Shown piece after piece: positions 1 through 64,000 of a stretch of DNA of 64,000 nucleotides. Below the pieces are notes generated by a model. That model was not told the origin of the DNA and did no database searches. It saw only the letters and a list, made by a program, of their open reading frames with translations. Where the stretch lies: sequence record OZ035795.1; one strand, written 5' to 3'. This DNA comes from Krischvirus LF73P4. The position numbers and the translations under genes were made by a program. Position 1 is the first letter of the stretch. Every line of letters starts with the position of its first letter.

Positions 1-168
1 GCGACCACTCAGTTTGTAGAGGAAAACTCTATCGAATATGGTCACTATCAGAAATATATTCCGGTGTCCATTATTGACAAGATCACACAAGAATGTATAG
101 TAAATAGAACGCTCAGGAAGGGAGTGATCGACGAACCGACCAACACTCTCGATATTTAAGGGGTATGT

Positions 169-849
169 ATGATCAGAAACCGTCTTCCTCCAGATCCAGA
201 TATGCGAATTAATGCTAAATCTGTGTATATGTTATATTGCATGATGAAAGCTCACATGAACGGGCGTTATGATTGCGTAAAATACAATTGGAGGATGCGG
301 TTGTCTGATGCCGCATTCAATAAACGCAGAGATAAGTATTATTTCGCAAAATTAGCGGAAAAGTACAATCTAAGAGAATTATACTTCCTATTCCTAAGCA
401 ATCTGGTAGCTAATACCGATGCATGGGTAGGTGAAATCACTGATGTTGACGCATACGGCTTTTATATGGAATACATAGGAAAGATAACCGATGCAGCAAC
501 ACGATTTGACGATGACATTAAAAGTCTGGTATACTTCTCCGAGAAACGCGGGGTTACTCTTAAAGAGCTAATTACATACAATCCCACAACCGAAACAAGC
601 GGTATCTTTAAACTACTGCAAAATCGGATTATATCGTTTGAGTCGTTTATGTTGTTAGATAGCTTTCTAAATATAATCGACGAACACGACAAGGTAGCCA
701 AAGACTTGATTTGGCAAACTTATAGTGTTAAAATGAAGGCGTACAAGAAACTACTTGTTATTGACGCCGCAAAAGCAAGAGCATTATTTGTTAAAGTAGT
801 TAAAGAGTGTAAAGAAATATCTCAATTAAAAGCCGAAACAAATAGTTGA
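169..849 (+). CDS. 59: helicase-loading protein gp59
   Basis: 226 aa; near-collinear with T4 gp59 (KSVYxLY, HMNGxYD, IKYNW, RRDKYxFxKL, LVANxDAW, FKLLQxxIISFExFxLLDSFLNIID); directly upstream of gene 32 as in T4. Confidence 0.85.
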   Translation: MIRNRLPPDPDMRINAKSVYMLYCMMKAHMNGRYDCVKYNWRMRLSDAAFNKRRDKYYFAKLAEKYNLRELYFLFLSNLVANTDAWVGEITDVDAYGFYMEYIGKITDAATRFDDDIKSLVYFSEKRGVTLKELITYNPTTETSGIFKLLQNRIISFESFMLLDSFLNIIDEHDKVAKDLIWQTYSVKMKAYKKLLVIDAAKARALFVKVVKECKEISQLKAETNS

Positions 850-873
850 CAAGTAAATTTAAATCTGTATAAT
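846..873 (+). promoter_or_regulatory. sigma70-like early promoter (TTGACA-16-TATAAT) upstream of gene 32
   Basis: TTGACA at 846-851, TATAAT at 868-873, followed by AAGAAGGA Shine-Dalgarno and start at 910. Confidence 0.6.
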
Positions 874-909
874 AGTCTAGTAAATTAATCAAAAGAAGGA
901 ATAGTGAAT

Positions 910-1878
910 ATGTTTAAACGCCAAGATTCTTCCAAACTGCAAGCTCAACTGGCCTCACTGAAAGGTGGCAACGGTTTCTCCAAAGAAGATCCGAAAGAGT
1001 GGAAGATTAAGACTGATGCAGCAGGTAACGGTGAAGCCCTGATTCGCTTCCTGCCGTCTAAGACAGAAGACGGTCTGCCGATTGTGAAACTGGTAAACCA
1101 TTCCTTCAAAGTTAATGGCAAATGGTATTGGGAAAACTGCTCCAGCACCCACGGTGATTTTGATTCTTGCCCTGTGTGCAAATATATTAACGAAAAAGAC
1201 CTGTACAATACCGATAAAACCGAATGGCAACTGATTAAGCGTAAAGCGTCTTACTACGCAAACATTCTGGTACTGAAAGATCCTCAAGCACCAGAAAATG
1301 AAGGTAAGGTATTCAAATTCCGCTTCGGTCAGAAAATTTATGATAAGATCGTTGCAATGGTGAACGTGAATACCGATATGGGCGAAGTTCCGGTAGATGT
1401 AACTTGTGTGTTCTCCGGTGCTAACTTCCTCCTGAAAGCTAAGAAGGTTGATAAACACCAGAACTATGATGATTCTCGTTTCATGCAGCAATCACAGCTT
1501 CCGAAAATTGAAGACGAAGCATATCAGAAATATCTGATGGAAAACATGGTTGATCTGGGTGAGATTGTAGCGCCTAGCCAGTTTAAACCGTTCGATGAAC
1601 TGGAAACCAAATTTAAGAAAACTATGGGCGTTTCTATGGTAGCTGGTGCTGCGGCTTCCAGTGCTGCGGCAGCGATTAACAGTCAGCTTGACGATTTTGA
1701 CGCACAGATGAATGCATTCGACTCTGGTATTACCGCAGCTAGCACTGTAGTTGGTATTAACGCAGCTAGCACGGCGTTAGATTCTTCCGCTGATGACCTG
1801 ATGGCATCGCTGGATCTGGGTGGCGGTACTTCCTCCGCTTCTGATCTGGATGACCTGGACTCACTTCTGAATCTGTAA
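910..1878 (+). CDS. 32: single-stranded DNA-binding protein gp32
   Basis: ATG at 910 (track ORF opens with GTG at 904); LIRFLPSK, FKxNGKWY, zinc site STHGDxDSCPVC, [25 protein letters not shown], Ser/Asp-rich acidic C-terminal tail; collinear with T4 gp32. Confidence 0.95.
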
Positions 1879-1887
1879 TGAATTTTT

Positions 1888-1914
1888 AAAGCCTTCCTTC
1901 GGGGAGGCTTTTTA
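1888..1914 (+). terminator. rho-independent terminator after gene 32
   Basis: GC stem GCCTTCC/GGGAGGC with TTCG loop followed by T-run. Confidence 0.6.
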
Positions 1915-1940
1915 TTGCCTAAAATTTTATGAAAAAGGTG

Positions 1941-1968
1941 TTGACATGCTGATGTGGTAATGTATAAT
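1941..1968 (+). promoter_or_regulatory. sigma70-like early promoter
   Basis: TTGACA 1941-1946, TATAAT 1963-1968, then conserved leader ACACATCGAAAC...GAGAGGATTATATTATG. Confidence 0.6.
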
Positions 1969-1999
1969 ACACACATCGAAACAAAGAGAGGATTATATT

Positions 2000-2329
2000 A
2001 TGTGGACTGTAGAACAAATCGTAAACGACTCAACCGAAATTATCTCATGCGGCACTATTGAAGAATGTCTTAAAGCCGCTAACCGTGAATGTATTACGGT
2101 TTATGAATCACGTCGCGGTGATGGCAGCTTGATTCAAAGCGATTACCGCTACACCGCAAATAAAATTATCTTCCGTTTCTGGGAAAATGGTGTTAATGTT
2201 GGTGTCAGCCTACTGAAAATGTGGCGTGATTATTCCGAACGCTATTATGTTTCTCCTGATGTTGGTAATGAGTTTAAAACCGAGATCACAGAAGAAAACG
2301 TTAACGAAAACTATCTCAAGCTGGTTTGA
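2000..2329 (+). CDS. hypothetical protein
   Basis: 109 aa ORF, ATG preceded by conserved GAGGATTATATT initiation module and promoter; no recognised motif. Confidence 0.5.
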   Translation: MWTVEQIVNDSTEIISCGTIEECLKAANRECITVYESRRGDGSLIQSDYRYTANKIIFRFWENGVNVGVSLLKMWRDYSERYYVSPDVGNEFKTEITEENVNENYLKLV

Positions 2330-2344
2330 TAGGAGATTTATATT

Positions 2345-2926
2345 ATGATTCAATGTGTATTTGCGATTGGTGACACTAAAATGTCGGATGAAAATTGGGC
2401 TTTTGGTTTTAAAGGCGGTTTACCGTGGGGTCGTCCAATCAAAAAGGACATGGAAAACTTTAAAATGCGCACTATGGGAGATGTTGATCTTGCGGCGGTT
2501 GTAATGGGACGCAATACCTTTGAAAGTCTTCCTAAAGCACTGGAAGGTCGTGTGAATGTGGTTGTTAGTACCGATACCAGTAAGCCAGCACCGAAAGCAA
2601 AAAACGGCGAACAACCTGATGTGTATACCGCGATTACTAATGATGGTGGATTGAAGGAATTATTAGAAGTCATAGAGAAATTGCAAGGTTTGGTAAGCGT
2701 TATCGGCGGACCTTCCCTGATTGAAAAAGCGGTTGACTTTGCGGACCGTATTGTGTTAACGTATGTTCAACGTTCAGGGGTCAACGATCCATTTGAATAT
2801 GATGTTGGTATCTCTAAGGAAATGATTCAGGAATTATATTTTGATTTTGCAACAAAAGAAGAACATAATTACTTCCTTGATGATTACCTGATCAGCGAAC
2901 AAATTTTAGAACGTAAGAAGGCGTAA
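2345..2926 (+). CDS. frd: dihydrofolate reductase
   Basis: 193 aa; DHFR signatures (GxGLPWG, VVMGRNTFESLP, VIGGxxL) and T4 frd position between 32 and td. Confidence 0.9.
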   Translation: MIQCVFAIGDTKMSDENWAFGFKGGLPWGRPIKKDMENFKMRTMGDVDLAAVVMGRNTFESLPKALEGRVNVVVSTDTSKPAPKAKNGEQPDVYTAITNDGGLKELLEVIEKLQGLVSVIGGPSLIEKAVDFADRIVLTYVQRSGVNDPFEYDVGISKEMIQELYFDFATKEEHNYFLDDYLISEQILERKKA

Positions 2927-2927
2927 C

Positions 2928-3020
2928 ATGAAAATTCTGACAGATTATGAGTGCAAACATTGTGGTGAATCTTTGATGTTTGCTGGTAGTCGGTGTTTAC
3001 ATTGTGGACGGGAACAATAA
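2928..3020 (+). CDS. small zinc-ribbon protein (30 aa)
   Basis: CxxC...CxxC in 30 aa; start overlaps frd stop; below the ORF-track size cut-off. Confidence 0.3.
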   Translation: MKILTDYECKHCGESLMFAGSRCLHCGREQ

Positions 3021-3289
3021 TGAAAATAACCATTATTCAATTATGGTCAGCTACCAGTGAAAACTACGCAGTAGCCGTAGATTATTACGGGTTACAATAT
3101 CTCTATGATGAAGCTAAAGCGTCATGGCTTCCAGTACAGGAAAATAGCGACATTTCAAGACCTGTTACTGTATTCGATCCGGGCGTTGTCTTTATCGATA
3201 TTGACGAGACAGTAGCAAAACTGCGTAAGAAAGCAATCAATAAGAAAAAGGTGAAGTGGGATGAAAGAATATTTGAAACTGTTGCGTGA
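3020..3289 (+). CDS. hypothetical protein
   Basis: 89 aa from internal ATG of track ORF 2993-3289; overlaps td start by 29 nt. Confidence 0.35.
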   Translation: MKITIIQLWSATSENYAVAVDYYGLQYLYDEAKASWLPVQENSDISRPVTVFDPGVVFIDIDETVAKLRKKAINKKKVKWDERIFETVA

Positions 3290-4484
3290 TGTTCTTGATA
3301 ATGGTTGGCCTCGTGAAGACCGCACGGGGGTAGGTACGCTCTCTAAATTCGGCGCAGAGATGCGAATTGATTTAAGCAAGGGTTTCCCCTTACTGACCAC
3401 TAAAAAGATGGCTACAGCCTCTGTAATTGGCGAATTGCTATGGTTTATGGAGGGATCACTTGACCGCCGTCGTTTACAGGAAATTACACGCGGTAAGTTT
3501 GACGAAGAAGCCTTCGACATTTGGCGCGGTAACTGTCTTGATATGAAAGAAAAGAATCCTTTGCGATTCAATGGTTATAATGTCGGTAATATGTATGGTA
3601 TGGCATGGCGACGCAAACCGATTCATCCACACGGTGAAATCAAAATTAAGCGCGTTAAGAGCAAATATACACATACATTTAAGCACCCGTGGGTAGAAGA
3701 CTTTACGCCAACTAACGACACAGAAGACCGTTTATGTGCTATCTGGCGTGGTATGCGTTATGAAGAGTTTGATTATATTCTGGTAGCAGACCACTGGAAG
3801 ACTCAATCTAATTTTGTTAATGATGCATATTGCTTGTGGGGATTCCAGGAATGGGTAGATGATGGTTATTTCGGTTATCTGCTTGATAATGAATATCTGG
3901 GCGGTGACATTTTAGCACCGGATACCACGATCTTTGTTAGTATGGACGTAGACACATCAAGCCCTAAAGACGATGAAGAATATGTCTATCGCCAGAAGAT
4001 CTGGGAAGACCAGTTACAAAAAGTTATTGACATGATCAAGAATGATCCATATAGTCGTCGTATTATCATTGATTCATGGAACGTACAGGAAACGCATAAT
4101 GCTGTGTTAGGTGTATGTCATCCGATGGTACAGTTTTATGTTTCCAACGACAACAAATTGAGTTGTTTATTTTTCATGCGTTCGAATGATCTCTTTTTAG
4201 GGAATCCGTTCAACGTAGCGAGCTATGCACTGTTAACGCATATCATCGCGAAGATTTGCGGGTTAGAAGTTGGCGAACTGGTTTATCAGTGTGGGGATTG
4301 CCACATTTACAAAAACCATTTTGATCAAGTTATGGAACAGTTAAGCCGTGTTCCGTTTGATAAACCAACAATTGAGTTGCCGGAATTTAAATCTTTAGAT
4401 GAGGTATTGACAAAGACTCCGAAAGACTTTAAAATTCACAACTATCAAAGCCATCCAGCAATCACCGCTCAAATGGCAGTATAA
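3261..4484 (+). CDS. td: thymidylate synthase with large internal insertion, intron-less
   Basis: 407 aa; TS signatures DRTGVGT, GFPLLTTKK, catalytic-Cys region VLGVCHPMVQFYV, FLGNPFNVASYALLTHIIA, DCHIYKNH; ~120-130 extra residues relative to T4 Td between the WRR and DPYSRRII segments. Confidence 0.9.
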   Translation: MKEYLKLLRDVLDNGWPREDRTGVGTLSKFGAEMRIDLSKGFPLLTTKKMATASVIGELLWFMEGSLDRRRLQEITRGKFDEEAFDIWRGNCLDMKEKNPLRFNGYNVGNMYGMAWRRKPIHPHGEIKIKRVKSKYTHTFKHPWVEDFTPTNDTEDRLCAIWRGMRYEEFDYILVADHWKTQSNFVNDAYCLWGFQEWVDDGYFGYLLDNEYLGGDILAPDTTIFVSMDVDTSSPKDDEEYVYRQKIWEDQLQKVIDMIKNDPYSRRIIIDSWNVQETHNAVLGVCHPMVQFYVSNDNKLSCLFFMRSNDLFLGNPFNVASYALLTHIIAKICGLEVGELVYQCGDCHIYKNHFDQVMEQLSRVPFDKPTIELPEFKSLDEVLTKTPKDFKIHNYQSHPAITAQMAV

Positions 4485-4490
4485 ACAAAT

Positions 4491-4508
4491 GCGGGGAGAA
4501 ATCCCCGC
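4491..4508 (+). repeat. GCGGGGA-GAAA-TCCCCGC hairpin (promoter-less copy of the PeSL stem-loop)
   Basis: same stem-loop as in the promoter repeats at 7093-7109, 7986-8002, 36353-36369; no T-run; lies just upstream of the ribosome-binding site of the 4521 ORF. Confidence 0.6.
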
Positions 4509-4520
4509 TAGGAGTATCAA

Positions 4521-4838
4521 ATGAAAATATGCCGCGTTGTAAACAAGTACAATAGCGATTTTGATGTTAACATTCAGCGTGGTACTATGTGGGGAAATCC
4601 ATACACCGCCAAAGAATACGGACGCGAGAAAGCTATTGCATTATACAAAGAGTGGTTGTATAATAAGATTCGAAATGGTGAGATAACACGAGCGCATTTA
4701 GAAGTATTAAGACATATGCGCTTAGGTTGTACTTGTTACCCTAAGAAATGCCACGGTGAAGTATTGGCGGATCTCGTTAATAGAGTTTTCGGCGATACTC
4801 CAGAAAATACGCTTGATATATTAAGTGAGGTAATATGA
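4521..4838 (+). CDS. DUF4326-like protein
   Basis: 105 aa; MWGNPY ... CxCxPxxCHGEVL pattern as remembered for DUF4326 family proteins. Confidence 0.4.
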   Translation: MKICRVVNKYNSDFDVNIQRGTMWGNPYTAKEYGREKAIALYKEWLYNKIRNGEITRAHLEVLRHMRLGCTCYPKKCHGEVLADLVNRVFGDTPENTLDILSEVI

Positions 4839-7078
4839 TTAAAAATGTTGTTAAGTCTTCCGGTCTGACTGTTCCGTTTGAAAAAGAAAAAGTAATGAAA
4901 ATTCTGGAAGCGGCAGCCGAAGGTCATAACGTTGATCCATATGAATTGTTTGATATGGTTGAACCACTTCTGACAGAAGGTATGTCTACCAATGATATCC
5001 AGAAAGTATTGATTAAGGTCGCCGCAGATAACATCACGGTAGAAACTCCTGATTATCAATATGTAGCAAGTAACCTTGCAATGTTCGCGCTTCGCAAATC
5101 AGTATACGGTCAATTCCAACCGATTGATTTTTACAGCCATATTGAGCGTAATATTGCAACCGGAAAATATGATCGCGAAATTCTGCAAAAATATTCCCGT
5201 GAAGAAGTGGAATATCTGGAGAAATTCATCGACCATAAACTTGATTTTAAAATGACCTATGCTGGTGCGATGCAGTTAAAAGAGAAATATCTTGTTCAAG
5301 ATCGCAGCACCAAGAAAATCATCGAAACACCGCAATTTGCGTATATGCTGATCGGTATGTGCTTGCATCAAGAAGAGACAGAAAATCGACTTGAACATGT
5401 GATTGATTTTTATAATGCGGTTGCGAATAAGCAAATCTCTCTGCCTACTCCGATTATGGCAGGTGTGCGTACCCCAACACGCCAATTTAGTTCGTGTGTG
5501 GTGATTGAAAGTGATGACTCATTGCAGGGTATTAATGAAACCGCAAATGCAATCATCAAGTATATTAGCAAGCGTGCTGGTATCGGTATCAACGCTGGCA
5601 TGATTCGCGCGGAAGGATCTAAGATCGGGCATGGTGAAGTTCGTCATACTGGAGTTATCCCATTCTGGAAACATTTTCAGACTGCCGTTAAGTCATGCTC
5701 ACAAGGCGGTATTCGTGGCGGGGCAGCGACACTCTATTACCCAATGTGGCATTTAGAGTTTGAAAGTCTGATTGTGTTAAAGAACAATAAGGGCGTGGAA
5801 GATAACCGCATTCGTCATCTTGATTACGGCGTACAGATTAATAACCTGATGGTAGAGCGATTCCTTAAACGGGATTACATTACTCTGTTTAGTCCAGATG
5901 TTGCGGGTGGCTTGTTGTGGGATCTGTACTTCCGAGACGAGGAAGGTTTCCGCCAACTTTACGAAAAACTGGAAAAAGATCCGAGTGTTCGTAAAACTCG
6001 TGTTAAAGCCGAAGACCTGTTTTTAGCGGTGGCAATTGAACGTTTTAACACTGGTCGAATCTACCCAACGTTCACAGACAACATGAACAATCACGGGGCG
6101 TTTATTCGTAATGTAGCACCGATTAAACAATCTAACCTGTGTTGTGAAATTGCACTGCCTACTAAACCGATGGGTCGTGATGATTCAGAGATCAGCCTAT
6201 GCACTTTGGCAGCATATGTTTTAGGTAATTTCGATATCGAAAACATGGAAGAAGTAGAACGCATTGCTATGGTTATGGTGCGTGCACTTGACAACCTGTT
6301 AGATTATCAGGATTATCCTGTAGAACAAGCTCTGACAGCAAAAAAACGTCGCTCTCTGGGCGTTGGTGTTACTAACTTTGCATCATATCTCGCGGATAAT
6401 TTCTTCACATATGAAGACGCTAACGAGTTTACGCATAAAACGTTTGAACGCTTGCAATATGCTCTGATTAAGGCTAGTGTGCAACTCGCAAAAGAGAAGG
6501 GTGCTTGCGAACTGATGCACGAAACACGCTACGGTCGCGGTGAACTTCCTATCGACTGGTACAAAAAGACAGTAGATGAACTGGTTGATCCGGTGTATGA
6601 GATGGATTGGGAAGAACTGCGCGAAGACCTGAAAAAATATGGCATTCGTAACAGTACGCTTTCGGCTCTGATGCCTTGTGAGTCGTCTTCTCAGGTATCT
6701 AACAGCACAAACGGTATTGAACCGCCTCGCGGGATTGTATCGGTTAAAGGATCGAAAGAAGGGCAATTTAATCAGGTTATTCCGAACGTAGAGAATAATG
6801 CTGATGTTATTGACCTGCTTTGGACACTGATCAAGAAAGGTAACAAGCCTTATCTGACACTTGCAGCGATCATGCAGAAGTTTGTAGACCAGGCGATTAG
6901 TTCCAACACATCCTACGATCCAAGCACTTATAAGACTGGTAAAGTCGATATTGCTGATGTGTTAGATGATATGTTGTTCGCTCAACATTACGGTCTGAAA
7001 ACCCTGTATTATGCGAACGTTCGCGACGGTGCAGATGGTACGGAAGACGCTAGCGAGTGTTCATCCTGTAAGCTGTAA
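4835..7078 (+). CDS. nrdA: aerobic ribonucleotide reductase large subunit
   Basis: 747 aa; N-terminal ATP-cone, class I RNR active-site region (NLCCEI, PCESSS), C-terminal CxxC tail; T4 order td-nrdA-nrdB. Confidence 0.95.
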   Translation: MIKNVVKSSGLTVPFEKEKVMKILEAAAEGHNVDPYELFDMVEPLLTEGMSTNDIQKVLIKVAADNITVETPDYQYVASNLAMFALRKSVYGQFQPIDFYSHIERNIATGKYDREILQKYSREEVEYLEKFIDHKLDFKMTYAGAMQLKEKYLVQDRSTKKIIETPQFAYMLIGMCLHQEETENRLEHVIDFYNAVANKQISLPTPIMAGVRTPTRQFSSCVVIESDDSLQGINETANAIIKYISKRAGIGINAGMIRAEGSKIGHGEVRHTGVIPFWKHFQTAVKSCSQGGIRGGAATLYYPMWHLEFESLIVLKNNKGVEDNRIRHLDYGVQINNLMVERFLKRDYITLFSPDVAGGLLWDLYFRDEEGFRQLYEKLEKDPSVRKTRVKAEDLFLAVAIERFNTGRIYPTFTDNMNNHGAFIRNVAPIKQSNLCCEIALPTKPMGRDDSEISLCTLAAYVLGNFDIENMEEVERIAMVMVRALDNLLDYQDYPVEQALTAKKRRSLGVGVTNFASYLADNFFTYEDANEFTHKTFERLQYALIKASVQLAKEKGACELMHETRYGRGELPIDWYKKTVDELVDPVYEMDWEELREDLKKYGIRNSTLSALMPCESSSQVSNSTNGIEPPRGIVSVKGSKEGQFNQVIPNVENNADVIDLLWTLIKKGNKPYLTLAAIMQKFVDQAISSNTSYDPSTYKTGKVDIADVLDDMLFAQHYGLKTLYYANVRDGADGTEDASECSSCKL

Positions 7079-7086
7079 AATAACTG

Positions 7087-7115
7087 TTGACGCGGGGAGA
7101 AATCCCCGCTATAAT
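7087..7115 (+). promoter_or_regulatory. PeSL-type promoter copy A (TTGACG-17-TATAAT, hairpin in spacer)
   Basis: TTGACG 7087-7092; spacer CGGGGAGAAATCCCCGC is a perfect hairpin; TATAAT 7110-7115; 32-nt identity with copy at 7977-8008. Confidence 0.7.
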
Positions 7116-7133
7116 GTGAGGTGAATTGTAAGA

Positions 7134-7983
7134 ATGAATTATTACAATGAGTGGGATAAAGGCGCGGCTAACTGGTTACGTGAACTTATAGCAAACAAAT
7201 TAATTCCTTATGGGTATGTCGATGAAAGATCAATTACAGAAGTCACCCCTAGAGATCTGGAAGGATTTACACAATGTCACTTCTTCGCGGGGATTGGGGG
7301 GTGGTCAAGAGCATTGCAACTCGCTGGAGTACCAGAAACAACAAGGCTATGGGCCGGATCGCCACCATGTCAACCATTTTCAAGAGCCGGAAAGCAAAAA
7401 GGAAAGTTCGACGAAAGACACCTTGCACCGACATTTCTTAAACTCGTGTCAGCGTGCAAACCTCCAATGCTCTTTGGGGAACAGGTTGCAAAAGCTATCG
7501 AAACCGGGTGGTTGGATGATCTTCACGAGGAATTGGAAAGAGAAGGTTACAGTGTCGGGGCTGCGGTATTATCATGTGATATCGTCGGTGCGCCGCACAA
7601 GCGGGACAGACTTTTCTTCGGGGCTATTAACGAGTTGGCAAACACCTACTGTAACGAATATATCAGCAAGATCGCCGGGCAATGCAACGGAGAATGGAAG
7701 CGAGACTTGCAACGGGGAGGAAATCACTAGCGCCGGGAAATTTATCAGAACAAGTGAAGATGTATTACGGTTTTGGGACAGTGGAACAGAGTATCTATGC
7801 AGAGACGGGAAAAAACGAATTGTTGAACCCACGATTCCCTTGTTGGCTGATGGGGTATCCTCAACAATGGGACGATTGCGCGGTTATGGCAATGCGATAG
7901 TTCCTCAAGTCGGAGCACTTTTTATAGAAAGTTTTGTAGGTGCTTACATTGATGCTTGCGATGGATTGTCAAATAGCTGTTGA
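7134..7983 (+). pseudogene. disrupted DNA (cytosine-5)-methyltransferase (motifs spread over three frames)
   Basis: frame of 7134: FAGIGGW (motif I), PPCQPFS (IV), FGEQV (VI-like), HKRDRLFFG (VIII), stop at 7730; frame of 7682: NPRFPCWLMGYP (motif IX-like), stop at 7900; frame ending 7983: RLRGYGNAIVPQV (motif X). At least two frame changes are needed for a full-length enzyme. Confidence 0.7.
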
Positions 7984-8008
7984 CGCGGGGAGAAATCCCC
8001 GCTATAAT
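7980..8008 (+). promoter_or_regulatory. PeSL-type promoter copy B (identical to copy A)
   Basis: TTGACG 7980-7985 (overlaps the TGA stop of the methyltransferase frame), hairpin spacer, TATAAT 8003-8008. Confidence 0.7.
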
Positions 8009-8039
8009 ACAACCATCAAAAACAAGTGAGGATTTTATT

Positions 8040-8207
8040 ATGACCAAATTAAAATGTGTTGCTGTAGATTTTGAACTAGCTGATAGCTTTGTTGTTGGTG
8101 ATGAATATGATGCTCGACATGATGGGACTTGCTACTACGTCGAGGATGAATACGGTGTAGAATGGGCGATTCTTCCTGATGATAAATGTTTTGAGGTTGT
8201 CGGATAA
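8040..8207 (+). CDS. hypothetical protein
   Basis: 55 aa from ATG after GTGAGGATTTTATT initiation module; acidic. Confidence 0.4.
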   Translation: MTKLKCVAVDFELADSFVVGDEYDARHDGTCYYVEDEYGVEWAILPDDKCFEVVG

Positions 8208-8380
8208 TGGCTACTGTATGGTTATTGATTGCAATAAGCAATTCAATGTATAATTACGGAAATATGTCAAGCATTGAGTTTGCAACAAAGCAGGATTGCG
8301 TTAAAGCTCGCGAGATTATCCGCGAAGACAATAAACGCTTTATGAATCTATATTGCGTTGAAAAACAAAAGGTGAACTAA
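8207..8380 (+). CDS. small protein, tandem paralogue 1 (MATVWLLIAIS...)
   Basis: 57 aa; hydrophobic N-terminus; start overlaps previous stop (TAATG); similar to the next ORF. Confidence 0.4.
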   Translation: MATVWLLIAISNSMYNYGNMSSIEFATKQDCVKAREIIREDNKRFMNLYCVEKQKVN

Positions 8381-8547
8381 TGGCTACATTATGGTTATTG
8401 CTTTCCGTTAGCGTAGGCGTATATAATAAAGGAACTGTTACCAGCGTAGAGTTTTCATCATATCAAAATTGTTTTGAAGCTGTGCAGGAATTGCAGCAGG
8501 ATAGCGAAATAAACAGAAATACTAAGTTCTTTTGTGTTAAAAAGTGA
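8380..8547 (+). CDS. small protein, tandem paralogue 2 (MATLWLLLSVS...)
   Basis: 55 aa; same architecture as 8207-8380; start overlaps previous stop. Confidence 0.4.
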   Translation: MATLWLLLSVSVGVYNKGTVTSVEFSSYQNCFEAVQELQQDSEINRNTKFFCVKK

Positions 8548-8562
8548 TAGTGAGGTGAATTA

Positions 8563-9726
8563 ATGAGCGTATTTAACCGCGAACATGTTGATATTATGAA
8601 CGAACCGATGTTTCTGGGTAGTGGGTTGGGTATCGCTCGCTATGATATTCAGCGTCATCAAGTATTTGAAGAATTAATTGAAAAATCTCTGTCATTTTTC
8701 TGGCGTCCAGAAGAGATTTCACTTGCAACCGACCGCATTCAATATCTTAATATGGGTGACGTTGAAAAGCGTTTCTTTACCGAAAACTTGAAGTATCAGA
8801 CATTACTTGATTCTATTCAAGGTCGCGCACCGTCCGCAGCATTTGGTCCAATTGTATCTGATCCAACTCTCGATACATGGTTGCAAACATGGACATTCAG
8901 CGAAACGATTCATAGCAGAAGCTATACACACATTATGCGTAACTGTTTCATTGATCCGGCTAGTGAGTTCGACCAGATCATCGATAACCCTGCTATCATG
9001 AAGCGAGCGGAATCTATCGGGAAATATTATGATGATGTTCTGGTGAAAATCCGTGAATACGAGGACGCTAAAGAAAGTTTTAGTCGTTCTTCTGAAAATG
9101 AATTTGACCTTGATGCATATTCTGATAGCATTTCGTACGTGGAAGAAACTAAACGCAATCTGATGGAATCACTCTATCTGTGTATGCATTGCGTTAATGC
9201 ACTGGAGGCAATCCGTTTTTATGTGTCCTTTGCATGTACTTTCAGCTTTGCCGAACGTGGTTTACTGGAAGGTAACGCGAAGATCATGAAATTTATTGCG
9301 CGTGATGAACAACTTCACTTAAAAGGCACACAATACATTATTCGTCAATGGCAAACGGGGGTTGATGGTGATGAGTGGAAACAGATTGCGGAAGAACTTG
9401 AAGGCGAAGCAACGAAAATCTTTCTGGATGTTGTCGAGCAAGAAAAAGAATGGGTAGACCACCTATTCGCAATGGGGTCAATTCCTGGCTTGTCACCGGA
9501 AATTCTGAAAACTTATGTAGAATACCTGGCAGATTCCCGTATGCGTGCTGTCGGACTGAAAAGCCCGTTTAGTGTTCGTCGTCATCCTTTACCGTGGATG
9601 CGTAAGTGGTTAAACTCTGACGAAGTACAGAATGCAGCGCAAGAAGTAGAGATTATGTATCTGGTATCTCAGGTTAATACCGATTTAACAGACGATGACT
9701 ACAACCGATTCGGGAAATATCTATGA
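8563..9726 (+). CDS. nrdB: aerobic ribonucleotide reductase small subunit, intron-less
   Basis: 387 aa; collinear with T4 NrdB (MNEPMFxGSGLGxARYDIQRH, FFWRPEE, SETIHSRSYTHI, FIARDEQLHLKGTQYII). Confidence 0.95.
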   Translation: MSVFNREHVDIMNEPMFLGSGLGIARYDIQRHQVFEELIEKSLSFFWRPEEISLATDRIQYLNMGDVEKRFFTENLKYQTLLDSIQGRAPSAAFGPIVSDPTLDTWLQTWTFSETIHSRSYTHIMRNCFIDPASEFDQIIDNPAIMKRAESIGKYYDDVLVKIREYEDAKESFSRSSENEFDLDAYSDSISYVEETKRNLMESLYLCMHCVNALEAIRFYVSFACTFSFAERGLLEGNAKIMKFIARDEQLHLKGTQYIIRQWQTGVDGDEWKQIAEELEGEATKIFLDVVEQEKEWVDHLFAMGSIPGLSPEILKTYVEYLADSRMRAVGLKSPFSVRRHPLPWMRKWLNSDEVQNAAQEVEIMYLVSQVNTDLTDDDYNRFGKYL

Positions 9727-10199
9727 TATATTTTGTCGATTTAGATTTTACGATCACAGATCCAACGCATCGACTAGCAAAGATGCCAACCGAAAATCTT
9801 GATAAAGTCGAGTCATGGATCGAATATAACAAAGCATGTGGGGGAGATTCCCCCATTTACGATGTAATTCGTGTTATTAATGCTCTTTCCGACAACGGGC
9901 ATTTGATTTACATCCTCACAGGACGAAGTTCACATGCTTACATGGAAACAATTGATTGGTTAATTTCTAACGGGGTGTGTTTTGATAAAATCTTTATGAG
10001 AGGCCGTACCGATTCCCGTAAAGACTATCACATCAAATTAGAGGTAATTAAATCCTTTGATAAAGATGAAGTTGTCGGAGTCTTTGAGGATAACCCAGAA
10101 GTGATTAAAGTTTTGCGTGAAAATGGTTATCGTGTCTTTGACGTAGGAAATCACAAAGATAAGACGCGAGCGGATATTGCAAATCACGGTCATGATTAA
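9723..10199 (+). CDS. HAD-superfamily phosphatase-like protein
   Basis: 158 aa; N-terminal FVDLDFTITD (DxDxT nucleophile motif), later Asp-rich motif; start overlaps nrdB stop. Confidence 0.5.
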   Translation: MIYFVDLDFTITDPTHRLAKMPTENLDKVESWIEYNKACGGDSPIYDVIRVINALSDNGHLIYILTGRSSHAYMETIDWLISNGVCFDKIFMRGRTDSRKDYHIKLEVIKSFDKDEVVGVFEDNPEVIKVLRENGYRVFDVGNHKDKTRADIANHGHD

Positions 10200-10211
10200 T
10201 GTTTGTTCAAA

Positions 10212-10236
10212 GTCGCCCATAGTGGCGACTTTTTTG
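10212..10236 (+). terminator. rho-independent terminator
   Basis: GTCGCC/GGCGAC stem followed by TTTTTT. Confidence 0.6.
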
Positions 10237-10246
10237 TTATTGGGTG

Positions 10247-10275
10247 TTGACAATCTGATCTTGCCATAGCATAAT
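10247..10275 (+). promoter_or_regulatory. sigma70-like early promoter
   Basis: TTGACA 10247-10252, 17-nt spacer, CATAAT; leader CACATCGAAACGGAGGAACATATG. Confidence 0.55.
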
Positions 10276-10299
10276 ACGCACATCGAAACGGAGGAACAT

Positions 10300-10518
10300 A
10301 TGGAAACAGAAGAACAAGTCATTGCATATTTTCATCGTAAAAAGATGAAACTTAGAATCGAAAAGCAGTACATCAATCACTACATTGACCGAGTTCACTT
10401 AACAAGTACACCTTACCTATTCCGGTTGATAAACCCTAGAAAACGGTGGGAGAAGTTGGATAGAAACACAAAAATAATTGATAAGCTCACCCAATGGTGG
10501 AATGAATACAACAAGTAA
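10300..10518 (+). CDS. hypothetical protein
   Basis: 72 aa basic ORF behind promoter and GGAGG ribosome-binding site. Confidence 0.5.
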   Translation: METEEQVIAYFHRKKMKLRIEKQYINHYIDRVHLTSTPYLFRLINPRKRWEKLDRNTKIIDKLTQWWNEYNK

Positions 10519-10525
10519 AAAGTAG

Positions 10526-10554
10526 TTGACACTGAATAACGGGGGTAGTAAGAT
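10526..10554 (+). promoter_or_regulatory. PeSL-type promoter (hairpin GGGGGTAGTAAGATACTCCC spanning -10)
   Basis: TTGACA 10526-10531, 17-nt spacer, TAAGAT -10 inside the palindrome; leader CATCGAAACGAAAC + AAGGAGAATCAAAATG. Confidence 0.65.
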
Positions 10555-10587
10555 ACTCCCATCGAAACGAAACAAAGGAGAATCAAA

Positions 10588-10806
10588 ATGAAATTTACTT
10601 GCACCGACTCTATCAGCAAACACTTTGTAGTAGGCGAAGTATACGAATCTACTACCATTCGCCAGCGTGACCTGATGGGTCGCCTTTACAATCAGCCAGT
10701 ATTCATTATTGGCGAAGAATTGTTCTACATTGAAAACCGTCCGTGGGTTGCTTTCAATAAACGAGGACGCAAGGTAGCAAAATTCGAACTTGTCATTAAA
10801 AAGTAG
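10588..10806 (+). CDS. hypothetical protein
   Basis: 72 aa ORF behind PeSL promoter and AAGGAG ribosome-binding site. Confidence 0.5.
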   Translation: MKFTCTDSISKHFVVGEVYESTTIRQRDLMGRLYNQPVFIIGEELFYIENRPWVAFNKRGRKVAKFELVIKK

Positions 10807-10835
10807 TTGACAGCATGAAACGGGGGTAGTAATAT
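10807..10835 (+). promoter_or_regulatory. PeSL-type promoter
   Basis: TTGACA 10807-10812, palindrome GGGGGTAGTAATATACCCCC across -10, conserved leader. Confidence 0.65.
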
Positions 10836-10873
10836 ACCCCCATCGAAACGAAATACACTTTAAGGAGAATCAA

Positions 10874-11023
10874 ATGAACAACTTTGACGCGGTACTGAAA
10901 ATGGCAATCGAAACTTACGCGGAGATCTCCGGCGAGAAAGTAGAGGACATTATCAAAGAATGTCAGAACTTTGAAAGCCAGACAGCCAAGAATGTTCAAA
11001 TGTTGATGTTTGCGGTTGCATAA
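10874..11023 (+). CDS. hypothetical small protein (49 aa)
   Basis: ATG behind AAGGAGAATCAA module; below track size cut-off. Confidence 0.4.
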   Translation: MNNFDAVLKMAIETYAEISGEKVEDIIKECQNFESQTAKNVQMLMFAVA

Positions 11024-11031
11024 AAAAGCAG

Positions 11032-11060
11032 TTGACAGCATATCACGGGAGTAGTAAGAT
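11032..11060 (+). promoter_or_regulatory. PeSL-type promoter
   Basis: TTGACA 11032-11037, palindrome GGGAGTAGTAAGATACTCCC, TAAGAT -10. Confidence 0.65.
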
Positions 11061-11093
11061 ACTCCCATACCAAAACAACTAAGGAGTATCAAG

Positions 11094-11492
11094 ATGATTA
11101 AATTTCAAACTCGCAAAGATGTTCTGGACTTCGTTAAAGTTTTCGGTTACGCTGCATTGCAACATGCAATGGACAAAATGGCCATCTCCCCAGATCAGAC
11201 TATGCTGATCCGTATGGTTAAAGCAACCGCCTACAAAAACGACATTACCCTCTCAGAAATCAACGACGGTAATACTGTTCGCGAGGTAATTGTTTCTTTC
11301 GAATCACCGAAAATTGGCGGTTTTCATACCACGATGTTAGGTGAAATCACTGTCACTGTATACGGGCAAGGTGGCGGAGTGTTTACCGTCAAAGAAGCAA
11401 TGGAAAATGGAACGCTGAACAAAGAAAAACTGGAATTTGTCCTGAAAATCATCAAGGAGCGTAACGAAGCTCGCGATATTCTGGAAAGTTAA
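11094..11492 (+). CDS. hypothetical protein
   Basis: 132 aa ORF behind PeSL promoter and AAGGAG ribosome-binding site. Confidence 0.55.
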   Translation: MIKFQTRKDVLDFVKVFGYAALQHAMDKMAISPDQTMLIRMVKATAYKNDITLSEINDGNTVREVIVSFESPKIGGFHTTMLGEITVTVYGQGGGVFTVKEAMENGTLNKEKLEFVLKIIKERNEARDILES

Positions 11493-11498
11493 TAAGGT

Positions 11499-11522
11499 GG
11501 GCGGGAGAAATCCCGCCTTTGT
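11499..11522 (+). terminator. hairpin GGCGGGA-GAAA-TCCCGCC + T-run
   Basis: same GAGAAATC loop family as the PeSL hairpins, followed by TTT. Confidence 0.45.
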
Positions 11523-11542
11523 TGTGACGTGAGGAAAGGATA

Positions 11543-12004
11543 ATGATTAATGAGCTAATAGAAAACTATGGATTCGTTAAATATTCATGTTTAGAGTGTA
11601 AAGATGGTGATGTGATTCTGCCGCCTCAGAAGAACCGTTTAAATGTTCTTTACGCTATTGTTGTTGATGATGAACTGGTATACATTGGTCAGACTGTCAA
11701 TCTCAGAAAGCGGATCAATTATTACCGGACTAGCATTAACAGACAAACACCAACAGCGGATACTCGCAAGAGTAAGAATATTCATAAGGCGCTAGAGGAA
11801 GGTAAGACAGTAACATTCTATTACCGCCAGTGTTTTGAGTTGTACATCGAGAATCCAACGGGTAAGGATATTATAAGCACTGCCGATATCGAAGAACCTG
11901 TTTTGATCACCAAATTTAAACCAGAATGGAACACAAATTATGTCAACAAAAGAAAACAACAAAAAAGTTTTAGCATTGTTCAAAAATCTGATGGCACTAT
12001 GTGA
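11543..12004 (+). CDS. GIY-YIG nuclease-domain protein
   Basis: 153 aa; LYAIVVDDELVYIGQT...RKRINYY matches the GIY-(x10)-YIG + conserved Arg core; 3' end overlaps rnlA start by 65 nt. Confidence 0.6.
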   Translation: MINELIENYGFVKYSCLECKDGDVILPPQKNRLNVLYAIVVDDELVYIGQTVNLRKRINYYRTSINRQTPTADTRKSKNIHKALEEGKTVTFYYRQCFELYIENPTGKDIISTADIEEPVLITKFKPEWNTNYVNKRKQQKSFSIVQKSDGTM

Positions 12005-13109
12005 CGGATCTGATACGTTCTATTACAAAGATGAAATTACGGCGATGCAAACTCGTATGCGCATTTTTAGCTATCTGTACTTGAGCAAACCGGAAATGTG
12101 GAATAAACCAGATGCGTTAGAGTGTCGCGGGATCATGTTTGAAATTGACGATAAAGGTCGTCCGGTCCGCATTGCATCTCGTCCTATGGAGAAGTTTTTT
12201 AATTTAGGCGAGAATGATCGCGCTCGCTTTAAGCCGGAAGATGTGGAAATGGTCATGGACAAAATGGACGGTAGTCTAGTAAGCACATACATTGATAACG
12301 GCTATGTTCAGTTGAAGTCTAAAGCGGCCTTGTACTCAAGCCAGGCAGAGAGAGCAAACGGTCTTCTGTATTCAGAGAAGTATGCGGATCTACGCGCTAA
12401 GATTGCTGATATTGGGTCTGATTATACTTTCAACTTTGAATATACAGCGCCCAGCAACCGAATTGTTGTAGAATATTCTGAACCGTCGCTAACACTTCTG
12501 AATGTACGCCATAACGTCACAGGAGAGTACGTACCGCATCAAATGCTATTTGTTGACGCAATCCTACGTCCTCATCTGGTAAATGCGTTACAGGTTGATT
12601 CAGCGCGTTTTGGCAATATTCTTGACGAAGTTCGGACCGCAGAAGGTATCGAAGGAATTGTTGCACGCACTAAAGACGGTCAAATGTTCAAAGTGAAGAG
12701 TGAATGGTATATTGGTGTGCATAACATTAAAAACACATCGATGTTTCCTAATAACCTGATCTACTATGTCGTAGAAAGCGAAACCGATGATTTGCGTGCT
12801 GCATATGAAGGCGAACCGGAAGCACTGGAACGAATCGAGCTATTCGAGGAAGCATTCAGGTCTATTCTTCGCAATGCCTTCACGACAGCAACAGAATTTT
12901 ATAGCGCACACGCGGGAGAAGACAGAAAGACATATGCATCAAATGCGACTATCGAATCACGTAAACATGGTGATGCACAAGCATATATTTTCATGTGTCT
13001 GATGATTGCATTTGATGGTCTTGATTATGACCGTATTCTGGATTCAATGAAAACTTACTATCTACGGAATTATAAGAAACTTATTCCGGCTGATAAGATT
13101 GATTGGTAA
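11940..13109 (+). CDS. rnlA: RNA ligase 1
   Basis: 389 aa; collinear with T4 gp63 (FKNLMALC, RIFSYxY, PDALECRGIMFE, VRIASRPMEKFFNL, DGSLVSTY). Confidence 0.9.
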   Translation: MSTKENNKKVLALFKNLMALCDGSDTFYYKDEITAMQTRMRIFSYLYLSKPEMWNKPDALECRGIMFEIDDKGRPVRIASRPMEKFFNLGENDRARFKPEDVEMVMDKMDGSLVSTYIDNGYVQLKSKAALYSSQAERANGLLYSEKYADLRAKIADIGSDYTFNFEYTAPSNRIVVEYSEPSLTLLNVRHNVTGEYVPHQMLFVDAILRPHLVNALQVDSARFGNILDEVRTAEGIEGIVARTKDGQMFKVKSEWYIGVHNIKNTSMFPNNLIYYVVESETDDLRAAYEGEPEALERIELFEEAFRSILRNAFTTATEFYSAHAGEDRKTYASNATIESRKHGDAQAYIFMCLMIAFDGLDYDRILDSMKTYYLRNYKKLIPADKIDW

Positions 13110-13115
13110 TAATAA

Positions 13116-13138
13116 GCGGGGCTAGTTCCCCGCCTTTT
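13116..13138 (+). terminator. rho-independent terminator after rnlA
   Basis: GCGGGG/CCCCGC stem + TTTT. Confidence 0.6.
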
Positions 13139-13154
13139 GTCGTTGGGGGGTAAT

Positions 13155-13478
13155 ATGTCAAAGCTGATATACATTGTTATCATATCTGTATTGCTGGGGG
13201 TAGGTGGCAATATGTGGTGGGAAAATAAAAAGGAGGTAGATCGACTGAATCAGGAATTTACAGAATATAAGAAAAAGACAGATGAGAAGATGAAGATTGT
13301 AGACTCGCTGCAAAAGGAGATGTACGGAATAAGAACTAAGTTTGCAGAAGAACAAAACAAAGCAATGAAAGACGCTACACGAGGCGATGTAGTAGCACAA
13401 AAACCCAAGTTGGTAGAGAAACAGCTTAATGACTCATTTAAGGAGTTTACCGAAGAATTAAGGGAGGCTACTAAATGA
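13155..13478 (+). CDS. putative i-spanin-like protein (N-terminal TM + coiled coil)
   Basis: 107 aa; single N-terminal TM helix then charged helical region; adjacent to pseT, where T4 carries its spanin genes (pseT.3/pseT.2). Confidence 0.45.
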   Translation: MSKLIYIVIISVLLGVGGNMWWENKKEVDRLNQEFTEYKKKTDEKMKIVDSLQKEMYGIRTKFAEEQNKAMKDATRGDVVAQKPKLVEKQLNDSFKEFTEELREATK

Positions 13479-13927
13479 GCATAGAAATATTTCCTACACA
13501 AGAGCAGATAAGCAATTTTAATCTGGTTGATTATCTGTGGATAGGTGCAAGCATTATTATCCTGATGGTGTTTTCAATTTTCGTGATACACTGGATGTTT
13601 AAGAAAGCACATAAGAATTTTCAGACCGCCATAATCCATGTCTTCGCTGTGCCTATTGTATTTGCGCTTTCTTCGTGTACAATGGACCATTATTCACAGG
13701 AACCGAAATTACATCCTCCACTACCAGCACCAATAGAAAAAGTTGACATTGACCTGAAAGTTGATACAATAGACGGTAAACCTAGAGTTTCTATGTCGTG
13801 GGAGGACTCCCAAAAATTCAGAGTCTGGCTTGCGGATATTAAGAGATATACACTTGAAAGTAAGTTGATCATGTGTTATTATCGAAAAGAACTTAATGAG
13901 GAACGGTGCAAACCGAAGGAGAAATAA
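13475..13927 (+). CDS. putative o-spanin-like lipoprotein / membrane protein
   Basis: AGGGAGG ribosome-binding site, ATG overlapping upstream stop; hydrophobic segment ending in lipobox-like ALSSC, Pro-rich region; product may start at internal Met (13595). Confidence 0.4.
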   Translation: MSIEIFPTQEQISNFNLVDYLWIGASIIILMVFSIFVIHWMFKKAHKNFQTAIIHVFAVPIVFALSSCTMDHYSQEPKLHPPLPAPIEKVDIDLKVDTIDGKPRVSMSWEDSQKFRVWLADIKRYTLESKLIMCYYRKELNEERCKPKEK

Positions 13928-14805
13928 TGCCGAAATGTGAAGTGATTTTAACCGTTGGTTGTTCTGGGTCTGGTAAAACTACATGGGCGATGGAAACATG
14001 TAAACGGTTTAGTAATTATCGTAATGTGAATCGTGATGATCTTCGTCTTATGTTGTTTGGTGTTGACTCACATTTGAAATACAAGTATACTAAGGAAAAA
14101 GAAAAACTGGTGGAGTCTATTCAGAGAATGATTGCTCGTGAGACTCTATCACGCGGATTGAGTATCATTATCTCTGATACCAACCTGAAAGAAAAACATC
14201 GTGTATTCTACAAAGAACTTGCAAAAGAATTTAACGCGGTGTATACTGAACAAGTGTTCAATGAATCATTTGAGACACTAAAGAAACGTAATTTCTATCG
14301 CGGCGAGAAAGCAATTCCACTTTCTCATTTGCGCAACCAATTTTATCTGATGCAGGAATATATGGGTCAAGAAGTATACAAACCGAATACCATGCTGCCA
14401 AAGGCAGTGATCTTTGATATTGATGGAACATTAGCGGATAAGGGCGGTCGTCATCCGTTTGACTGGACAAAGGTCAAAGAAGATAAACCGCGTCCGCAAG
14501 TGATCGAAATGCTTAAACTGTATCGTGATAATGGCTATCGTATCATTACATGCTCAGGGCGTGAGGATGTTTGCGAAGAAGATACTCTGCAATGGCTGCG
14601 TGAACAAGGTATTGAACCTAGTGATCACTTTCAACGTGAAACTAATGATCGTCGTCCTGATCATGAAGTGAAGAAAGAGATTTTCTTCTCTGAAATTGCA
14701 CCGCGTTATCATGTTGTTTTGGCGGTAGATGACCGTGATCAAGTGGTTGACATGTACCGCTCAATTGGTGTAGAATGTTTTCAGGTTAACTACGGAGAAT
14801 TTTAA
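13927..14805 (+). CDS. pseT: polynucleotide 5'-kinase / 3'-phosphatase
   Basis: ATG 13927 after AAGGAG; P-loop GCSGSGKTTWA, phosphatase DxDGT (IFDIDGTLA), collinear with T4 PseT to the C-terminal GVECxQV. Confidence 0.9.
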   Translation: MPKCEVILTVGCSGSGKTTWAMETCKRFSNYRNVNRDDLRLMLFGVDSHLKYKYTKEKEKLVESIQRMIARETLSRGLSIIISDTNLKEKHRVFYKELAKEFNAVYTEQVFNESFETLKKRNFYRGEKAIPLSHLRNQFYLMQEYMGQEVYKPNTMLPKAVIFDIDGTLADKGGRHPFDWTKVKEDKPRPQVIEMLKLYRDNGYRIITCSGREDVCEEDTLQWLREQGIEPSDHFQRETNDRRPDHEVKKEIFFSEIAPRYHVVLAVDDRDQVVDMYRSIGVECFQVNYGEF

Positions 14806-15008
14806 TGTTTACCGATAAACTCAAGCAATTAGGCGAAGCACTTGCTAAACGTGGTTTTAGTGTTGATATTGAACCAGCGCCAGTTATGCCGTTTAGCGAT
14901 GAACGTCGCAGTGTATATGTCATCATGAGAAATAATCATGGTGTGAATACATTCAATGTAAAACAGTATAGCGACGGATCAGTAGAATACTTTCGCGTAT
15001 ACGGTTAA
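14805..15008 (+). CDS. hypothetical protein
   Basis: 67 aa; start overlaps pseT stop. Confidence 0.4.
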   Translation: MFTDKLKQLGEALAKRGFSVDIEPAPVMPFSDERRSVYVIMRNNHGVNTFNVKQYSDGSVEYFRVYG

Positions 15009-15029
15009 TTACTATGTGAGGATTATATT

Positions 15030-15536
15030 ATGTTGTCACAAACTTACATGCAGATCGCCTATCTGATCGCAAAGAACTCTAAATGTGTTTCGTGGAAGGT
15101 AGGCGCACTGATCGAAAAAGACGGGCGAATCATTTCTACTGGATTTAACGGAACTCCAGCAGGGCAAGTAAATTGTAGCTGTCATGCACATAAAAACGGT
15201 TGGCTGGATGATGACGGCAAAATGATCCCAGAAAAACGACCAGAGCATAGTGCATGGTCACAGAAAAACGAGATCCATGCTGAATTAAATGCTATTTTGT
15301 TTGCTGCCCGTAGCGGTGTATCGATTGAAGGCGCTAGTATGTGGTGTACTGCTTCACCGTGTCCAGATTGCGCTAAAGCAATTGCAAACAGTGGTATTAA
15401 ACATCTATACTATTGCGACACATATGATCGAAATGGTGGGCGTGATTGGGCTGATATTCTGAATAATGCAGATATTACGATCACGCGTATTCCAAAAGCA
15501 TTATTGACTGATTTGAAGGGTATTGATAATGACTGA
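15030..15536 (+). CDS. cd: dCMP deaminase
   Basis: 168 aa; cytidine/dCMP deaminase zinc motifs HAELNAI ... PCPDCAKAI. Confidence 0.85.
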   Translation: MLSQTYMQIAYLIAKNSKCVSWKVGALIEKDGRIISTGFNGTPAGQVNCSCHAHKNGWLDDDGKMIPEKRPEHSAWSQKNEIHAELNAILFAARSGVSIEGASMWCTASPCPDCAKAIANSGIKHLYYCDTYDRNGGRDWADILNNADITITRIPKALLTDLKGIDND

Positions 15537-15843
15537 ACAAGTTGATAATATCGCACTTCGTGAAGCACTAAAGAAAATGTTTTCGGTCGGTACTCACTCT
15601 TTGCAGTTTACTAAGAAAGATGGTACTGTCCGTGAGATGATCGCCACGCGAGATCCGGCACTGATGCCGTTTGAAACATACGAAAAGTGGTTAGTTCCGA
15701 ATGTTGAAAAACCGCGTAAAGAATCAGAAACATCTTTGCCAGTATATGAAATTACAGTTGAAGGTTTCCGTAGTTTTGGGCTTGATAGTCTGATTAATGT
15801 AGATGGGCTGACTCCAGCGCAGATCGTCGAAATTTATAAATAA
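15529..15843 (+). CDS. hypothetical protein
   Basis: ATG 15529 overlapping cd stop; 104 aa. Confidence 0.4.
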   Translation: MTEQVDNIALREALKKMFSVGTHSLQFTKKDGTVREMIATRDPALMPFETYEKWLVPNVEKPRKESETSLPVYEITVEGFRSFGLDSLINVDGLTPAQIVEIYK

Positions 15844-15884
15844 TTCATCATTAAACTGTATTGATTTGAAGAGGTAATAAAATT

Positions 15885-16208
15885 ATGACCGTTAAAACTC
15901 CTAAAGCACTTGGTGATTATGTAATTATCGAAGCTAAAGCAGAAAGCGCAGGGACCGAAGTAAAAAGCTCTATGGGGATCATTATTGAGCAAAAGCGCAC
16001 TATGGGTGAGATTCCGCTGGTAGGTAAGATTATTGATATTGGCGAGACGGTAGATAAAGAATTGCTGGGTAAAACTGTTTTACTGCCACATGGAAAGATG
16101 AATAAAGTTCCTCATCCAGACGTTATTAACGGCGTTAAGAAGGAAGAAGAGATCGACCTGAAATGGACTGTAACGCACAAACAGAATATTGTGGTAGTTT
16201 ACGGTTAA
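15885..16208 (+). CDS. 31: co-chaperonin gp31 (GroES-like)
   Basis: 107 aa; pattern shared with T4 gp31 (GDYVIIE, SxGIIIExKR, GEIP, VPHP). Confidence 0.75.
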   Translation: MTVKTPKALGDYVIIEAKAESAGTEVKSSMGIIIEQKRTMGEIPLVGKIIDIGETVDKELLGKTVLLPHGKMNKVPHPDVINGVKKEEEIDLKWTVTHKQNIVVVYG

Positions 16209-16219
16209 TGATTTTAAAC

Positions 16220-16248
16220 GGCGGGAAATAATCCCGCCTATATTTTGG
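16220..16248 (+). terminator. rho-independent terminator after gene 31
   Basis: GGCGGGA/TCCCGCC stem + T-rich tail. Confidence 0.55.
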
Positions 16249-16444
16249 CTATATGATTTTGTAAGTTATTGATTATTAAGGAATTTTATTATGAAAACTA
16301 TGAATGTAAACATCCACGAAATCCATACCGAAGTATTCACCGAAGAAGACCAGTTTGGTGTATGGGTAAATCCTCATTCGATTACTATCGATATTCCTAA
16401 TGACGATTATGATCCGTTCTCTCTGATTAGCGAGATTAGTTTCA

Positions 16445-16924
16445 ATGACTTCTGAAATTGATATCTATGCGGGTGGACCTTATCCATCGGGTGAATTGAG
16501 CAATTTCAATAAAAGACCATTCCGTCTATTTGGTTGCGATATTAACAGCACAGAAGGATTTTTACAGGGGCTAAGATTTAAGAACCCTCAGAGACAAAGA
16601 GAAATCTTTTTGATGCACGGTGGCAAAGCAAAAAGAACCGGAAGAACTGAAAAGATTGAGAATCACATGTTATATTTTCAGGGTCGCCCGATTCATCGAA
16701 TGAGTGAGCATTATTACAGACTGGTACATCTGGCATTTGTTACGATGGCACGGAATAACCCAGAATTTTGTAAAGCATTACTCGCTACCGGAAATAAGAA
16801 ATTGCGTCATAGCATAGGTGGAACTGATCCGTTAAAGACTATATTGACTGAATCGGAATTTTGTAGTATCCTCAATGATATTCGTGAACGTTTAACAAAA
16901 CGAGGTGAAAATGTCAATTCTTAA
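16445..16924 (+). CDS. NADAR-family (YbiA/DUF1768-like) protein
   Basis: 159 aa; ELSNF, TEGFLQGLRF, GGKAKRTGR, LLATGNKKLRHSIGG match NADAR-domain conserved positions. Confidence 0.55.
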   Translation: MTSEIDIYAGGPYPSGELSNFNKRPFRLFGCDINSTEGFLQGLRFKNPQRQREIFLMHGGKAKRTGRTEKIENHMLYFQGRPIHRMSEHYYRLVHLAFVTMARNNPEFCKALLATGNKKLRHSIGGTDPLKTILTESEFCSILNDIRERLTKRGENVNS

Positions 16925-18407
16925 TATCATTAATCAGCTTGCAGCGACCGACAAAACATCGCTGAAAGAAAAGATCCTGAAAGAATCCGCAAGCAATGAA
17001 ACTCTGAAAGAATGCTTTTATCTGGCATATTGCAAACAGGTTACGTTTGGCGTAAAGAAATACGATAAACCATCTCGCTATTCGTCTGTATTGTCTTTAT
17101 CCGGTGCATTGCAGGTCTTTAAAAATAAACTTGCCACGCGTCAAGTAACTGGTAACGCAGCATTACAGCTAGTTACCGATACTCTGACTTGCTTGTCAGA
17201 AGATGATGCTAAAGTTGCAATGATGGTCCTGAATCGTGATCTGGAATGTGGTTGTTCCGCTACTACTGCAAACAAGGTATGGAAGAAACTGATCCCCCAG
17301 CAGCCGTGCCACCTTGCATCGTCATGTTCTGATAAGACTATTGCTAATATCAAGTATCCGGCGTATGCACAACTTAAAAGCGATGGCGCTCGTGGTATGG
17401 CTGATATTGACGGGGAAACATTAGCAATCTATACCCGCTCAGGTAATACCTATCAAGGACTTGATGATTTGTTTGCGGTTTTAGAGCGTCTACGAGGCCG
17501 TGGAATTGTTCTAGATGGCGAATTGGTATATATGCCTACCCTTTCGCAAACACCAGCGCAGAACTTCGTTGAAAGCGTTTATGATGGTACTCTGTCATGG
17601 ATATTTGAAGAAGAGGAAATGCCATTAACGCCAGTAGCGGAAGCAGTGAAAGAATCCGTTGTTGCAGATCGTCAGACCGGAAATGGTATCCTCAACAAAT
17701 CACTTAAAGGAACTATTCCAAAAGAAGAAGCCCAATGTATTGTTTATACTGTCTGGGATGTTATCGACCGTGATGTGTATTACGGAAATGAGAAAGCAAC
17801 GAAGCAATATAAAGATCGATTCGAAGAACTAAAACAGATTGTTGAAGAACTTAACGATCCTCGTGTTCAGATAATCGAAAACACTGTAGTTAACAATATA
17901 GATGAAGCTCGCGAAGTATATCATCGCTATGTAAACATGGGCTTAGAAGGTATTATCCTTAAAAATTTACATGGTGTATTTGAAGATCGCCGTAGTAAAG
18001 ATCAGGTTAAATTTAAAGAAGTGATTGACTTCGACGCGGAAATTGTTGATGTATATCCGCATAGTAAAGACCCCAATAAGGTAGGCGGTTTTACTGTCCG
18101 TAGTGCGTGCGGACGAATGATGACTAACACCGGATCGGGATTGACCGACACCACAACCGAAAAAGGCGATGATGGTATTGAACGTGTGATTCCGTTTGAC
18201 CGTCGAAATGAACTTGACCGAGAAATGTTATGGGCTGACCGTCATAACCTGATTGGAAAAGTTATTGAGATGACATGCAACGGGTATATCCGCAGCAAAT
18301 CACGTAAAGAAGATGAACCGGAGTTCTCTTTATTTCTCCCAATCATCAAACGTATTCGCTACGACAAGACCACTGCAAATACAGTAAAAGAGGTATTCGA
18401 TGTGTGA
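16911..18407 (+). CDS. 30: ATP-dependent DNA ligase
   Basis: ATG 16911; adenylation motif KSDGAR (KxDG), LDGELVY, EGIILKN, C-terminal FLPIxxRxRxDKTxANT as in T4 gp30. Confidence 0.9.
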   Translation: MSILNIINQLAATDKTSLKEKILKESASNETLKECFYLAYCKQVTFGVKKYDKPSRYSSVLSLSGALQVFKNKLATRQVTGNAALQLVTDTLTCLSEDDAKVAMMVLNRDLECGCSATTANKVWKKLIPQQPCHLASSCSDKTIANIKYPAYAQLKSDGARGMADIDGETLAIYTRSGNTYQGLDDLFAVLERLRGRGIVLDGELVYMPTLSQTPAQNFVESVYDGTLSWIFEEEEMPLTPVAEAVKESVVADRQTGNGILNKSLKGTIPKEEAQCIVYTVWDVIDRDVYYGNEKATKQYKDRFEELKQIVEELNDPRVQIIENTVVNNIDEAREVYHRYVNMGLEGIILKNLHGVFEDRRSKDQVKFKEVIDFDAEIVDVYPHSKDPNKVGGFTVRSACGRMMTNTGSGLTDTTTEKGDDGIERVIPFDRRNELDREMLWADRHNLIGKVIEMTCNGYIRSKSRKEDEPEFSLFLPIIKRIRYDKTTANTVKEVFDV

Positions 18408-18873
18408 TAATGAAGGGGCGAAAGCCCCTAAACCTAAAAAATTGTCAAAGAAAGAGCAACGCCAGATCCTGAAAATGAAATATGGTGGACGTTGTGCCTA
18501 TTGTGGCGAGGAACTAGGGGATCGCTGGCACGCAGACCACATCAAACCAGTATTGCGACGCTCAAAGGTAGTCTATGATGAAAATGGACGAATTGCCCGT
18601 AATGATGATGGATCGTGGAAGTATAAGGTTGTAGGAATGCATAAACCGGAACATGATATACTTGATAACATGAATCCGGCGTGTGTGCAATGCAATCTTT
18701 ATAAAAGCTGTATGGGCTTAGAATACTGGCGTAAGTGTATACGCGAGAACTTCCAGAAGTACATTCAGCGCAATATGGGATTGCGAGCGGCTAAACGCTT
18801 TGGCTTGCTGTCAATTCATGACCAGCCAGTAGAATTTTATTTCGAAAAGTACGAGCGCGAAAATAAGGAGTAA
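18400..18873 (+). CDS. HNH endonuclease
   Basis: 157 aa; CAYCGE...HADHIKP...CVQCN (HNH core with zinc-binding cysteines); start overlaps ligase stop. Confidence 0.7.
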   Translation: MCDNEGAKAPKPKKLSKKEQRQILKMKYGGRCAYCGEELGDRWHADHIKPVLRRSKVVYDENGRIARNDDGSWKYKVVGMHKPEHDILDNMNPACVQCNLYKSCMGLEYWRKCIRENFQKYIQRNMGLRAAKRFGLLSIHDQPVEFYFEKYERENKE

Positions 18874-18880
18874 CCATTAT

Positions 18881-19225
18881 ATGTTCTTTCTGTTTATCTA
18901 TATCCTTTTTGTTTTCCTGGTAGGCATGTACGCAAGCCGTTTAAACCGTAGCGTTATCGGTTATGTTATCCTATCATTGATCATTAGCCCGTTGATCACC
19001 TTTATCATTTTGTTGGTGTTGGGTCCAACGAAATCATATGAACAGGAACAAGCAGACAAGCTAAAAGCCGAGATGGTAGAGAAACAATTTGTTCAACTGT
19101 ATCTAGAAAACCCAGATTTTGAGGAAGTTTCCACCCTTAAGCGAATGTATGACGATCTAACACGATACCCTAACTATCGAAATGTGCTGGCTATGGAAGA
19201 AGCCATTAAGCTCATGAAAAAATAA
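18881..19225 (+). CDS. hypothetical membrane protein
   Basis: 114 aa; two N-terminal hydrophobic helices. Confidence 0.45.
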   Translation: MFFLFIYILFVFLVGMYASRLNRSVIGYVILSLIISPLITFIILLVLGPTKSYEQEQADKLKAEMVEKQFVQLYLENPDFEEVSTLKRMYDDLTRYPNYRNVLAMEEAIKLMKK

Positions 19226-19238
19226 TTCAAAAAAGTTG

Positions 19239-19267
19239 TTGACAGGGGATCACGTATCCCCTATACT
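19239..19267 (+). promoter_or_regulatory. PeSL-type promoter (hairpin GGGGATCACGTATCCCC in spacer)
   Basis: TTGACA 19239-19244, 17-nt hairpin spacer, TATACT 19262-19267, conserved leader + AAGGAGAATCAAAATG. Confidence 0.65.
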
Positions 19268-19309
19268 ACACACATCAAAACGAAACACACTTTCTTAAGG
19301 AGAATCAAA

Positions 19310-19588
19310 ATGAGCAACCTGTCTTTCGCTAAAGTAGAAATTTCTAAAACTCGCGGTGGCTTTAAAATCAAAACTTCCAATATCACTTCCTGCCGTGGTT
19401 GCGTCCGGTTTGCGTTCGACTTGGCAGCGAAGCTGGGTATTAAAACCTTTACCGTTGAGAGCGGATCTAACTGGACCACTCTGATTGTTACTGCCGCTTG
19501 GATTAATGGCGAGTATGTGGAAAAAGCATACTTTGACATTTTCTATGACTATGAAGAAAAATGCTTTTATGCACTGCAAGACATGTAA
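19310..19588 (+). CDS. hypothetical protein
   Basis: 92 aa behind PeSL promoter. Confidence 0.5.
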   Translation: MSNLSFAKVEISKTRGGFKIKTSNITSCRGCVRFAFDLAAKLGIKTFTVESGSNWTTLIVTAAWINGEYVEKAYFDIFYDYEEKCFYALQDM

Positions 19589-19598
19589 GGAGGATAAC

Positions 19599-19907
19599 GT
19601 GACAACACAAGATATTGTTAATGTGCTTTATATCTGGACTACTGGTGCAATGATCTCGTATCTAGTATTCTGCTTGTACGCCAGATTCGACAAGGACACC
19701 AAAGAGGTCGATACAGGAGCATTTTGTATTGCTGCAATCGTATGGCCTATAACGTGGACCGTGGTTGATATTGTTATGTGTTATAAAGGATTGAAATGTT
19801 TTGGTTTGATGATTGCTGGTAAACCGGAAGCGAAGCCGCGCAAGCATAAAGGATTTACTCCAAAACAAGAAGACGACGGTCGATATAAACCGGAAGAAGA
19901 TTTTTAA
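19599..19907 (+). CDS. hypothetical membrane protein
   Basis: GTG start after AAGGAGG; two TM segments; C-terminal basic tail. Confidence 0.4.
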   Translation: MTTQDIVNVLYIWTTGAMISYLVFCLYARFDKDTKEVDTGAFCIAAIVWPITWTVVDIVMCYKGLKCFGLMIAGKPEAKPRKHKGFTPKQEDDGRYKPEEDF

Positions 19908-19912
19908 AACAG

Positions 19913-19941
19913 TTGACATGAAAATGCGGTTATCCTATAAT
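19913..19941 (+). promoter_or_regulatory. PeSL-type promoter (hairpin GCGGTTATCCTATAATAACCGC spanning -10)
   Basis: TTGACA 19913-19918, TATAAT 19936-19941 inside hairpin. Confidence 0.65.
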
Positions 19942-19975
19942 AACCGCATCAAATGAACGATGTGAGGATTATATT

Positions 19976-20284
19976 ATGTTTATCTCTTCTGCTACTCCAG
20001 TTAAAGTTTACGGCGAAACTGTGTATCTTCCGGCTGGCTATCGCTATGTTATCGTTGACCGTCACGGTGTAGTGTATGCTTTTAAAGGCCGTCCGGTTGA
20101 GATTGATTCTGAATATGGCACATGGGGATATAAAGCCGCATACATGGATATTCCTGATTTGGGAGTACGTTTAGGAAGATTTGATAATGATGTTAAACCA
20201 TGCTTGATTAAGTATGCATCCTATGGTAAAACTGTTAAACCAAATAGCGTCGGCTGGATTGATGACGGCGTTAACGTGAAATAA
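19976..20284 (+). CDS. hypothetical protein
   Basis: 102 aa; GAGGATTATATTATG initiation module. Confidence 0.5.
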   Translation: MFISSATPVKVYGETVYLPAGYRYVIVDRHGVVYAFKGRPVEIDSEYGTWGYKAAYMDIPDLGVRLGRFDNDVKPCLIKYASYGKTVKPNSVGWIDDGVNVK

Positions 20285-20298
20285 TGTGAGGTGAATTT

Positions 20299-20592
20299 AT
20301 GCTGTCTACTCGTAAAATGGTTGTTGGTGTCGCTGAAAATGCTTTAGAAATCGCTGATGAGGCTTTGACCGTCGCTTATGTTCGACGTGAAGAATTGCTA
20401 TTGAAACACGCGGATCTATTGGTTGAACGGAAAGAGACTATGAAAGCTGGTAAAAGCACGCTCGCGATTGCCATTAAACTATCTGATAGTGAAGATGAGA
20501 TCGTGGAGATCCACACTAAGATCAAGGAAGTAGAAAAATACTCTGAAATGCTGCGACATAATCTTGATGAATTAGGGGTAAATCATGGCTAA
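20299..20592 (+). CDS. hypothetical protein
   Basis: 97 aa; GTGAGGTGAATTTATG ribosome-binding site. Confidence 0.5.
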   Translation: MLSTRKMVVGVAENALEIADEALTVAYVRREELLLKHADLLVERKETMKAGKSTLAIAIKLSDSEDEIVEIHTKIKEVEKYSEMLRHNLDELGVNHG

Positions 20593-20806
20593 GTTACGAT
20601 CTGGACGAGTTTTAACGCTGGCTGAACTGAAAGAAAAAGGTTTAGACCCTGATTCTGTAGGTATTAGACCTATTAATTACATTCTGTTTCTAGAGGGTAA
20701 ACTCTTTACTAATGCTCATCCAGCATTAAATGCACCACATTTTTATAAGTGTAATGACTTTAACGGTTATATCGTTCCAGAATATTTCTTAGAATTTGAT
20801 GATTAG
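20585..20806 (+). CDS. hypothetical protein
   Basis: 73 aa; start overlaps upstream stop. Confidence 0.4.
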   Translation: MAKLRSGRVLTLAELKEKGLDPDSVGIRPINYILFLEGKLFTNAHPALNAPHFYKCNDFNGYIVPEYFLEFDD

Positions 20807-21092
20807 TATAAAACACTCACCGACCGGAAAGGGGTCGGTGATCTTCAATGACGATAAACCGTTAATCTTGATTCGTAATGGTGACTGGACATTGCATGAT
20901 ACCCGTGTTACTATCCATTCACCGCCTAAAGAGATTCAACGGGAATTGGTTAGGATCGCCCTAACCGATAAGCATAAAGAGGCGGTAGGCTATTCTCTTC
21001 TGAAATTAGGTGTTGACTTTCCTTTCGAGTATACGCTAACATTCAGAGAGCAGTCAGTGAAGCTAACAGAGATTCTATTCTCTGAGATATGA
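20796..21092 (+). CDS. hypothetical protein
   Basis: 98 aa; overlaps upstream ORF end. Confidence 0.4.
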   Translation: MMISIKHSPTGKGSVIFNDDKPLILIRNGDWTLHDTRVTIHSPPKEIQRELVRIALTDKHKEAVGYSLLKLGVDFPFEYTLTFREQSVKLTEILFSEI

Positions 21093-21102
21093 GGATTATA
21101 TA

Positions 21103-21534
21103 ATGGTTTATCCAACTCCTAGTAAGATTTACATTGACGATACTCATTTTCTTGTTGAAATTATGGGTATAAAGTTTAGTGGTAATGTTAAAATTGTAGA
21201 ATGGGAATTGCACGGTCAACCTGTAACCGATTATGACAATTATATCCCTTTCGGTGGCGATGATAACTTTGTTTCATTCGACCATGAAGGTTACATGAAC
21301 TTTGAGCAAGACGATGTACCTTTGTATCTGGCAATGATGGATATTCCTACCAAAACAGAATATACAGAGGGTGATTGCGATTGTTGCGGATACTACAGCG
21401 TAACAGATATTAAGCTGCCATCCGGTAAAGAACTTTACAAAGAGGATCATTTCGGAAACTGCAATTTTCCGTGTGATTGGCAAGAATTTTTTGAACTGGT
21501 AGAGATTGAGCGAACTTATTTGAGGAAGGGATAA
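21103..21534 (+). CDS. hypothetical protein (Cys-rich C-terminal half)
   Basis: 143 aa; CDCCGYY...CNFPC; ATGAGGATTATATAATG start context. Confidence 0.5.
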   Translation: MVYPTPSKIYIDDTHFLVEIMGIKFSGNVKIVEWELHGQPVTDYDNYIPFGGDDNFVSFDHEGYMNFEQDDVPLYLAMMDIPTKTEYTEGDCDCCGYYSVTDIKLPSGKELYKEDHFGNCNFPCDWQEFFELVEIERTYLRKG

Positions 21535-22346
21535 TGAAGAAAGCATTAGGTTTAATTCCCTATACGGGCAATAAGGAAAAGTTATTGCCTGGTGTTAGTA
21601 AGTATTTCCCTAAGCACTATAACCGCTTTGTCGATGCCTTTTGTGGCGGTTTGAGCGTGTCTCTGTACGTCGAAGGGGATGTTCTGGCTAATGACTATGA
21701 TCACCGCTTAATTGATGCTTACAAAGCGATTGACGAGTGTCCTGATCCGGTTTTTATGATCAAGCGGATTATTGCCGAAAATGGTTTGTCTCGTGATGAT
21801 AAAGATGCTTACATGGCATTCCGTAAGAAGTATAATGAGAATCCAGATCCGCTATCTCTGTTTGTTCTGATTCAGCACAGTTTTAGCAACATTAACCGCC
21901 ATAACCGGAAGGGCGAATTTAATGCTAATTTTGGTCGCCGGACTTTTAACGAAAACGCGGTAGAGCGTGTCCTGAATTTTAAGGAAGAAAACAAAGACGG
22001 TCGAATCAATTTTACGTCTGGTCGTTATGACGAGATCGAGATCTTGCCCGGTGATTTCGTTTATTTGGACCCGCCGTACCTTATCACTTCTGCGGAATAT
22101 AATAAGTTCTGGAGTGACGAGGAAGAGATTAAATTCTATCAGTGGGTGGAATCTATTATGGCGCGTGGTTTTCAGTTTGGTATCAGTAATGTCACGCATC
22201 ATAAGGGAAAGGTAAATGATCATCTTCTTGACTTTATCAAGCGGAATGATCTAAACTGCGTCCTGTTGAATAAGACCTATTGCCTAGATCGTTCAGGTGG
22301 CAAGTCTTCTGATACGCAAGAAGTTTATGTAACTAACGTAGATTGA
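21534..22346 (+). CDS. dam: DNA adenine methyltransferase (Dam)
   Basis: 270 aa; PYTGNK, FxKHYNRFVDAFCGGLSV (AdoMet motif), DPPY catalytic motif, collinear with T4 Dam. Confidence 0.85.
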   Translation: MKKALGLIPYTGNKEKLLPGVSKYFPKHYNRFVDAFCGGLSVSLYVEGDVLANDYDHRLIDAYKAIDECPDPVFMIKRIIAENGLSRDDKDAYMAFRKKYNENPDPLSLFVLIQHSFSNINRHNRKGEFNANFGRRTFNENAVERVLNFKEENKDGRINFTSGRYDEIEILPGDFVYLDPPYLITSAEYNKFWSDEEEIKFYQWVESIMARGFQFGISNVTHHKGKVNDHLLDFIKRNDLNCVLLNKTYCLDRSGGKSSDTQEVYVTNVD

Positions 22347-22354
22347 GGTATAAT

Positions 22355-22636
22355 ATGGTAGAAATTTTTGGTTTTGAAGGTTACAACTGTAAGTATTGCC
22401 AGAATGCAAAGCGCCTTTGTGAATCGCGTAAGATCCCTTACATCTACATTCCGGTTAATGATGGTGTAGACGAAAACGGTCGTCCGGTAAAGATTGATTC
22501 TATCATTGCCGACATTCAGGATCGCGCAGGGGTAGAAGTTATTGCCACCATGCCGCAGATTTTCTATAATGGTGATTATATAGGTGGTTTTGATGAGTTC
22601 AGATCCTTTGTAGTCAAAAACAAGATTAATGGTTAA
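22355..22636 (+). CDS. nrdC: glutaredoxin/thioredoxin-like protein
   Basis: 93 aa; CKYC active-site motif near N-terminus, PQIFxNGxYIGGFDE C-terminal glutaredoxin signature; assignment to nrdC is by position/size. Confidence 0.6.
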   Translation: MVEIFGFEGYNCKYCQNAKRLCESRKIPYIYIPVNDGVDENGRPVKIDSIIADIQDRAGVEVIATMPQIFYNGDYIGGFDEFRSFVVKNKING

Positions 22637-22660
22637 ATACCTTCTTTGGAGGGTGAATTT

Positions 22661-23134
22661 ATGTTACTGACTGCTAAGAGTGCTAAAGAGTACAAACAAG
22701 AACTATTCGAAAAACAGGGGGGCATTTGCCCCCTTTGTCAATTGCCCCTTTTTGAGGATATGAGCAAAAACCATCTTGACCACGACCACGATCTAGATGG
22801 GAAAGGTCAAGGCCGTGTAAGGGGATTGCTTCATTCGTGTTGCAACCGCCTAGAAGGATCGTTGACCGGAGACTTTAAGCGGTTTGGAGTTGGTGCTTTA
22901 GGTGCTGATTTCGTTGTTTGGGCTACAAACTATGTTAATTACATCAAAGGAGACTACACCAACAATCATTTACATCCTCAATATGCTGTTGATAAAGTAA
23001 AACGATTTTCACGCTTGACACGCGCGGAGATGGTTGCTATTATGGACGCAGAAGGTTTCGATTACTGCGACGCTGATACACGAGAAGAAATCACGAAGAA
23101 GTATAAGAAACAATTTATACAAAGATTAAGATAG
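22661..23134 (+). CDS. 49: recombination endonuclease VII
   Basis: ATG 22661 after GGAGGGTG; collinear with T4 endo VII (CxLCQ, NHLDHDH, GxVRGLL, CNxxEG, SRLxxxEM). Confidence 0.85.
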   Translation: MLLTAKSAKEYKQELFEKQGGICPLCQLPLFEDMSKNHLDHDHDLDGKGQGRVRGLLHSCCNRLEGSLTGDFKRFGVGALGADFVVWATNYVNYIKGDYTNNHLHPQYAVDKVKRFSRLTRAEMVAIMDAEGFDYCDADTREEITKKYKKQFIQRLR

Positions 23135-23137
23135 TGG

Positions 23138-23166
23138 TTGACAATAAGAAATGGGAGTAGTAAAAT
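23138..23166 (+). promoter_or_regulatory. PeSL-type promoter
   Basis: TTGACA 23138-23143, palindrome GGGAGTAGTAAAATACTCCC, TAAAAT -10. Confidence 0.65.
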
Positions 23167-23197
23167 ACTCCCATCTAATCAAGAAGGAGAATCAACA

Positions 23198-23470
23198 ATG
23201 CGTAAGATGTTTAAAGCTGGTGTGGCCTATGTTTTTAAATCTGAGCAAGCACGTAAAGACTTCTTAGAGGACGACTACGAAGGTCTGAAAGATACCTACG
23301 AAGCAATCAAGAATGGATTTACTGTTCTTAAAGTGTCACCTATTGGTTATGTAAGTGAAATCTCGGTTGATGGGAAAACCTACACCGCTAAAGACTTTGA
23401 TCCGCGTTGGGAATTTATGCTGCTTCCATGTGACCGCATTCTGTTTCGTGCTGTTCAATTAGTGAAATGA
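23198..23470 (+). CDS. paralogue-family protein, one module
   Basis: 90 aa; shares the GFxVLKV...G.V.EI.VDGxxYTAxDF module with following ORFs. Confidence 0.55.
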   Translation: MRKMFKAGVAYVFKSEQARKDFLEDDYEGLKDTYEAIKNGFTVLKVSPIGYVSEISVDGKTYTAKDFDPRWEFMLLPCDRILFRAVQLVK

Positions 23471-23484
23471 TAGAGGATTATATT

Positions 23485-24051
23485 ATGGTACAGAAAACGT
23501 ATAAATTGTATCCGGCTAAGTCTTCAAATGATGCTGTTTTTGAACGAGGTCGTTATTACACTTTCCGTAATGCTGAGTCCGCAGTGGAATTTGTTAAACG
23601 CTATCCACAACATAACAAATTCCTGCATGATGTGCTTCGCAATGGCTTTAAAGTTCTGACGGTTAATGTTATGGGTAAAGTGTATTTGGTAGAAACTCAT
23701 GATTATGAGGGCGCGTCAATAATGATTGATGCAAGCGAGCGAAAATACTTTAAACGCATCACTAAAAAGCAGTTTGAAGAAATGAAACCAGTTAAGAAAG
23801 AAGAATCTCTGGAAGACCTGATTAACTTGTTTGCGAAGTCTTCTTTGGTGTCATTGACGCTGGAAGATTTTAGCTTTGATAATCAGCTATACTTTAAAAA
23901 TGCAGATGACTTGAAAGATTTTCTGATTGAGAATAAACCTAAGCTAGAAACCTATATCAAAGGTGAGCTTAAGCGCATGGAACATCAAGCAAAATATAGC
24001 GCCGATAAAGTAGCTGAACTGAAAGAGATCCAAAAGTCATTTAACGCTTGA
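23485..24051 (+). CDS. paralogue-family protein, one module + helical tail
   Basis: ATG after GAGGATTATATT; module YYTFRN...GFKVLTV...ERKYFKRITKKQFEEM. Confidence 0.55.
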   Translation: MVQKTYKLYPAKSSNDAVFERGRYYTFRNAESAVEFVKRYPQHNKFLHDVLRNGFKVLTVNVMGKVYLVETHDYEGASIMIDASERKYFKRITKKQFEEMKPVKKEESLEDLINLFAKSSLVSLTLEDFSFDNQLYFKNADDLKDFLIENKPKLETYIKGELKRMEHQAKYSADKVAELKEIQKSFNA

Positions 24052-24076
24052 CATGATGAAACGGGAGTAGTAAGAT
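24048..24076 (+). promoter_or_regulatory. PeSL-type promoter
   Basis: TTGACA 24048-24053, palindrome GGGAGTAGTAAGATACTCCC, TAAGAT -10. Confidence 0.65.
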
Positions 24077-24107
24077 ACTCCCATCTAAACAACGAGAGGA
24101 TTATATT

Positions 24108-25286
24108 ATGGCTAAATTCTTTGAAGGTCATTACTATGCATTCCGTGAAGGCGGTAAAGATGAGTTTCTAGACTTTTCTCGCTATTCAATTATTCTGACC
24201 GATGCTTCGCGCCGTGGTCATATTCGGGTTGCTGAAATCGTAGAAAAGGGCTTTAAAGTATTAGAAAAAGATGACCACGGTCATGTTATTACTATTGAAG
24301 CTGGAGATGTAGTTTATTCCGCTAATGATATTGTTGATTATTGGGCTACTATGATTATGAACAATGAGCGCAAATACTTTAAACGTATCTCAAAAGAGGC
24401 ATACGAAGCGATGAACAAGAAAGAGGATGCAATGCCGACTTACTTTGAAAAAGGTAAATGTTATTCGTTTACCCCAGAAGGTTTGCAAGAATTTAAGCGA
24501 TTCTGGGGAGAGCATGACCCAGAGCACAAAGAAGCTATGAAACTTGTTGATTTTGTCGAATATGGCTTTTTAGTTGAAGAAGAATTGCACGGATCAGCTA
24601 CCATGATCACCGCGAAAGGTGAAACTGTTAAGGCAGATCGTTTTTGTGACCAATGGAATTGCTTGTTTGACGGTAGCGAATTTGAATACTTCGCGGAAAT
24701 CACGCGAGTTGAATATGTCCGTATGCAGGAGCGTGGTCAGAGATTTAAAGTAGGCGAACGCTACAAACCAAATCCACATAATTTGCCTCATTGGTTTAAC
24801 ACTGAAACCGTATCCAGTCATGTTATTGAAATTGTTCAAAAGCTGGAACATGGATTTAAGGTAACTAAAGTAGATTCTTTCGGAAGTGTTGACGCGGTTG
24901 AAATTGATGGTGTAGAATATACACCGAAATCTTTCGGGCTTTGCTGGTATCACTTGATCAGCAATGATGAACGTTATAACTTTGTTGAACTGCCATCTGA
25001 ACCGGAAGAAGCACTAGAAGATCATGATCATCTGTCTGAACTGGTTAAGCTGTTTGGTGATCTGCCGGATGGTGTGGGTGTTGCGGTAATGGGTGAAGGT
25101 ACTGTTATTCGCAACCTGAAAGACCTTAAAAAGTTCTTGATCGACATGCTTCCTAAACTCGATGAGAATCTAGATACAGATATTCAGAATCGCAAAGAAA
25201 TTGTTAAAGAGACTGAAAAAGAGATCGAAGAGATTCGAGCAATTCGCCAGAAGGTGAAAGCAGTAAAGAAAAAAGTTAGTGTTTGA
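24108..25286 (+). CDS. paralogue-family protein, about four modules + helical tail
   Basis: 392 aa with internal repeats (YYAFRE.../CYSFTPE.../RYKPNP...), each ending in an (E/D)RKYF / EFEYF / ERYNF motif. Confidence 0.6.
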   Translation: MAKFFEGHYYAFREGGKDEFLDFSRYSIILTDASRRGHIRVAEIVEKGFKVLEKDDHGHVITIEAGDVVYSANDIVDYWATMIMNNERKYFKRISKEAYEAMNKKEDAMPTYFEKGKCYSFTPEGLQEFKRFWGEHDPEHKEAMKLVDFVEYGFLVEEELHGSATMITAKGETVKADRFCDQWNCLFDGSEFEYFAEITRVEYVRMQERGQRFKVGERYKPNPHNLPHWFNTETVSSHVIEIVQKLEHGFKVTKVDSFGSVDAVEIDGVEYTPKSFGLCWYHLISNDERYNFVELPSEPEEALEDHDHLSELVKLFGDLPDGVGVAVMGEGTVIRNLKDLKKFLIDMLPKLDENLDTDIQNRKEIVKETEKEIEEIRAIRQKVKAVKKKVSV

Positions 25287-25310
25287 CATGCGAAGGGAGT
25301 ATGCTATAAT
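25283..25310 (+). promoter_or_regulatory. PeSL-type promoter
   Basis: TTGACA 25283-25288, palindrome GGGAGTATGCTATAATACTCCC containing TATAAT. Confidence 0.65.
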
Positions 25311-25340
25311 ACTCCCACTTAACAACGAGAGGATTATATT

Positions 25341-25835
25341 ATGTGGGTACAAGATGTTTGGTATACTGTAACTAAAGAAAACCTTGACGCATTCAGCGAC
25401 CAATCTTGCGCTAATAGCTCAATTGCTGGTATACTTACTGATGTGTTTGGTGGTGTTGATAAAATTCGTTTTAAAGTTGTTGTTAGTTCGATGGGGCATG
25501 TGCAAGATCTTTACACCGAAGATAAAGACCTTGATCTTGAACTTCGTCTTCGTATTGAGAATGCAAGTCTAGGTTATTGGTTTGAAGATAACGAGTATGA
25601 ATACTTCACACCAGCAATTAAAGTTTTTGCAACTAAACTGGAAGCTGTACTAAATCTCCGACCAATTAATGTTGACGGTTACATTATCAAAAATATTCAG
25701 GAGTGGGATTCATATCTAGATCAGATTATCCGAAATAGTAAGCAGGAAGCCGCTAATAAGAAGCGACAAGAGATCAAACAACTGAAAGCTGAACTGGAAG
25801 CGGCGGAAAAAGAATTAGCAGAACTGGTAAAATAA
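25341..25835 (+). CDS. hypothetical protein (possible divergent family member, coiled-coil tail)
   Basis: 164 aa; EYEYFTPAIK motif and C-terminal KQLKAELEAAEKELAEL. Confidence 0.5.
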   Translation: MWVQDVWYTVTKENLDAFSDQSCANSSIAGILTDVFGGVDKIRFKVVVSSMGHVQDLYTEDKDLDLELRLRIENASLGYWFEDNEYEYFTPAIKVFATKLEAVLNLRPINVDGYIIKNIQEWDSYLDQIIRNSKQEAANKKRQEIKQLKAELEAAEKELAELVK

Positions 25836-25844
25836 CTATCAACG

Positions 25845-25867
25845 AGCGGGAGAAATCCCGCTTTTTC
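25845..25867 (+). terminator. rho-independent terminator
   Basis: AGCGGGA-GAAA-TCCCGCT hairpin + TTTTT. Confidence 0.6.
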
Positions 25868-25879
25868 ATAGGTGATACA

Positions 25880-27742
25880 ATGGAAAAACTAATCAAAGAC
25901 ATTACAGAGATCGCAACGGGTAAAGAAAACGAAGTAAGCAAAGAGAACGCGAACAAAGACGCGCGAACATTCCCGACACGTCGAGATCTGATTGCTGGTG
26001 CTGTGTCTAAACAGATTGCTAAAACCGTGTTACCTGAGCACATCTATAAAGCGCATGTAGACGGTGACATTCATTATCATGATATGGATTATGCACCCGC
26101 TATGCCGTTTACTAACTGCTGTCTTGTTAATCTCAAAGACATGTTAGAGAATGGTTTTAAATTGGGTAGCGCACAAATCGAAAGTCCGAAATCAATCGGC
26201 GTTGCTTGTGCTGTAACCGCTCAAATTATCGCACAGGTGGCAAGTCATCAATATGGCGGGACCACAATTGCAAACATCGATCAGGTTTTAGCGCCATACG
26301 TTGAGAAAACATATCATAAACACCTTGCTGATGCCGAAACCTACGGAATCAAAGCGGATACTCTCTATGCACAAGAGAAGACAGAAAAAGAAACGCTAGA
26401 CGGGTATCAAGCGTTGGAATATGAAATCAACACTTTGTTCTCCACCAACGGTCAAACACCTTTTGTGACTTTAACATTTGGTATGGGTACTAGCTGGGAA
26501 GAAAAACTGATTCAGAAAGCGATCCTGAACGTTCGAACTAAAGGTTTAGGTAAAGATGGTATCACTCCGGTGTTTCCTAAGCTGGTGATGTTCTTAGAAG
26601 AAGGATTAAACCTTAAACCGGAAGATCCGAACTACGACATTAAGCAACTTGCATTGGAATGTTCTAGTAAGCGTCTTTACCCTGATTATATCTCTGCGAA
26701 GAATAACCGTAGTATCACCGGATCTAGTGTTCCGGTTAGCCCGATGGGTTGTCGTAGCTTCCTGGGTGTGTGGCATAATGAGAAAGGCGAAGAAGTATTA
26801 GACGGACGTAATAACTTAGGTGTTGTGACTCTGAATCTTCCGCGTATTGCCCTTATTGCCGCTCGTCGTGCTGGTAAAGCGTCTGTAATGCGCAGAATTG
26901 AGCTATTCGAACAAGAGCTAGCTAATCGTATGCCTATTTGCTTTGATGCGCTCATGAGTCGCGTAGACGCTTTAAAAGGGGCTAAAGCCAATGTTGCTCC
27001 GGTGCTGTATACAGAAGGTGCATTTTTCCGTATTCATCAAAACGATGAAATTTTGGAAGTGCTGAAAGATGGTCGCGCTAGTATCTCTCTTGGATATATT
27101 GGTTTACATGAGGTATTGAGCGTCCTGTTTGGTGTTCATCCGTTTGATTCGGAAGATGCGCAGCGATACGGTAAACATATTCTTAAGATCTTGCGTCATT
27201 ATACTGAAAAATGGAAGGACGAAACCGGACTTGGGTTTAGTCTTTACGGTACTCCAGCCGAGAGCCTTTGCTATCGATTTAATCGACTGGACCGAGAGCA
27301 ATTTGGTATTGTTAAGGGTGCTACCGATAAAGACTGGTACACCAACTCATTCCACCTTGACGTAGACCGGAAAGTCACACCGTTTGAGAAAATCGACTTT
27401 GAGAAAGATTATCACTGGCTGGCGTCCGGTGGCATGATCTCTTATGTTGAGTTCCCAGACATGAAAAACAACCTGAAAGGTCTTGAAACTGTAGTAGACT
27501 ATGCAATGGATAAATTGCACTACTTCGGTGTTAATACTCCTTCTGATGTATGTCATGTATGCGGATCTAATAAGGAAATGAGAGCGACCGAGTCTGGTTT
27601 TGTTTGCCCTGATTGCGGCAATGACAATCTGGAAAAGATGAATGTTATCCGTCGCGTTAGTGGATATCTTGGATCTGTTGATCTGCGTCCATTTAACCAC
27701 GGGAAACACTCCGAGATGGTAAACCGCGTTAAGCACATGTAA
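25880..27742 (+). CDS. nrdD: anaerobic ribonucleotide reductase, intron-less
   Basis: 620 aa; class III RNR features incl. C-terminal zinc ribbon CHVCG...CPDCG and glycyl-radical motif RRVSGYLG. Confidence 0.9.
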   Translation: MEKLIKDITEIATGKENEVSKENANKDARTFPTRRDLIAGAVSKQIAKTVLPEHIYKAHVDGDIHYHDMDYAPAMPFTNCCLVNLKDMLENGFKLGSAQIESPKSIGVACAVTAQIIAQVASHQYGGTTIANIDQVLAPYVEKTYHKHLADAETYGIKADTLYAQEKTEKETLDGYQALEYEINTLFSTNGQTPFVTLTFGMGTSWEEKLIQKAILNVRTKGLGKDGITPVFPKLVMFLEEGLNLKPEDPNYDIKQLALECSSKRLYPDYISAKNNRSITGSSVPVSPMGCRSFLGVWHNEKGEEVLDGRNNLGVVTLNLPRIALIAARRAGKASVMRRIELFEQELANRMPICFDALMSRVDALKGAKANVAPVLYTEGAFFRIHQNDEILEVLKDGRASISLGYIGLHEVLSVLFGVHPFDSEDAQRYGKHILKILRHYTEKWKDETGLGFSLYGTPAESLCYRFNRLDREQFGIVKGATDKDWYTNSFHLDVDRKVTPFEKIDFEKDYHWLASGGMISYVEFPDMKNNLKGLETVVDYAMDKLHYFGVNTPSDVCHVCGSNKEMRATESGFVCPDCGNDNLEKMNVIRRVSGYLGSVDLRPFNHGKHSEMVNRVKHM

Positions 27743-27747
27743 TTTTC

Positions 27748-27774
27748 AGCCGATCCGAAAGGGTCGGCTTTTTC
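27748..27774 (+). terminator. rho-independent terminator after nrdD
   Basis: AGCCGATCC-GAAA-GGGTCGGCT hairpin + TTTTT. Confidence 0.65.
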
Positions 27775-27785
27775 GTTTTGGGGTG

Positions 27786-27813
27786 TTGACAACCTGATTA
27801 GCTAATGTATAAT
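27786..27813 (+). promoter_or_regulatory. sigma70-like early promoter
   Basis: TTGACA 27786-27791, TATAAT 27808-27813, conserved leader CACATCGAAAAC. Confidence 0.6.
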
Positions 27814-27842
27814 GCTCACATCGAAAACAACGAGAGGACAAC

Positions 27843-28385
27843 ATGATGATGATGTTTTGTGTACTGAGCAAAGAAGTTAAACTTCGTAAACTGGAAATTG
27901 GCGATGGTGTTGTTGTTAAAATGCACGCTAGCACATTGGCTAGTTTTAATTTAAAGGAAAGTTTTTTTATTAGAGGAACGGTGGTTAATATCTGCTGGAG
28001 TCAAGGCGAAGGAATCCGTAGCTTTTGCGTAATTGACGATGATAATAACCTGTATGTGATTCGCTATCATAATAATTCTGTATTGGTCTATACCGACAAT
28101 TCACGAGAATTATATACTCTTGAATTTGTTAAGCGTACTGATTGCGACCGATTTGTTCGTGCTTATGAAGAAGATGGCTGTTTTGCGACTGAAACAGAAA
28201 CAAATGAATATGTTCCTATGGAAGTAGGGGCAGAAATTAAACACAAGATCACGGATCGTATTTTTAAGGTTGTGGCGGTTGCTCATACTCAATTTGTAGC
28301 GCAAGCGCCGGATGAAGAATTTATTATCTACAATATTGGTAATGCAAGTTCTCATTTTCATAATGTACTATATCGCGACCTTTGA
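27843..28385 (+). CDS. hypothetical protein
   Basis: 180 aa; no recognised motif. Confidence 0.5.
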   Translation: MMMMFCVLSKEVKLRKLEIGDGVVVKMHASTLASFNLKESFFIRGTVVNICWSQGEGIRSFCVIDDDNNLYVIRYHNNSVLVYTDNSRELYTLEFVKRTDCDRFVRAYEEDGCFATETETNEYVPMEVGAEIKHKITDRIFKVVAVAHTQFVAQAPDEEFIIYNIGNASSHFHNVLYRDL

Positions 28386-28402
28386 TAATGTGTGAGGTGA
28401 AT

Positions 28403-28930
28403 ATGAAATCATTAAACCGTAAGCGTAAAGCACAACGACACAAAGAACGAGCTAAAAAGATTGCTATTGAACTGGTTGAGCGTGAGGATAGCTATTTGTC
28501 TACGGGTCGTTTGTATACATTCCATGCATTGATTGATGGTAAGCTAGTGTTGCATAATCATGATTGTTTGGCACTGTTTCACGAGATCGAACCAATCCAT
28601 CGTGAATGGGATGACAACAAAGCAAAAGGACAATATTTCCTTACTTGTTCGTGTGGTCATGCTGGATGTGCTGGATATTGGGAACCTGTTACTATCCGTG
28701 AGAAAAATGATACCATTCAATGGGTCGCCCGTACCCGCGATGGTTATGATAAAGGTGCTGATGGTACTGGCGATAACGTAGTTTACTTTAATCGTGATTG
28801 GTATTATATGGCGCGATGTATGATCCTGTTTTATCTTGACTCGATGCCGTATGAATATTTCAGTTTCCAGAATGGGACCGAACTGACAGGGAAGGAATGG
28901 TCTGACTACATTCGAAAAAATTTAAAATAA
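28403..28930 (+). CDS. hypothetical protein (basic N-terminus, CSCGHAGCAG)
   Basis: ATG 28403 after GTGAGGTGAAT; 175 aa. Confidence 0.5.
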   Translation: MKSLNRKRKAQRHKERAKKIAIELVEREDSYLSTGRLYTFHALIDGKLVLHNHDCLALFHEIEPIHREWDDNKAKGQYFLTCSCGHAGCAGYWEPVTIREKNDTIQWVARTRDGYDKGADGTGDNVVYFNRDWYYMARCMILFYLDSMPYEYFSFQNGTELTGKEWSDYIRKNLK

Positions 28931-28934
28931 ATGC

Positions 28935-28963
28935 TTGACGGGGATCGCGAGATCCCCTATACT
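28935..28963 (+). promoter_or_regulatory. PeSL-type promoter (hairpin GGGGATCGCGAGATCCCC in spacer)
   Basis: TTGACG 28935-28940, 17-nt hairpin spacer, TATACT. Confidence 0.65.
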
Positions 28964-29005
28964 ATATTCATCAAGACGAGATACAACTTTACAGGAGAAT
29001 CAAAT

Positions 29006-29158
29006 ATGTGGACTTTACTGATTTGGGAAACTGAAAACGCACAAGTAGAAATCCGTGAATACGAATACCTAAGCCCAGCTTATCTATTGGCATCTCGCGG
29101 TGGTTACTATAAAGCGCAGATTGTAAACGAGTTCGGGGTAATTGAATATGAGTTCTGA
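29006..29158 (+). CDS. hypothetical small protein (50 aa)
   Basis: ATG after AGGAGAATCAAAT; internal start of track ORF 28931-29158. Confidence 0.4.
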   Translation: MWTLLIWETENAQVEIREYEYLSPAYLLASRGGYYKAQIVNEFGVIEYEF

Positions 29159-29651
29159 TACATACGGAAAACTACGCTATGCCGATATTAAAGATTGTGA
29201 TATGGTTAACGGTGAGGGAGTGAGAGTCTCCCTTTACGTTACCGGATGTTCACACGCATGTGATGGTTGCTTTAATGCTAGCCTACTCAATCCTAAGAAC
29301 GGGGAACCATTCACCGATGATACAATGGGATTGATTCTGGATCTGCTTAGACCTGATTTTATTCAGGGGCTAACATTCTTAGGTGGCGATCCACTGTATA
29401 AACGCAATTTAAAGGGTGTACAGCGGATCATCGATGAAGTAAAATCATGGATGCCAAATAAAGATATTTGGCTATGGTCCGGTTATACCCTTGACCAATT
29501 GAATGATGAGCAAAGAAAAATCGTAGAATCAGTTGACATGTTCATCGATGGGCGTTATATTAAAGATATGCCAACGAAGAAGCCGTGGCGGGGGTCTGAC
29601 AATCAAGTACAATACAAGATTGTTAATAGTATTCCAGTAAAAATTATTTGA
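29148..29651 (+). CDS. nrdG: anaerobic RNR activating enzyme (radical SAM)
   Basis: CSHACDGC (CxxxCxxC) cluster, GLTFLGGDPLY, DIWLWSGY, KKPWRGSDNQ as in T4 NrdG. Confidence 0.85.
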   Translation: MSSDTYGKLRYADIKDCDMVNGEGVRVSLYVTGCSHACDGCFNASLLNPKNGEPFTDDTMGLILDLLRPDFIQGLTFLGGDPLYKRNLKGVQRIIDEVKSWMPNKDIWLWSGYTLDQLNDEQRKIVESVDMFIDGRYIKDMPTKKPWRGSDNQVQYKIVNSIPVKII

Positions 29652-29661
29652 GGTGATTGCT

Positions 29662-30150
29662 ATGAAATGGGAATTGGGTAAGATGTACACTCTTGATGGT
29701 GATGAGAAGAAAGCAGAATTTACCAAATCTGAACTGTCAATCAACCGTCAAGTTGCTGAGTTTCTTGATGGACGTCCTTTTACAGTCGAGGTTATGAGTA
29801 ATGAGGGTCATGTTCTTGAAATCTCGTTAAGTGATGGTAAATGTATTTCTGTTCGAGACACTCCAATTGGTGCGCACGGTGCATGGTTTTGGGCTGGTGA
29901 ACGTCGATTCTTTAAAGAAGTTAAAGAACCAGATCTAACTTTAGAACGTCTGGGTCTGCTTATGGAAGCCTACGACATTCAGTTAATCGATAAGACGGGG
30001 TTACAACATAGTATTGCCAAAATTACTACCCTAGAAGGTATTAAGAGCGTTCTAAATGGTATGCCTAGCCGGATTGGTGCTATCCGCGAATACAAGCAAA
30101 CGCGAGACCGTATGATCCAATTAGAATCACGTATCAAAAATGAGAGATAA
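29662..30150 (+). CDS. MKWE-family paralogue 1
   Basis: ATG 29662; MKWELGKMYT...RPFTVEV...GERRFFKEVKE module + helical tail. Confidence 0.55.
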   Translation: MKWELGKMYTLDGDEKKAEFTKSELSINRQVAEFLDGRPFTVEVMSNEGHVLEISLSDGKCISVRDTPIGAHGAWFWAGERRFFKEVKEPDLTLERLGLLMEAYDIQLIDKTGLQHSIAKITTLEGIKSVLNGMPSRIGAIREYKQTRDRMIQLESRIKNER

Positions 30151-30154
30151 TATT

Positions 30155-30640
30155 ATGAAATGGGAAGAAGGTAAGACCTATGCGTTGGTTGGCGAATACG
30201 AAAAGCGTATTTTGCGTGATTGTTGGAGTTACGAACAAAGACCTAATATTGATGGTATGTTTACATATCTAGATAAACCATTTACTGTCGCTACGGTAGA
30301 CCGTTGGGGTAATGTGCGTTCAATCTATAATCACGAAGGGGATTATATTAGTTCTATCGATATTGGTGATAATATATGGTTTTCCGATGGTGACCGAGCG
30401 TGCTTCAAAGAAGTTTTATTACCTGGTCATGAATATGATCTAATAGACCTTCTCAAATTGGCGATGGATAATTATAAAATCCGCTTTGAATGCAAATCAC
30501 ATGCGGCTATCGGTGCTAACGCCTTGCGTCATATCTCCAGTTTTGAAGAGTTGAAAGATTTTCTTGACAAAATGCCGGAAAGGGTGCAAGCTATACAGGA
30601 AGCAGAGAAAGCATTAAACGAACTTGATAAAATCGGTTAA
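30155..30640 (+). CDS. MKWE-family paralogue 2
   Basis: MKWEEGKTYA...KPFTVATV...GDRACFKEVLL module + helical tail. Confidence 0.55.
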   Translation: MKWEEGKTYALVGEYEKRILRDCWSYEQRPNIDGMFTYLDKPFTVATVDRWGNVRSIYNHEGDYISSIDIGDNIWFSDGDRACFKEVLLPGHEYDLIDLLKLAMDNYKIRFECKSHAAIGANALRHISSFEELKDFLDKMPERVQAIQEAEKALNELDKIG

Positions 30641-30652
30641 GGGGAATATATT

Positions 30653-31477
30653 ATGAAATGGGAAATTGGTAAAACTTACACTTGGAAAGATGAAAACGCT
30701 AAAACTGAGTTTATTACTAACGGAGAAGGTGTTCTTTCTCCACTTAACAGCGATATTAGTGCATCTATTGGTGACAAGCCATTTACCATCATCGAGATCG
30801 ATGGCAACGGTTGGATTAATGCAATAGAGCTAGACGGTGTTTATCATACGGCGAAAACTGCTACAGGAAAAGACATTTGGACTGCAACATATTTCTTTAG
30901 TCCATTCGATAGAAAATTCTTTCGTGAAGTTGAAGAAGTTCCCCAGAAATGGGAAGTTGGTAAAACTTATACTTGGAAAGATGTGAATGCTATGACAGAC
31001 TTCTGCCATTATGCTGAAAACGTATCTAACCTTAATTATGTTATTGCACGAGCAATAAATTATAGACCTTTTACTGTTAAAAATGTTAGTCCATGTGGGC
31101 AAATTGATGTAATTGAAATTGATGGTAAAGACCATACTCTAATGAGCGCAACCGAAGATAGAGACCATAAAGGAACTAGCTGGTTTATTGATTCTGATAG
31201 AAAATTCTTTCGTGAAGTAGAAGAATTGGAAGTTATAACCACTGATTCTAAAATCGTTGGACAGTTGAAACGTCTGTTTAGTAGTCGTTACGGCCTGACA
31301 ATGGTTAAATTTGGCGAAGCAAATGAAGGTAAAACCTTTGAACGTTTCGATGATTTCATCGCAGCACTTGACAAGATGGACGAAATAATGCAAGATCGCC
31401 AGAAGATTAAAGACCTTCAAGAAGACATTAAACGTCGTGAAGTTGAATTTTTGATTGGTAAAGAGCGAGGATGGTAA
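30653..31477 (+). CDS. MKWE-family paralogue 3 (internal duplication, two modules)
   Basis: MKWEIGKTYTWKD...FDRKFFREVEEV then QKWEVGKTYTWKD...SDRKFFREVEELE; near-identical DNA repeats at 30657/30948 and 30908/31198. Confidence 0.6.
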   Translation: MKWEIGKTYTWKDENAKTEFITNGEGVLSPLNSDISASIGDKPFTIIEIDGNGWINAIELDGVYHTAKTATGKDIWTATYFFSPFDRKFFREVEEVPQKWEVGKTYTWKDVNAMTDFCHYAENVSNLNYVIARAINYRPFTVKNVSPCGQIDVIEIDGKDHTLMSATEDRDHKGTSWFIDSDRKFFREVEELEVITTDSKIVGQLKRLFSSRYGLTMVKFGEANEGKTFERFDDFIAALDKMDEIMQDRQKIKDLQEDIKRREVEFLIGKERGW

Positions 31478-31478
31478 T

Positions 31479-31958
31479 ATGTTTGTTGTTGGTATGACCT
31501 ATCAGTGGAAAAACGATCGAGCGCGGAAAGCCTTTGCAACCAGTGTTGCAAATGATGCAATAGCAGACTTTATCGGTGACCGTACATTTAAAGTTATCGC
31601 TTTTGAAAAAATTGCGTCAGATATCGAATATGTTTCTGCGATTGAAATTGATGGAAAAACATACACCTGTCGAGATGTTGATGATGTACGGGAATACGCG
31701 CACAACTGGTTTTTGCAATCAGAAGAACGTTATTTTAAAGTGGTGTCGTCAGAACTGACTACTGATGCAATGTTGGAACAATTTTTCAACAACTACGAAG
31801 TTTCTGTACGTCGCTATGGCGAAGAAGAAGTGTTTAAAATCGATGATTACAATCAGTTTAAACGAGTATTCGCCACTAAGTTGCAGCGTGACTTTGAACG
31901 TGACCAACGGATCAAGGAACTGGAAGAAGAATTGGAAAGATTAAAGGCTGAGAAATGA
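31479..31958 (+). CDS. MKWE-family paralogue 4 (divergent)
   Basis: MFVVGMTYQWKND...EERYFKVV module, C-terminal coiled coil RIKELEEELERLKAEK. Confidence 0.5.
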   Translation: MFVVGMTYQWKNDRARKAFATSVANDAIADFIGDRTFKVIAFEKIASDIEYVSAIEIDGKTYTCRDVDDVREYAHNWFLQSEERYFKVVSSELTTDAMLEQFFNNYEVSVRRYGEEEVFKIDDYNQFKRVFATKLQRDFERDQRIKELEEELERLKAEK

Positions 31959-32224
31959 TCGAGATATACGGTATACCGAAAGAGGCTTATCATTGTTATG
32001 GTTGTATTAGTGCAATGAAGCTACTGGATGATCTGGGTATTCCGTATACACTTAAACCAGTATTCAAGCAGGTCGGGGTTGACATTATTCCCGACCGTGA
32101 TATGATTGAAGAACTGGCGGGGAGGCTAAACTCAAAGAGCCTCCGGTTTGTATACCCCCAGATATTCATTGACAACGAGCACATTGGAGGCTATAAAGAA
32201 CTGAGGGCGATTTATGATTATTGA
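31955..32224 (+). CDS. nrdH: glutaredoxin-like protein (NrdH-like)
   Basis: 89 aa; CYGC active site, PQIFIDNEHIGGYKEL glutaredoxin-type C-terminus; assignment to nrdH is tentative. Confidence 0.55.
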   Translation: MIEIYGIPKEAYHCYGCISAMKLLDDLGIPYTLKPVFKQVGVDIIPDRDMIEELAGRLNSKSLRFVYPQIFIDNEHIGGYKELRAIYDY

Positions 32225-32372
32225 GAATTTAGTTTCGGTGTTCATTATTGCTTTATTTGCTATAATGGCTTTACCGTTGAAGAAGTGTAAACACTGTAAC
32301 GGAACAGGATTGCGTGGTGATGGGTGTTGCGCTCATTGTCACGGATCTGGTAAAGTAAGTATCATTAAGTAA
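32214..32372 (+). CDS. small membrane/zinc-ribbon protein (52 aa)
   Basis: N-terminal TM helix then CKHCNGTG...CCAHCHGSG (DnaJ-like CxxCxGxG repeats); below track cut-off. Confidence 0.35.
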   Translation: MIIENLVSVFIIALFAIMALPLKKCKHCNGTGLRGDGCCAHCHGSGKVSIIK

Positions 32373-32393
32373 TTCTTGAGTGAGGAATATATT

Positions 32394-32681
32394 ATGTTAG
32401 TACACAATGCAATCGCACACATGGTTTATTCTCGATTTGGGCGCATGGAAGAAATCAATATTACCGATGCAGATTTAGATCTGATGCAAGTCGAAGGCCA
32501 GACATATCTGAAAAATAACGGCGTGAATATCGGTAAAGCGCGTGTGCGTGAATTGTTGGTTGAATATATTCTCTCTGAATTTGGCATTAGTGCTTTCGGT
32601 GTGAAAGAGATTGCACCTAAGCGCGAAATTTCTGATAAAATGATCAAGAAATGCCAGAAAGCACGACGTAAGGGTTTCTAA
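32394..32681 (+). CDS. hypothetical protein
   Basis: 95 aa from ATG after GAGGAATATATT module. Confidence 0.45.
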   Translation: MLVHNAIAHMVYSRFGRMEEINITDADLDLMQVEGQTYLKNNGVNIGKARVRELLVEYILSEFGISAFGVKEIAPKREISDKMIKKCQKARRKGF

Positions 32682-34150
32682 TGAAGATTGAAACATTAAT
32701 CGCATTGCCAGCGGCGGGGAAAACTGATGCTATACTTTCCCACGTCCTAGAGACAAAAGAAAAAGCGGTTATTGCTTCGCCATCTCGTGTTTTAAGTGAA
32801 CAATCTTACAATAAGTTTAAAAGAATGGGCGGTCGTGCTGTCTTGATTGATAGCACCAGACTAAGAAGCCTTAAGACAGTGCAAGCGTCGATAATGCAAT
32901 CAGTTAAAGACGGTGCTGATGTGATATTCATTACACATACAGCGTTATCTAATATGGAACGTTCAAAAATGTTTGGTGATTATGCTCTTTACATTGATGA
33001 AGTTCCTCAACTGGTTGAATTTAATGAGTATCCGTTTAAGTCTAATCTTGAACTTATCACGAAGCATTGCGAACCAATCGCCGACGAATCGGAATGCCTA
33101 CAGAACTTAGTTCTAAAAGACTCTGAGAAGGCCGCTATCAAAGAAAAGATAGAAAGTGCAAAGGATGGTACTGATATGATCGATTCTTCTCTTAGAGGGC
33201 TTTATGAGGCGTTATTAGAGAAGAAAATCAACGTTATGGTAAAACATAACGAAGGACACCGGAAGAATGGGTCGAAAATTGTTTTCTTGAACGATAACAA
33301 ACACGGTACGTGGGGAGACTTTAAAAAAGTTACGATAGCATGTGCAAATCTCTTTGATACATATAGTGGGAAGTATCTACGATACTATGCAAATTGCGAT
33401 TTTGTTCCGAGTGCGCTAGAATCCAGACTATATTTCAAAGAGTATAAAAATACAGATAGAGTTAACATCATCCTTATGACGGACTCCGAACGATGGTCGC
33501 GTCACCAGTCAGAAACAAACAATACCTTTGAACGTCTTGTTGATATGGTTAAAAATGAATGTGGTGATGACTTCATTTATACCGTGAATCGGGACCGTGA
33601 AGCGTGCACAAATGGTATTGGTGAGCGGATACCTTACGGATCTTATGGTCTTAACTCTTACATTCATCATAAAAATGTTGCTGTGATGTTCAGCTTTAAC
33701 CCTCAACGATGGGAGATTGATATTTTAAAAGGTCTTGCTAATAGTTGTGATCTCCCGACAAACGAGTTTTTGAAAGCGCGTCATGTGTCTGATTATCTGG
33801 AACCAGCATTTCAATTATGTTTGCGTTGTAACCTGAGAGACAACGAGAGCAAGGAGAATGTTAATCTATATGTTCCTGATTGGGCGTTGGTGGATTATCT
33901 AAAAACGTTTCTACCTAATGCCAATGTAATAACAGACCGAATGATTCCGCTAGAATGTGGTGAGCGTAAAGGGAGAAAATCATTTAAAAAGATGTTCGAC
34001 TTTAACGAGCAAGAGAATGCAAGATTTAACGGATTTAAGTATCGCATGAAGAAAAAAGGAAAAACTCTTGATCCGTCTGACGGCGAATCTGTAGAGATGG
34101 TTAGAGTGTGGATAACTAAGCAAAGAAAGTATAATGGCAATGGGGAATAG
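32681..34150 (+). CDS. P-loop NTPase (helicase-like N-terminal domain) of unknown function
   Basis: 489 aa; Walker A ALPAAGKT at residues 9-16, PSRVLSEQ (motif Ia-like), Walker B LYIDEV; Cys-containing C-terminal half without recognised motif. Confidence 0.45.
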   Translation: MKIETLIALPAAGKTDAILSHVLETKEKAVIASPSRVLSEQSYNKFKRMGGRAVLIDSTRLRSLKTVQASIMQSVKDGADVIFITHTALSNMERSKMFGDYALYIDEVPQLVEFNEYPFKSNLELITKHCEPIADESECLQNLVLKDSEKAAIKEKIESAKDGTDMIDSSLRGLYEALLEKKINVMVKHNEGHRKNGSKIVFLNDNKHGTWGDFKKVTIACANLFDTYSGKYLRYYANCDFVPSALESRLYFKEYKNTDRVNIILMTDSERWSRHQSETNNTFERLVDMVKNECGDDFIYTVNRDREACTNGIGERIPYGSYGLNSYIHHKNVAVMFSFNPQRWEIDILKGLANSCDLPTNEFLKARHVSDYLEPAFQLCLRCNLRDNESKENVNLYVPDWALVDYLKTFLPNANVITDRMIPLECGERKGRKSFKKMFDFNEQENARFNGFKYRMKKKGKTLDPSDGESVEMVRVWITKQRKYNGNGE

Positions 34151-34190
34151 CCCGAAAGGGTTATTTCCTAAATAATAGCGAGGGTGCGAA

Positions 34191-34724
34191 GTGTCTGATT
34201 ATGTAAACAATAAAGAGCTTTACGAAGAAATTTGCCGTTGGAAACAACGAATTGCAGCAGAAGGTCGGCAAGTGCCAATGAGCGATCAAATCGGCCTGGC
34301 AATTATGCAAATCTCTAAAAATCTATCACGGCGTTTTAACTTTTCTGGCTATAGTCAAACATGGCGCGAAGAAATGATCGACGATGGAATCGAAGCGGCG
34401 GTCAAGGGTTTGATTAATTTTGACGAGACAAAGTATAAAAATCCTCATGCTTACATCACGCAAGCGTGCTTTAATGCTTTTGTACAGCGCATTAAAAAAG
34501 AGAGAACAGCGACAGCCGCAAAATACAAATATTTTGTGCATCATGTATATGACGAACGCGACGCTGATATGTGCCAGATTGCTGATGAGGCATTCATACA
34601 GGACATTTACGATAAAATCAACAACTACGAGGAATCGGTCAATAAACCGAAAGCGCCAAAGGTTGAAGATGTATTGACCGAGGAATTGCCTAGCTTGGAC
34701 CAATTTTATGAGATTGAAAATTAA
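34191..34724 (+). CDS. 55: late sigma factor gp55
   Basis: GTG start; YVNNKEL, [21 protein letters not shown], [28 protein letters not shown] nearly identical to T4 gp55. Confidence 0.9.
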
Positions 34725-34941
34725 CATTTCCCGTTTGCTGGAAGAAGCAGAGTTTGAAACTGACCTTGTGCCGTATTTCGCCAAATTATTTTTGAGAGAT
34801 TGCGGCGTTCCGGTGATTATCGATCCGTGCAATATCAAATCACCGGATCTTGAGGTCTTGACGGGTACAATCTCACATAGCTATAATGTATCAGAAGATG
34901 AATTTTCTTTAATCATCGACTATATCCCAGAAGGAAAATAA
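34708..34941 (+). CDS. hypothetical protein
   Basis: 77 aa; overlaps gp55 end. Confidence 0.4.
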
Positions 34942-34942
34942 C

Positions 34943-35230
34943 ATGACTTACGATGAACAGCATGACCAGATTGCAGTGAATGAAGTAGACAAAGTACAAG
35001 CAGAACTAGAGGCTAAAGCCGCTAAGAAAGCGGAAAAGATCTTGCGTAAGAACTCGCGAGAGATTGCACGCCTTAAGCGGTGGGCGGAACAAGCTATCAT
35101 CGATGATAATCGTGATGCGTATATCTACGCTATCGGAAAGTTACGTGATATCTACAAACAGCCACACACGCCAGAACTGCTTTCTGCTATGTGGATTAGT
35201 ACACGGCAAACGGTATTAAGTATGCTGTAA
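34943..35230 (+). CDS. hypothetical protein
   Basis: 95 aa; charged/helical. Confidence 0.45.
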   Translation: MTYDEQHDQIAVNEVDKVQAELEAKAAKKAEKILRKNSREIARLKRWAEQAIIDDNRDAYIYAIGKLRDIYKQPHTPELLSAMWISTRQTVLSML

Positions 35231-35320
35231 TGGCTTTATAAGGGAGACTCTGAAAGGGGTTTCCCTTTTTATTTTTCTGTGATATAGTGAGAGCATCGAA
35301 AACGAAGAGAGGAAGAGACT

Positions 35321-36346
35321 ATGAAAATTTTGCTTTTAGGTGATCTGCATACTGGTATCGGTGGCGATGATCCGTGGGTGCATGAGTATATTCTTGATAC
35401 CATCAAGAAAGCGGTTGAATACTCCAAAGAGCATAATATTAAGACATGGATTCAAACAGGGGATTGGTTTGATTGCCGAAAAGCAATTACCCATGAAACC
35501 ATGAAATTTAACCGTACTAAGGTCATCCCGTTACTGGAAGAGGCTGATATTACTTGTTATATCACGGTCGGGAATCATGATATGTTTAAACGAAACAAGA
35601 TCCAGCCTAACGCACCGCGCGAAGTGTTAAGCCAGTATGATTGCATTAAGGTTATCGATAAACCGGAAACAGTTACCTTTGATGGTGTATCATTTGATCT
35701 GTTCCCGTGGTTTTGTGATGACAATAAATCAGAGGTTTTAGAGTTTATTCAAAACTCATTCAGCGAATATTGTGTAGGCCATTGGGAATTGTCCGGTTAC
35801 TATTTCTATAAAGGGCTAAAATCCGAAGGTTATAGCTCGGACTTCCTCAAGAAATACCGTGAAGTGTTTTCGGGTCACTTTCATACTATCAGTGATGGCG
35901 GTAACGTAACGTATATTGGTACACCATACACACTAACGGCGGGTGACGAAAACGATCCGCGTGGTTTTTGGGTATTCGATACCGATACACACAAAAAAGA
36001 GTTTATTCAGAATGACAAAACTTATCATGTGCGTATCACTTACCCGTCAGATGATAAAATCGATGTAGAACGCTTTAAAGGGCTTAGTGTGCGTCTTATC
36101 GCAACGGTCGCTGATAATGGATTAACTAAGTTAGAAAGCGCGTTAGAGGCCGTTGTACACAAGCTAAAAGTGGTCCATAAACTGGAGAGTAGCGCATCAC
36201 AGGAAACAGGTGTTATTGAAGTTAAAAGCACTATTCAGATGGTCTATGAATATCTGGAAGAACAAAACCTAGAACCGGAAGAACTTGCGGCGGTCAAGCG
36301 TATTTCTGATGAACTTTTAGCCGAAGTAAATAACGCAAAAAGTTAG
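35321..36346 (+). CDS. 47: recombination nuclease subunit gp47 (Mre11-like)
   Basis: 341 aa; calcineurin-like phosphoesterase motifs LGDLH, GDWFD, GNHD, GHxH. Confidence 0.85.
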   Translation: MKILLLGDLHTGIGGDDPWVHEYILDTIKKAVEYSKEHNIKTWIQTGDWFDCRKAITHETMKFNRTKVIPLLEEADITCYITVGNHDMFKRNKIQPNAPREVLSQYDCIKVIDKPETVTFDGVSFDLFPWFCDDNKSEVLEFIQNSFSEYCVGHWELSGYYFYKGLKSEGYSSDFLKKYREVFSGHFHTISDGGNVTYIGTPYTLTAGDENDPRGFWVFDTDTHKKEFIQNDKTYHVRITYPSDDKIDVERFKGLSVRLIATVADNGLTKLESALEAVVHKLKVVHKLESSASQETGVIEVKSTIQMVYEYLEEQNLEPEELAAVKRISDELLAEVNNAKS

Positions 36347-36375
36347 TTGACGCGGGGAGAAATCCCCGTTATACT
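36347..36375 (+). promoter_or_regulatory. PeSL-type promoter copy C (same hairpin as copies A/B)
   Basis: TTGACGCGGGGAGAAATCCCCG identical to 7087-7108; -10 TATACT; TTGACG begins right after the gp47 stop. Confidence 0.65.
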
Positions 36376-36400
36376 CTCTAAAAATTGATTGGAGGTTGTT

Positions 36401-36652
36401 ATGATTACTAATGCACTGAAAGAAATCAACGAAGGTTTATCGAAATTCACTAAGATCCATGTATTTGAGGTTGTGCGAGATGGTCAGTATATGCTATCAT
36501 TTCGGTCTAACTATGGTTTGTGGACTCATGACGAAATCCCATTTGATCGTGAAAATATCACCAAAGAGGGGCTAACAAACATCGTATCTCGTAAGGTTGC
36601 TGATATTACCCAGAATGTTATTGCTCGTGGGTCTATGGGGTCTGTACGATGA
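36401..36652 (+). CDS. hypothetical protein
   Basis: 83 aa; ATG after GGAGGTTG. Confidence 0.45.
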   Translation: MITNALKEINEGLSKFTKIHVFEVVRDGQYMLSFRSNYGLWTHDEIPFDRENITKEGLTNIVSRKVADITQNVIARGSMGSVR

Positions 36653-36966
36653 AAACACTTGCACAAAAAGTAATGGAATTTAATGCCGCGTTGCCTATGT
36701 TTGCTCGACGCAAGGGGATCTCCGTTGATGTATGGTATTCCAAAGAGCATGAAGAAGTTCGGATGATGGTCGAAAAGCGACTCACCGATACTACTGTTAA
36801 GTGTAAGATTCGCTCTATTCCTCGCGCGGAAATAGAATTTGATGAAAGCTATTACTTTACGCTACGTCATACACTGAAACAAGCAGTGGATGAACTTTTA
36901 GAAGACCTGAAACAATATGAAATTGAACGAGGAACATATTATGAATACGACTATGGTCGCGGCTGA
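36649..36966 (+). CDS. hypothetical protein
   Basis: 105 aa; start overlaps upstream stop. Confidence 0.45.
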   Translation: MKTLAQKVMEFNAALPMFARRKGISVDVWYSKEHEEVRMMVEKRLTDTTVKCKIRSIPRAEIEFDESYYFTLRHTLKQAVDELLEDLKQYEIERGTYYEYDYGRG

Positions 36967-37513
36967 TCCTGATTCGATAGCAATGGAATATTTTATTGAA
37001 TTGGTGCACGCGTACACACTAAAACAATCATATTACAAGAATCCGATCTATGGTTATCTGAAAGCGCGTATTGCTAAAATGTGGGGTCAGCCAGTGGTTA
37101 AGCTGTGGTATGATGACGGCTACCGTCGTTACCTTAAAGTGATTCACCCACAAGAATTGATGGTGACTATGGGCATTGGCGACTTTGTAAAAGACAAAGT
37201 AGAATCCATTATTAAGAGTGTGGTTGGTGAATATAATCCGATTGTATATGGTGCTTTCGTCCAGTGGAAACAATCCAGCAAATATTATTTTCCGAATACT
37301 CCATTGACGCTAACAGGTTGGATCTCTGTCATGCATAGTGGGGTATTCCTGGAAGCGTCAGAGACGATGTATAAAGGGTATATTCTCCCACATCGACTGG
37401 TGAAGTGTGATTATCGCTTGACTGTAGGTGAATTTCGCGATATTCTGGAACAACAAGCGGAAGACCTGCAAGGTGAAATTGAAGAATTTTTAGAGGAACA
37501 TAAACTAAAATGA
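36941..37513 (+). CDS. hypothetical protein
   Basis: 190 aa from ATG after GAGGAACATATT module. Confidence 0.45.
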   Translation: MNTTMVAADPDSIAMEYFIELVHAYTLKQSYYKNPIYGYLKARIAKMWGQPVVKLWYDDGYRRYLKVIHPQELMVTMGIGDFVKDKVESIIKSVVGEYNPIVYGAFVQWKQSSKYYFPNTPLTLTGWISVMHSGVFLEASETMYKGYILPHRLVKCDYRLTVGEFRDILEQQAEDLQGEIEEFLEEHKLK

Positions 37514-37773
37514 TTCTATCGATGACCTACCTTAGACACAGGGTTATAGAAGGTCTTCGCGAATATCTGGCATTGAATAAAGGGATTTATGTTGATCCCT
37601 TTATGACATATGATCCGGCGACACTGGATTATGTGATCATGTTGCCAGATCGCAGAGACACACTAGTTAAAGTGAAGGCGGCAAGTGTTTACAACATTGA
37701 TGAAGATGTGTTAGCATTTAATATTATGGAATGTGTGATTGCGGAGTGGATTAATGGCAAAGTTAAATTTTAA
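37510..37773 (+). CDS. hypothetical protein
   Basis: 87 aa; overlaps neighbours. Confidence 0.4.
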   Translation: MILSMTYLRHRVIEGLREYLALNKGIYVDPFMTYDPATLDYVIMLPDRRDTLVKVKAASVYNIDEDVLAFNIMECVIAEWINGKVKF

Positions 37774-39436
37774 AACCTTGCGCTATCAAAATATAATGAG
37801 CGTGGGTGCTGAACCTGTTGAGATTCAGCTAGACGGATTCAAAAAGACACTAATCACTGGTGTTAACGGTGCTGGTAAATCAACAATGATCGAGGCGCTT
37901 TGCTTTGTGTTGTTCGGTAAACCGTTTCGTAGTATCAAGAAAGGCCAATTGATTAACAGCGTCAACAAAAAGAAACTGTTAGTCGAAGTCTGGTTTGAAC
38001 TGGACGGGAAAGAGTTTTATATAAAACGTGGTCAAAAACCGGAAGTATTCGAAGTGCATCGCGACGGTCAAAAGATCGACGAGAGCGCAAGCACCAAAGA
38101 CTTTCAGGAATATTTTGAAGGTATCATAGGCATGAACCTAGCCAGCTTCAAACAGATCGTTGTTTTAGGCACTGCTGGTTATGTTCCGTTTATGAGTCTT
38201 CCGGCAGCGGGTCGCCGTAAACTGGTCGAGGATTTGCTTGATATTGCTACGCTAGGCGAAATGGATAAACTGAATAAAGCGTATGTGCGCGAGATTACCC
38301 AGAATATCCAAATGCAGGAAATGAAAGCTAATCACGTTCAGCAACAAATCAACACTCATAAAAAGTACATAGAAGACGCTAGCAAGGCGAGTGCCGAGAA
38401 TCTCCAGCGTTTACAGAATATGTATGATAAAGAGGTAGAATCGGCTAAAGCATTTAAAGCCGAAGAAACGCGCTTGACCGATGAGCTATTGGCTGTTGTT
38501 ATGCCGGAAGATCCTAGCGCGGTATTGGCTAAAATTAATACTGCTATCGCACAGATTGGTGCGCAGATCCAGAACTTTGACCGTGTTATCCATATGCACG
38601 AGAAAGGCGGGATCTGTCCTACGTGCACACAACCGATCATTCAGGGTAATGATCAGACTGTACGCGAACAAAAAGCACAAGCGGAACATAAACTGTTTCT
38701 GATTGACGAGAAACGCGTAGAATACGCCGAGAAAGCAAATTCTTTCCAGGCAGCACAAACTAAGGTCTTGGAAATTAAACGCGCTATAGAGTCACAGAGA
38801 GCGAATTTAACGGCATCTGTAGGTCGTGCTAAACAGATCCAGAAAGCAATGCAGGAATTGCAAAAAGAAAGGGTTGACAATTCCGAAGAACTTGCTAAAC
38901 TGGAACACGAACTGGTAGAGATTACTAATGAAAAATCAAAGCTAGTTCTTGAAAAATATCACCGTGGATTTGTAACAGAAATGTTGAAGGATTCCGGTGT
39001 TAAGGCGTCTATCGTCAAGAAATATATTCCATATTTCAATGATCGGATTGCGTATTATCTTGATATTATGGAAGCGGATTATATCTTTACGCTAGATGAA
39101 GAGTTTAACGAAACAATCAAATCACGGGGGCGTGAATCGTTTTCGTATACATCGTTCAGTCAAGGCGAAAAGGCACGTATTGACCTTGCGATGCTCTTTA
39201 CATGGCGTGATGTTGCTGGTAAAGTATCTGGTACTAATATTTCTTTGTTGGTACTCGACGAAATTTATGATGGGGCTACGGACGTTCAGGGCGTAAAAGC
39301 ACTTGATTCCATCATTGACAAGTTAGATGATAACGTGTATATTATCAGCCATCGTGACCATAACCCTGATGATTTTAGCCGTCATCTCAAGATGGTTAAA
39401 CGTGGGCGATTCACTGAAATGAATGTTAACATTTGA
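37754..39436 (+). CDS. 46: recombination ATPase gp46 (Rad50/SbcC-like)
   Basis: ATG 37754; collinear with T4 gp46 (YxNIMSVG, Walker A TGVNGAGKST, zinc hook CPTC, signature SFSxGEKARIDLAMLFTWRD, Walker B LLVLDE). Confidence 0.9.
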   Translation: MAKLNFKTLRYQNIMSVGAEPVEIQLDGFKKTLITGVNGAGKSTMIEALCFVLFGKPFRSIKKGQLINSVNKKKLLVEVWFELDGKEFYIKRGQKPEVFEVHRDGQKIDESASTKDFQEYFEGIIGMNLASFKQIVVLGTAGYVPFMSLPAAGRRKLVEDLLDIATLGEMDKLNKAYVREITQNIQMQEMKANHVQQQINTHKKYIEDASKASAENLQRLQNMYDKEVESAKAFKAEETRLTDELLAVVMPEDPSAVLAKINTAIAQIGAQIQNFDRVIHMHEKGGICPTCTQPIIQGNDQTVREQKAQAEHKLFLIDEKRVEYAEKANSFQAAQTKVLEIKRAIESQRANLTASVGRAKQIQKAMQELQKERVDNSEELAKLEHELVEITNEKSKLVLEKYHRGFVTEMLKDSGVKASIVKKYIPYFNDRIAYYLDIMEADYIFTLDEEFNETIKSRGRESFSYTSFSQGEKARIDLAMLFTWRDVAGKVSGTNISLLVLDEIYDGATDVQGVKALDSIIDKLDDNVYIISHRDHNPDDFSRHLKMVKRGRFTEMNVNI

Positions 39437-39653
39437 CAGAGTAACGCAGCCGGAGTTAGAATTGTATACCTTAATCAATCTATATTCCGGTGAAGAATAT
39501 GTAGTTAGTATGGGGGACATGAAAAACAGCATATACAGCGATGCAGACATAACAAAAATGTTGTCTTGTCGTCATCATGAGTTTATGCTGGTCCCCAAAT
39601 TTGATAAACTTGATTACCCTGATGCTGGGGTTGCAACAAACTTTAGAACGTGA
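39423..39653 (+). CDS. hypothetical protein
   Basis: 76 aa; overlaps gp46 end. Confidence 0.35.
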   Translation: MLTFDRVTQPELELYTLINLYSGEEYVVSMGDMKNSIYSDADITKMLSCRHHEFMLVPKFDKLDYPDAGVATNFRT

Positions 39654-39683
39654 TATACTGATTTTATTTTGGAGATTAATATT

Positions 39684-40061
39684 ATGACTACTTCCGCAAA
39701 CCTGGCTAAAATTACTGTAGCAGACATTCAGAACAAGAAAACCAGCCTCGAATTTGACCGAGCAATGAACAAGATCCGTAAAGCGTGGGTACTGCAAATG
39801 CCGGAAAGCGAGAAAGCTAAAATGAAGGTTATCCCGCAGCAAGCACGCTTTGAACTGTACGCGCATATTGATGATATGGTGCAAAAAGAATGGATCGCTG
39901 CAATGCGCAAGTATTACGATGATTCAATTGCTAAAGGCGCTAAAACTATTCGAGGTAAAGATATTCTCGAAAAGGGTTATCAGATTGACACTGATGAACT
40001 GCTGATTGAAGCCGCTAGCGTAGTAGTAACTCGTCTGATCGCAATTGCTGATGGGAAGTGA
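39684..40061 (+). CDS. hypothetical protein (occupies rpbA-like position between 46 and 45)
   Basis: 125 aa; ATG after GGAGATTAATATT; positional inference only. Confidence 0.4.
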   Translation: MTTSANLAKITVADIQNKKTSLEFDRAMNKIRKAWVLQMPESEKAKMKVIPQQARFELYAHIDDMVQKEWIAAMRKYYDDSIAKGAKTIRGKDILEKGYQIDTDELLIEAASVVVTRLIAIADGK

Positions 40062-40065
40062 TAGA

Positions 40066-40443
40066 ATGAAACGTATGAGCTTAAAAGAACAAATGCTATT
40101 CATCCTACAAAATAGTAAATTATGTCATATTCCGTTTGACTATATCAAAGATAATGATGTAATGAACTACCGTCACGGGATAGAGTGTATTGAGTGGTAT
40201 TTTGTCCTAGATAAATTTGTTGATGATGTGATTCGTCGTAAACTTGCGTTTGATGTTCGTGGTGATCTGGTATATCTCGACGGAAAAAAGACCGCAAAGA
40301 ATCCTGTTACTGTCTATGCTCTGCAACAATACTTGACAGCTTACATTGGATTGAAGTATACTCACTCATCCGATAAGGAAGCCGAGAAAAAATTTATCGA
40401 AAGAATGCTAAAGATTCAAAATGAGCACGAAGTAAACCCGTAA
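40066..40443 (+). CDS. hypothetical protein
   Basis: 125 aa; ATG after GGAAGTG. Confidence 0.4.
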   Translation: MKRMSLKEQMLFILQNSKLCHIPFDYIKDNDVMNYRHGIECIEWYFVLDKFVDDVIRRKLAFDVRGDLVYLDGKKTAKNPVTVYALQQYLTAYIGLKYTHSSDKEAEKKFIERMLKIQNEHEVNP

Positions 40444-40473
40444 TTAATTGATTAACATGATAAAGGTGATTTG

Positions 40474-41160
40474 ATGAAACTGACTAAAGAAACCATTGCT
40501 ACCCTGAAAAACTTTTCCGCTATTAACCCAGGTATCATCCTGAAAAAAGGAAACGTCCTAATCACCAAAAACATGACAAACGTTGTATATGGTGAAGCGA
40601 CTCTGAATCAAGAACTGGAACACGAAATCGGGATCTATGATCTTAACTCTTTCCTGGGCATTCTGAATCTGGTGGGCGATGAAGCAGATATTACGGTTGA
40701 TAACCGCACCGGAAACATTCGTGTGTCTAATGATCGTCTGAAAATTAATTATCCTGGTGCTAGTGCTGCTGCTATCGTATCACCGAAAGGCCGAGTTACT
40801 CCACCTGCAAGCGATGTAGATTACGAACTGAGCAACGACGATCTGAAACAGCTTATGAAAATGAGCAATCAGCTTAAAGTGGATCGCCTTGAATTTCTAC
40901 CGATTGATGGTCGTCTGATGATCAAAGGCTGGGAAGAGATTGACAAAAATAATCCTAATGAGATGTTTTGTCTTGATATGGGCGAATATACCGGAACCGC
41001 AGACTTCCATTTCTTTATTCGTAAAGATAACATGAAACTGGTTGCTACTGACTTCGGCGATTACAAACTGAGCTTCACTCGCCGTAAGGCTGTATGGCTG
41101 GCAAGTGAAACCGTATCTTATATGATCGCGTGTGACCTTGACTCCAGCTACACCGACTAA
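40474..41160 (+). CDS. 45: sliding clamp gp45
   Basis: ATG 40474; MKLTKETIATLKNFSAINPGIILKKG collinear with T4 gp45 (MKLSKDTTALLKNFATINSGIMLKSG), size 228 aa. Confidence 0.9.
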   Translation: MKLTKETIATLKNFSAINPGIILKKGNVLITKNMTNVVYGEATLNQELEHEIGIYDLNSFLGILNLVGDEADITVDNRTGNIRVSNDRLKINYPGASAAAIVSPKGRVTPPASDVDYELSNDDLKQLMKMSNQLKVDRLEFLPIDGRLMIKGWEEIDKNNPNEMFCLDMGEYTGTADFHFFIRKDNMKLVATDFGDYKLSFTRRKAVWLASETVSYMIACDLDSSYTD

Positions 41161-41172
41161 TATAATGTTTGT

Positions 41173-41196
41173 GGGGAGTGTAAATACTCCCCGTTT
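41173..41196 (+). terminator. hairpin GGGGAGT-GTAAAT-ACTCCCC + T-run after gene 45
   Basis: palindrome followed by GTTTT. Confidence 0.5.
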
Positions 41197-41225
41197 TAAT
41201 GATGTAATTTGTGAGAGGTGATTAT

Positions 41226-42200
41226 ATGCTGAGTGTTAATGAAAATGAGTTTCAGTGGGAACAGAAATACCGTCCGAAATCAATTTCTGAATGTATTCTG
41301 CCGGAAGCAGATAAAAAGATCTTCGCGCAGATTGTTAAGCAAGGCCGAATCCCTTCTATGATCCTGCATAGCCCATCGCCGGGTACTGGTAAAACAACCG
41401 TTGCTAAGGCGCTTTGCGAAGATGTGGGTGTTGATTATCTGTTTGTTAACGGCGCAGATTGTAAGATTGATTTTATCCGCGATGAGATTACACGCTTTGC
41501 GCAGAGTGTATCACTCGATGAAGAAAAACGAGAAAAAGGCAAAGTTGTTATTATCGATGAGTATGACCGAGCGGGGTTGGCTGACGCTCAAAGACACTTG
41601 CGTAGTTTCTCTGAGGCATACTCAAACAACGTGACATTCATTATCACAGCAAACGATCTAGAAGGTATTATCCCAGCGTTACGATCTCGATTTGATCCCA
41701 TCACGTTTGGATCTCCGACTAAAGATGATCAGCTTCGCATGATGAAAGAAATGATCGTCCGGTGTAAAGCAATTCTTGATAAAGAAGGTGTGCCAGTAGA
41801 AGAAATGCGCGTATTAGCGGAACTGGTTAAACAGAACTTCCCAGACTTCCGACGCGTAATGAAACTTTTGGACCGCTACGCTAAACATGGTAAAATTGAT
41901 GCTGGCGTATTGAGCATGGTTATCGAAAGTAGCAATACCGAAGTAACCGATGTGGTGGAAGCACTTAAAACTAAACAGTTTGCTAATGTGCGTAAACTTG
42001 CACCGCGATATACCAATACATACGCTCAATTTGTCAAGAAACTTTATAATGAGTTGTATACTCAAGTTAAGCCAGCTTCTATTATTCGTCTGACCGAGAT
42101 TATCGGTGAAAATAATCAGATGTTTGCGCACGCGGCTGATAAAGAGATTCACATTGTCTTTTTGTTAATGCAATTAATGGTTGAATTGGAGTTCGTATAA
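41226..42200 (+). CDS. 44: clamp-loader large subunit gp44 (AAA+)
   Basis: ATG 41226; Walker A SPSPGTGKTT, Walker B VVIIDEYD, sensor ITAN, WEQKYRP N-terminus. Confidence 0.9.
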   Translation: MLSVNENEFQWEQKYRPKSISECILPEADKKIFAQIVKQGRIPSMILHSPSPGTGKTTVAKALCEDVGVDYLFVNGADCKIDFIRDEITRFAQSVSLDEEKREKGKVVIIDEYDRAGLADAQRHLRSFSEAYSNNVTFIITANDLEGIIPALRSRFDPITFGSPTKDDQLRMMKEMIVRCKAILDKEGVPVEEMRVLAELVKQNFPDFRRVMKLLDRYAKHGKIDAGVLSMVIESSNTEVTDVVEALKTKQFANVRKLAPRYTNTYAQFVKKLYNELYTQVKPASIIRLTEIIGENNQMFAHAADKEIHIVFLLMQLMVELEFV

Positions 42201-42778
42201 TGTTAGGTCAATTTTTCGGTGAAGATGATACACAATTAAACGAGCATGAAATTGCATGGCGCTCTCGTGATTGGGAAAAGGTGTCTGAATTAGCTGACAC
42301 ATTCACCGAGAAAACCGACAATGCATTATTTGCTCTGATGGATCATATCACCTTAGATAAACAGCGCGTTAATGTTGGGAACAATTCTGCATATAACCAG
42401 AGATGGATTAATACCGCTCTTTCCCAGCACGCAGATTGCCTATATAGCGCGTATGTGATGAATTTAATCGGTCATGGCCTCCCAGATCAAATGCATTTTG
42501 ATTATCTCTTACAGAGTATTTCTAAGGGGAAACGATACGGTAAATGGGCTAAACTAACAGAAGAATTGGACCAAAAATTGGTTTTAATGGCAGTGGCGAA
42601 AGCATATTGTGTAAATATGGATGACGCCCGGTTTTATCTCGATTTGGCTAATGAAAAGGGATATATGGACAAGTTATTGAAGCACATTAAACCGTATGCG
42701 ACCGATGAACTTTTGGCGGGTGTTACTAAGAATCAGACAGAAAGGAAACGACTTAAAAAGATTATAGAAAGGTGGTAA
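42200..42778 (+). CDS. 62: clamp-loader small subunit gp62
   Basis: 192 aa; LNEHxxAW, GKRYGKWAKL, C-terminal basic tail as in T4 gp62; start overlaps gp44 stop. Confidence 0.85.
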   Translation: MLGQFFGEDDTQLNEHEIAWRSRDWEKVSELADTFTEKTDNALFALMDHITLDKQRVNVGNNSAYNQRWINTALSQHADCLYSAYVMNLIGHGLPDQMHFDYLLQSISKGKRYGKWAKLTEELDQKLVLMAVAKAYCVNMDDARFYLDLANEKGYMDKLLKHIKPYATDELLAGVTKNQTERKRLKKIIERW

Positions 42779-42779
42779 A

Positions 42780-43142
42780 ATGATTGAAATTAATTTGATT
42801 AGTCCTGAAAACTTCCTTAAAATTAAGGAGACTTTAACCCGCTGCGGCATTGCCAACAATCGAGACAAGACGCTGTATCAGTCTTGTCATATTCTCCAGA
42901 AGAAAGGGCGCTATTACATCGTTCATTTCAAGGAGTTGTTGAAATTAGATGGTCGTAGTGTTAAAATGACGTGGGAAGATGAATTACGCCGTAATAACAT
43001 TGCAAAACTTCTGGCGCAGTGGAATCTGTGTACCCTGATTGATAGTGATTTTGAAACTACCGAAGTTAATAATTTCCGTGTATTGTCTTTCAAACAGAAA
43101 GAAGAGTGGACGCTGATCGAGAAATATCAGATCGGACGATAA
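42780..43142 (+). CDS. regA: translational repressor RegA
   Basis: 120 aa; MIEI, FLKxKETLTRxGIANNxDKxLYQSCHILQKKG, NNFRVxSFKQK nearly identical to T4 RegA. Confidence 0.9.
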   Translation: MIEINLISPENFLKIKETLTRCGIANNRDKTLYQSCHILQKKGRYYIVHFKELLKLDGRSVKMTWEDELRRNNIAKLLAQWNLCTLIDSDFETTEVNNFRVLSFKQKEEWTLIEKYQIGR

Positions 43143-43163
43143 GATACTGATGGGATAGGGGTA

Positions 43164-43192
43164 TTGACAAACTAAGTCGATTCCCCTATAAT
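43164..43192 (+). promoter_or_regulatory. sigma70-like promoter upstream of gene 43
   Basis: TTGACA 43164-43169, 17-nt spacer, TATAAT 43187-43192. Confidence 0.6.
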
Positions 43193-43224
43193 GAGTGTCT
43201 TTCGTAAGTGAAGGAGTTTATATT

Positions 43225-45903
43225 ATGTATTTTCTGTCATGTGAGCGAGTGGGTGATAAGATCTACGAGCGTTATATTGATGATGCTGGACAAGAACAAG
43301 AGCGTTACGTTGAATATACGCCAACTTTATTTCATCATGCCGCGCCCGGTATGGTTACGAATTATAAAGATATCTATGGCAAGCCTTGCATTGCTAAAAA
43401 ATTCCCATCTATGAACGAGGCCAACAAATGGCGTAAAAAGATGGGAGAAATGGGGCAGGAGGCACTAGGGATGGATGATTTTATCATCTCCTATCTGTCC
43501 GATACATATAAAGGCGAGATTCGATATGACCGAAATAAAATCCGTGTAGCCTGGGTTGATATTGAGGTCACTGCACCGGAATTTCCTAAACCAGAAGAAG
43601 CGAAATATCCTATCGATGCTATTACGCATTATGATTCCGTACATGATCGTTTCTTTGTATTTGATTTGAAAGGAAAAAACGGTGAAATCTGGGAAGCAAG
43701 CAAGTCTATTCTTCGACCTGATATTGTAGAGCGCGTTGTTTATAACGTCTATGACACAGAAGATGAATTGCTGTTAGAATACATCCGATTCTTTGAGGAA
43801 AACCGACCCGTTGGTTTCACTGGCTGGAACACAGAAACATTCGATATTCCATATATCATTAAACGTATCAGTAATAAGTTCGGAAGTAGAACCGCTAACC
43901 GTCTAAGCCCATGCGGTAAGATTAAATCCCGAATCTCGCAGGATGATTTTGGCAACGAGCGTGAAGCATTTACGATCATGGGGATCGAAAGCCTTGATTA
44001 TATTGACCTGTACAAGAAATTTAGCTTTACGACTCAACCAACATATGCATTAGATTATGTTGCTGAATATGAGACCGGAATCGGTAAGGTTGATTATGAT
44101 GGTCCGTTAAAGAAATTGCGTGATGACAACCATCAACTTTACATCGATTATAACATCGGCGACGTTGATCGTGTGCTGGCGATTGATAAAAAGCGTGGAT
44201 TTATCGATCTTGTGTATAGTCTATGTTTCTATGCAAAGATTAAATTTAACCATGTTTATAACCCGATGAAAGTATGGGATGCTATTATCTTCGGATCTCT
44301 GAAAGCAGAGGGTAAAGTAGTACCGGAAAATAAGATACAGCCTAAGCAGACTTATCCTGGCGCATTCGTAAAAGAACCTGTACCGAATGCTTACCGTTGG
44401 ATGATGAGCTTTGACTTAACAAGTCTGTACCCATCTATTATTCGACAGGTTAATATTTCTCCTGAAACAATCGCTGGATCTTTTGATGCTGCACCGATGC
44501 ACGAGTATATCAATAAAACTGCACCACGTCCGAGTGATGAGTATTCTTGCTCGCCTAACGGATGGATGTATAGAAAAGATATTCACGGTATCGTACCGAT
44601 TGAGATTAAAAAGGTATTCGATCAGCGTAAGCAGTACAAAAACATGATGTTGGCATGTGATCGCAATGCTGAACTCTGTAAAGCGATTCTACACGATGAA
44701 AATCATGTTTATGGGGGAACCATTAGCTATAGCGTTGAAGTGCGTCACGACTTCGATGAAGCGTTTAAATCGATGCTTTCTGAATTGAGCAAAGATGCCT
44801 TAGAGAAATTGCTGGAAGAATGTAAAGACGAGTCGATCTTGTGCAATACAAACCAGCTTTCTCGAAAAGTTTTGATCAACTCCCTTTATGGTGCGTTGGG
44901 GAATCCTAAATTCCGTTTTTATGATCTCCGTAACGCTAGTGCGATCACACTGTTCGGTCAGCTTGCAATTCAGTGGATTGAGCGTAAGATTAACGAATAC
45001 TTAAACGAGCTTTGCGGAACGACTGATTTTGCATATGTTCGTTATTGTGATACTGACTCCGTTTATGTGCTGGTTAACAATGTTATTGATAAGGTTGGCG
45101 GGGAAGACCGTTTCGACGATACCGAAAAACTTGTTGACTTCCTTGATAATTTCGGTAAACATCGAATGGAACCTATTATCGACAAGGGATATCGCGAGTT
45201 ATGCGAGTACATGAACAACTATGAGCACTTGATGTTTATGGACCGTGAGGCAATTGCTGGTCCTCCGTTGAAATCTGCGGGTATCGGTGGATTCTGGACT
45301 GGTAAAAAGCGTTATGCTCTTAATGTTTGGGATATGGAAGGAACGCGCTTTGCTGAACCTAAGCTAAAAATCATGGGCTTGGAAACGCAACGTAGCTCCA
45401 CCCCTAAAGCATGTCAGAAATCACTGAAAGAATGTATTCGCCGTATGTTGCAGGAAGGTGAAGAGTCATTGCAGGAATACTACGGTATTTTTGAGCAAGA
45501 ATTTAGAAAACTTGACTATCTTGATGTTGCTGCGGTATCATCTGCAAACAACCTACAGAAATACAGCGATTCAAACGGGTATCCGATTAAGGGTTGTCCG
45601 TATGCGGTTAAGAGTGTATTGTGTTATAATCGTAATGCTCGAAAATTCGGACTAGACCCGATTCGTGAGGGTGAGAAGGTTATGATTGTACCGCTTAAAG
45701 ACCGAAATCCGTTTGGAGAAATCTGTTTTGGTTGGTTGTCTGGTACTCGTATTCCACCAGAAATTGAATCAGAGGTGTTGAAGTGGTTGGACTGGCCTTT
45801 GTTGTTTAATAAGACTTTCGTCAAACCACTGGAGAACATTACCACGGCTGCAAAGCTGCAATATGAAAAAGTTGCTTCACTGACTGACCTGTTTGACATT
45901 TAA
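43225..45903 (+). CDS. 43: DNA polymerase gp43 (family B)
   Basis: ATG 43225; exo motifs (VAWVDIEV, YNIGDVD), pol motifs SLYPSII, KILINSLYGALG, YCDTDS; collinear with T4 gp43. Confidence 0.95.
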   Translation: MYFLSCERVGDKIYERYIDDAGQEQERYVEYTPTLFHHAAPGMVTNYKDIYGKPCIAKKFPSMNEANKWRKKMGEMGQEALGMDDFIISYLSDTYKGEIRYDRNKIRVAWVDIEVTAPEFPKPEEAKYPIDAITHYDSVHDRFFVFDLKGKNGEIWEASKSILRPDIVERVVYNVYDTEDELLLEYIRFFEENRPVGFTGWNTETFDIPYIIKRISNKFGSRTANRLSPCGKIKSRISQDDFGNEREAFTIMGIESLDYIDLYKKFSFTTQPTYALDYVAEYETGIGKVDYDGPLKKLRDDNHQLYIDYNIGDVDRVLAIDKKRGFIDLVYSLCFYAKIKFNHVYNPMKVWDAIIFGSLKAEGKVVPENKIQPKQTYPGAFVKEPVPNAYRWMMSFDLTSLYPSIIRQVNISPETIAGSFDAAPMHEYINKTAPRPSDEYSCSPNGWMYRKDIHGIVPIEIKKVFDQRKQYKNMMLACDRNAELCKAILHDENHVYGGTISYSVEVRHDFDEAFKSMLSELSKDALEKLLEECKDESILCNTNQLSRKVLINSLYGALGNPKFRFYDLRNASAITLFGQLAIQWIERKINEYLNELCGTTDFAYVRYCDTDSVYVLVNNVIDKVGGEDRFDDTEKLVDFLDNFGKHRMEPIIDKGYRELCEYMNNYEHLMFMDREAIAGPPLKSAGIGGFWTGKKRYALNVWDMEGTRFAEPKLKIMGLETQRSSTPKACQKSLKECIRRMLQEGEESLQEYYGIFEQEFRKLDYLDVAAVSSANNLQKYSDSNGYPIKGCPYAVKSVLCYNRNARKFGLDPIREGEKVMIVPLKDRNPFGEICFGWLSGTRIPPEIESEVLKWLDWPLLFNKTFVKPLENITTAAKLQYEKVASLTDLFDI

Positions 45904-45964
45904 GATAAAGTGTGTATAATGGCGGGTGTTGGGTGACGATACCCGCCAATGTGAGAAATATATT

Positions 45965-46153
45965 ATGAGAGACATTGAAAAGATTAAACGTGAACGTGAG
46001 GAAGGCATAGAGCATTTCAAGAAAGTTCACGGAAATCACAGCAACGAAGTATTTGTGACGATCAATGTTGATGCGATGAAAAAGTTAATTCAAGAGCACT
46101 ACAAAGATCGAATAACAATGAAGCAATTAAAGTATTACGGATTAACTGAATAG
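45965..46153 (+). CDS. hypothetical protein
   Basis: 62 aa; only ORF between gene 43 and uvsX. Confidence 0.4.
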   Translation: MRDIEKIKREREEGIEHFKKVHGNHSNEVFVTINVDAMKKLIQEHYKDRITMKQLKYYGLTE

Positions 46154-46164
46154 AGGTATTAATA

Positions 46165-47235
46165 ATGTCTGTACTGGAAAAACTGAAAAAGAACTCTACC
46201 CTGAAAACTACTGCGGTACTGTCTAAATCCAGCTTCTTTAACGAAAAAACAAATACTCGCACTAAGATCCCGATGCTGAATATTGCGTTTTCAGGTGATC
46301 TTAAAAAGGGCTTTCAATCTGGTCTGATTTTCTTTGCTGGTCCGTCTAAGCACTTTAAATCAAACATGGGATTAACTTGTGTTAGTGCATACATGAAACA
46401 GAATCCTGATGCGGCGTGTTTGTTCTTTGATTCTGAGTTCGGTATTACACCCGCTTATCTTGAATCTATGGGTGTAGATCCTGATCGCGTGGTGCATGTT
46501 CCAATCAAGAACATCGAAGAACTTAAATTTGAAATCATGAACCAGCTTGAGCAAATTACCCGTGAAGATAAAGTGATCATCTTTATTGACTCAATCGGTA
46601 ACTTAGCAAGTAAAAAAGAAGTTGAAGACGCGATTAATGAGAAATCCGCACAGGATATGACGCGAGCTAAAGCACTTAAAGGCTTGTTCCGTATGGTGAC
46701 GCCATATCTGACTATGAATGATATCCCGTGCATCGCTATTAACCACACTTACGAAACGCAAGAAATGTTTAGTAAGACCGTTATGTCCGGCGGTACGGGC
46801 GCGATGTATTCAGCCAATGAAGTTTTCATTATTGGTCGTCGTCAGCAGAAAGAAGGAACCGAAATTACTGGTTATGATTTTATCCTGAATGCGGAAAAAT
46901 CACGAACCGTTAAAGAAAAATCTAAGTTCCCGATTAGCGTAACATTTAGCGGTGGTATCGATCCTTATTCCGGCTTGCTGGAATTGGCTGTAGAGTTAGG
47001 CTGGGTAGTGAAACCGTCAAACGGCTGGTATTCTCGTTCAATCCTAAATACCGAGACCGGAGAGATGGAAACCGAAGAACGCAAGTTCCGTGCTAAAGAA
47101 ACCAATAGCATTGAGTTCTGGAAACCACTTCTGACAAACGATAAGTTTAACGAAGCAATCAACGATCATTATAAGCTGGGGCAAGTGATCAGCGACGAAG
47201 CAGTTGACAAAGAAATCGAAGATATGTTAGCATAA
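46165..47235 (+). CDS. uvsX: recombinase UvsX (RecA-like)
   Basis: 356 aa; Walker A GPSKHFKS, collinear with T4 UvsX (FFDSEFGITPAYLESMGVDP, INHTYETQEMFSKTVMSGGTG, KSRTVKEKSKF). Confidence 0.95.
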   Translation: MSVLEKLKKNSTLKTTAVLSKSSFFNEKTNTRTKIPMLNIAFSGDLKKGFQSGLIFFAGPSKHFKSNMGLTCVSAYMKQNPDAACLFFDSEFGITPAYLESMGVDPDRVVHVPIKNIEELKFEIMNQLEQITREDKVIIFIDSIGNLASKKEVEDAINEKSAQDMTRAKALKGLFRMVTPYLTMNDIPCIAINHTYETQEMFSKTVMSGGTGAMYSANEVFIIGRRQQKEGTEITGYDFILNAEKSRTVKEKSKFPISVTFSGGIDPYSGLLELAVELGWVVKPSNGWYSRSILNTETGEMETEERKFRAKETNSIEFWKPLLTNDKFNEAINDHYKLGQVISDEAVDKEIEDMLA

Positions 47236-47246
47236 CAATGGTAGTA

Positions 47247-47269
47247 AAGGGGCTACGTGCCCCTTTTTC
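47247..47269 (+). terminator. rho-independent terminator after uvsX
   Basis: AAGGGGC-TACG-TGCCCCTT hairpin + TTTT. Confidence 0.6.
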
Positions 47270-47290
47270 ATATCTAGAGAGGATTATATT

Positions 47291-47608
47291 ATGGATAAGA
47301 AACCAACAAGTTTAGAAGAAGCACACAGCTTGATTCAAGAAGCAATGAAGACAGTTATCCAGGAACTGATAATTGTTGATGAAGAGGGAGAACATCATAT
47401 TGTCTATATTCATAATGTTGAATACGATCCAGACACTAAAGGTATTATGGTCGACTACTCCACGCCGTCAGATCGTGATGTGGTATATCCACACGTCATT
47501 AAGGCGTTAACCGCGCAGATCAAAGAAGCAGAAGAAAAGTTGAAAAAAGAAACTTTCTGGTATAAACTCAAGACCTTTGTTATGCGTGTAGTTGGGGGCT
47601 ATGTATGA
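47291..47608 (+). CDS. hypothetical protein (gene-40 position)
   Basis: 105 aa; GAGGATTATATTATG start; positional only. Confidence 0.4.
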   Translation: MDKKPTSLEEAHSLIQEAMKTVIQELIIVDEEGEHHIVYIHNVEYDPDTKGIMVDYSTPSDRDVVYPHVIKALTAQIKEAEEKLKKETFWYKLKTFVMRVVGGYV

Positions 47609-49017
47609 TTAAAACTATCTTTTCACAGTTGATTTACAATGGCGCATTCTTTACGAATGTATGGCCTCACCTTAAAGCGGACTACTTCACCGAAGACGAA
47701 GAAAAACTGATTTATAAGCTGATTAAAAAGCACGTAGACGAATATTCCAATATTCCTACGCCAACAGCATTACAGATTGCTTTAGACAAGGAGAGAGGCA
47801 ATCAGACAACATATGAAGGGGCGAAAACTCTTCTTGATTCGCTTGAGAATACACCGGAAGACCTTGATTGGTTAATGAAGGAAACCGAAAAATTTATTCG
47901 TGACCGCGCTATGTATAATGCAATGTCACGGGCGCTAGAGATTCAGGCGAACGCACAACTACCAAAAGAGAAACAGAATAAGAAATTGCCTAGTGAGGGC
48001 GCTATTCCTGAAATTATGCAGGAAGCACTATCCATTACGTTTGATTCTGATGTAGGTCATGACTGGTTTAATGACTTTGAAAAACGATTCTTGCTATATC
48101 AGACTAAGGCGAATAAGATCCCATTTAAGCTGCCGATGTTGAATAAAATCACGAAAGGAGGGGCGGAAAGAAAAACGCTAAATGTGTTGCTTGCTGGTGT
48201 AAACGTTGGTAAATCGCTTGGATTGTGTTCTCTTGCTGCGGATTATATGGAATGTGGTTATGATGTATTGTATATCTCAATGGAGATGGCAGAGCATGTC
48301 GTAGCCAAACGTATCGACGCAAACTTGCTTGACATTACATTAGATGAATTGGATAATGGTAATGTTTCTTTTGCGGAATATTCCGCACGCATGAAGCGTG
48401 TTAAGAATAAGAAGATCGGGGATCGTCCGGTTGGAAAATTGATGATCAAGCAGTATCCGACTGGTGGCGCGAACTCCAATCACTTTGAGGCGTTAATGAA
48501 TGAATTGCGACTCAAGAAACAGTTTAAACCTGATGTTGTGATTGTTGACTATCTTGGGATTTGCGCATCGTCTCGCTTGCGTGTATACTCTGAAAATAGT
48601 TACACACTAGTTAAGGCGATTGCGGAAGAACTGCGAGGATTTTTTGTTAAGTGGGATGTTGTTGGTTGGACTGCGGCACAGACTACCCGCGCTGGTTGGG
48701 ATGCTTCCGACCTTAACATGAGTGATACCGCTGAATCAGCAGGTCTTCCGGCTACAGCCGACTTTATGTTGGGTGTTATCGAAACCGAAGACCTGGCTAA
48801 AATGGGCGTCCAACTCATGAAGCAGATCAAGTCTCGTTACGGTGATAAGAACTATTATTCACGGTTTAACGTTGGTGTGAAGAAAGGCAATCAGCGTTGG
48901 TATGAAGTACCAAACCAGATCGCAGATCAGGAGAACGCACAAGTTAAACCACAAAGCGCACAGCAAGCCGAGAAACGCGAAAAACTCGACGAGCTAGCAA
49001 ATACCATGACTTTCTAA
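47605..49017 (+). CDS. 41: replicative DNA helicase gp41 (DnaB-like)
   Basis: 470 aa; Walker A AGVNVGKS, Walker B DVVIVDYLG, DnaB-family architecture. Confidence 0.9.
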   Translation: MIKTIFSQLIYNGAFFTNVWPHLKADYFTEDEEKLIYKLIKKHVDEYSNIPTPTALQIALDKERGNQTTYEGAKTLLDSLENTPEDLDWLMKETEKFIRDRAMYNAMSRALEIQANAQLPKEKQNKKLPSEGAIPEIMQEALSITFDSDVGHDWFNDFEKRFLLYQTKANKIPFKLPMLNKITKGGAERKTLNVLLAGVNVGKSLGLCSLAADYMECGYDVLYISMEMAEHVVAKRIDANLLDITLDELDNGNVSFAEYSARMKRVKNKKIGDRPVGKLMIKQYPTGGANSNHFEALMNELRLKKQFKPDVVIVDYLGICASSRLRVYSENSYTLVKAIAEELRGFFVKWDVVGWTAAQTTRAGWDASDLNMSDTAESAGLPATADFMLGVIETEDLAKMGVQLMKQIKSRYGDKNYYSRFNVGVKKGNQRWYEVPNQIADQENAQVKPQSAQQAEKREKLDELANTMTF

Positions 49018-49067
49018 TAAAATGCGCCCTACGGGGCGCTGGTGAATGATTTGATAGGAGATATAAC

Positions 49068-49703
49068 ATGATCGCTAATGCTTTACCGCCAAAATGGATC
49101 GTAAGTCGCTTTTATACTCTCAAGGAAGGTAACGCACCTGATGGTCGTCCGATCCGAGATCTGTTTCTGGAGATGACTACAGCCGAAGCACAGTTTTATA
49201 ATGATCTGACAGACGATAAGCCATTTCTCGTAAATTCGGTGGACCTCGATGGCAATGTCACATCAATCATCACACATGGTGGGGGAGTGAAAAATATTAC
49301 TTCTCTGCGTGATCACGGTTGGGAAATTGCTTGTGTATTTCCTGCGGATGTACGCGGATTCTTTGATGAGGTATCTGATATTAAAGTAAATGCACTGGAA
49401 CCATATGACGAGATCCCACCACTGAAAGAAGAAAAAGAGTTGACACCGGAAGATGTAGATAGTACACTACACCCCGACCTATTTAAGAAGATTAGCGGTT
49501 TATGGACTGTTACCCTGTATCCAACCGCATTAGGTCTAGAATTGGGTATGCCAACTTATTCTGATATTGATAATTGGACTAAGCATATTGATAAAGATGT
49601 TGAAAAACAGCGAAATAATGCTAAAATGCAACTTAAAGAGAAACGCAAAGATCTTGAACGACAACTGAAAGAAACAAAACGTTTGCTTTCTACATTCGCT
49701 TGA
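49068..49703 (+). CDS. hypothetical protein
   Basis: 211 aa; C-terminal charged coiled-coil. Confidence 0.45.
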   Translation: MIANALPPKWIVSRFYTLKEGNAPDGRPIRDLFLEMTTAEAQFYNDLTDDKPFLVNSVDLDGNVTSIITHGGGVKNITSLRDHGWEIACVFPADVRGFFDEVSDIKVNALEPYDEIPPLKEEKELTPEDVDSTLHPDLFKKISGLWTVTLYPTALGLELGMPTYSDIDNWTKHIDKDVEKQRNNAKMQLKEKRKDLERQLKETKRLLSTFA

Positions 49704-49733
49704 TCTATAATGAAACTCTAAGGAGACTATATT

Positions 49734-50111
49734 ATGAAAAATATGATTACGCCGGAAGATGTAGCATTCAAAACCGCATTCAACGGAGATATTCTTATTT
49801 TTATCGACGGTAAACACGCCGGAATGATTGAACAGGAAGGTCGCTGGGGTGTTGCTGAACTATATAACGTGGCGGGTGTAGAAGGTCATAAAACAGCACT
49901 TGTTTTCTTGTCGGATAAAGATCAAATGCGTCGAAAAATTGCTGCGCTCTATAATGAAGCAGTATATTTCTACGAACCGTTTCATCGTATTAAAACGATC
50001 TCCCGCGTGACTCGAAAAGATGTTAATGCTTGTGTTATCAAGATTGTAGAGAATCAGGATAAACTGACGAAAGACCAGATTGTTGACTTACTGAAAGAGA
50101 TTATTCTATGA
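49734..50111 (+). CDS. hypothetical protein
   Basis: 125 aa; AAGGAG ribosome-binding site. Confidence 0.45.
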   Translation: MKNMITPEDVAFKTAFNGDILIFIDGKHAGMIEQEGRWGVAELYNVAGVEGHKTALVFLSDKDQMRRKIAALYNEAVYFYEPFHRIKTISRVTRKDVNACVIKIVENQDKLTKDQIVDLLKEIIL

Positions 50112-50284
50112 TTGGATTTAAACAGTTTGTTGAAGAAAATAAACTCAAAGAAGATATGACCGCTGGCGATGCTGGCGGCAATCCTGAGAAGATCGCAGCA
50201 GGTGAAACGAGCGGATCTATTACCAATCGTGGACCTAGTGTAGCGGGTAAAGAAAAACGCAAAAAGGAGAAAGACGGTGCTTAG
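50108..50284 (+). CDS. hypothetical small protein (58 aa)
   Basis: start overlaps upstream stop; Gly/charged-rich. Confidence 0.3.
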   Translation: MIGFKQFVEENKLKEDMTAGDAGGNPEKIAAGETSGSITNRGPSVAGKEKRKKEKDGA

Positions 50285-50435
50285 TATCATCATGTTTATC
50301 GTTGGCTTGCTGTCCGCTATTATCGGTGTTGTTATTTTCGGATTATCTGGACACAAAACAAAAACAGAAAAGTTATCCGAGATCACAATGTATGTTGGTG
50401 TAGTTCTCATTCTGTTGTCGGTGGCGCTTAAATGA
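50277..50435 (+). CDS. hypothetical small membrane protein (52 aa)
   Basis: GTG after AAGGAG; two hydrophobic helices. Confidence 0.3.
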   Translation: MLSIIMFIVGLLSAIIGVVIFGLSGHKTKTEKLSEITMYVGVVLILLSVALK

Positions 50436-50635
50436 TTACGATGAAATGTCTTAAAAGCACATATGCACTTTTTGAAGCCGGAAAAGAATATGAATTTACA
50501 GAACTTGACCCGGTAGGCCGTTTTCGTGTATTCTCTTACACATCGCCAGATGGTAGTGTCTACAAATTTGGATTAGATGAGAACGGAGAGAATGAAAATG
50601 AAAGTGTAGGAACTTTCATGAAATTTGAGCTATAA
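50432..50635 (+). CDS. hypothetical protein
   Basis: 67 aa. Confidence 0.35.
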   Translation: MITMKCLKSTYALFEAGKEYEFTELDPVGRFRVFSYTSPDGSVYKFGLDENGENENESVGTFMKFEL

Positions 50636-50644
50636 GAGGTTATT

Positions 50645-51673
50645 ATGATTTACTACGCAGATTATGAAATAGCGGAAAAAGCCATATACGGCGAACGAAA
50701 TTTTAAACGGTTGCATACTAGCTCATTTACGCTGGTCTGTAGTTGTCCGATCTGCGGTGACTCAAAGAAAAATCATACTCAAGCGCGATTCCGTATCTAT
50801 ACCTATAAGGATAGTTTGCGTTGTGGTTGTTTCAACTGTAACTACAATCAGCCGTTAGGTGAATTTCTCAAACAGTATAAACCGGACCTATTCAGGGAAT
50901 GGCTTATGGAGAGACGGAAGGAACAAGGCGACCACAAGAACACCACGTTCAAGCCACTGAAAAAGGTAGAAAAGCCGGAGATTAAGAAAGTGCAAACATT
51001 GCCTTTCTGCGAGAGATTAGATACTCTTCCGGCTAATCATCCTATAATAAAGTATGTCAGTGATCGTTGCATCCCTCACGATAAATGGGATCTTCTGTAT
51101 TTCACGAGAGAATGGCAAAAGGTAGCAAATCACATTAAGGCTGATACTTTCAAGAACCCACAACCTGAACCGCGTTTAGTGATTCCTATCTTTAACCGCG
51201 AGAACAAGATAGAATCCATTCAGGGGCGAGCATTGAGAAAGGATTACGGAAAGACCAAATATATGACGATTAAAACTCATGAGTTAGCGAGTAAGGTCTA
51301 TGGTCTTGAACGCGCCGATCCGAGTAAGCCAGTGTATTTCTTAGAAGGTCCGATCGATTCATTGTTTATTGATAACGGGTGTGCAATTACTGGCGGTACT
51401 TTGGGATTAGATGAAATACCTTTCCCAGACCAGCGAGTGTTTGTACTTGATGCGGAACCACGGTCTGCCGATACAATGCACCGACTGGAAAAGTTTATCA
51501 ATGCAGGGGAAAAGATTGTATTGTGGGACCGTTGCCCGTGGCATTCTAAAGACGTTAACGCCATGATTCAGGACGAGGGCGCTACACGCGACCAGATCAT
51601 GGAATATATCAAAGAGAACACCGTACAAGGTCTGATGGCTAAAATGCGGTTTATGAAATATTGTAAATTTTAA
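50645..51673 (+). CDS. 61: DNA primase gp61
   Basis: 342 aa; N-terminal zinc ribbon CSCPICGDSKKN...CGCFNC, central Toprim-like acidic motifs; same size as T4 gp61. Confidence 0.85.
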   Translation: MIYYADYEIAEKAIYGERNFKRLHTSSFTLVCSCPICGDSKKNHTQARFRIYTYKDSLRCGCFNCNYNQPLGEFLKQYKPDLFREWLMERRKEQGDHKNTTFKPLKKVEKPEIKKVQTLPFCERLDTLPANHPIIKYVSDRCIPHDKWDLLYFTREWQKVANHIKADTFKNPQPEPRLVIPIFNRENKIESIQGRALRKDYGKTKYMTIKTHELASKVYGLERADPSKPVYFLEGPIDSLFIDNGCAITGGTLGLDEIPFPDQRVFVLDAEPRSADTMHRLEKFINAGEKIVLWDRCPWHSKDVNAMIQDEGATRDQIMEYIKENTVQGLMAKMRFMKYCKF

Positions 51674-51687
51674 TTAATGAGGTGAAT

Positions 51688-52206
51688 ATGTCAGAATTTA
51701 ATTCTTGTGCTGGTCTGGTTAACGAAAAAGATATTAACGCGGCTATCGCCGCATATCATCACGCTATTGCAGAAGGTAAAGATCCGTTTCAGGTGATGCT
51801 CGAAATGCAAACTGGTTTGCAGGTTGCATTATCCGAAAAATTTGATTGGGTCCCAAATCCAACTAAGCTAGAGACTTGCGGTGAAATGCTGGATTGGATG
51901 CAACGGATGGATGACGCTATCGCAGACGAAACACGAGAGCTTTACACATCGCTGGGTGGAATGTCCAATGGTAAAGATGCAAGTGCAATCTGGAAAATGT
52001 GGAAAAAGAACCACGGAGAAGCGCGAGCGCGTAAATTCTCTGAACTGTCACCGGAAGATCAGCTTGAAGTGAAATTTGAATTTGTGGACGCGATCCACTT
52101 CATTCTGTCAAAGATGATCCCGCTGGGTATTGACGCTCAAGAACTCTTTATTCTGTACTATCTGAAAAATGCTGAAAACTTCGCCCGTCAAGAACGCGGC
52201 TACTAA
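51688..52206 (+). CDS. 56: dCTPase/dUTPase gp56
   Basis: ATG 51688; collinear with T4 gp56 (DPxQVMLxMQ, PxKLETxG, SPEDQLExKFExVDxxHFxL, LYYLKNxENFARQxRGY). Confidence 0.85.
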   Translation: MSEFNSCAGLVNEKDINAAIAAYHHAIAEGKDPFQVMLEMQTGLQVALSEKFDWVPNPTKLETCGEMLDWMQRMDDAIADETRELYTSLGGMSNGKDASAIWKMWKKNHGEARARKFSELSPEDQLEVKFEFVDAIHFILSKMIPLGIDAQELFILYYLKNAENFARQERGY

Positions 52207-52213
52207 AAATTAG

Positions 52214-52242
52214 TTGACACTAATCTATAATGGTTTTATTAT
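52214..52242 (+). promoter_or_regulatory. sigma70-like promoter followed by hairpin + U-run
   Basis: TTGACA 52214-52219, 17-nt spacer, TATTAT 52237-52242; hairpin GCCTCC...GGAGGC 52243-52266 and T-run before ATG 52276. Confidence 0.5.
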
Positions 52243-52275
52243 GCCTCCCGTCGAAAGATTGGAGGCTTTTTTATT

Positions 52276-52779
52276 ATGCAATTTACACCAGAAGAACTTA
52301 ACATCATTGATGAAGTGATGAACTCTAAAGAAAATATCGATATGTCGATCCTTAATGGATTGATCGAAAAGACTGAGCGGTTAGTGCATCATGAAGCCTT
52401 GTATCGCGGTGTGAGCAAAAGAGAAGGCCGTAAGCTGGATACCTTAATTGTAGGTGATTCTTTCGTTGTAGAGCGTCCTATGAGCTTTACGCCACTGAAA
52501 TCAACAGCAGAGGACTTTGCAACCGATGTTTATGCAACAGGAAAGATTATTGCAATAAAACCTACCAAGCCTTGCATGAATTATTACGAACATGCTATTG
52601 ACCGAGTGGTGTCTAAAGAGTATGACAATCCGACTACTCGACTGTCTTTGTATGCTATGTTGGCAGATGAGCGCGAGTGCATATACAAGACAGGGACGAC
52701 CATGATCCTTGATGAGATCGAGGAAGTTTACGCGTGTAATGGCGAGCTGATAGAGATTTACAAATTTTCTTTAATTTAA
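52276..52779 (+). CDS. putative mono-ADP-ribosyltransferase (Mod/Alt-like)
   Basis: 167 aa; R-S-E triad pattern: LYRGV (Arg), SFTPLKST (S-T motif), DERECIYKTG (ExE-like). Confidence 0.45.
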   Translation: MQFTPEELNIIDEVMNSKENIDMSILNGLIEKTERLVHHEALYRGVSKREGRKLDTLIVGDSFVVERPMSFTPLKSTAEDFATDVYATGKIIAIKPTKPCMNYYEHAIDRVVSKEYDNPTTRLSLYAMLADERECIYKTGTTMILDEIEEVYACNGELIEIYKFSLI

Positions 52780-52782
52780 GTG

Positions 52783-52812
52783 TTGACAGCACAAACCAGA
52801 TAGACAATAATA
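52783..52812 (+). promoter_or_regulatory. sigma70-like early promoter
   Basis: TTGACA 52783-52788, A/T-rich -10 near 52806-52812, leader + AAGGAGAATCAATTATG. Confidence 0.5.
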
Positions 52813-52840
52813 CACACATACCAACTAAGGAGAATCAATT

Positions 52841-53596
52841 ATGAAACTGTTTGCTTTTAAATCTAACGAAGAATTGGCGCTGGTTGTTTTCCGGCTGAAC
52901 TCTATCATGGCTGGTGCTTCACGTCGCAACAAAGACTTCTCTATGAGCTTAGTCACTGTGCGTAACATTTACCGACAGACTCATTGCGCCTATTCCGGTG
53001 AGGCTTTCGGTGAAGGTGATGATGGACTCTCCTTAGAGCGCATTGATTGCAATCTAGGATATGTTGATGGCAATGTAATTCCGGTTAAACTGAAATACAA
53101 TTCTTTCCGTGGCAATCACACTATCGAATCTCTTAAAGAGATCCAGGAACTAGGAACTAACGGTAAACTTTCTGATGATGAAATTGCCCTACGTGCGAAG
53201 TACATCGAGTGGATCGAACTTAACGAGAATCGCATCAAAAATCAGGAACTGGCAATCGAAGAAAAGAAATTAGCAATCGAGCGCCACAAAAAGCACAACG
53301 AACCTGAGAAAGCAGAGGCAGTCGAGCGAGCTATTAAAAATACTCTCTTCCGTATGGAAGAACGTTATCAGAAAATTGCAGATCTCAAGCAAGCCCTTAG
53401 CGAAATCAACAAGAAAGAAGAAAAACTTAAGGCTATTGCAAACAATACCGAAGTCGTGCTAAAATATACCAGCGTTTTGATTGAATCTCTTTCTAAGTAT
53501 GAGAACTTAACGCCAGCACAAAAAGAACGCGTGAAATACGGGCTTCCGATTGATGCGTCGTGGATTGAATTGATGAAAGCGAAGGTAGGTTTATAA
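52841..53596 (+). CDS. hypothetical protein (C-terminal coiled coil)
   Basis: 251 aa; no firm motif. Confidence 0.5.
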   Translation: MKLFAFKSNEELALVVFRLNSIMAGASRRNKDFSMSLVTVRNIYRQTHCAYSGEAFGEGDDGLSLERIDCNLGYVDGNVIPVKLKYNSFRGNHTIESLKEIQELGTNGKLSDDEIALRAKYIEWIELNENRIKNQELAIEEKKLAIERHKKHNEPEKAEAVERAIKNTLFRMEERYQKIADLKQALSEINKKEEKLKAIANNTEVVLKYTSVLIESLSKYENLTPAQKERVKYGLPIDASWIELMKAKVGL

Positions 53597-53910
53597 TGCA
53601 TGTATTTGCTGTATGTTATCGTGATAAAGACGGATTCTTTCAATACTCAGTGGACGCGAAGGGTCGCGTCCTAACTTGCGAAACACATGATGCTGCGTTA
53701 GCGTCAATGTGTGATCAGATAGATTATTGTGAGAGTCTATTGGCAGGTGAACCGAAATACAAGGTTGTACCTAAACGAAAATTTGGCATAATCCGGTCTT
53801 CTGAAATTGTTCGGGATGGTATCGAATATAAAATTCCTGAATATGAAAAAGAACGGGTACGGCGAGAACTCAATACTATCTGTGTTCGCAAGGTGAGGAT
53901 TTTAGGATAA
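53596..53910 (+). CDS. hypothetical protein
   Basis: 104 aa; start overlaps upstream stop. Confidence 0.4.
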   Translation: MHVFAVCYRDKDGFFQYSVDAKGRVLTCETHDAALASMCDQIDYCESLLAGEPKYKVVPKRKFGIIRSSEIVRDGIEYKIPEYEKERVRRELNTICVRKVRILG

Positions 53911-55301
53911 TGAGCAGAGTATTAACTTTCGATATGTTAACAGACGGGCAAAAACATGCTTTTGATGTTCTAATGAAACGCATTGAACAAAAGAAGCATA
54001 CAACTGTCCGTGGTGCGGCGGGTACTGGTAAAACCGCAATGATGAAATTCATTGTTCAGGAAATGGTCCGCCGTGGTGTAACTGGTGTGGTTTTGGCAAC
54101 GCCTACCCACCAGGCTAAAAAAGTTTTGAGTAAAGCGGTAGGTCGTCAAGCATTTACTTTACATGCACTACTGCGACTAAACCCGACCAACTATGAAGAT
54201 ACTCAAGTATTTGAGCAAAAAGATACTCCTAAGCTAGATGATGTTCAGATCATCATTGTTGATGAAGCGAGTATGGTCGATAAGAAACTATTTGATATTC
54301 TCATGAAGAGTATCAACGGTCGAATTGTTGTTATTGCAGTTGGCGATCCGCACCAGTTACGACCAGTTGATCCGAGCGGTGCAACGTCGATCTCTCCTTT
54401 CTTCACGGATGAAAATTTTCAAAACGTGGAGTTGACAGAAATTAAACGATCTAATGCACCGATCATTGATGTGGCGACCGCTGTCCGTAATGGTAAATGG
54501 GTATTCGAAAAGCAGTGCGGCAACGAGGGTGTATTCCATAGCTCAACTCTGCCGGAGTTTATGAAGCATTATTTCGAAACCGTTAAAACGCCGGAAGACC
54601 TGCTAGAAAACCGTATTCTGGCCTACACTAACAAGAGCGTCGAAAAACTCAATGAAATTGTGCGTAAGCGCGTTTATAACACCGATGAACCAGTGATTGT
54701 AGATGAAATTCTGGTTACTCAGGAACCATTGATCGAATATCTGCGAGATGAACGCGGGAAGAAGATTCCCAATGTTATTTTTAACAATGGTGAGATGATC
54801 CGAGTTAAAGAGGTCATCCCGCGCGAATTTACATTACGTTGCACGGGGGTAGATCCGCAACCAGTTTTAGGCTATACTCTGAAAGTGGAAAGCGTCGATG
54901 ATGACGAAGACAAAGAAATCCTAAATCAGAAAGTCGGTTTAGATGCAGTCGGAATCACTACAGATAAACCAGATTTAGTAGAAATCAACATTCTGACAGA
55001 ACAACGTCAGAAGAACATTTTCTCTATCTATCTGAATACGGTCGCCGGACAATATCGCGAAATGAAGAAAGAGAATCCAAAATTTAAACCAGATTGGGAT
55101 TCCTTCTGGACGATGAAGCGTATGTTCTTGAATGTAAAAGCATTACCAGCTTGCACCATTCATAAGTCACAAGGGATCAGCGTAGACCGCGTGTTCCTGT
55201 ATACTCCTTGCATGTGTACAGACAATGTTGACTTTGAATTGGCAATGCAGTTATTATATGTGGGTGTTACCCGTGCGCGGTATCGAGTAGACTATATTTG
55301 A
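53910..55301 (+). CDS. dda: SF1 DNA helicase Dda
   Basis: 463 aa; Walker A GAAGTGKT, Walker B IIVDEASM, collinear with T4 Dda (KRSNAPIIDVATxVRNGKW, LLYVGVTR). Confidence 0.95.
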   Translation: MSRVLTFDMLTDGQKHAFDVLMKRIEQKKHTTVRGAAGTGKTAMMKFIVQEMVRRGVTGVVLATPTHQAKKVLSKAVGRQAFTLHALLRLNPTNYEDTQVFEQKDTPKLDDVQIIIVDEASMVDKKLFDILMKSINGRIVVIAVGDPHQLRPVDPSGATSISPFFTDENFQNVELTEIKRSNAPIIDVATAVRNGKWVFEKQCGNEGVFHSSTLPEFMKHYFETVKTPEDLLENRILAYTNKSVEKLNEIVRKRVYNTDEPVIVDEILVTQEPLIEYLRDERGKKIPNVIFNNGEMIRVKEVIPREFTLRCTGVDPQPVLGYTLKVESVDDDEDKEILNQKVGLDAVGITTDKPDLVEINILTEQRQKNIFSIYLNTVAGQYREMKKENPKFKPDWDSFWTMKRMFLNVKALPACTIHKSQGISVDRVFLYTPCMCTDNVDFELAMQLLYVGVTRARYRVDYI

Positions 55302-55311
55302 GGAAATTATT

Positions 55312-55479
55312 ATGATTATGCGAAGTATCCCAGAATTTAATGATGTGACGGTAAGCCGTCACAATGGAACTGTTACCATGTGCTTTAGATGGGGTCTATA
55401 CGGCTGGAACGTGTCCGGCGATAGTGAAGCTGCATGTATCAATAAAATGATCGAGCATTTCACTAAGCGAGGGTTTTGA
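55312..55479 (+). CDS. hypothetical small protein (55 aa)
   Basis: below track cut-off; ATG after GAGGAAATTATT. Confidence 0.3.
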   Translation: MIMRSIPEFNDVTVSRHNGTVTMCFRWGLYGWNVSGDSEAACINKMIEHFTKRGF

Positions 55480-55480
55480 T

Positions 55481-55723
55481 ATGGTTGTTATTAATAATGT
55501 GGCTAATGTAATACATCTACAATCAATTGTCGCGTGGAACCGTCAAAAGATTCATTGTGACTATGCACAACATGTAATGAATTTTAACAACAAAGTACGC
55601 GCATACATGGCAACGGAACGACTGTTAACCGATAATTACGGTAACGGGATTATTGATTGTAGCGGTTTCATTCTGGATAAAAACGATCTGGAGTTGTTCC
55701 GGCATATCGCGGAGGATATTTAA
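55481..55723 (+). CDS. hypothetical protein
   Basis: 80 aa. Confidence 0.4.
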   Translation: MVVINNVANVIHLQSIVAWNRQKIHCDYAQHVMNFNNKVRAYMATERLLTDNYGNGIIDCSGFILDKNDLELFRHIAEDI

Positions 55724-55724
55724 A

Positions 55725-56393
55725 ATGCTTCCAGTGGATTTAATGATTGACTTTGAAAGTTTAGGTTATCCGCCCGATGGGGCGGTTATCAATATGGCGG
55801 CAATCGGATTTAAAGAAGATCCGCACAATCCACCTACATTTAAAGAACTGGTCGACAATTCCTTTCTGGTAAAATTTGATATTCCTTCCCAGAAAGGTGT
55901 AAGGGTGTTTGATCATGGTGTGGTTGAATGGTGGAAGAATACCGCCTCAGAAGGTATGAGAAAGCAATTAATCACAAATGGTACGGAAGTATCAACTAAA
56001 GAAGGTTTAGCGCGTTTTAACGCATTCTGTGAAGCCGTAGGGGTAGATCCGGTTAAATCCGTAATGTGGTCACGCGGTAATGCGTTTGATATTCCGTTAC
56101 TAGTTGATATGATCCGCCGTGCACACAATACACGAGAGACGTTCAGCCTTGAACCTGTGCGATTCTGGAATATCCGAGATGTTCGCACCGCCATTGAGCG
56201 TACATTGATGCATCGCGGGATGTGTGAGTGTCCGTTACCAATGGGTACGCTAGATGGTTTTATCGCACATGATGCAATTCATGATTGCGCTCGCGATATT
56301 CTTATGCTAATCTATGCACAACGTTATGCTATGGGTCTGGAAGACCTACCAGAAAATCCAGATCCAAATTCAGTTAAGAAACAAAGGGGATAA
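55725..56393 (+). CDS. dexA: exonuclease A (DEDD family)
   Basis: ATG 55725; collinear with T4 DexA (IDFExxG, SQKGxRxF, EWWKN, FDxPxLVDxIR, LEPxxFWNxRDxRT, GTLDGFxAHDxIHDCAxDIxML, YAMGLED). Confidence 0.85.
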   Translation: MLPVDLMIDFESLGYPPDGAVINMAAIGFKEDPHNPPTFKELVDNSFLVKFDIPSQKGVRVFDHGVVEWWKNTASEGMRKQLITNGTEVSTKEGLARFNAFCEAVGVDPVKSVMWSRGNAFDIPLLVDMIRRAHNTRETFSLEPVRFWNIRDVRTAIERTLMHRGMCECPLPMGTLDGFIAHDAIHDCARDILMLIYAQRYAMGLEDLPENPDPNSVKKQRG

Positions 56394-56394
56394 T

Positions 56395-56568
56395 ATGCCA
56401 TTATACGATTATTCTTGTGAAGAACACGGTCAATTTCAGAAAATCCGCAAAATTTCCGAGCGTGAAAAGGCAGAATGCCCTGAATGCGGTAAAGAATGCA
56501 AACAGGGATTGACTGCCCCGCGCGGGATTAATGGCGGGTACTATGATAAAAATGTGCGCGTGTCATGA
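56395..56568 (+). CDS. small zinc-ribbon protein (FmdB-like CxxC...CxxC)
   Basis: 57 aa; YDYSCEEHG...CPECG. Confidence 0.4.
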   Translation: MPLYDYSCEEHGQFQKIRKISEREKAECPECGKECKQGLTAPRGINGGYYDKNVRVS

Positions 56569-56666
56569 GTCATATACTTGACAATCACTCAATTTTAATA
56601 TGATTGTTGCAGCCGTCTTTGTGGCGGTTGCAGTAAGTTATGGTTATGTTATGAAGAGGTTTAATA

Positions 56667-58490
56667 ATGAGTGAGTTTCGCATTTTATCTGATCGTGAGC
56701 ATGTCCTTAAGCGTGCAGGAATGTATATAGGATCAACAACTTACGAAGAACATCAACGTTTCCTGTTCGGTAAATGGACAAAAATTTCATATGTTCCTGG
56801 ACTGGTGAAAATCATTGATGAGATCATCGACAACTCTGTAGACGAGGCGATTCGCACTAATTTTGAATTTGCCAATGTGATTAGCGTCGATATCCAAAAC
56901 AATATTGTTACGGTAACAGACAACGGTCGCGGTATTCCTCAACATATGGTTACTACCCCAGAGGGCACGCAGATTCCGCAACCTGTAGCCGCATGGACAC
57001 GAACAAAAGCAGGGTCTAACTTTGATGATACCAATCGATTAACGCAAGGGATGAACGGTGTAGGGTCGTCGTTGTCAAATTTCTTTAGCGATTGGTTTAC
57101 TGGTGTGACCTGTGACGGCGAAACAGAAATGACCGTTCAATGTACAAACGGTGCTGAAAATATCACATGGTCATCGAAACCATCAAAATTGAAGGGAACA
57201 AAGGTTACATTTTGCCCAGACTTCGACCACTTCGAAGGTTATATGATGGACAACTCTGTTTTAGATATTGTTCATGATCGTCTGCAATCATTGAGCGTAA
57301 TATTTCCTAAGATCACGTTTAAGTTTAATGGTAAACGTATTGTTAGTAAGTTCAAGGATTATGCTAAACTATACAATGATGATCCGTTTGTCATTGAAGA
57401 TAAAAACTTTTCACTTGCCCTAGTTCCTGCGGTCGAGGGAGAAGGTTTTAAATCAGTATCCTTTGCTAATGGTCTGTTTACCAAAAACGGGGGAACACAC
57501 GTAGACTACGTGACAGATGATCTTTGTGAAGAGATTGTAAAACGAATCAAGAAAGAATATAAGGTTGATGTTACTAAAGCTGCGGTTAAATCTGGATTGA
57601 CCTGTATTCTTATTGTTCGTGAATTGCCTAACCTTCGTTTTGATTCACAGACAAAAGAACGATTGACTAATCCAACTGGTGATATCAAGCGTCATATTGA
57701 TCTTGATTTTAAAAAGCTGGCTAAAGTCATTGCGAAGAAAGAAAACATTATCATGCCTATTATTGCTGTAGTCCTGGCACGCAAAGAGGCAGCAGATAAA
57801 GCGGCAGCGACTAAGGCAGCAAAGGCAGCGAAACGGGCTAAGGTAGCAAAACACGTTAAAGCTAACCTTATTGGAACTGACGCAGAAACTACCCTGTTTT
57901 TGACGGAAGGTGATTCCGCGATCAACTATCTGATCTCTGTACGTGATCAAGATTTACATGGCGGTTTCCCGTTGCGAGGCAAAACTCTTACAACGTGGGA
58001 ACAACCGGAGGCAAAGATCGTTAAGAACGCCGAAATTTTTAACATCATGGCGATCACTGGCTTGCAATTTGGTGTTGATGCATTGGAAGTTATGCAATAC
58101 AAAAATATTGCGATTATGACAGACGCTGATACTGACGGGATCGGGTCTATTAAACCTAGTCTGATCTCTTTCTTTGCTCGTTGGCCTGAATTGTTCGAAG
58201 ATGGACGAATCCGGTTTATCAAAACACCTATTATCATTGCGGAACCAAAGAAAGGTGATGATGTTCGATGGTATTATGACCTAGAAGATTTTGAGAACGA
58301 CCGAGATAATATCAAAGGTTACAACATTCGATATATCAAAGGTTTAGCATCGCTCACAGAATCAGACTATCATCGCGTGATCAACGATCCTGTCATGGAG
58401 ATCATCACGTTACCGGAAAACTATAAAGAGCTATTCGATTTGCTCTATAGTGAAGATTCAGACATGAGGAAGGCATGGATGGCGTCATAA
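56667..58490 (+). CDS. 39: topoisomerase II ATPase subunit, gp39 fused to gp60-like C-terminal region
   Basis: 607 aa; GHKL ATPase motifs (DNGRGIP, GxNGVGSS), collinear with T4 gp39, C-terminal Toprim-like TDADTDG region corresponding to the separate T4 gene 60. Confidence 0.85.
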   Translation: MSEFRILSDREHVLKRAGMYIGSTTYEEHQRFLFGKWTKISYVPGLVKIIDEIIDNSVDEAIRTNFEFANVISVDIQNNIVTVTDNGRGIPQHMVTTPEGTQIPQPVAAWTRTKAGSNFDDTNRLTQGMNGVGSSLSNFFSDWFTGVTCDGETEMTVQCTNGAENITWSSKPSKLKGTKVTFCPDFDHFEGYMMDNSVLDIVHDRLQSLSVIFPKITFKFNGKRIVSKFKDYAKLYNDDPFVIEDKNFSLALVPAVEGEGFKSVSFANGLFTKNGGTHVDYVTDDLCEEIVKRIKKEYKVDVTKAAVKSGLTCILIVRELPNLRFDSQTKERLTNPTGDIKRHIDLDFKKLAKVIAKKENIIMPIIAVVLARKEAADKAAATKAAKAAKRAKVAKHVKANLIGTDAETTLFLTEGDSAINYLISVRDQDLHGGFPLRGKTLTTWEQPEAKIVKNAEIFNIMAITGLQFGVDALEVMQYKNIAIMTDADTDGIGSIKPSLISFFARWPELFEDGRIRFIKTPIIIAEPKKGDDVRWYYDLEDFENDRDNIKGYNIRYIKGLASLTESDYHRVINDPVMEIITLPENYKELFDLLYSEDSDMRKAWMAS

Positions 58491-58491
58491 T

Positions 58492-59055
58492 ATGAAAAGT
58501 GCGAAATTTTGGAATACTGAAATTCAAGAGGAATTAAAACGAAGATTTGGACACACGGAAGGTGTTCTATATCACAAAACAAATAGTCCGTCTTTTAATG
58601 GTCTGCCAGAGGGATATTTCTACCAAGTCGGTGATAAAGTAAAAACAAAAAAGTTAAATTACGGTCATTTGGCAATAGATGTTTACAATAAGGTTAAAAA
58701 GAGAACATCTACATATCTTGTACATAGAATTGTCTGGTTTCTTGAATATGGAACACAGGTTAAGGTAATAGACCACATAGACGGGAATCCAGAAAACAAC
58801 AATCCACCAAATTTACGGGAGGCAACACAACAACAAAACATGTACAATAAAAAGAAAATGGACGGGTGCACGAGCATATATAATGGTGTTACTCATCGCA
58901 AAGGATCTAGCAAAAGACCGTGGCAAGCACAAATAAGGATAAACGGATACAGAAAATACATAGGATCGTTTGCTACTCAGGAGGAAGCCGCTAGAGCATA
59001 TGATGAATATGCAAAAATTCATCATGGGGAGTTTGCATCTTTAAATTTTAGTTGA
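58492..59055 (+). CDS. HNH homing-endonuclease-like protein with AP2 DNA-binding domain
   Basis: 187 aa; HRIVW...IDHIDGNPENNNPPNLR (HNH_3-type) then YNGVTHRK...WQAQIRINGYRKYIGSFATQEEAARAYDE (AP2-like); AT-rich, AGA/AGG/ATA-rich codon usage unlike neighbours. Confidence 0.7.
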   Translation: MKSAKFWNTEIQEELKRRFGHTEGVLYHKTNSPSFNGLPEGYFYQVGDKVKTKKLNYGHLAIDVYNKVKKRTSTYLVHRIVWFLEYGTQVKVIDHIDGNPENNNPPNLREATQQQNMYNKKKMDGCTSIYNGVTHRKGSSKRPWQAQIRINGYRKYIGSFATQEEAARAYDEYAKIHHGEFASLNFS

Positions 59056-59079
59056 CACACAAGGGAGATTCTCTATAAT
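59052..59079 (+). promoter_or_regulatory. PeSL-type promoter (hairpin GGGAGA...TCTCCC spanning -10, then U-run)
   Basis: TTGACA 59052-59057, TATAAT 59074-59079 inside palindrome, TTTTCTTTT downstream. Confidence 0.6.
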
Positions 59080-59113
59080 GGGAGTCTCCCTTTTCTTTTA
59101 TGAGGATTTAACG

Positions 59114-59413
59114 ATGAGCAAAAAGAATAACATGATGATGAGTATGGCAAAGTTCATGGAAGCAGACCTGATCAAAAATACAGTACAGCATGAACGCCAG
59201 CGAGAAGCCGCAGTGATTGCAGAACAAGGTTTTCAGGTTATCCGCAATCCACCTAAAGATACGATTAAATCGAAATACAGAGACGATCTGAAAGACCATG
59301 AAGTACGGGAACTGGTTAATGATCTGCGTGACATTGCCATCAAATATCATGGTTATCAGTGCTTACGAGAACTGATCGCAGAGCGAGTAATGGATGCCCT
59401 GAAAAAAGATTAA
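59114..59413 (+). CDS. hypothetical protein
   Basis: 99 aa from ATG after GAGGATTTAACG. Confidence 0.45.
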   Translation: MSKKNNMMMSMAKFMEADLIKNTVQHERQREAAVIAEQGFQVIRNPPKDTIKSKYRDDLKDHEVRELVNDLRDIAIKYHGYQCLRELIAERVMDALKKD

Positions 59414-59420
59414 AAATCTG

Positions 59421-59449
59421 TTGACGCTGGATCGGGGATATATCATAAT
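59421..59449 (+). promoter_or_regulatory. PeSL-type promoter (hairpin GGGGATATATCATAATGTCCCC spanning -10)
   Basis: TTGACG 59421-59426, 17-nt spacer, CATAAT 59444-59449, conserved leader CATCGAAAAC. Confidence 0.6.
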
Positions 59450-59479
59450 GTCCCCATCGAAAACAAAAGGTTGACTTAT

Positions 59480-59674
59480 ATGAAACCGTTTAAGAATGAA
59501 GAAACTCAAAAATTTTGTGAAAAAATTGCAGAAATCTACTTGACAGGGGAAAAGGAAAAAGCTAATATTATGTTCAAAGAGTCGGTTTCTATGATGAAAG
59601 TAGCACGCTGGGAACTGATCGCAATGCAAGACCAAATTCGTTATCTAGTAACAAAGGAGAATCAAAATGCGTAA
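59480..59674 (+). CDS. hypothetical protein
   Basis: 64 aa. Confidence 0.4.
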   Translation: MKPFKNEETQKFCEKIAEIYLTGEKEKANIMFKESVSMMKVARWELIAMQDQIRYLVTKENQNA

Positions 59675-59861
59675 CCATTACATCGAACTGGCAAGCCGTA
59701 AAGTTTCAGACCTGAAAGGCGTAATTGCTTACTATGAAGAAGTCCTGAAAAACGAAATTGCGGAGTGGGAACGTAAAGAATACAGCAAGTGCTTAGAGAA
59801 AAGCCGCGCTGAACTGGTTGACGCAGAAGCCCATCTGCAATGGGTGATTGAAAATGTATAA
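59667..59861 (+). CDS. hypothetical protein
   Basis: 64 aa; AAGGAGAATCAAAATG start. Confidence 0.45.
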   Translation: MRNHYIELASRKVSDLKGVIAYYEEVLKNEIAEWERKEYSKCLEKSRAELVDAEAHLQWVIENV

Positions 59862-59871
59862 GGAGTAGAAA

Positions 59872-60129
59872 ATGAGTCGAAGTTTTGATTTTCTGATCGC
59901 CAAGTGTCATCGAGAAAAGAAATCGATGGACCTGTTTATGAAATGTTTGAGGTATGAATATGCACACCTTCGTAAACACAAAATTGATCCGCAAGTTTCC
60001 TACGAAAACATCAAGAAATATGCGAAAGAAGTGATTGACAACGATTGCACCGTGACATATAATGCGTTTATTGATTTATGGGCGTGGGATGTAATCTACG
60101 CAGAGATGGACAAAGAAGATTTTAATTAA
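59872..60129 (+). CDS. hypothetical protein
   Basis: 85 aa; AAGGAG ribosome-binding site. Confidence 0.45.
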   Translation: MSRSFDFLIAKCHREKKSMDLFMKCLRYEYAHLRKHKIDPQVSYENIKKYAKEVIDNDCTVTYNAFIDLWAWDVIYAEMDKEDFN

Positions 60130-60143
60130 GTGAGGATTATATT

Positions 60144-62252
60144 ATGAAAATGCATATCGATAATGAAGAAGTATTTGGCAGTGACCTGAGCGGTGCGGTT
60201 GATTTTTCACTGAAAGCAAGTAGCAAGGCTTTTATGGTGCTTTCTAAGAACACTTATCAATATTGTGAGCGTGCTTGCGTCCGTGAGTATTCGTGCAATG
60301 CTACCGACACTCACAAAGAAGCCGGAACCTTAGATCGTCCGTTTGATATTCATTTACCGACTGCAATCGAACCGTATTTTTCTGTGCGTGATTATGGTAC
60401 GGGTATTCCGTCTAAGAAAGAATTAGAACAACTGTTTACGGTTTACTTTGAATCAACAAAAGACCAGACTAATGATTATATCGGATCTTTTGGTTTAGGT
60501 GCGAAGTCTGCTTATAGCTATACTGACACCTTTACAATCGTAAACTACTACAATGGTCGCGCTTATGGCTTTACTGCATTTGTGCAAAACTCTATGCCGA
60601 AAATGGTGCAGATTTTCGACGAACCGACCTATGAAGACAACGGTCTGAAAATCACTATTCCGGTGAAAGAAAAAGACATTCAGACATGGCATCGAGAAGC
60701 ACAATTTGTACTTCGTCATTTTGGGGAACACAAACCTAATATCAATGCAATCGAAATTAATTATTTCCCTAGCTTTGATAATTATTATGTTTGCAATGGG
60801 CGTGATAACGATTCCTATGTAGTATATGCAATCATGGGTAAGATCCAGTATCCGATCCCGTATGAATATGTTCGCGGAACATGGTTAGAAGCTGTAAACC
60901 GCCAGCACCAGACCATTTACATTAATTTTGATTTGGGTGATCTGGACCTGATGCCATCGCGCGAAGAAGTTCACTTGTCAATCGAGACTAAAGCGAACAT
61001 CGAAAAACGTATTGCAGAAATCAATGAAATGATGTTGGAAAAGGTTAAAGAAAAGATCGCCAACATTAAAACAGAGCGTAAACTTGCGCAATTTATGAGC
61101 GAGTATTCATCGACTCAACGCAATATTATTAGCAAGATGGGTAAGATCGGGCAGTGGGATGATCCGGTAGCAATCTATAATAAGTTTGTGAATGCGGGTA
61201 AAGATTCGCCTAGTGACGTAGAAGGTCAGGTGTATACTCTGTATCGTACTCGTCACACAATCAGTAAATTGCGCCCTGCTTTCGTTAGCAGTCAATACAA
61301 CATTACGCATTTTGTATGGATGCATAAAGAAGATATTCTGTGTGTAATTGATGATACCGATAAACCGAAACTGCGTGCACTGACTCTTAACGGCATGGTC
61401 CAGGAATACGGAATCAATAAAAAGGTACTGGTGTTCCGTCAGCGCAACGAAAAACATATGGAGACTTTCGAGTACATCAAACAGTATTATGATGAATCTG
61501 AAATGACCGTGATTAAGGTATCAGAGGCCGATGATCTGCGTGCTAAAGCAGTTAAACCGGAAAAGACCGAGCGTACACAACGTGAAGCGACTCCCAAGCT
61601 GCCTAACGTGTATATCATGGAAAAGATTGGTGACAGTTGGCATAAAACCAGCCATCACATGAAAGCGGCAGAGATTCGCGAGTTATCAGGCTTGCACATG
61701 TTCCGCGTAGGTGATGCATTCGAAAGCCGTAGTCGTAAATCGATCTATAGTGAAAATACATTACACACGGCGCTTGACTACTTCGGGGTAACAAAGTATA
61801 TTATTACTCGAAACGAGACACAAAAATATCTCGTTGACGAACAATTGGAATGTGCGCTAGAATTTGTTCGCGGTAAGCTGGCTGGTCTGGCTAAGAAGGT
61901 TAAGACCAATCATCTGGGGTATGGCGAATATCTGGGTGTGATCACTATGTTGTTTCATGACGATGAACTAGAACGCTGTGTTCCAGAATTTATTGACAGA
62001 CTGTACGGTCGTCATTATAATAAAGAGGTTTCCAAGTTACTCCTTCGTACTCGTTGGATTATGGACGAAGAAACTAAAAAGATCTGTGATGAAAAATTCA
62101 CGGCAGCAAACGAACGAATTAAAGCAGTTTGTGCGAAGTTTAAAGAGAATAGCCCGTTACTGTATGATATTGTAGATAACTGGTATCGTATTCTGCATAA
62201 CGACAAACGCGCACAAGACTTTATGAAACTGGTTAAGAATGTTAAATTTTAA
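60144..62252 (+). CDS. rIIA: rIIA-like membrane-associated protein (GHKL ATPase-like domain)
   Basis: 702 aa; DYGTGIP...GSFGLGAKS ATPase-like motifs; size and position immediately upstream of rIIB as in T4. Confidence 0.7.
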   Translation: MKMHIDNEEVFGSDLSGAVDFSLKASSKAFMVLSKNTYQYCERACVREYSCNATDTHKEAGTLDRPFDIHLPTAIEPYFSVRDYGTGIPSKKELEQLFTVYFESTKDQTNDYIGSFGLGAKSAYSYTDTFTIVNYYNGRAYGFTAFVQNSMPKMVQIFDEPTYEDNGLKITIPVKEKDIQTWHREAQFVLRHFGEHKPNINAIEINYFPSFDNYYVCNGRDNDSYVVYAIMGKIQYPIPYEYVRGTWLEAVNRQHQTIYINFDLGDLDLMPSREEVHLSIETKANIEKRIAEINEMMLEKVKEKIANIKTERKLAQFMSEYSSTQRNIISKMGKIGQWDDPVAIYNKFVNAGKDSPSDVEGQVYTLYRTRHTISKLRPAFVSSQYNITHFVWMHKEDILCVIDDTDKPKLRALTLNGMVQEYGINKKVLVFRQRNEKHMETFEYIKQYYDESEMTVIKVSEADDLRAKAVKPEKTERTQREATPKLPNVYIMEKIGDSWHKTSHHMKAAEIRELSGLHMFRVGDAFESRSRKSIYSENTLHTALDYFGVTKYIITRNETQKYLVDEQLECALEFVRGKLAGLAKKVKTNHLGYGEYLGVITMLFHDDELERCVPEFIDRLYGRHYNKEVSKLLLRTRWIMDEETKKICDEKFTAANERIKAVCAKFKENSPLLYDIVDNWYRILHNDKRAQDFMKLVKNVKF

Positions 62253-62263
62253 GAGGTGATATT

Positions 62264-62395
62264 ATGACTAAACTGACCGCTATCCAGAAAGAAACCATCC
62301 GTAAACAATACGCTCGCGGCTTGACTAAAGGCGAACTGGCACGAATCTATAATGTATCAGACCGCACAATCCGCAAGGTTGTAGAAGCAAAATAA
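62264..62395 (+). CDS. small helix-turn-helix protein (43 aa)
   Basis: LTKGELARIYNVSDRTIRKV helix-turn-helix-like; GAGGTGATATTATG start; below track cut-off. Confidence 0.3.
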   Translation: MTKLTAIQKETIRKQYARGLTKGELARIYNVSDRTIRKVVEAK

Positions 62396-62457
62396 TTCTG
62401 GTATAATGATGTGAATCGGGCGGCGATAGTCGCCCAACTAATAGAGGAATGAATACT

Positions 62458-63450
62458 ATGACTAAAGCAAAAATCACCGTCTCTGACCGTAACGTTCAAT
62501 GCCTGGATTCTGCGAAACAAATCAAACTGGCTAAACAGTGGGGCGAAGGTAAGTTTACTACCCGCGAAGCACTTGCGGCAGCATTTGGTGTATCTCGTCG
62601 CACTGCCTCCCGTGTATTACTGATTCAGAAAGACGCAGTAGCGGAAGGTCGCAAGGCACTAGAAAAACGTAAAGCACGCCGTAAAACCAGTAAAGGAAAA
62701 GGCGGTGAACGCGCAAAAAAGCCCGTGACTACTTCCTCAAAAATCGTAGCCATAGCCTCAACTAAGTTTATTACTATTACATGTGGTGACATTGTTTATA
62801 CTGCTGATCCATCACATGTTAACTTTAATGAAGCACTGGAAGCGATTAAACATAATGATTTCATCAAAGCTATTACGCTGATTGACATTAAGAAAGCGGT
62901 TGAAGTATATTATCACGGCGCTTTCCGTATCGAAAATGGTATTGTGTATTATCATAATATTGTTCTTGATAATAATCTGACTCGTCGAGTTGTGGAGTCG
63001 ATTAAAGAGAATAAGCCATATACGCACTATCTGAACTTCTTTGAGAAGTGCAAGAAAAACCCTAGCCGTAAGGCCGTAGATCGTCTATTTGACTTCTTAG
63101 AGCACAACGACATTGAGATCGTGGAAGATGGTTGTTTCTATGCATGGAAACGTGTTGATGTTGATTATAAAGATTTCTTTACGCATACGTTTGATAATAG
63201 CCCAGGTCGCACGGTTAAAATGAAGCGTAAAGACGTGGACCCAGATGATGATCGCACTTGCTCTAATGGCCTCCACGTTGCAGCGAAACACTATATTCCG
63301 CACTATGGCGGTGGACGAGGCCGAATCATTAAATGTAAAGTTGATCCGCGTCACGTTGTAAGTATCCCGAAAGATTATGCGAATGCCAAAATGCGCTGTC
63401 ATCGTTACTATGTGGTTGAAGATGTAACCGAAGGTTTTAGCCATTACTAA
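62458..63450 (+). CDS. rIIB: rIIB protein
   Basis: ATG 62458 after AGAGG; collinear with T4 rIIB (SRKAVDRLFDFLxxNDIEIxEDGxFYAWK, CSNGLHV, KVDPRHVVSIPxDYxxAKMR, YxVVEDVTE). Confidence 0.9.
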   Translation: MTKAKITVSDRNVQCLDSAKQIKLAKQWGEGKFTTREALAAAFGVSRRTASRVLLIQKDAVAEGRKALEKRKARRKTSKGKGGERAKKPVTTSSKIVAIASTKFITITCGDIVYTADPSHVNFNEALEAIKHNDFIKAITLIDIKKAVEVYYHGAFRIENGIVYYHNIVLDNNLTRRVVESIKENKPYTHYLNFFEKCKKNPSRKAVDRLFDFLEHNDIEIVEDGCFYAWKRVDVDYKDFFTHTFDNSPGRTVKMKRKDVDPDDDRTCSNGLHVAAKHYIPHYGGGRGRIIKCKVDPRHVVSIPKDYANAKMRCHRYYVVEDVTEGFSHY

Positions 63451-63464
63451 CAGAGGAATTAATT

Positions 63465-63791
63465 ATGGTTGATATGAAAGTTACTTGCGAAAGTGCACAT
63501 GTTGAAGTTGAAAGTAGCCAATATTCATTGCGTCCGTCCGGTCGTGTTACTGTGACTATGGATGATGTTGATTTGGTTAATAATGTTAGTGTTGAAGATA
63601 TCGTTAATGAGTATGATCATAGCGAACTGCTAGACGCAATTCCTGAACATGTTGTTATCCAGCACGTAGTAAGCAATAATGATCCATCGACTTTCATTAA
63701 AGAATATGGCGCTGATGAAATGCTCGATGAAATTGGCGAAAAGATTGTTATTGCATGGCTTGAAAACAACGGTTATACTGTAGAACAATAA
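63465..63791 (+). CDS. hypothetical acidic protein
   Basis: 108 aa. Confidence 0.45.
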   Translation: MVDMKVTCESAHVEVESSQYSLRPSGRVTVTMDDVDLVNNVSVEDIVNEYDHSELLDAIPEHVVIQHVVSNNDPSTFIKEYGADEMLDEIGEKIVIAWLENNGYTVEQ

Positions 63792-63799
63792 TCAACATA

Positions 63800-63822
63800 G
63801 GCCGCTTTGCGCGGCCTTTCTT
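63800..63822 (+). terminator. rho-independent terminator
   Basis: GGCCGC/GCGGCC stem + TTTCTT. Confidence 0.55.
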
Positions 63823-63836
63823 AGAGGGAATACATT

Positions 63837-64000
63837 ATGACAGTCACGGTTATTACCAAATACGACGACGAAAATGTGATTTACGGTGATGTGGTTGTTG
63901 TTCACGGTCGTAGCATGAAAGTTACTGGCAATTGTAAAGATGGTGCTATTATTTGCGGTGAATTGGTGAGAACAGTCAATCCTATCACCGACGAACAAAA
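63837..64000 (+). CDS. hypothetical protein (3' truncated by window end)
   Basis: ATG after GGGAATACATT; open to the end of the window. Confidence 0.3.
   Translation, partial: MTVTVITKYDDENVIYGDVVVVHGRSMKVTGNCKDGAIICGELVRTVNPITDEQ

Follow-up and report, generated by a model that had tools for sequence, protein, structure and literature searches.

Within the window, by which we mean the whole stretch of 64,000 nucleotides of Krischvirus LF73P4 (OZ035795.1) that was analysed, the gene for the large subunit of DNA topoisomerase II is directly followed by a gene for a predicted HNH-AP2 endonuclease. The region is 98-99% identical to Krischvirus genomes. Both open reading frames (ORFs) described in the earlier note are present exactly at 56667-58490 and 58492-59055. 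The features of the locus are as follows:

56667..58490, + strand: gene 39, DNA topoisomerase II large (ATPase + Toprim) subunit, 607 aa (PHROG 543, Pfam, T4 alignment)
58086..58094, + strand: equivalent of the T4 39/60 split, the mobA insertion point in T4 (BLASTP boundaries aa 474/476)
58119..58139, + strand: TDADTDG, Toprim acidic motif, aa 485-491, gp60-equivalent part
58458..58490, + strand: recoded last 11 codons of gene 39, left end of the inserted unit (identical in 12/12 carriers of the endonuclease gene)
58488..58494, + strand: stop-start junction TAA-T-ATG (no Shine-Dalgarno sequence at 6-9 nt upstream)
58492..59055, + strand: predicted free-standing HNH-AP2 homing endonuclease gene, 187 aa (Pfam, PHROG, phmmer, AlphaFold, Foldseek)
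58492..58719, + strand: N-terminal region, aa 1-76, beta-rich (aligns with the N-terminal DNA-binding part of I-HmuI)
58768..58848, + strand: HNH (beta-beta-alpha-metal) nuclease motif, aa 93-119 (D94, H95, N103, N107, N116, N119)
58870..59049, + strand: AP2/ERF-type DNA-binding domain, aa 127-186 (phmmer to AP2 structures, Foldseek; sub-threshold in Pfam)
59052..59092, + strand: host composite promoter/terminator, PeSL-like, right border of the insert (sequence scan; same with or without the gene)

The 607-aa product of gene 39 matches PHROG 543 ('DNA topoisomerase II large subunit') at 1e-252. Pfam scores for DNA_gyraseB (5e-17) and HATPase_c (6e-9) are above threshold, and those for TOPRIM_C and Toprim are slightly under their cut-offs. 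In BLASTP comparisons, aa 4-475 of T4 gp39 align with aa 2-474 of the window protein (57% identity) and aa 31-159 of T4 gp60 with aa 476-606 (53% identity). The GHKL ATPase, transducer and Toprim regions of a type IIA topoisomerase are located in a single chain, in the order T4 gp39 then gp60, and the gene is continuous across the T4 39/60 split point. Given these alignment limits, the position of TDADTDG at aa 485 places the Toprim DxD motif within the gp60-equivalent part. The earlier note had described a 'fused' 39/60 subunit. A single ORF spanning both T4 genes was indeed found, but the wording is misleading, since an unsplit gene is normal and the split in T4 is derived, via insertion of mobA (PMC2988022). 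The annotation of RB49 agrees, as it lists the large subunit as the equivalent of T4 gp39 plus gp60 and the split as a T4 exception. As a warning for annotation, 'fused 39/60' denotes the default, and the exception is T4.

Domains and composition of the endonuclease

The 187-aa protein matches PHROG 99 ('HNH endonuclease') at 2.4e-48 and, over aa 75-118, the Pfam family HNH_3 (PF13392) at 6.3e-14, with 51.8 bits compared to a cut-off of 24.8. The motif IDHIDGNPENNNPPNLR corresponds to aa 93-109. The N-terminal DNA-binding region and the HNH motif of I-HmuI (PDB 1u3e), a nicking HNH enzyme of Bacillus phage SPO1, align with the window protein at an E-value of 4.8e-5. This alignment starts at aa 46 of the endonuclease and sets its residues D94-H95, N107 and N116 opposite D74-H75, N87 and N96 of I-HmuI. 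In this type of motif, Asp-His acts as the general base and the Asn residues bind metal or have a structural role; for I-HmuI, these roles are reported by Shen et al. (2004). Among 36 homologues, D94, H95, N103, N107, R109 and N119 are invariant. On alignment, the Asp-His and Asn residues of the HNH motif are all in place, including the catalytic His/Asn named in the earlier note.

For the C-terminal domain, the Pfam family AP2 (PF00847) stays under its gathering score in the window protein (25.2 bits vs. 33.3, E 2.1e-5); it passes the cut-off in most homologues and reaches 45.8 bits in the paralogue of L014. In a precomputed annotation, the AP2 match was graded 'faint'. A phmmer search yielded matches to five AP2/ERF structures with E-values of 9e-6 to 3e-4. 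The AlphaFold (AF2) model of the endonuclease has a pLDDT of 93.4 and predicts three strands (133-135, 144-150 and 153-160) and a helix (163-181) for the AP2 domain. With Foldseek, this domain superimposes on AtERF1 (1gcc) with an rmsd of 1.6 Å over 61 columns, a TM(target) of 0.78 and 41% identity, and the modelled domain compares to 7et5 with an rmsd of 1.4 Å. The three-stranded sheet plus helix is common to the plant AP2/ERF domains of AtERF1, TEM1 (7et5) and WRI1 (7wq5), for which rmsd values of 1.4-1.6 Å over about 61 residues and identities of 36-43% were obtained. The plant domains serve transcription, whereas the domain in the window is fused to a nuclease, presumably for target recognition.

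Comparison of the whole model with 1u3e (Foldseek E 7.8e-4, probability 1.00, 159 columns) results in a global TM-score of just 0.40, because the domain arrangement differs. I-HmuI is intron-encoded and carries a C-terminal helix-turn-helix, whereas the window endonuclease is free-standing and carries a C-terminal AP2 domain. Judged from sequence and model, the 187-aa ORF is an intact HNH_3 plus AP2 endonuclease; this identity, already proposed in the earlier note, is borne out by HNH_3 above its cut-off and by phmmer and Foldseek for AP2. The enzyme is probably a nickase. We know of no HNH-AP2 enzyme that has been characterised in phages. A tblastn search for paralogues in the window with the 187-aa protein returned the query gene alone.

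The GC content of the endonuclease ORF is 0.360 compared to 0.406 for the window, which is the second lowest value of 84 ORFs (z = -2.0). The codons AGA, AGG and ATA together account for 7.5% of its codons, which is rank 1/84 (mean of window ORFs 1.5%). Seven of its ten Arg codons are AGR, compared to 107/950 elsewhere (Fisher p = 2.5e-5), and seven of its ten Ile codons are ATA, compared to 93/1300 elsewhere (p = 1.2e-6). The rare codon AGG is also used within the recoded end of gene 39. The description of the gene as AT-rich and rich in AGA/AGG/ATA stands in these respects, but the overall codon-usage likelihood is no outlier (z = -0.9, rank 11/84), and the core genes gp59 and gp30.3 as well as several small ORFs are also rich in these codons. 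Rare-codon richness was rejected as a marker of further mobile genes in the window because gp59 and gp30.3 are among the other high scorers.

Borders, expression signals and distribution of the inserted unit

Compared to RB49, the end of gene 39 in the carriers contains 13 substitutions within 27 nt, and the C-terminal peptide reads DSDMRKAWMAS* instead of DADQRKIWMQS*. This recoded patch is present in 12/12 carriers and in 0/50 records without the endonuclease gene (sample of 58 phage records and 4 assembly contigs). Based on these sequence comparisons, the insert exceeds the ORF, extends from about 58458 to 59051 and comprises the recoded gene 39 end plus the endonuclease ORF. The view of an acquired free-standing gene is thus upheld with regard to mobility, but the unit is not the ORF alone and begins at 58458, inside gene 39. 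Exact-pattern searches of IMG/VR for the recoded patch and for the start of the ORF, and of JGI metagenomes for the patch followed by the stop codon, yielded 0 matches each.

The right end of the unit is at 59051, after which the host sequence restarts at a host promoter, beginning with its -35 hexamer; the TGA stop codon of the endonuclease falls within this hexamer. The motif consists of TTGACA, a 16-nt spacer and TATAAT (12/12 matches), with an overlapping 13-bp hairpin and then a T-run, and resembles the promoter/stem-loop (PeSL) elements described previously (PMC2839356). It is identical in phages carrying and not carrying the endonuclease gene, and the annotation of GEC-3S lists it as a promoter and a terminator. 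All 50 empty sites have one exact junction, TAACAC|TTGACA, and their gene 39 ends fall into four allele types. These non-carrier alleles keep the residues D..RK.WM, and T4 gp60 terminates with ...DLRKEWMSQ. Among non-carriers, the 33-nt patch has a pi of 0.25 vs. 0.04, values that are biased as the phages were picked for low junction identity.

All neighbouring genes have GAGG or GGAG at 6-9 nt upstream of the start. For the endonuclease gene, the sequence AGGAAGG is located about 17 nt upstream of the ATG, and the lack of a Shine-Dalgarno sequence at 6-9 nt therefore points to translational coupling or re-initiation. An RNA structure around the stop-start junction that brings AGGAAGG near the AUG or sequesters it was rejected, the minimum free energy of -13.1 kcal/mol (z = 0.29) being like that of shuffled sequences. 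No sigma-70-like promoter above 9/12 was found between 58200 and the start of the ORF, and the late-promoter core TATAAATA is absent within 56000-60500. Searches of the whole window for group I introns, other RNA families and tRNAs yielded none. The seg and mob genes of T4 are promoter-less cassettes with a poor translation-initiation region (PMC2988022), and the predicted expression signals of the endonuclease cassette match this pattern.

Among 58 Krischvirus records, the endonuclease gene is present in eight (JSE twice, W115, FL15, G5211, G37-3, kvi and pEJ01), always at this one site, and the other 50 have an intact empty site. The presence/absence polymorphism expected in related phages was thereby found. 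Carrier and non-carrier records are otherwise collinear, and the borders of the insert are identical. The carrier kvi and the non-carrier kaaroe, for example, stem from one Danish wastewater study and share 98-99% identity, with flanking SNPs at 58292-58451 and 59058-59264. In 12 carriers, 10/597 nt of the cassette are segregating sites compared to 73/915 nt of the adjacent flanks (Fisher p = 2.4e-8), which is a polymorphism about 5 times below that of the flanks. The flanks of these carriers represent different haplotypes, 2-3% apart, while the diversity of the patch is zero, and the endonuclease ORF is intact in 12/12. The low diversity of the cassette relative to its flanks fits a recent horizontal spread. 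Recent mobile acquisition, as claimed in the earlier note, is in line with the presence of the gene in 8/58 records, the deviant codons and GC content and the lower polymorphism. Closest homologues were rejected as a guide to the donor lineage, as the best non-orthologous matches share 46-51% identity and are located at other sites in T4-like contigs.

The protein of JSE (EpJSE_00005) is 100% identical to the window endonuclease. W115_65, G5211_00006, kvi_146 and the CDSs of FL15, pEJ01 and G37-3 occupy the same locus, with 98.4-100% protein identity across the JSE-type copies. In these copies, the borders and the recoded end of gene 39 are identical to the window, and nothing of substance differs. 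They are annotated variously as 'hypothetical protein', 'HNH endonuclease' or 'homing endonuclease', with an HNH or homing endonuclease given for W115, FL15 and G5211. Members of the HNH-AP2 class are on record for RB49, RB43, RB16 and JSE (Nolan 2006, PMC1524935; Petrov 2010, PMC2993671, Table 5), and the class goes back to Magnani 2004, as cited in PMC1524935 and PMC2993671. These members have the same two domains, measure about 180-190 aa and stand free next to conserved genes of replication or recombination. The nearest HNH-AP2 paralogues share just 42-49% identity with the window endonuclease and are inserted at gene 47/46, gp2 or dsbA, whereas the window gene follows the 3' end of gene 39.

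The window element is thus not new, since the same protein is known from JSE and the class from published RB49-type phages. With the JSE genome, the identical gene entered GenBank, and the class has been in the literature since 2004-2010. As class and locus are already in public records, the finding is real but ordinary: another case of a free-standing homing endonuclease gene among T4-type phages is of little import alone. Its modest value lies in being a clean comparative example of a mobile unit that includes a recoded piece of the adjoining essential gene and exploits the stop/promoter context of the host while leaving this context undisturbed.

Proposed homing and alternative readings

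We consider it likely, based on sequence and structural modelling, that the gene encodes a promoter-less, translationally coupled, I-HmuI-like free-standing homing endonuclease as the last cistron of the gene 39 transcription unit. With the stop codon of the topoisomerase gene on one side and the promoter/terminator motif downstream, it would be transcribed by read-through from gene 39 and translated at a low level through termination-reinitiation at UAA-U-AUG. The enzyme would act as an I-HmuI-like monomer and recognise a long asymmetric site via its N-terminal beta domain and the AP2 domain. In co-infecting phages without the endonuclease gene, the predicted target is the 3' end of gene 39 or a site close to it, and the DNA of these phages would be nicked or cut. 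Recombination-dependent repair would then copy the cassette together with the recoded flank from the carrier genome. Carriers would escape attack, their target site being abolished by the insertion, by the recoded 27-33 nt or by both; the perfect linkage of the recoded gene 39 end with the gene supports such resistance indirectly. Enzymatic activity, the type of cut (nick or double-strand break), the exact target, the basis of carrier immunity and the way the gene is expressed are inferred. A counterpoint to homing is that about 14% of the sequenced relatives are carriers, while an efficient homing element might perhaps be expected to be commoner.

Two systems of T4 are similar in concept. The MobA/gene 60 cassette (Bonocora et al. 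2011; Manning and Atkins 2022 bioRxiv) likewise ties an HNH gene to the large subunit of topoisomerase II, carries a divergent copy of the neighbouring topoisomerase sequence and is promoter-less with a poor translation-initiation region. However, MobA sits inside the gene, splits 39/60 and needs a 50-nt translational bypass, whereas the window insert is placed after the stop codon and involves no bypass. Membership in the T4 Mob (MobA) lineage was rejected, as tblastn against T4 1-6500 gave nothing better than E 2.5 and gene 39 is continuous. By sequence and analogy, the window element thus appears to work like MobA, outside the MobA lineage. SegF/SegG of T4 are an example of intronless homing, in which a free-standing gene between conserved genes is transferred with flank co-conversion and the carrier is protected by sequence differences (PMC2988022). 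Intronless homing with flank co-conversion is also the proposed likeness to the window gene, but Seg enzymes belong to the GIY-YIG type and introduce double-strand breaks, whereas the window enzyme belongs to the HNH type and is probably a nickase.

An extension of this model, which we put forward tentatively from the sequence comparisons and regard as somewhat doubtful, is that the recoded 27-33 nt at the end of gene 39 are what confers immunity in cassette carriers. The other four alleles of this patch, those of phages without the gene, could then be resistance alleles or scars of hit-and-run events. In T4, flank polymorphisms alone did not block nicking by MobA, and the 50-nt bypass insert was required (Bonocora 2011, as summarised in bioRxiv 10.1101/2022.08.31.505936); therefore, the recoded patch need not be the immunity determinant. 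If the extension is true, the Krischvirus topoisomerase gene is a natural, sequence-resolved arms race, in which at least three unrelated endonuclease lineages attack both ends of one essential gene and T4 mobA attacks its interior.

It is improbable that the cassette was moved by PeSL-mediated modular shuffling or ordinary homologous recombination instead of being driven by the endonuclease, with the HNH-AP2 protein having another role such as competitor exclusion, regulation through the AP2 domain or DNA processing. In its favour, a PeSL-type composite promoter/terminator forms the right border, ORFs are inserted and deleted through PeSLs in RB49 and phi1 (PMC2839356), and the window itself holds a join of distant genome regions located at a PeSL (19229-19311), which may be a real recombination product or an assembly chimera. 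The left border, however, lies inside the coding sequence of gene 39 and not at a PeSL, and the architecture of the protein is complete by the standard of known homing enzymes. Its paralogues occupy varied sites beside conserved genes (gene 47, gp2, dsbA and gene 46), like homing endonuclease genes. Marker exclusion, moreover, shares its mechanism with intronless homing (PMC2988022).

Slightly less probable still is an endonuclease gene that is ancestral to Krischvirus and was repeatedly lost, such that the polymorphism reflects deletion and the present copies may be relics, decaying or inactive. G37-3 keeps a recoded 5' end of gene 39 after losing an ORF of the Endonuclease_7 family, and 'hit and run' was reported for MobA (bioRxiv 10.1101/2022.08.31.505936). 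Against repeated loss, the 50 empty sites share the junction TAACAC|TTGACA despite four alleles of the gene 39 end, and no non-carrier has the cassette-type patch. The roughly fivefold lower diversity of the cassette is the opposite of that of an old vertical gene, and intact ORFs in all 12 carriers with conserved catalytic residues speak against decay.

A last reading, in which low expression and weak selection account for the deviant codons and the AT-richness and the patch is linked standing variation at a poorly constrained C-terminus, would accommodate the frequent AGA/AGG/ATA in gp59, gp30.3 and several small ORFs, the four non-carrier alleles sharing D..RK.WM and the similar end of T4 gp60 (...DLRKEWMSQ), but we judge it very improbable in view of rank 1/84 for these codons (p ~1e-5 to 1e-6), the perfect linkage of patch and gene (12/12 vs. 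0/50) and a patch diversity of zero in carriers with flanks 2-3% apart. It touches the origin of the gene only and is compatible with the homing model.

The pattern seen at the 3' end of gene 39 recurs nearby, which counts in favour of homing. Relatives harbour other cassettes at the 5' end of gene 39, namely an ORF of the Endonuclease_7 family or a second HNH-AP2 ORF, each with its own recoded start. In G37-3, the recoded 5' end occurs without the Endonuclease_7-family ORF that is present beside it in G5211 and L015. The recoded starts brought by the 5' cassettes, and the one in G37-3 without an endonuclease gene, are a parallel to the proposed immunity patch. Endonuclease cassettes of relatives thus bracket the same topoisomerase gene. 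The five 3'-end and three 5'-end alleles constitute a natural allele series for studying target recognition and immunity of HNH-AP2 enzymes. When 43 kb of the window are compared to RB49, the sole other large indel is RB49ORF040c next to gene 47, which also features a presence/absence polymorphism and a cluster of divergence in the adjoining gene 47.

Genomic setting and gene identities

Krischvirus is the genus of RB49-like T4-type coliphages, and its genomes kvi, pEJ01, W115, JSE and RB49 match 56000-60200 at 98-99% identity. The genes in this region run dda, dexA, 39.2, gene 39, the endonuclease ORF, four small ORFs and rIIA, and the local order around gene 39 is that of RB49. Window and RB49 are collinear over 43 kb with only two large indels, the endonuclease insert and RB49ORF040c, which is found in RB49 and absent from the window.

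56667-58490, +: topoisomerase II large subunit, gene 39, 607 aa (Pfam, PHROG, T4 alignment)
58492-59055, +: HNH-AP2 endonuclease ORF, 187 aa (Pfam HNH_3 and AP2, I-HmuI alignment, AlphaFold model)
59052-59092: sigma-70 promoter/terminator composite (perfect TTGACA, 16 nt, TATAAT) overlapping a 13-bp hairpin and T-run

The gene 39 product matches PHROG 543 (1e-252) and, above threshold, the Pfam families DNA_gyraseB and HATPase_c, with Toprim and TOPRIM_C just under it. Residues 2-474 align with T4 gp39 (aa 4-475, 57% identity) and residues 476-606 with T4 gp60 (aa 31-159, 53% identity); TDADTDG at aa 485 lies within the gp60-equivalent part. These alignments bear out the earlier note in placing both subunits in a single ORF, but its word 'fused' is better replaced by 'unsplit'. 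Ordinarily the gene is unsplit: the RB49 annotation equates it with T4 gp60 and gp39, which it calls 'disrupted by an insertion', the phi1 record names the gene '60+39' and the split in T4 has been put down to insertion of mobA (PMC2988022). At ~56596, a T-run 5' of the small ORF before gene 39 is one base shorter (CTCAA-TTTT) than in nine relatives with the same arrangement (CTCAATTTTT); since it lies upstream of the ATG, no frameshift results.

In the endonuclease ORF, the HNH_3 match is far over the Pfam cut-off and the AP2 match under it. When aligned with I-HmuI, a nicking homing endonuclease, residues D94-H95, N107 and N116 stand opposite D74-H75, N87 and N96 of that enzyme, and D94, H95, N103, N107, R109 and N119 are invariant among 36 homologues. 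The AlphaFold model built from the alignment of these homologues has a pLDDT of 93.4. In this model the C-terminal domain fits plant AP2/ERF domains with an rmsd of 1.4-1.6 Å, and I-HmuI was among the matches when the whole model was used in a structure search. Taken together, these results confirm the HNH-AP2 reading at the level of sequence and predicted fold, with the catalytic Asp-His and Asn residues present.

Composition, distribution and borders of the insert

The description of the ORF as AT-rich and rich in AGA, AGG and ATA codons holds. Its GC content (36.0% compared to 40.6% for the window) is the second lowest among 84 ORFs and its AGA+AGG+ATA share (7.5% compared to a mean of 1.5%) the highest. 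Arginine is encoded by AGR in 7/10 cases compared to 107/950 elsewhere (p = 2.5e-5), and isoleucine by ATA in 7/10 compared to 93/1300 elsewhere (p = 1.2e-6). By overall synonymous-codon likelihood, however, the ORF is no outlier (z = -0.9). High shares of the three codons also occur at 169-849, 13475-13927, 16445-16924 and 4521-4838, which comprise the core genes for gp59 and gp30.3, a DUF4326 ORF and a small ORF with weak Pfam matches only. Since core genes are among them, rare-codon richness alone is no marker of mobile genes here. The highest GC content of the window (47.4%) belongs to the ORF at 7210-7983 (257 aa), for which a Pfam search gave no match and whose codon-usage fit is the second-poorest among the 84 ORFs (log-likelihood -1.31).

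Among the 58 phage records matching the region, eight carry the endonuclease ORF (two of JSE, and W115, FL15, G5211, G37-3, kvi and pEJ01), at the same site each time and with 98.4-100% protein identity, while 50/58 have an uninterrupted empty site; the presence/absence polymorphism named in the earlier note thus exists. The exact 187-aa protein was found in the same context in many public assemblies (129 index blocks).

The inserted unit is larger than the ORF, a correction to the earlier note: the alignment of carriers with non-carriers starts to diverge within gene 39, at 58458. The last 11 codons of gene 39 and its stop read GAT TCA GAC ATG AGG AAG GCA TGG ATG GCG TCA TAA in all carriers and GAT GCA GAT CAG CGC AAA ATT TGG ATG CAA TCA TAA in RB49. 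This recoded patch contains 13 substitutions in 27 nt. As a result, 4 amino acids differ and 3 further codons are changed synonymously, including CGC to the rare AGG. A single base separates the gene 39 stop from the endonuclease start (TAA-T-ATG). On the right, host sequence restarts at 59052 with TTGACA, the -35 element of the promoter, whose TGA also terminates the endonuclease ORF (AGT TGA). In total, 594 nt stand in place of 36 nt of RB49. The composite at 59052-59092, whose terminator-like hairpin has the -10 hexamer in its loop, is identical in carriers and non-carriers and kept in all relatives. It is annotated as promoter/terminator in the GEC-3S record and corresponds to the promoter/stem-loop (PeSL) motifs reported for RB49 and phi1 (PMC2839356). 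The insert thus disturbs neither the reading frame of the topoisomerase gene nor the promoter that follows.

Signs of mobility and a proposed mechanism

Twelve carriers (eight genomes including the window, and four assembly contigs) were compared over patch plus ORF and over 557 nt upstream and 358 nt downstream of this cassette. Segregating sites number 10/597 nt in the cassette, none of them in the patch, and 73/915 nt in the flanks (Fisher p = 2.4e-8); nucleotide diversity is 0.006 compared to 0.022-0.027. The flanks represent different haplotypes, and the ORF is intact in 12/12 carriers. Patch type and gene presence are in perfect linkage: no cassette-type patch was found among non-carriers when every identity class able to contain one was inspected. 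In ten non-carriers, the 33 nt up to the stop codon are the most variable part of a 905-nt alignment, with a pi of 0.25 (mean 0.04) that is biased because these phages were picked for low identity around the junction; four allele types occur there, all retaining D..RK.WM. Presence in 8/58 records, low cassette diversity and codon bias support the view that the gene is a recently acquired free-standing homing endonuclease.

Close upstream of the ORF there is no promoter-like site scoring more than 9 of 12, and no late-promoter core was found near it. GAGG/GGAG at 6-9 nt is present for all neighbours and absent here; the closest candidate ribosome-binding sequence, AGGAAGG, lies within the patch, ~17 nt from the ATG, and no significant RNA structure was detected at the start region. 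Expression is likeliest to occur by read-through transcription from gene 39 and low-level coupled translation, as reported for the promoter-less seg/mob cassettes of T4 (PMC2988022). Such a transcript would end at the hairpin 59061-59092.

On the model of I-HmuI and of T4 MobA and MobE, which despite nicking a single strand are inherited at high frequency (PMC2988022, PMC3017599), the enzyme is predicted to nick the DNA of phages without the gene. Its target would be a long asymmetric site at the gene 39 3' end or close to it, or at the PeSL junction. Recombinational repair would then copy in the cassette, and carriers would be protected by the insertion, the recoded patch or both. For the patch as immunity determinant the odds are only about even, because flank polymorphisms alone gave no protection from MobA in the account of Bonocora 2011 summarised in a preprint (bioRxiv 10.1101/2022.08.31.505936).

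Related endonuclease genes and further features

Public genomes already contain the element, with annotation, and its class is known, so it is nothing new. JSE EpJSE_00005 encodes the identical protein, two HNH-AP2 homing endonuclease genes are listed for JSE by Petrov et al. (PMC2993671, Table 5) and tblastn with the window protein found two places in that genome. The AP2-HNH class in RB49 and RB43 was described by Nolan et al. (PMC1524935). The gene shows no similarity to the T4 mobA region; it shares with MobA the host gene and presumably the mode of working, but belongs to a different lineage. The literature search yielded no paper on this cassette, its recoded flank or the gene 39 5'-end cassettes. 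The earlier note is, with the two corrections, confirmed in its observation and supported in its interpretation, and the remaining value is that of a neat natural system in which to study target recognition by HNH-AP2 enzymes and the immunity that goes with it.

Relatives carry endonuclease genes just 5' of gene 39.

L004 (phage G5211) 1173-1901; contigs L015 and L016 441-1169: Endonuclease_7-family ORF, 242 aa
Contig L014 619-1158: second HNH-AP2 ORF, 179 aa

The Endonuclease_7-family ORF is accompanied by recoding of the first ~150 nt of gene 39. G37-3 has a recoded start of this type without the ORF, which suggests loss or a 'hit and run' event. The L014 ORF is 47% identical to the window endonuclease over the nuclease-AP2 part, and gene 39 starts with a different recoding there. 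The recoded starts span the first 120-150 nt; the window counterpart, 56573-56830, contains none of these cassettes or recoded starts. The paralogue RB49ORF040c (HNH-AP2, 42.5% identity) adjoins gene 47 as a 565-nt insert, its empty site lying at window ~35320 between the ORF 34943-35230 and gene 47 (35321-36346). It occupies the original ribosome-binding site and start of gene 47 and provides a new ribosome-binding site. Between RB49 and the window there are ~18 differences clustered in the first ~140 nt of gene 47, whereas the upstream side is almost identical. The cases at both gene 39 ends and at gene 47 show that endonuclease genes recur in these phages as a unit with a divergent copy of the conserved sequence beside them.

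A 157-aa ORF (18400-18873) adjoining the DNA ligase gene is a second HNH-type ORF of the window. By position and length it is the counterpart of RB49ORF212c, which Nolan et al. (PMC1524935) give as an 'HNH endonuclease'. The identical protein encoded on contig L029 has a faint precomputed PF01844 match; no similarity to the HNH-AP2 gene was detected.

At 19229-19311, stretches that RB49 has ~80 kb apart are brought together in the window: its first 19.3 kb (1-19.3 kb, gene 59 to ligase) match RB49 from ~123.2 kb upward, and 19.2-62.3 kb match RB49 from 43.05 kb down to 1. Any listed Krischvirus record covers at most 86% of 9000-21000 in one place, so none of them has this join. The crossover lies within a PeSL repeat of ~80 nt (TTGACA-GGGGATcacgtATCCCC-TATACT), and the join reflects either recombination at PeSL motifs or a chimeric assembly. 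The sole independent contig with the left-hand ORF stops at the repeat.
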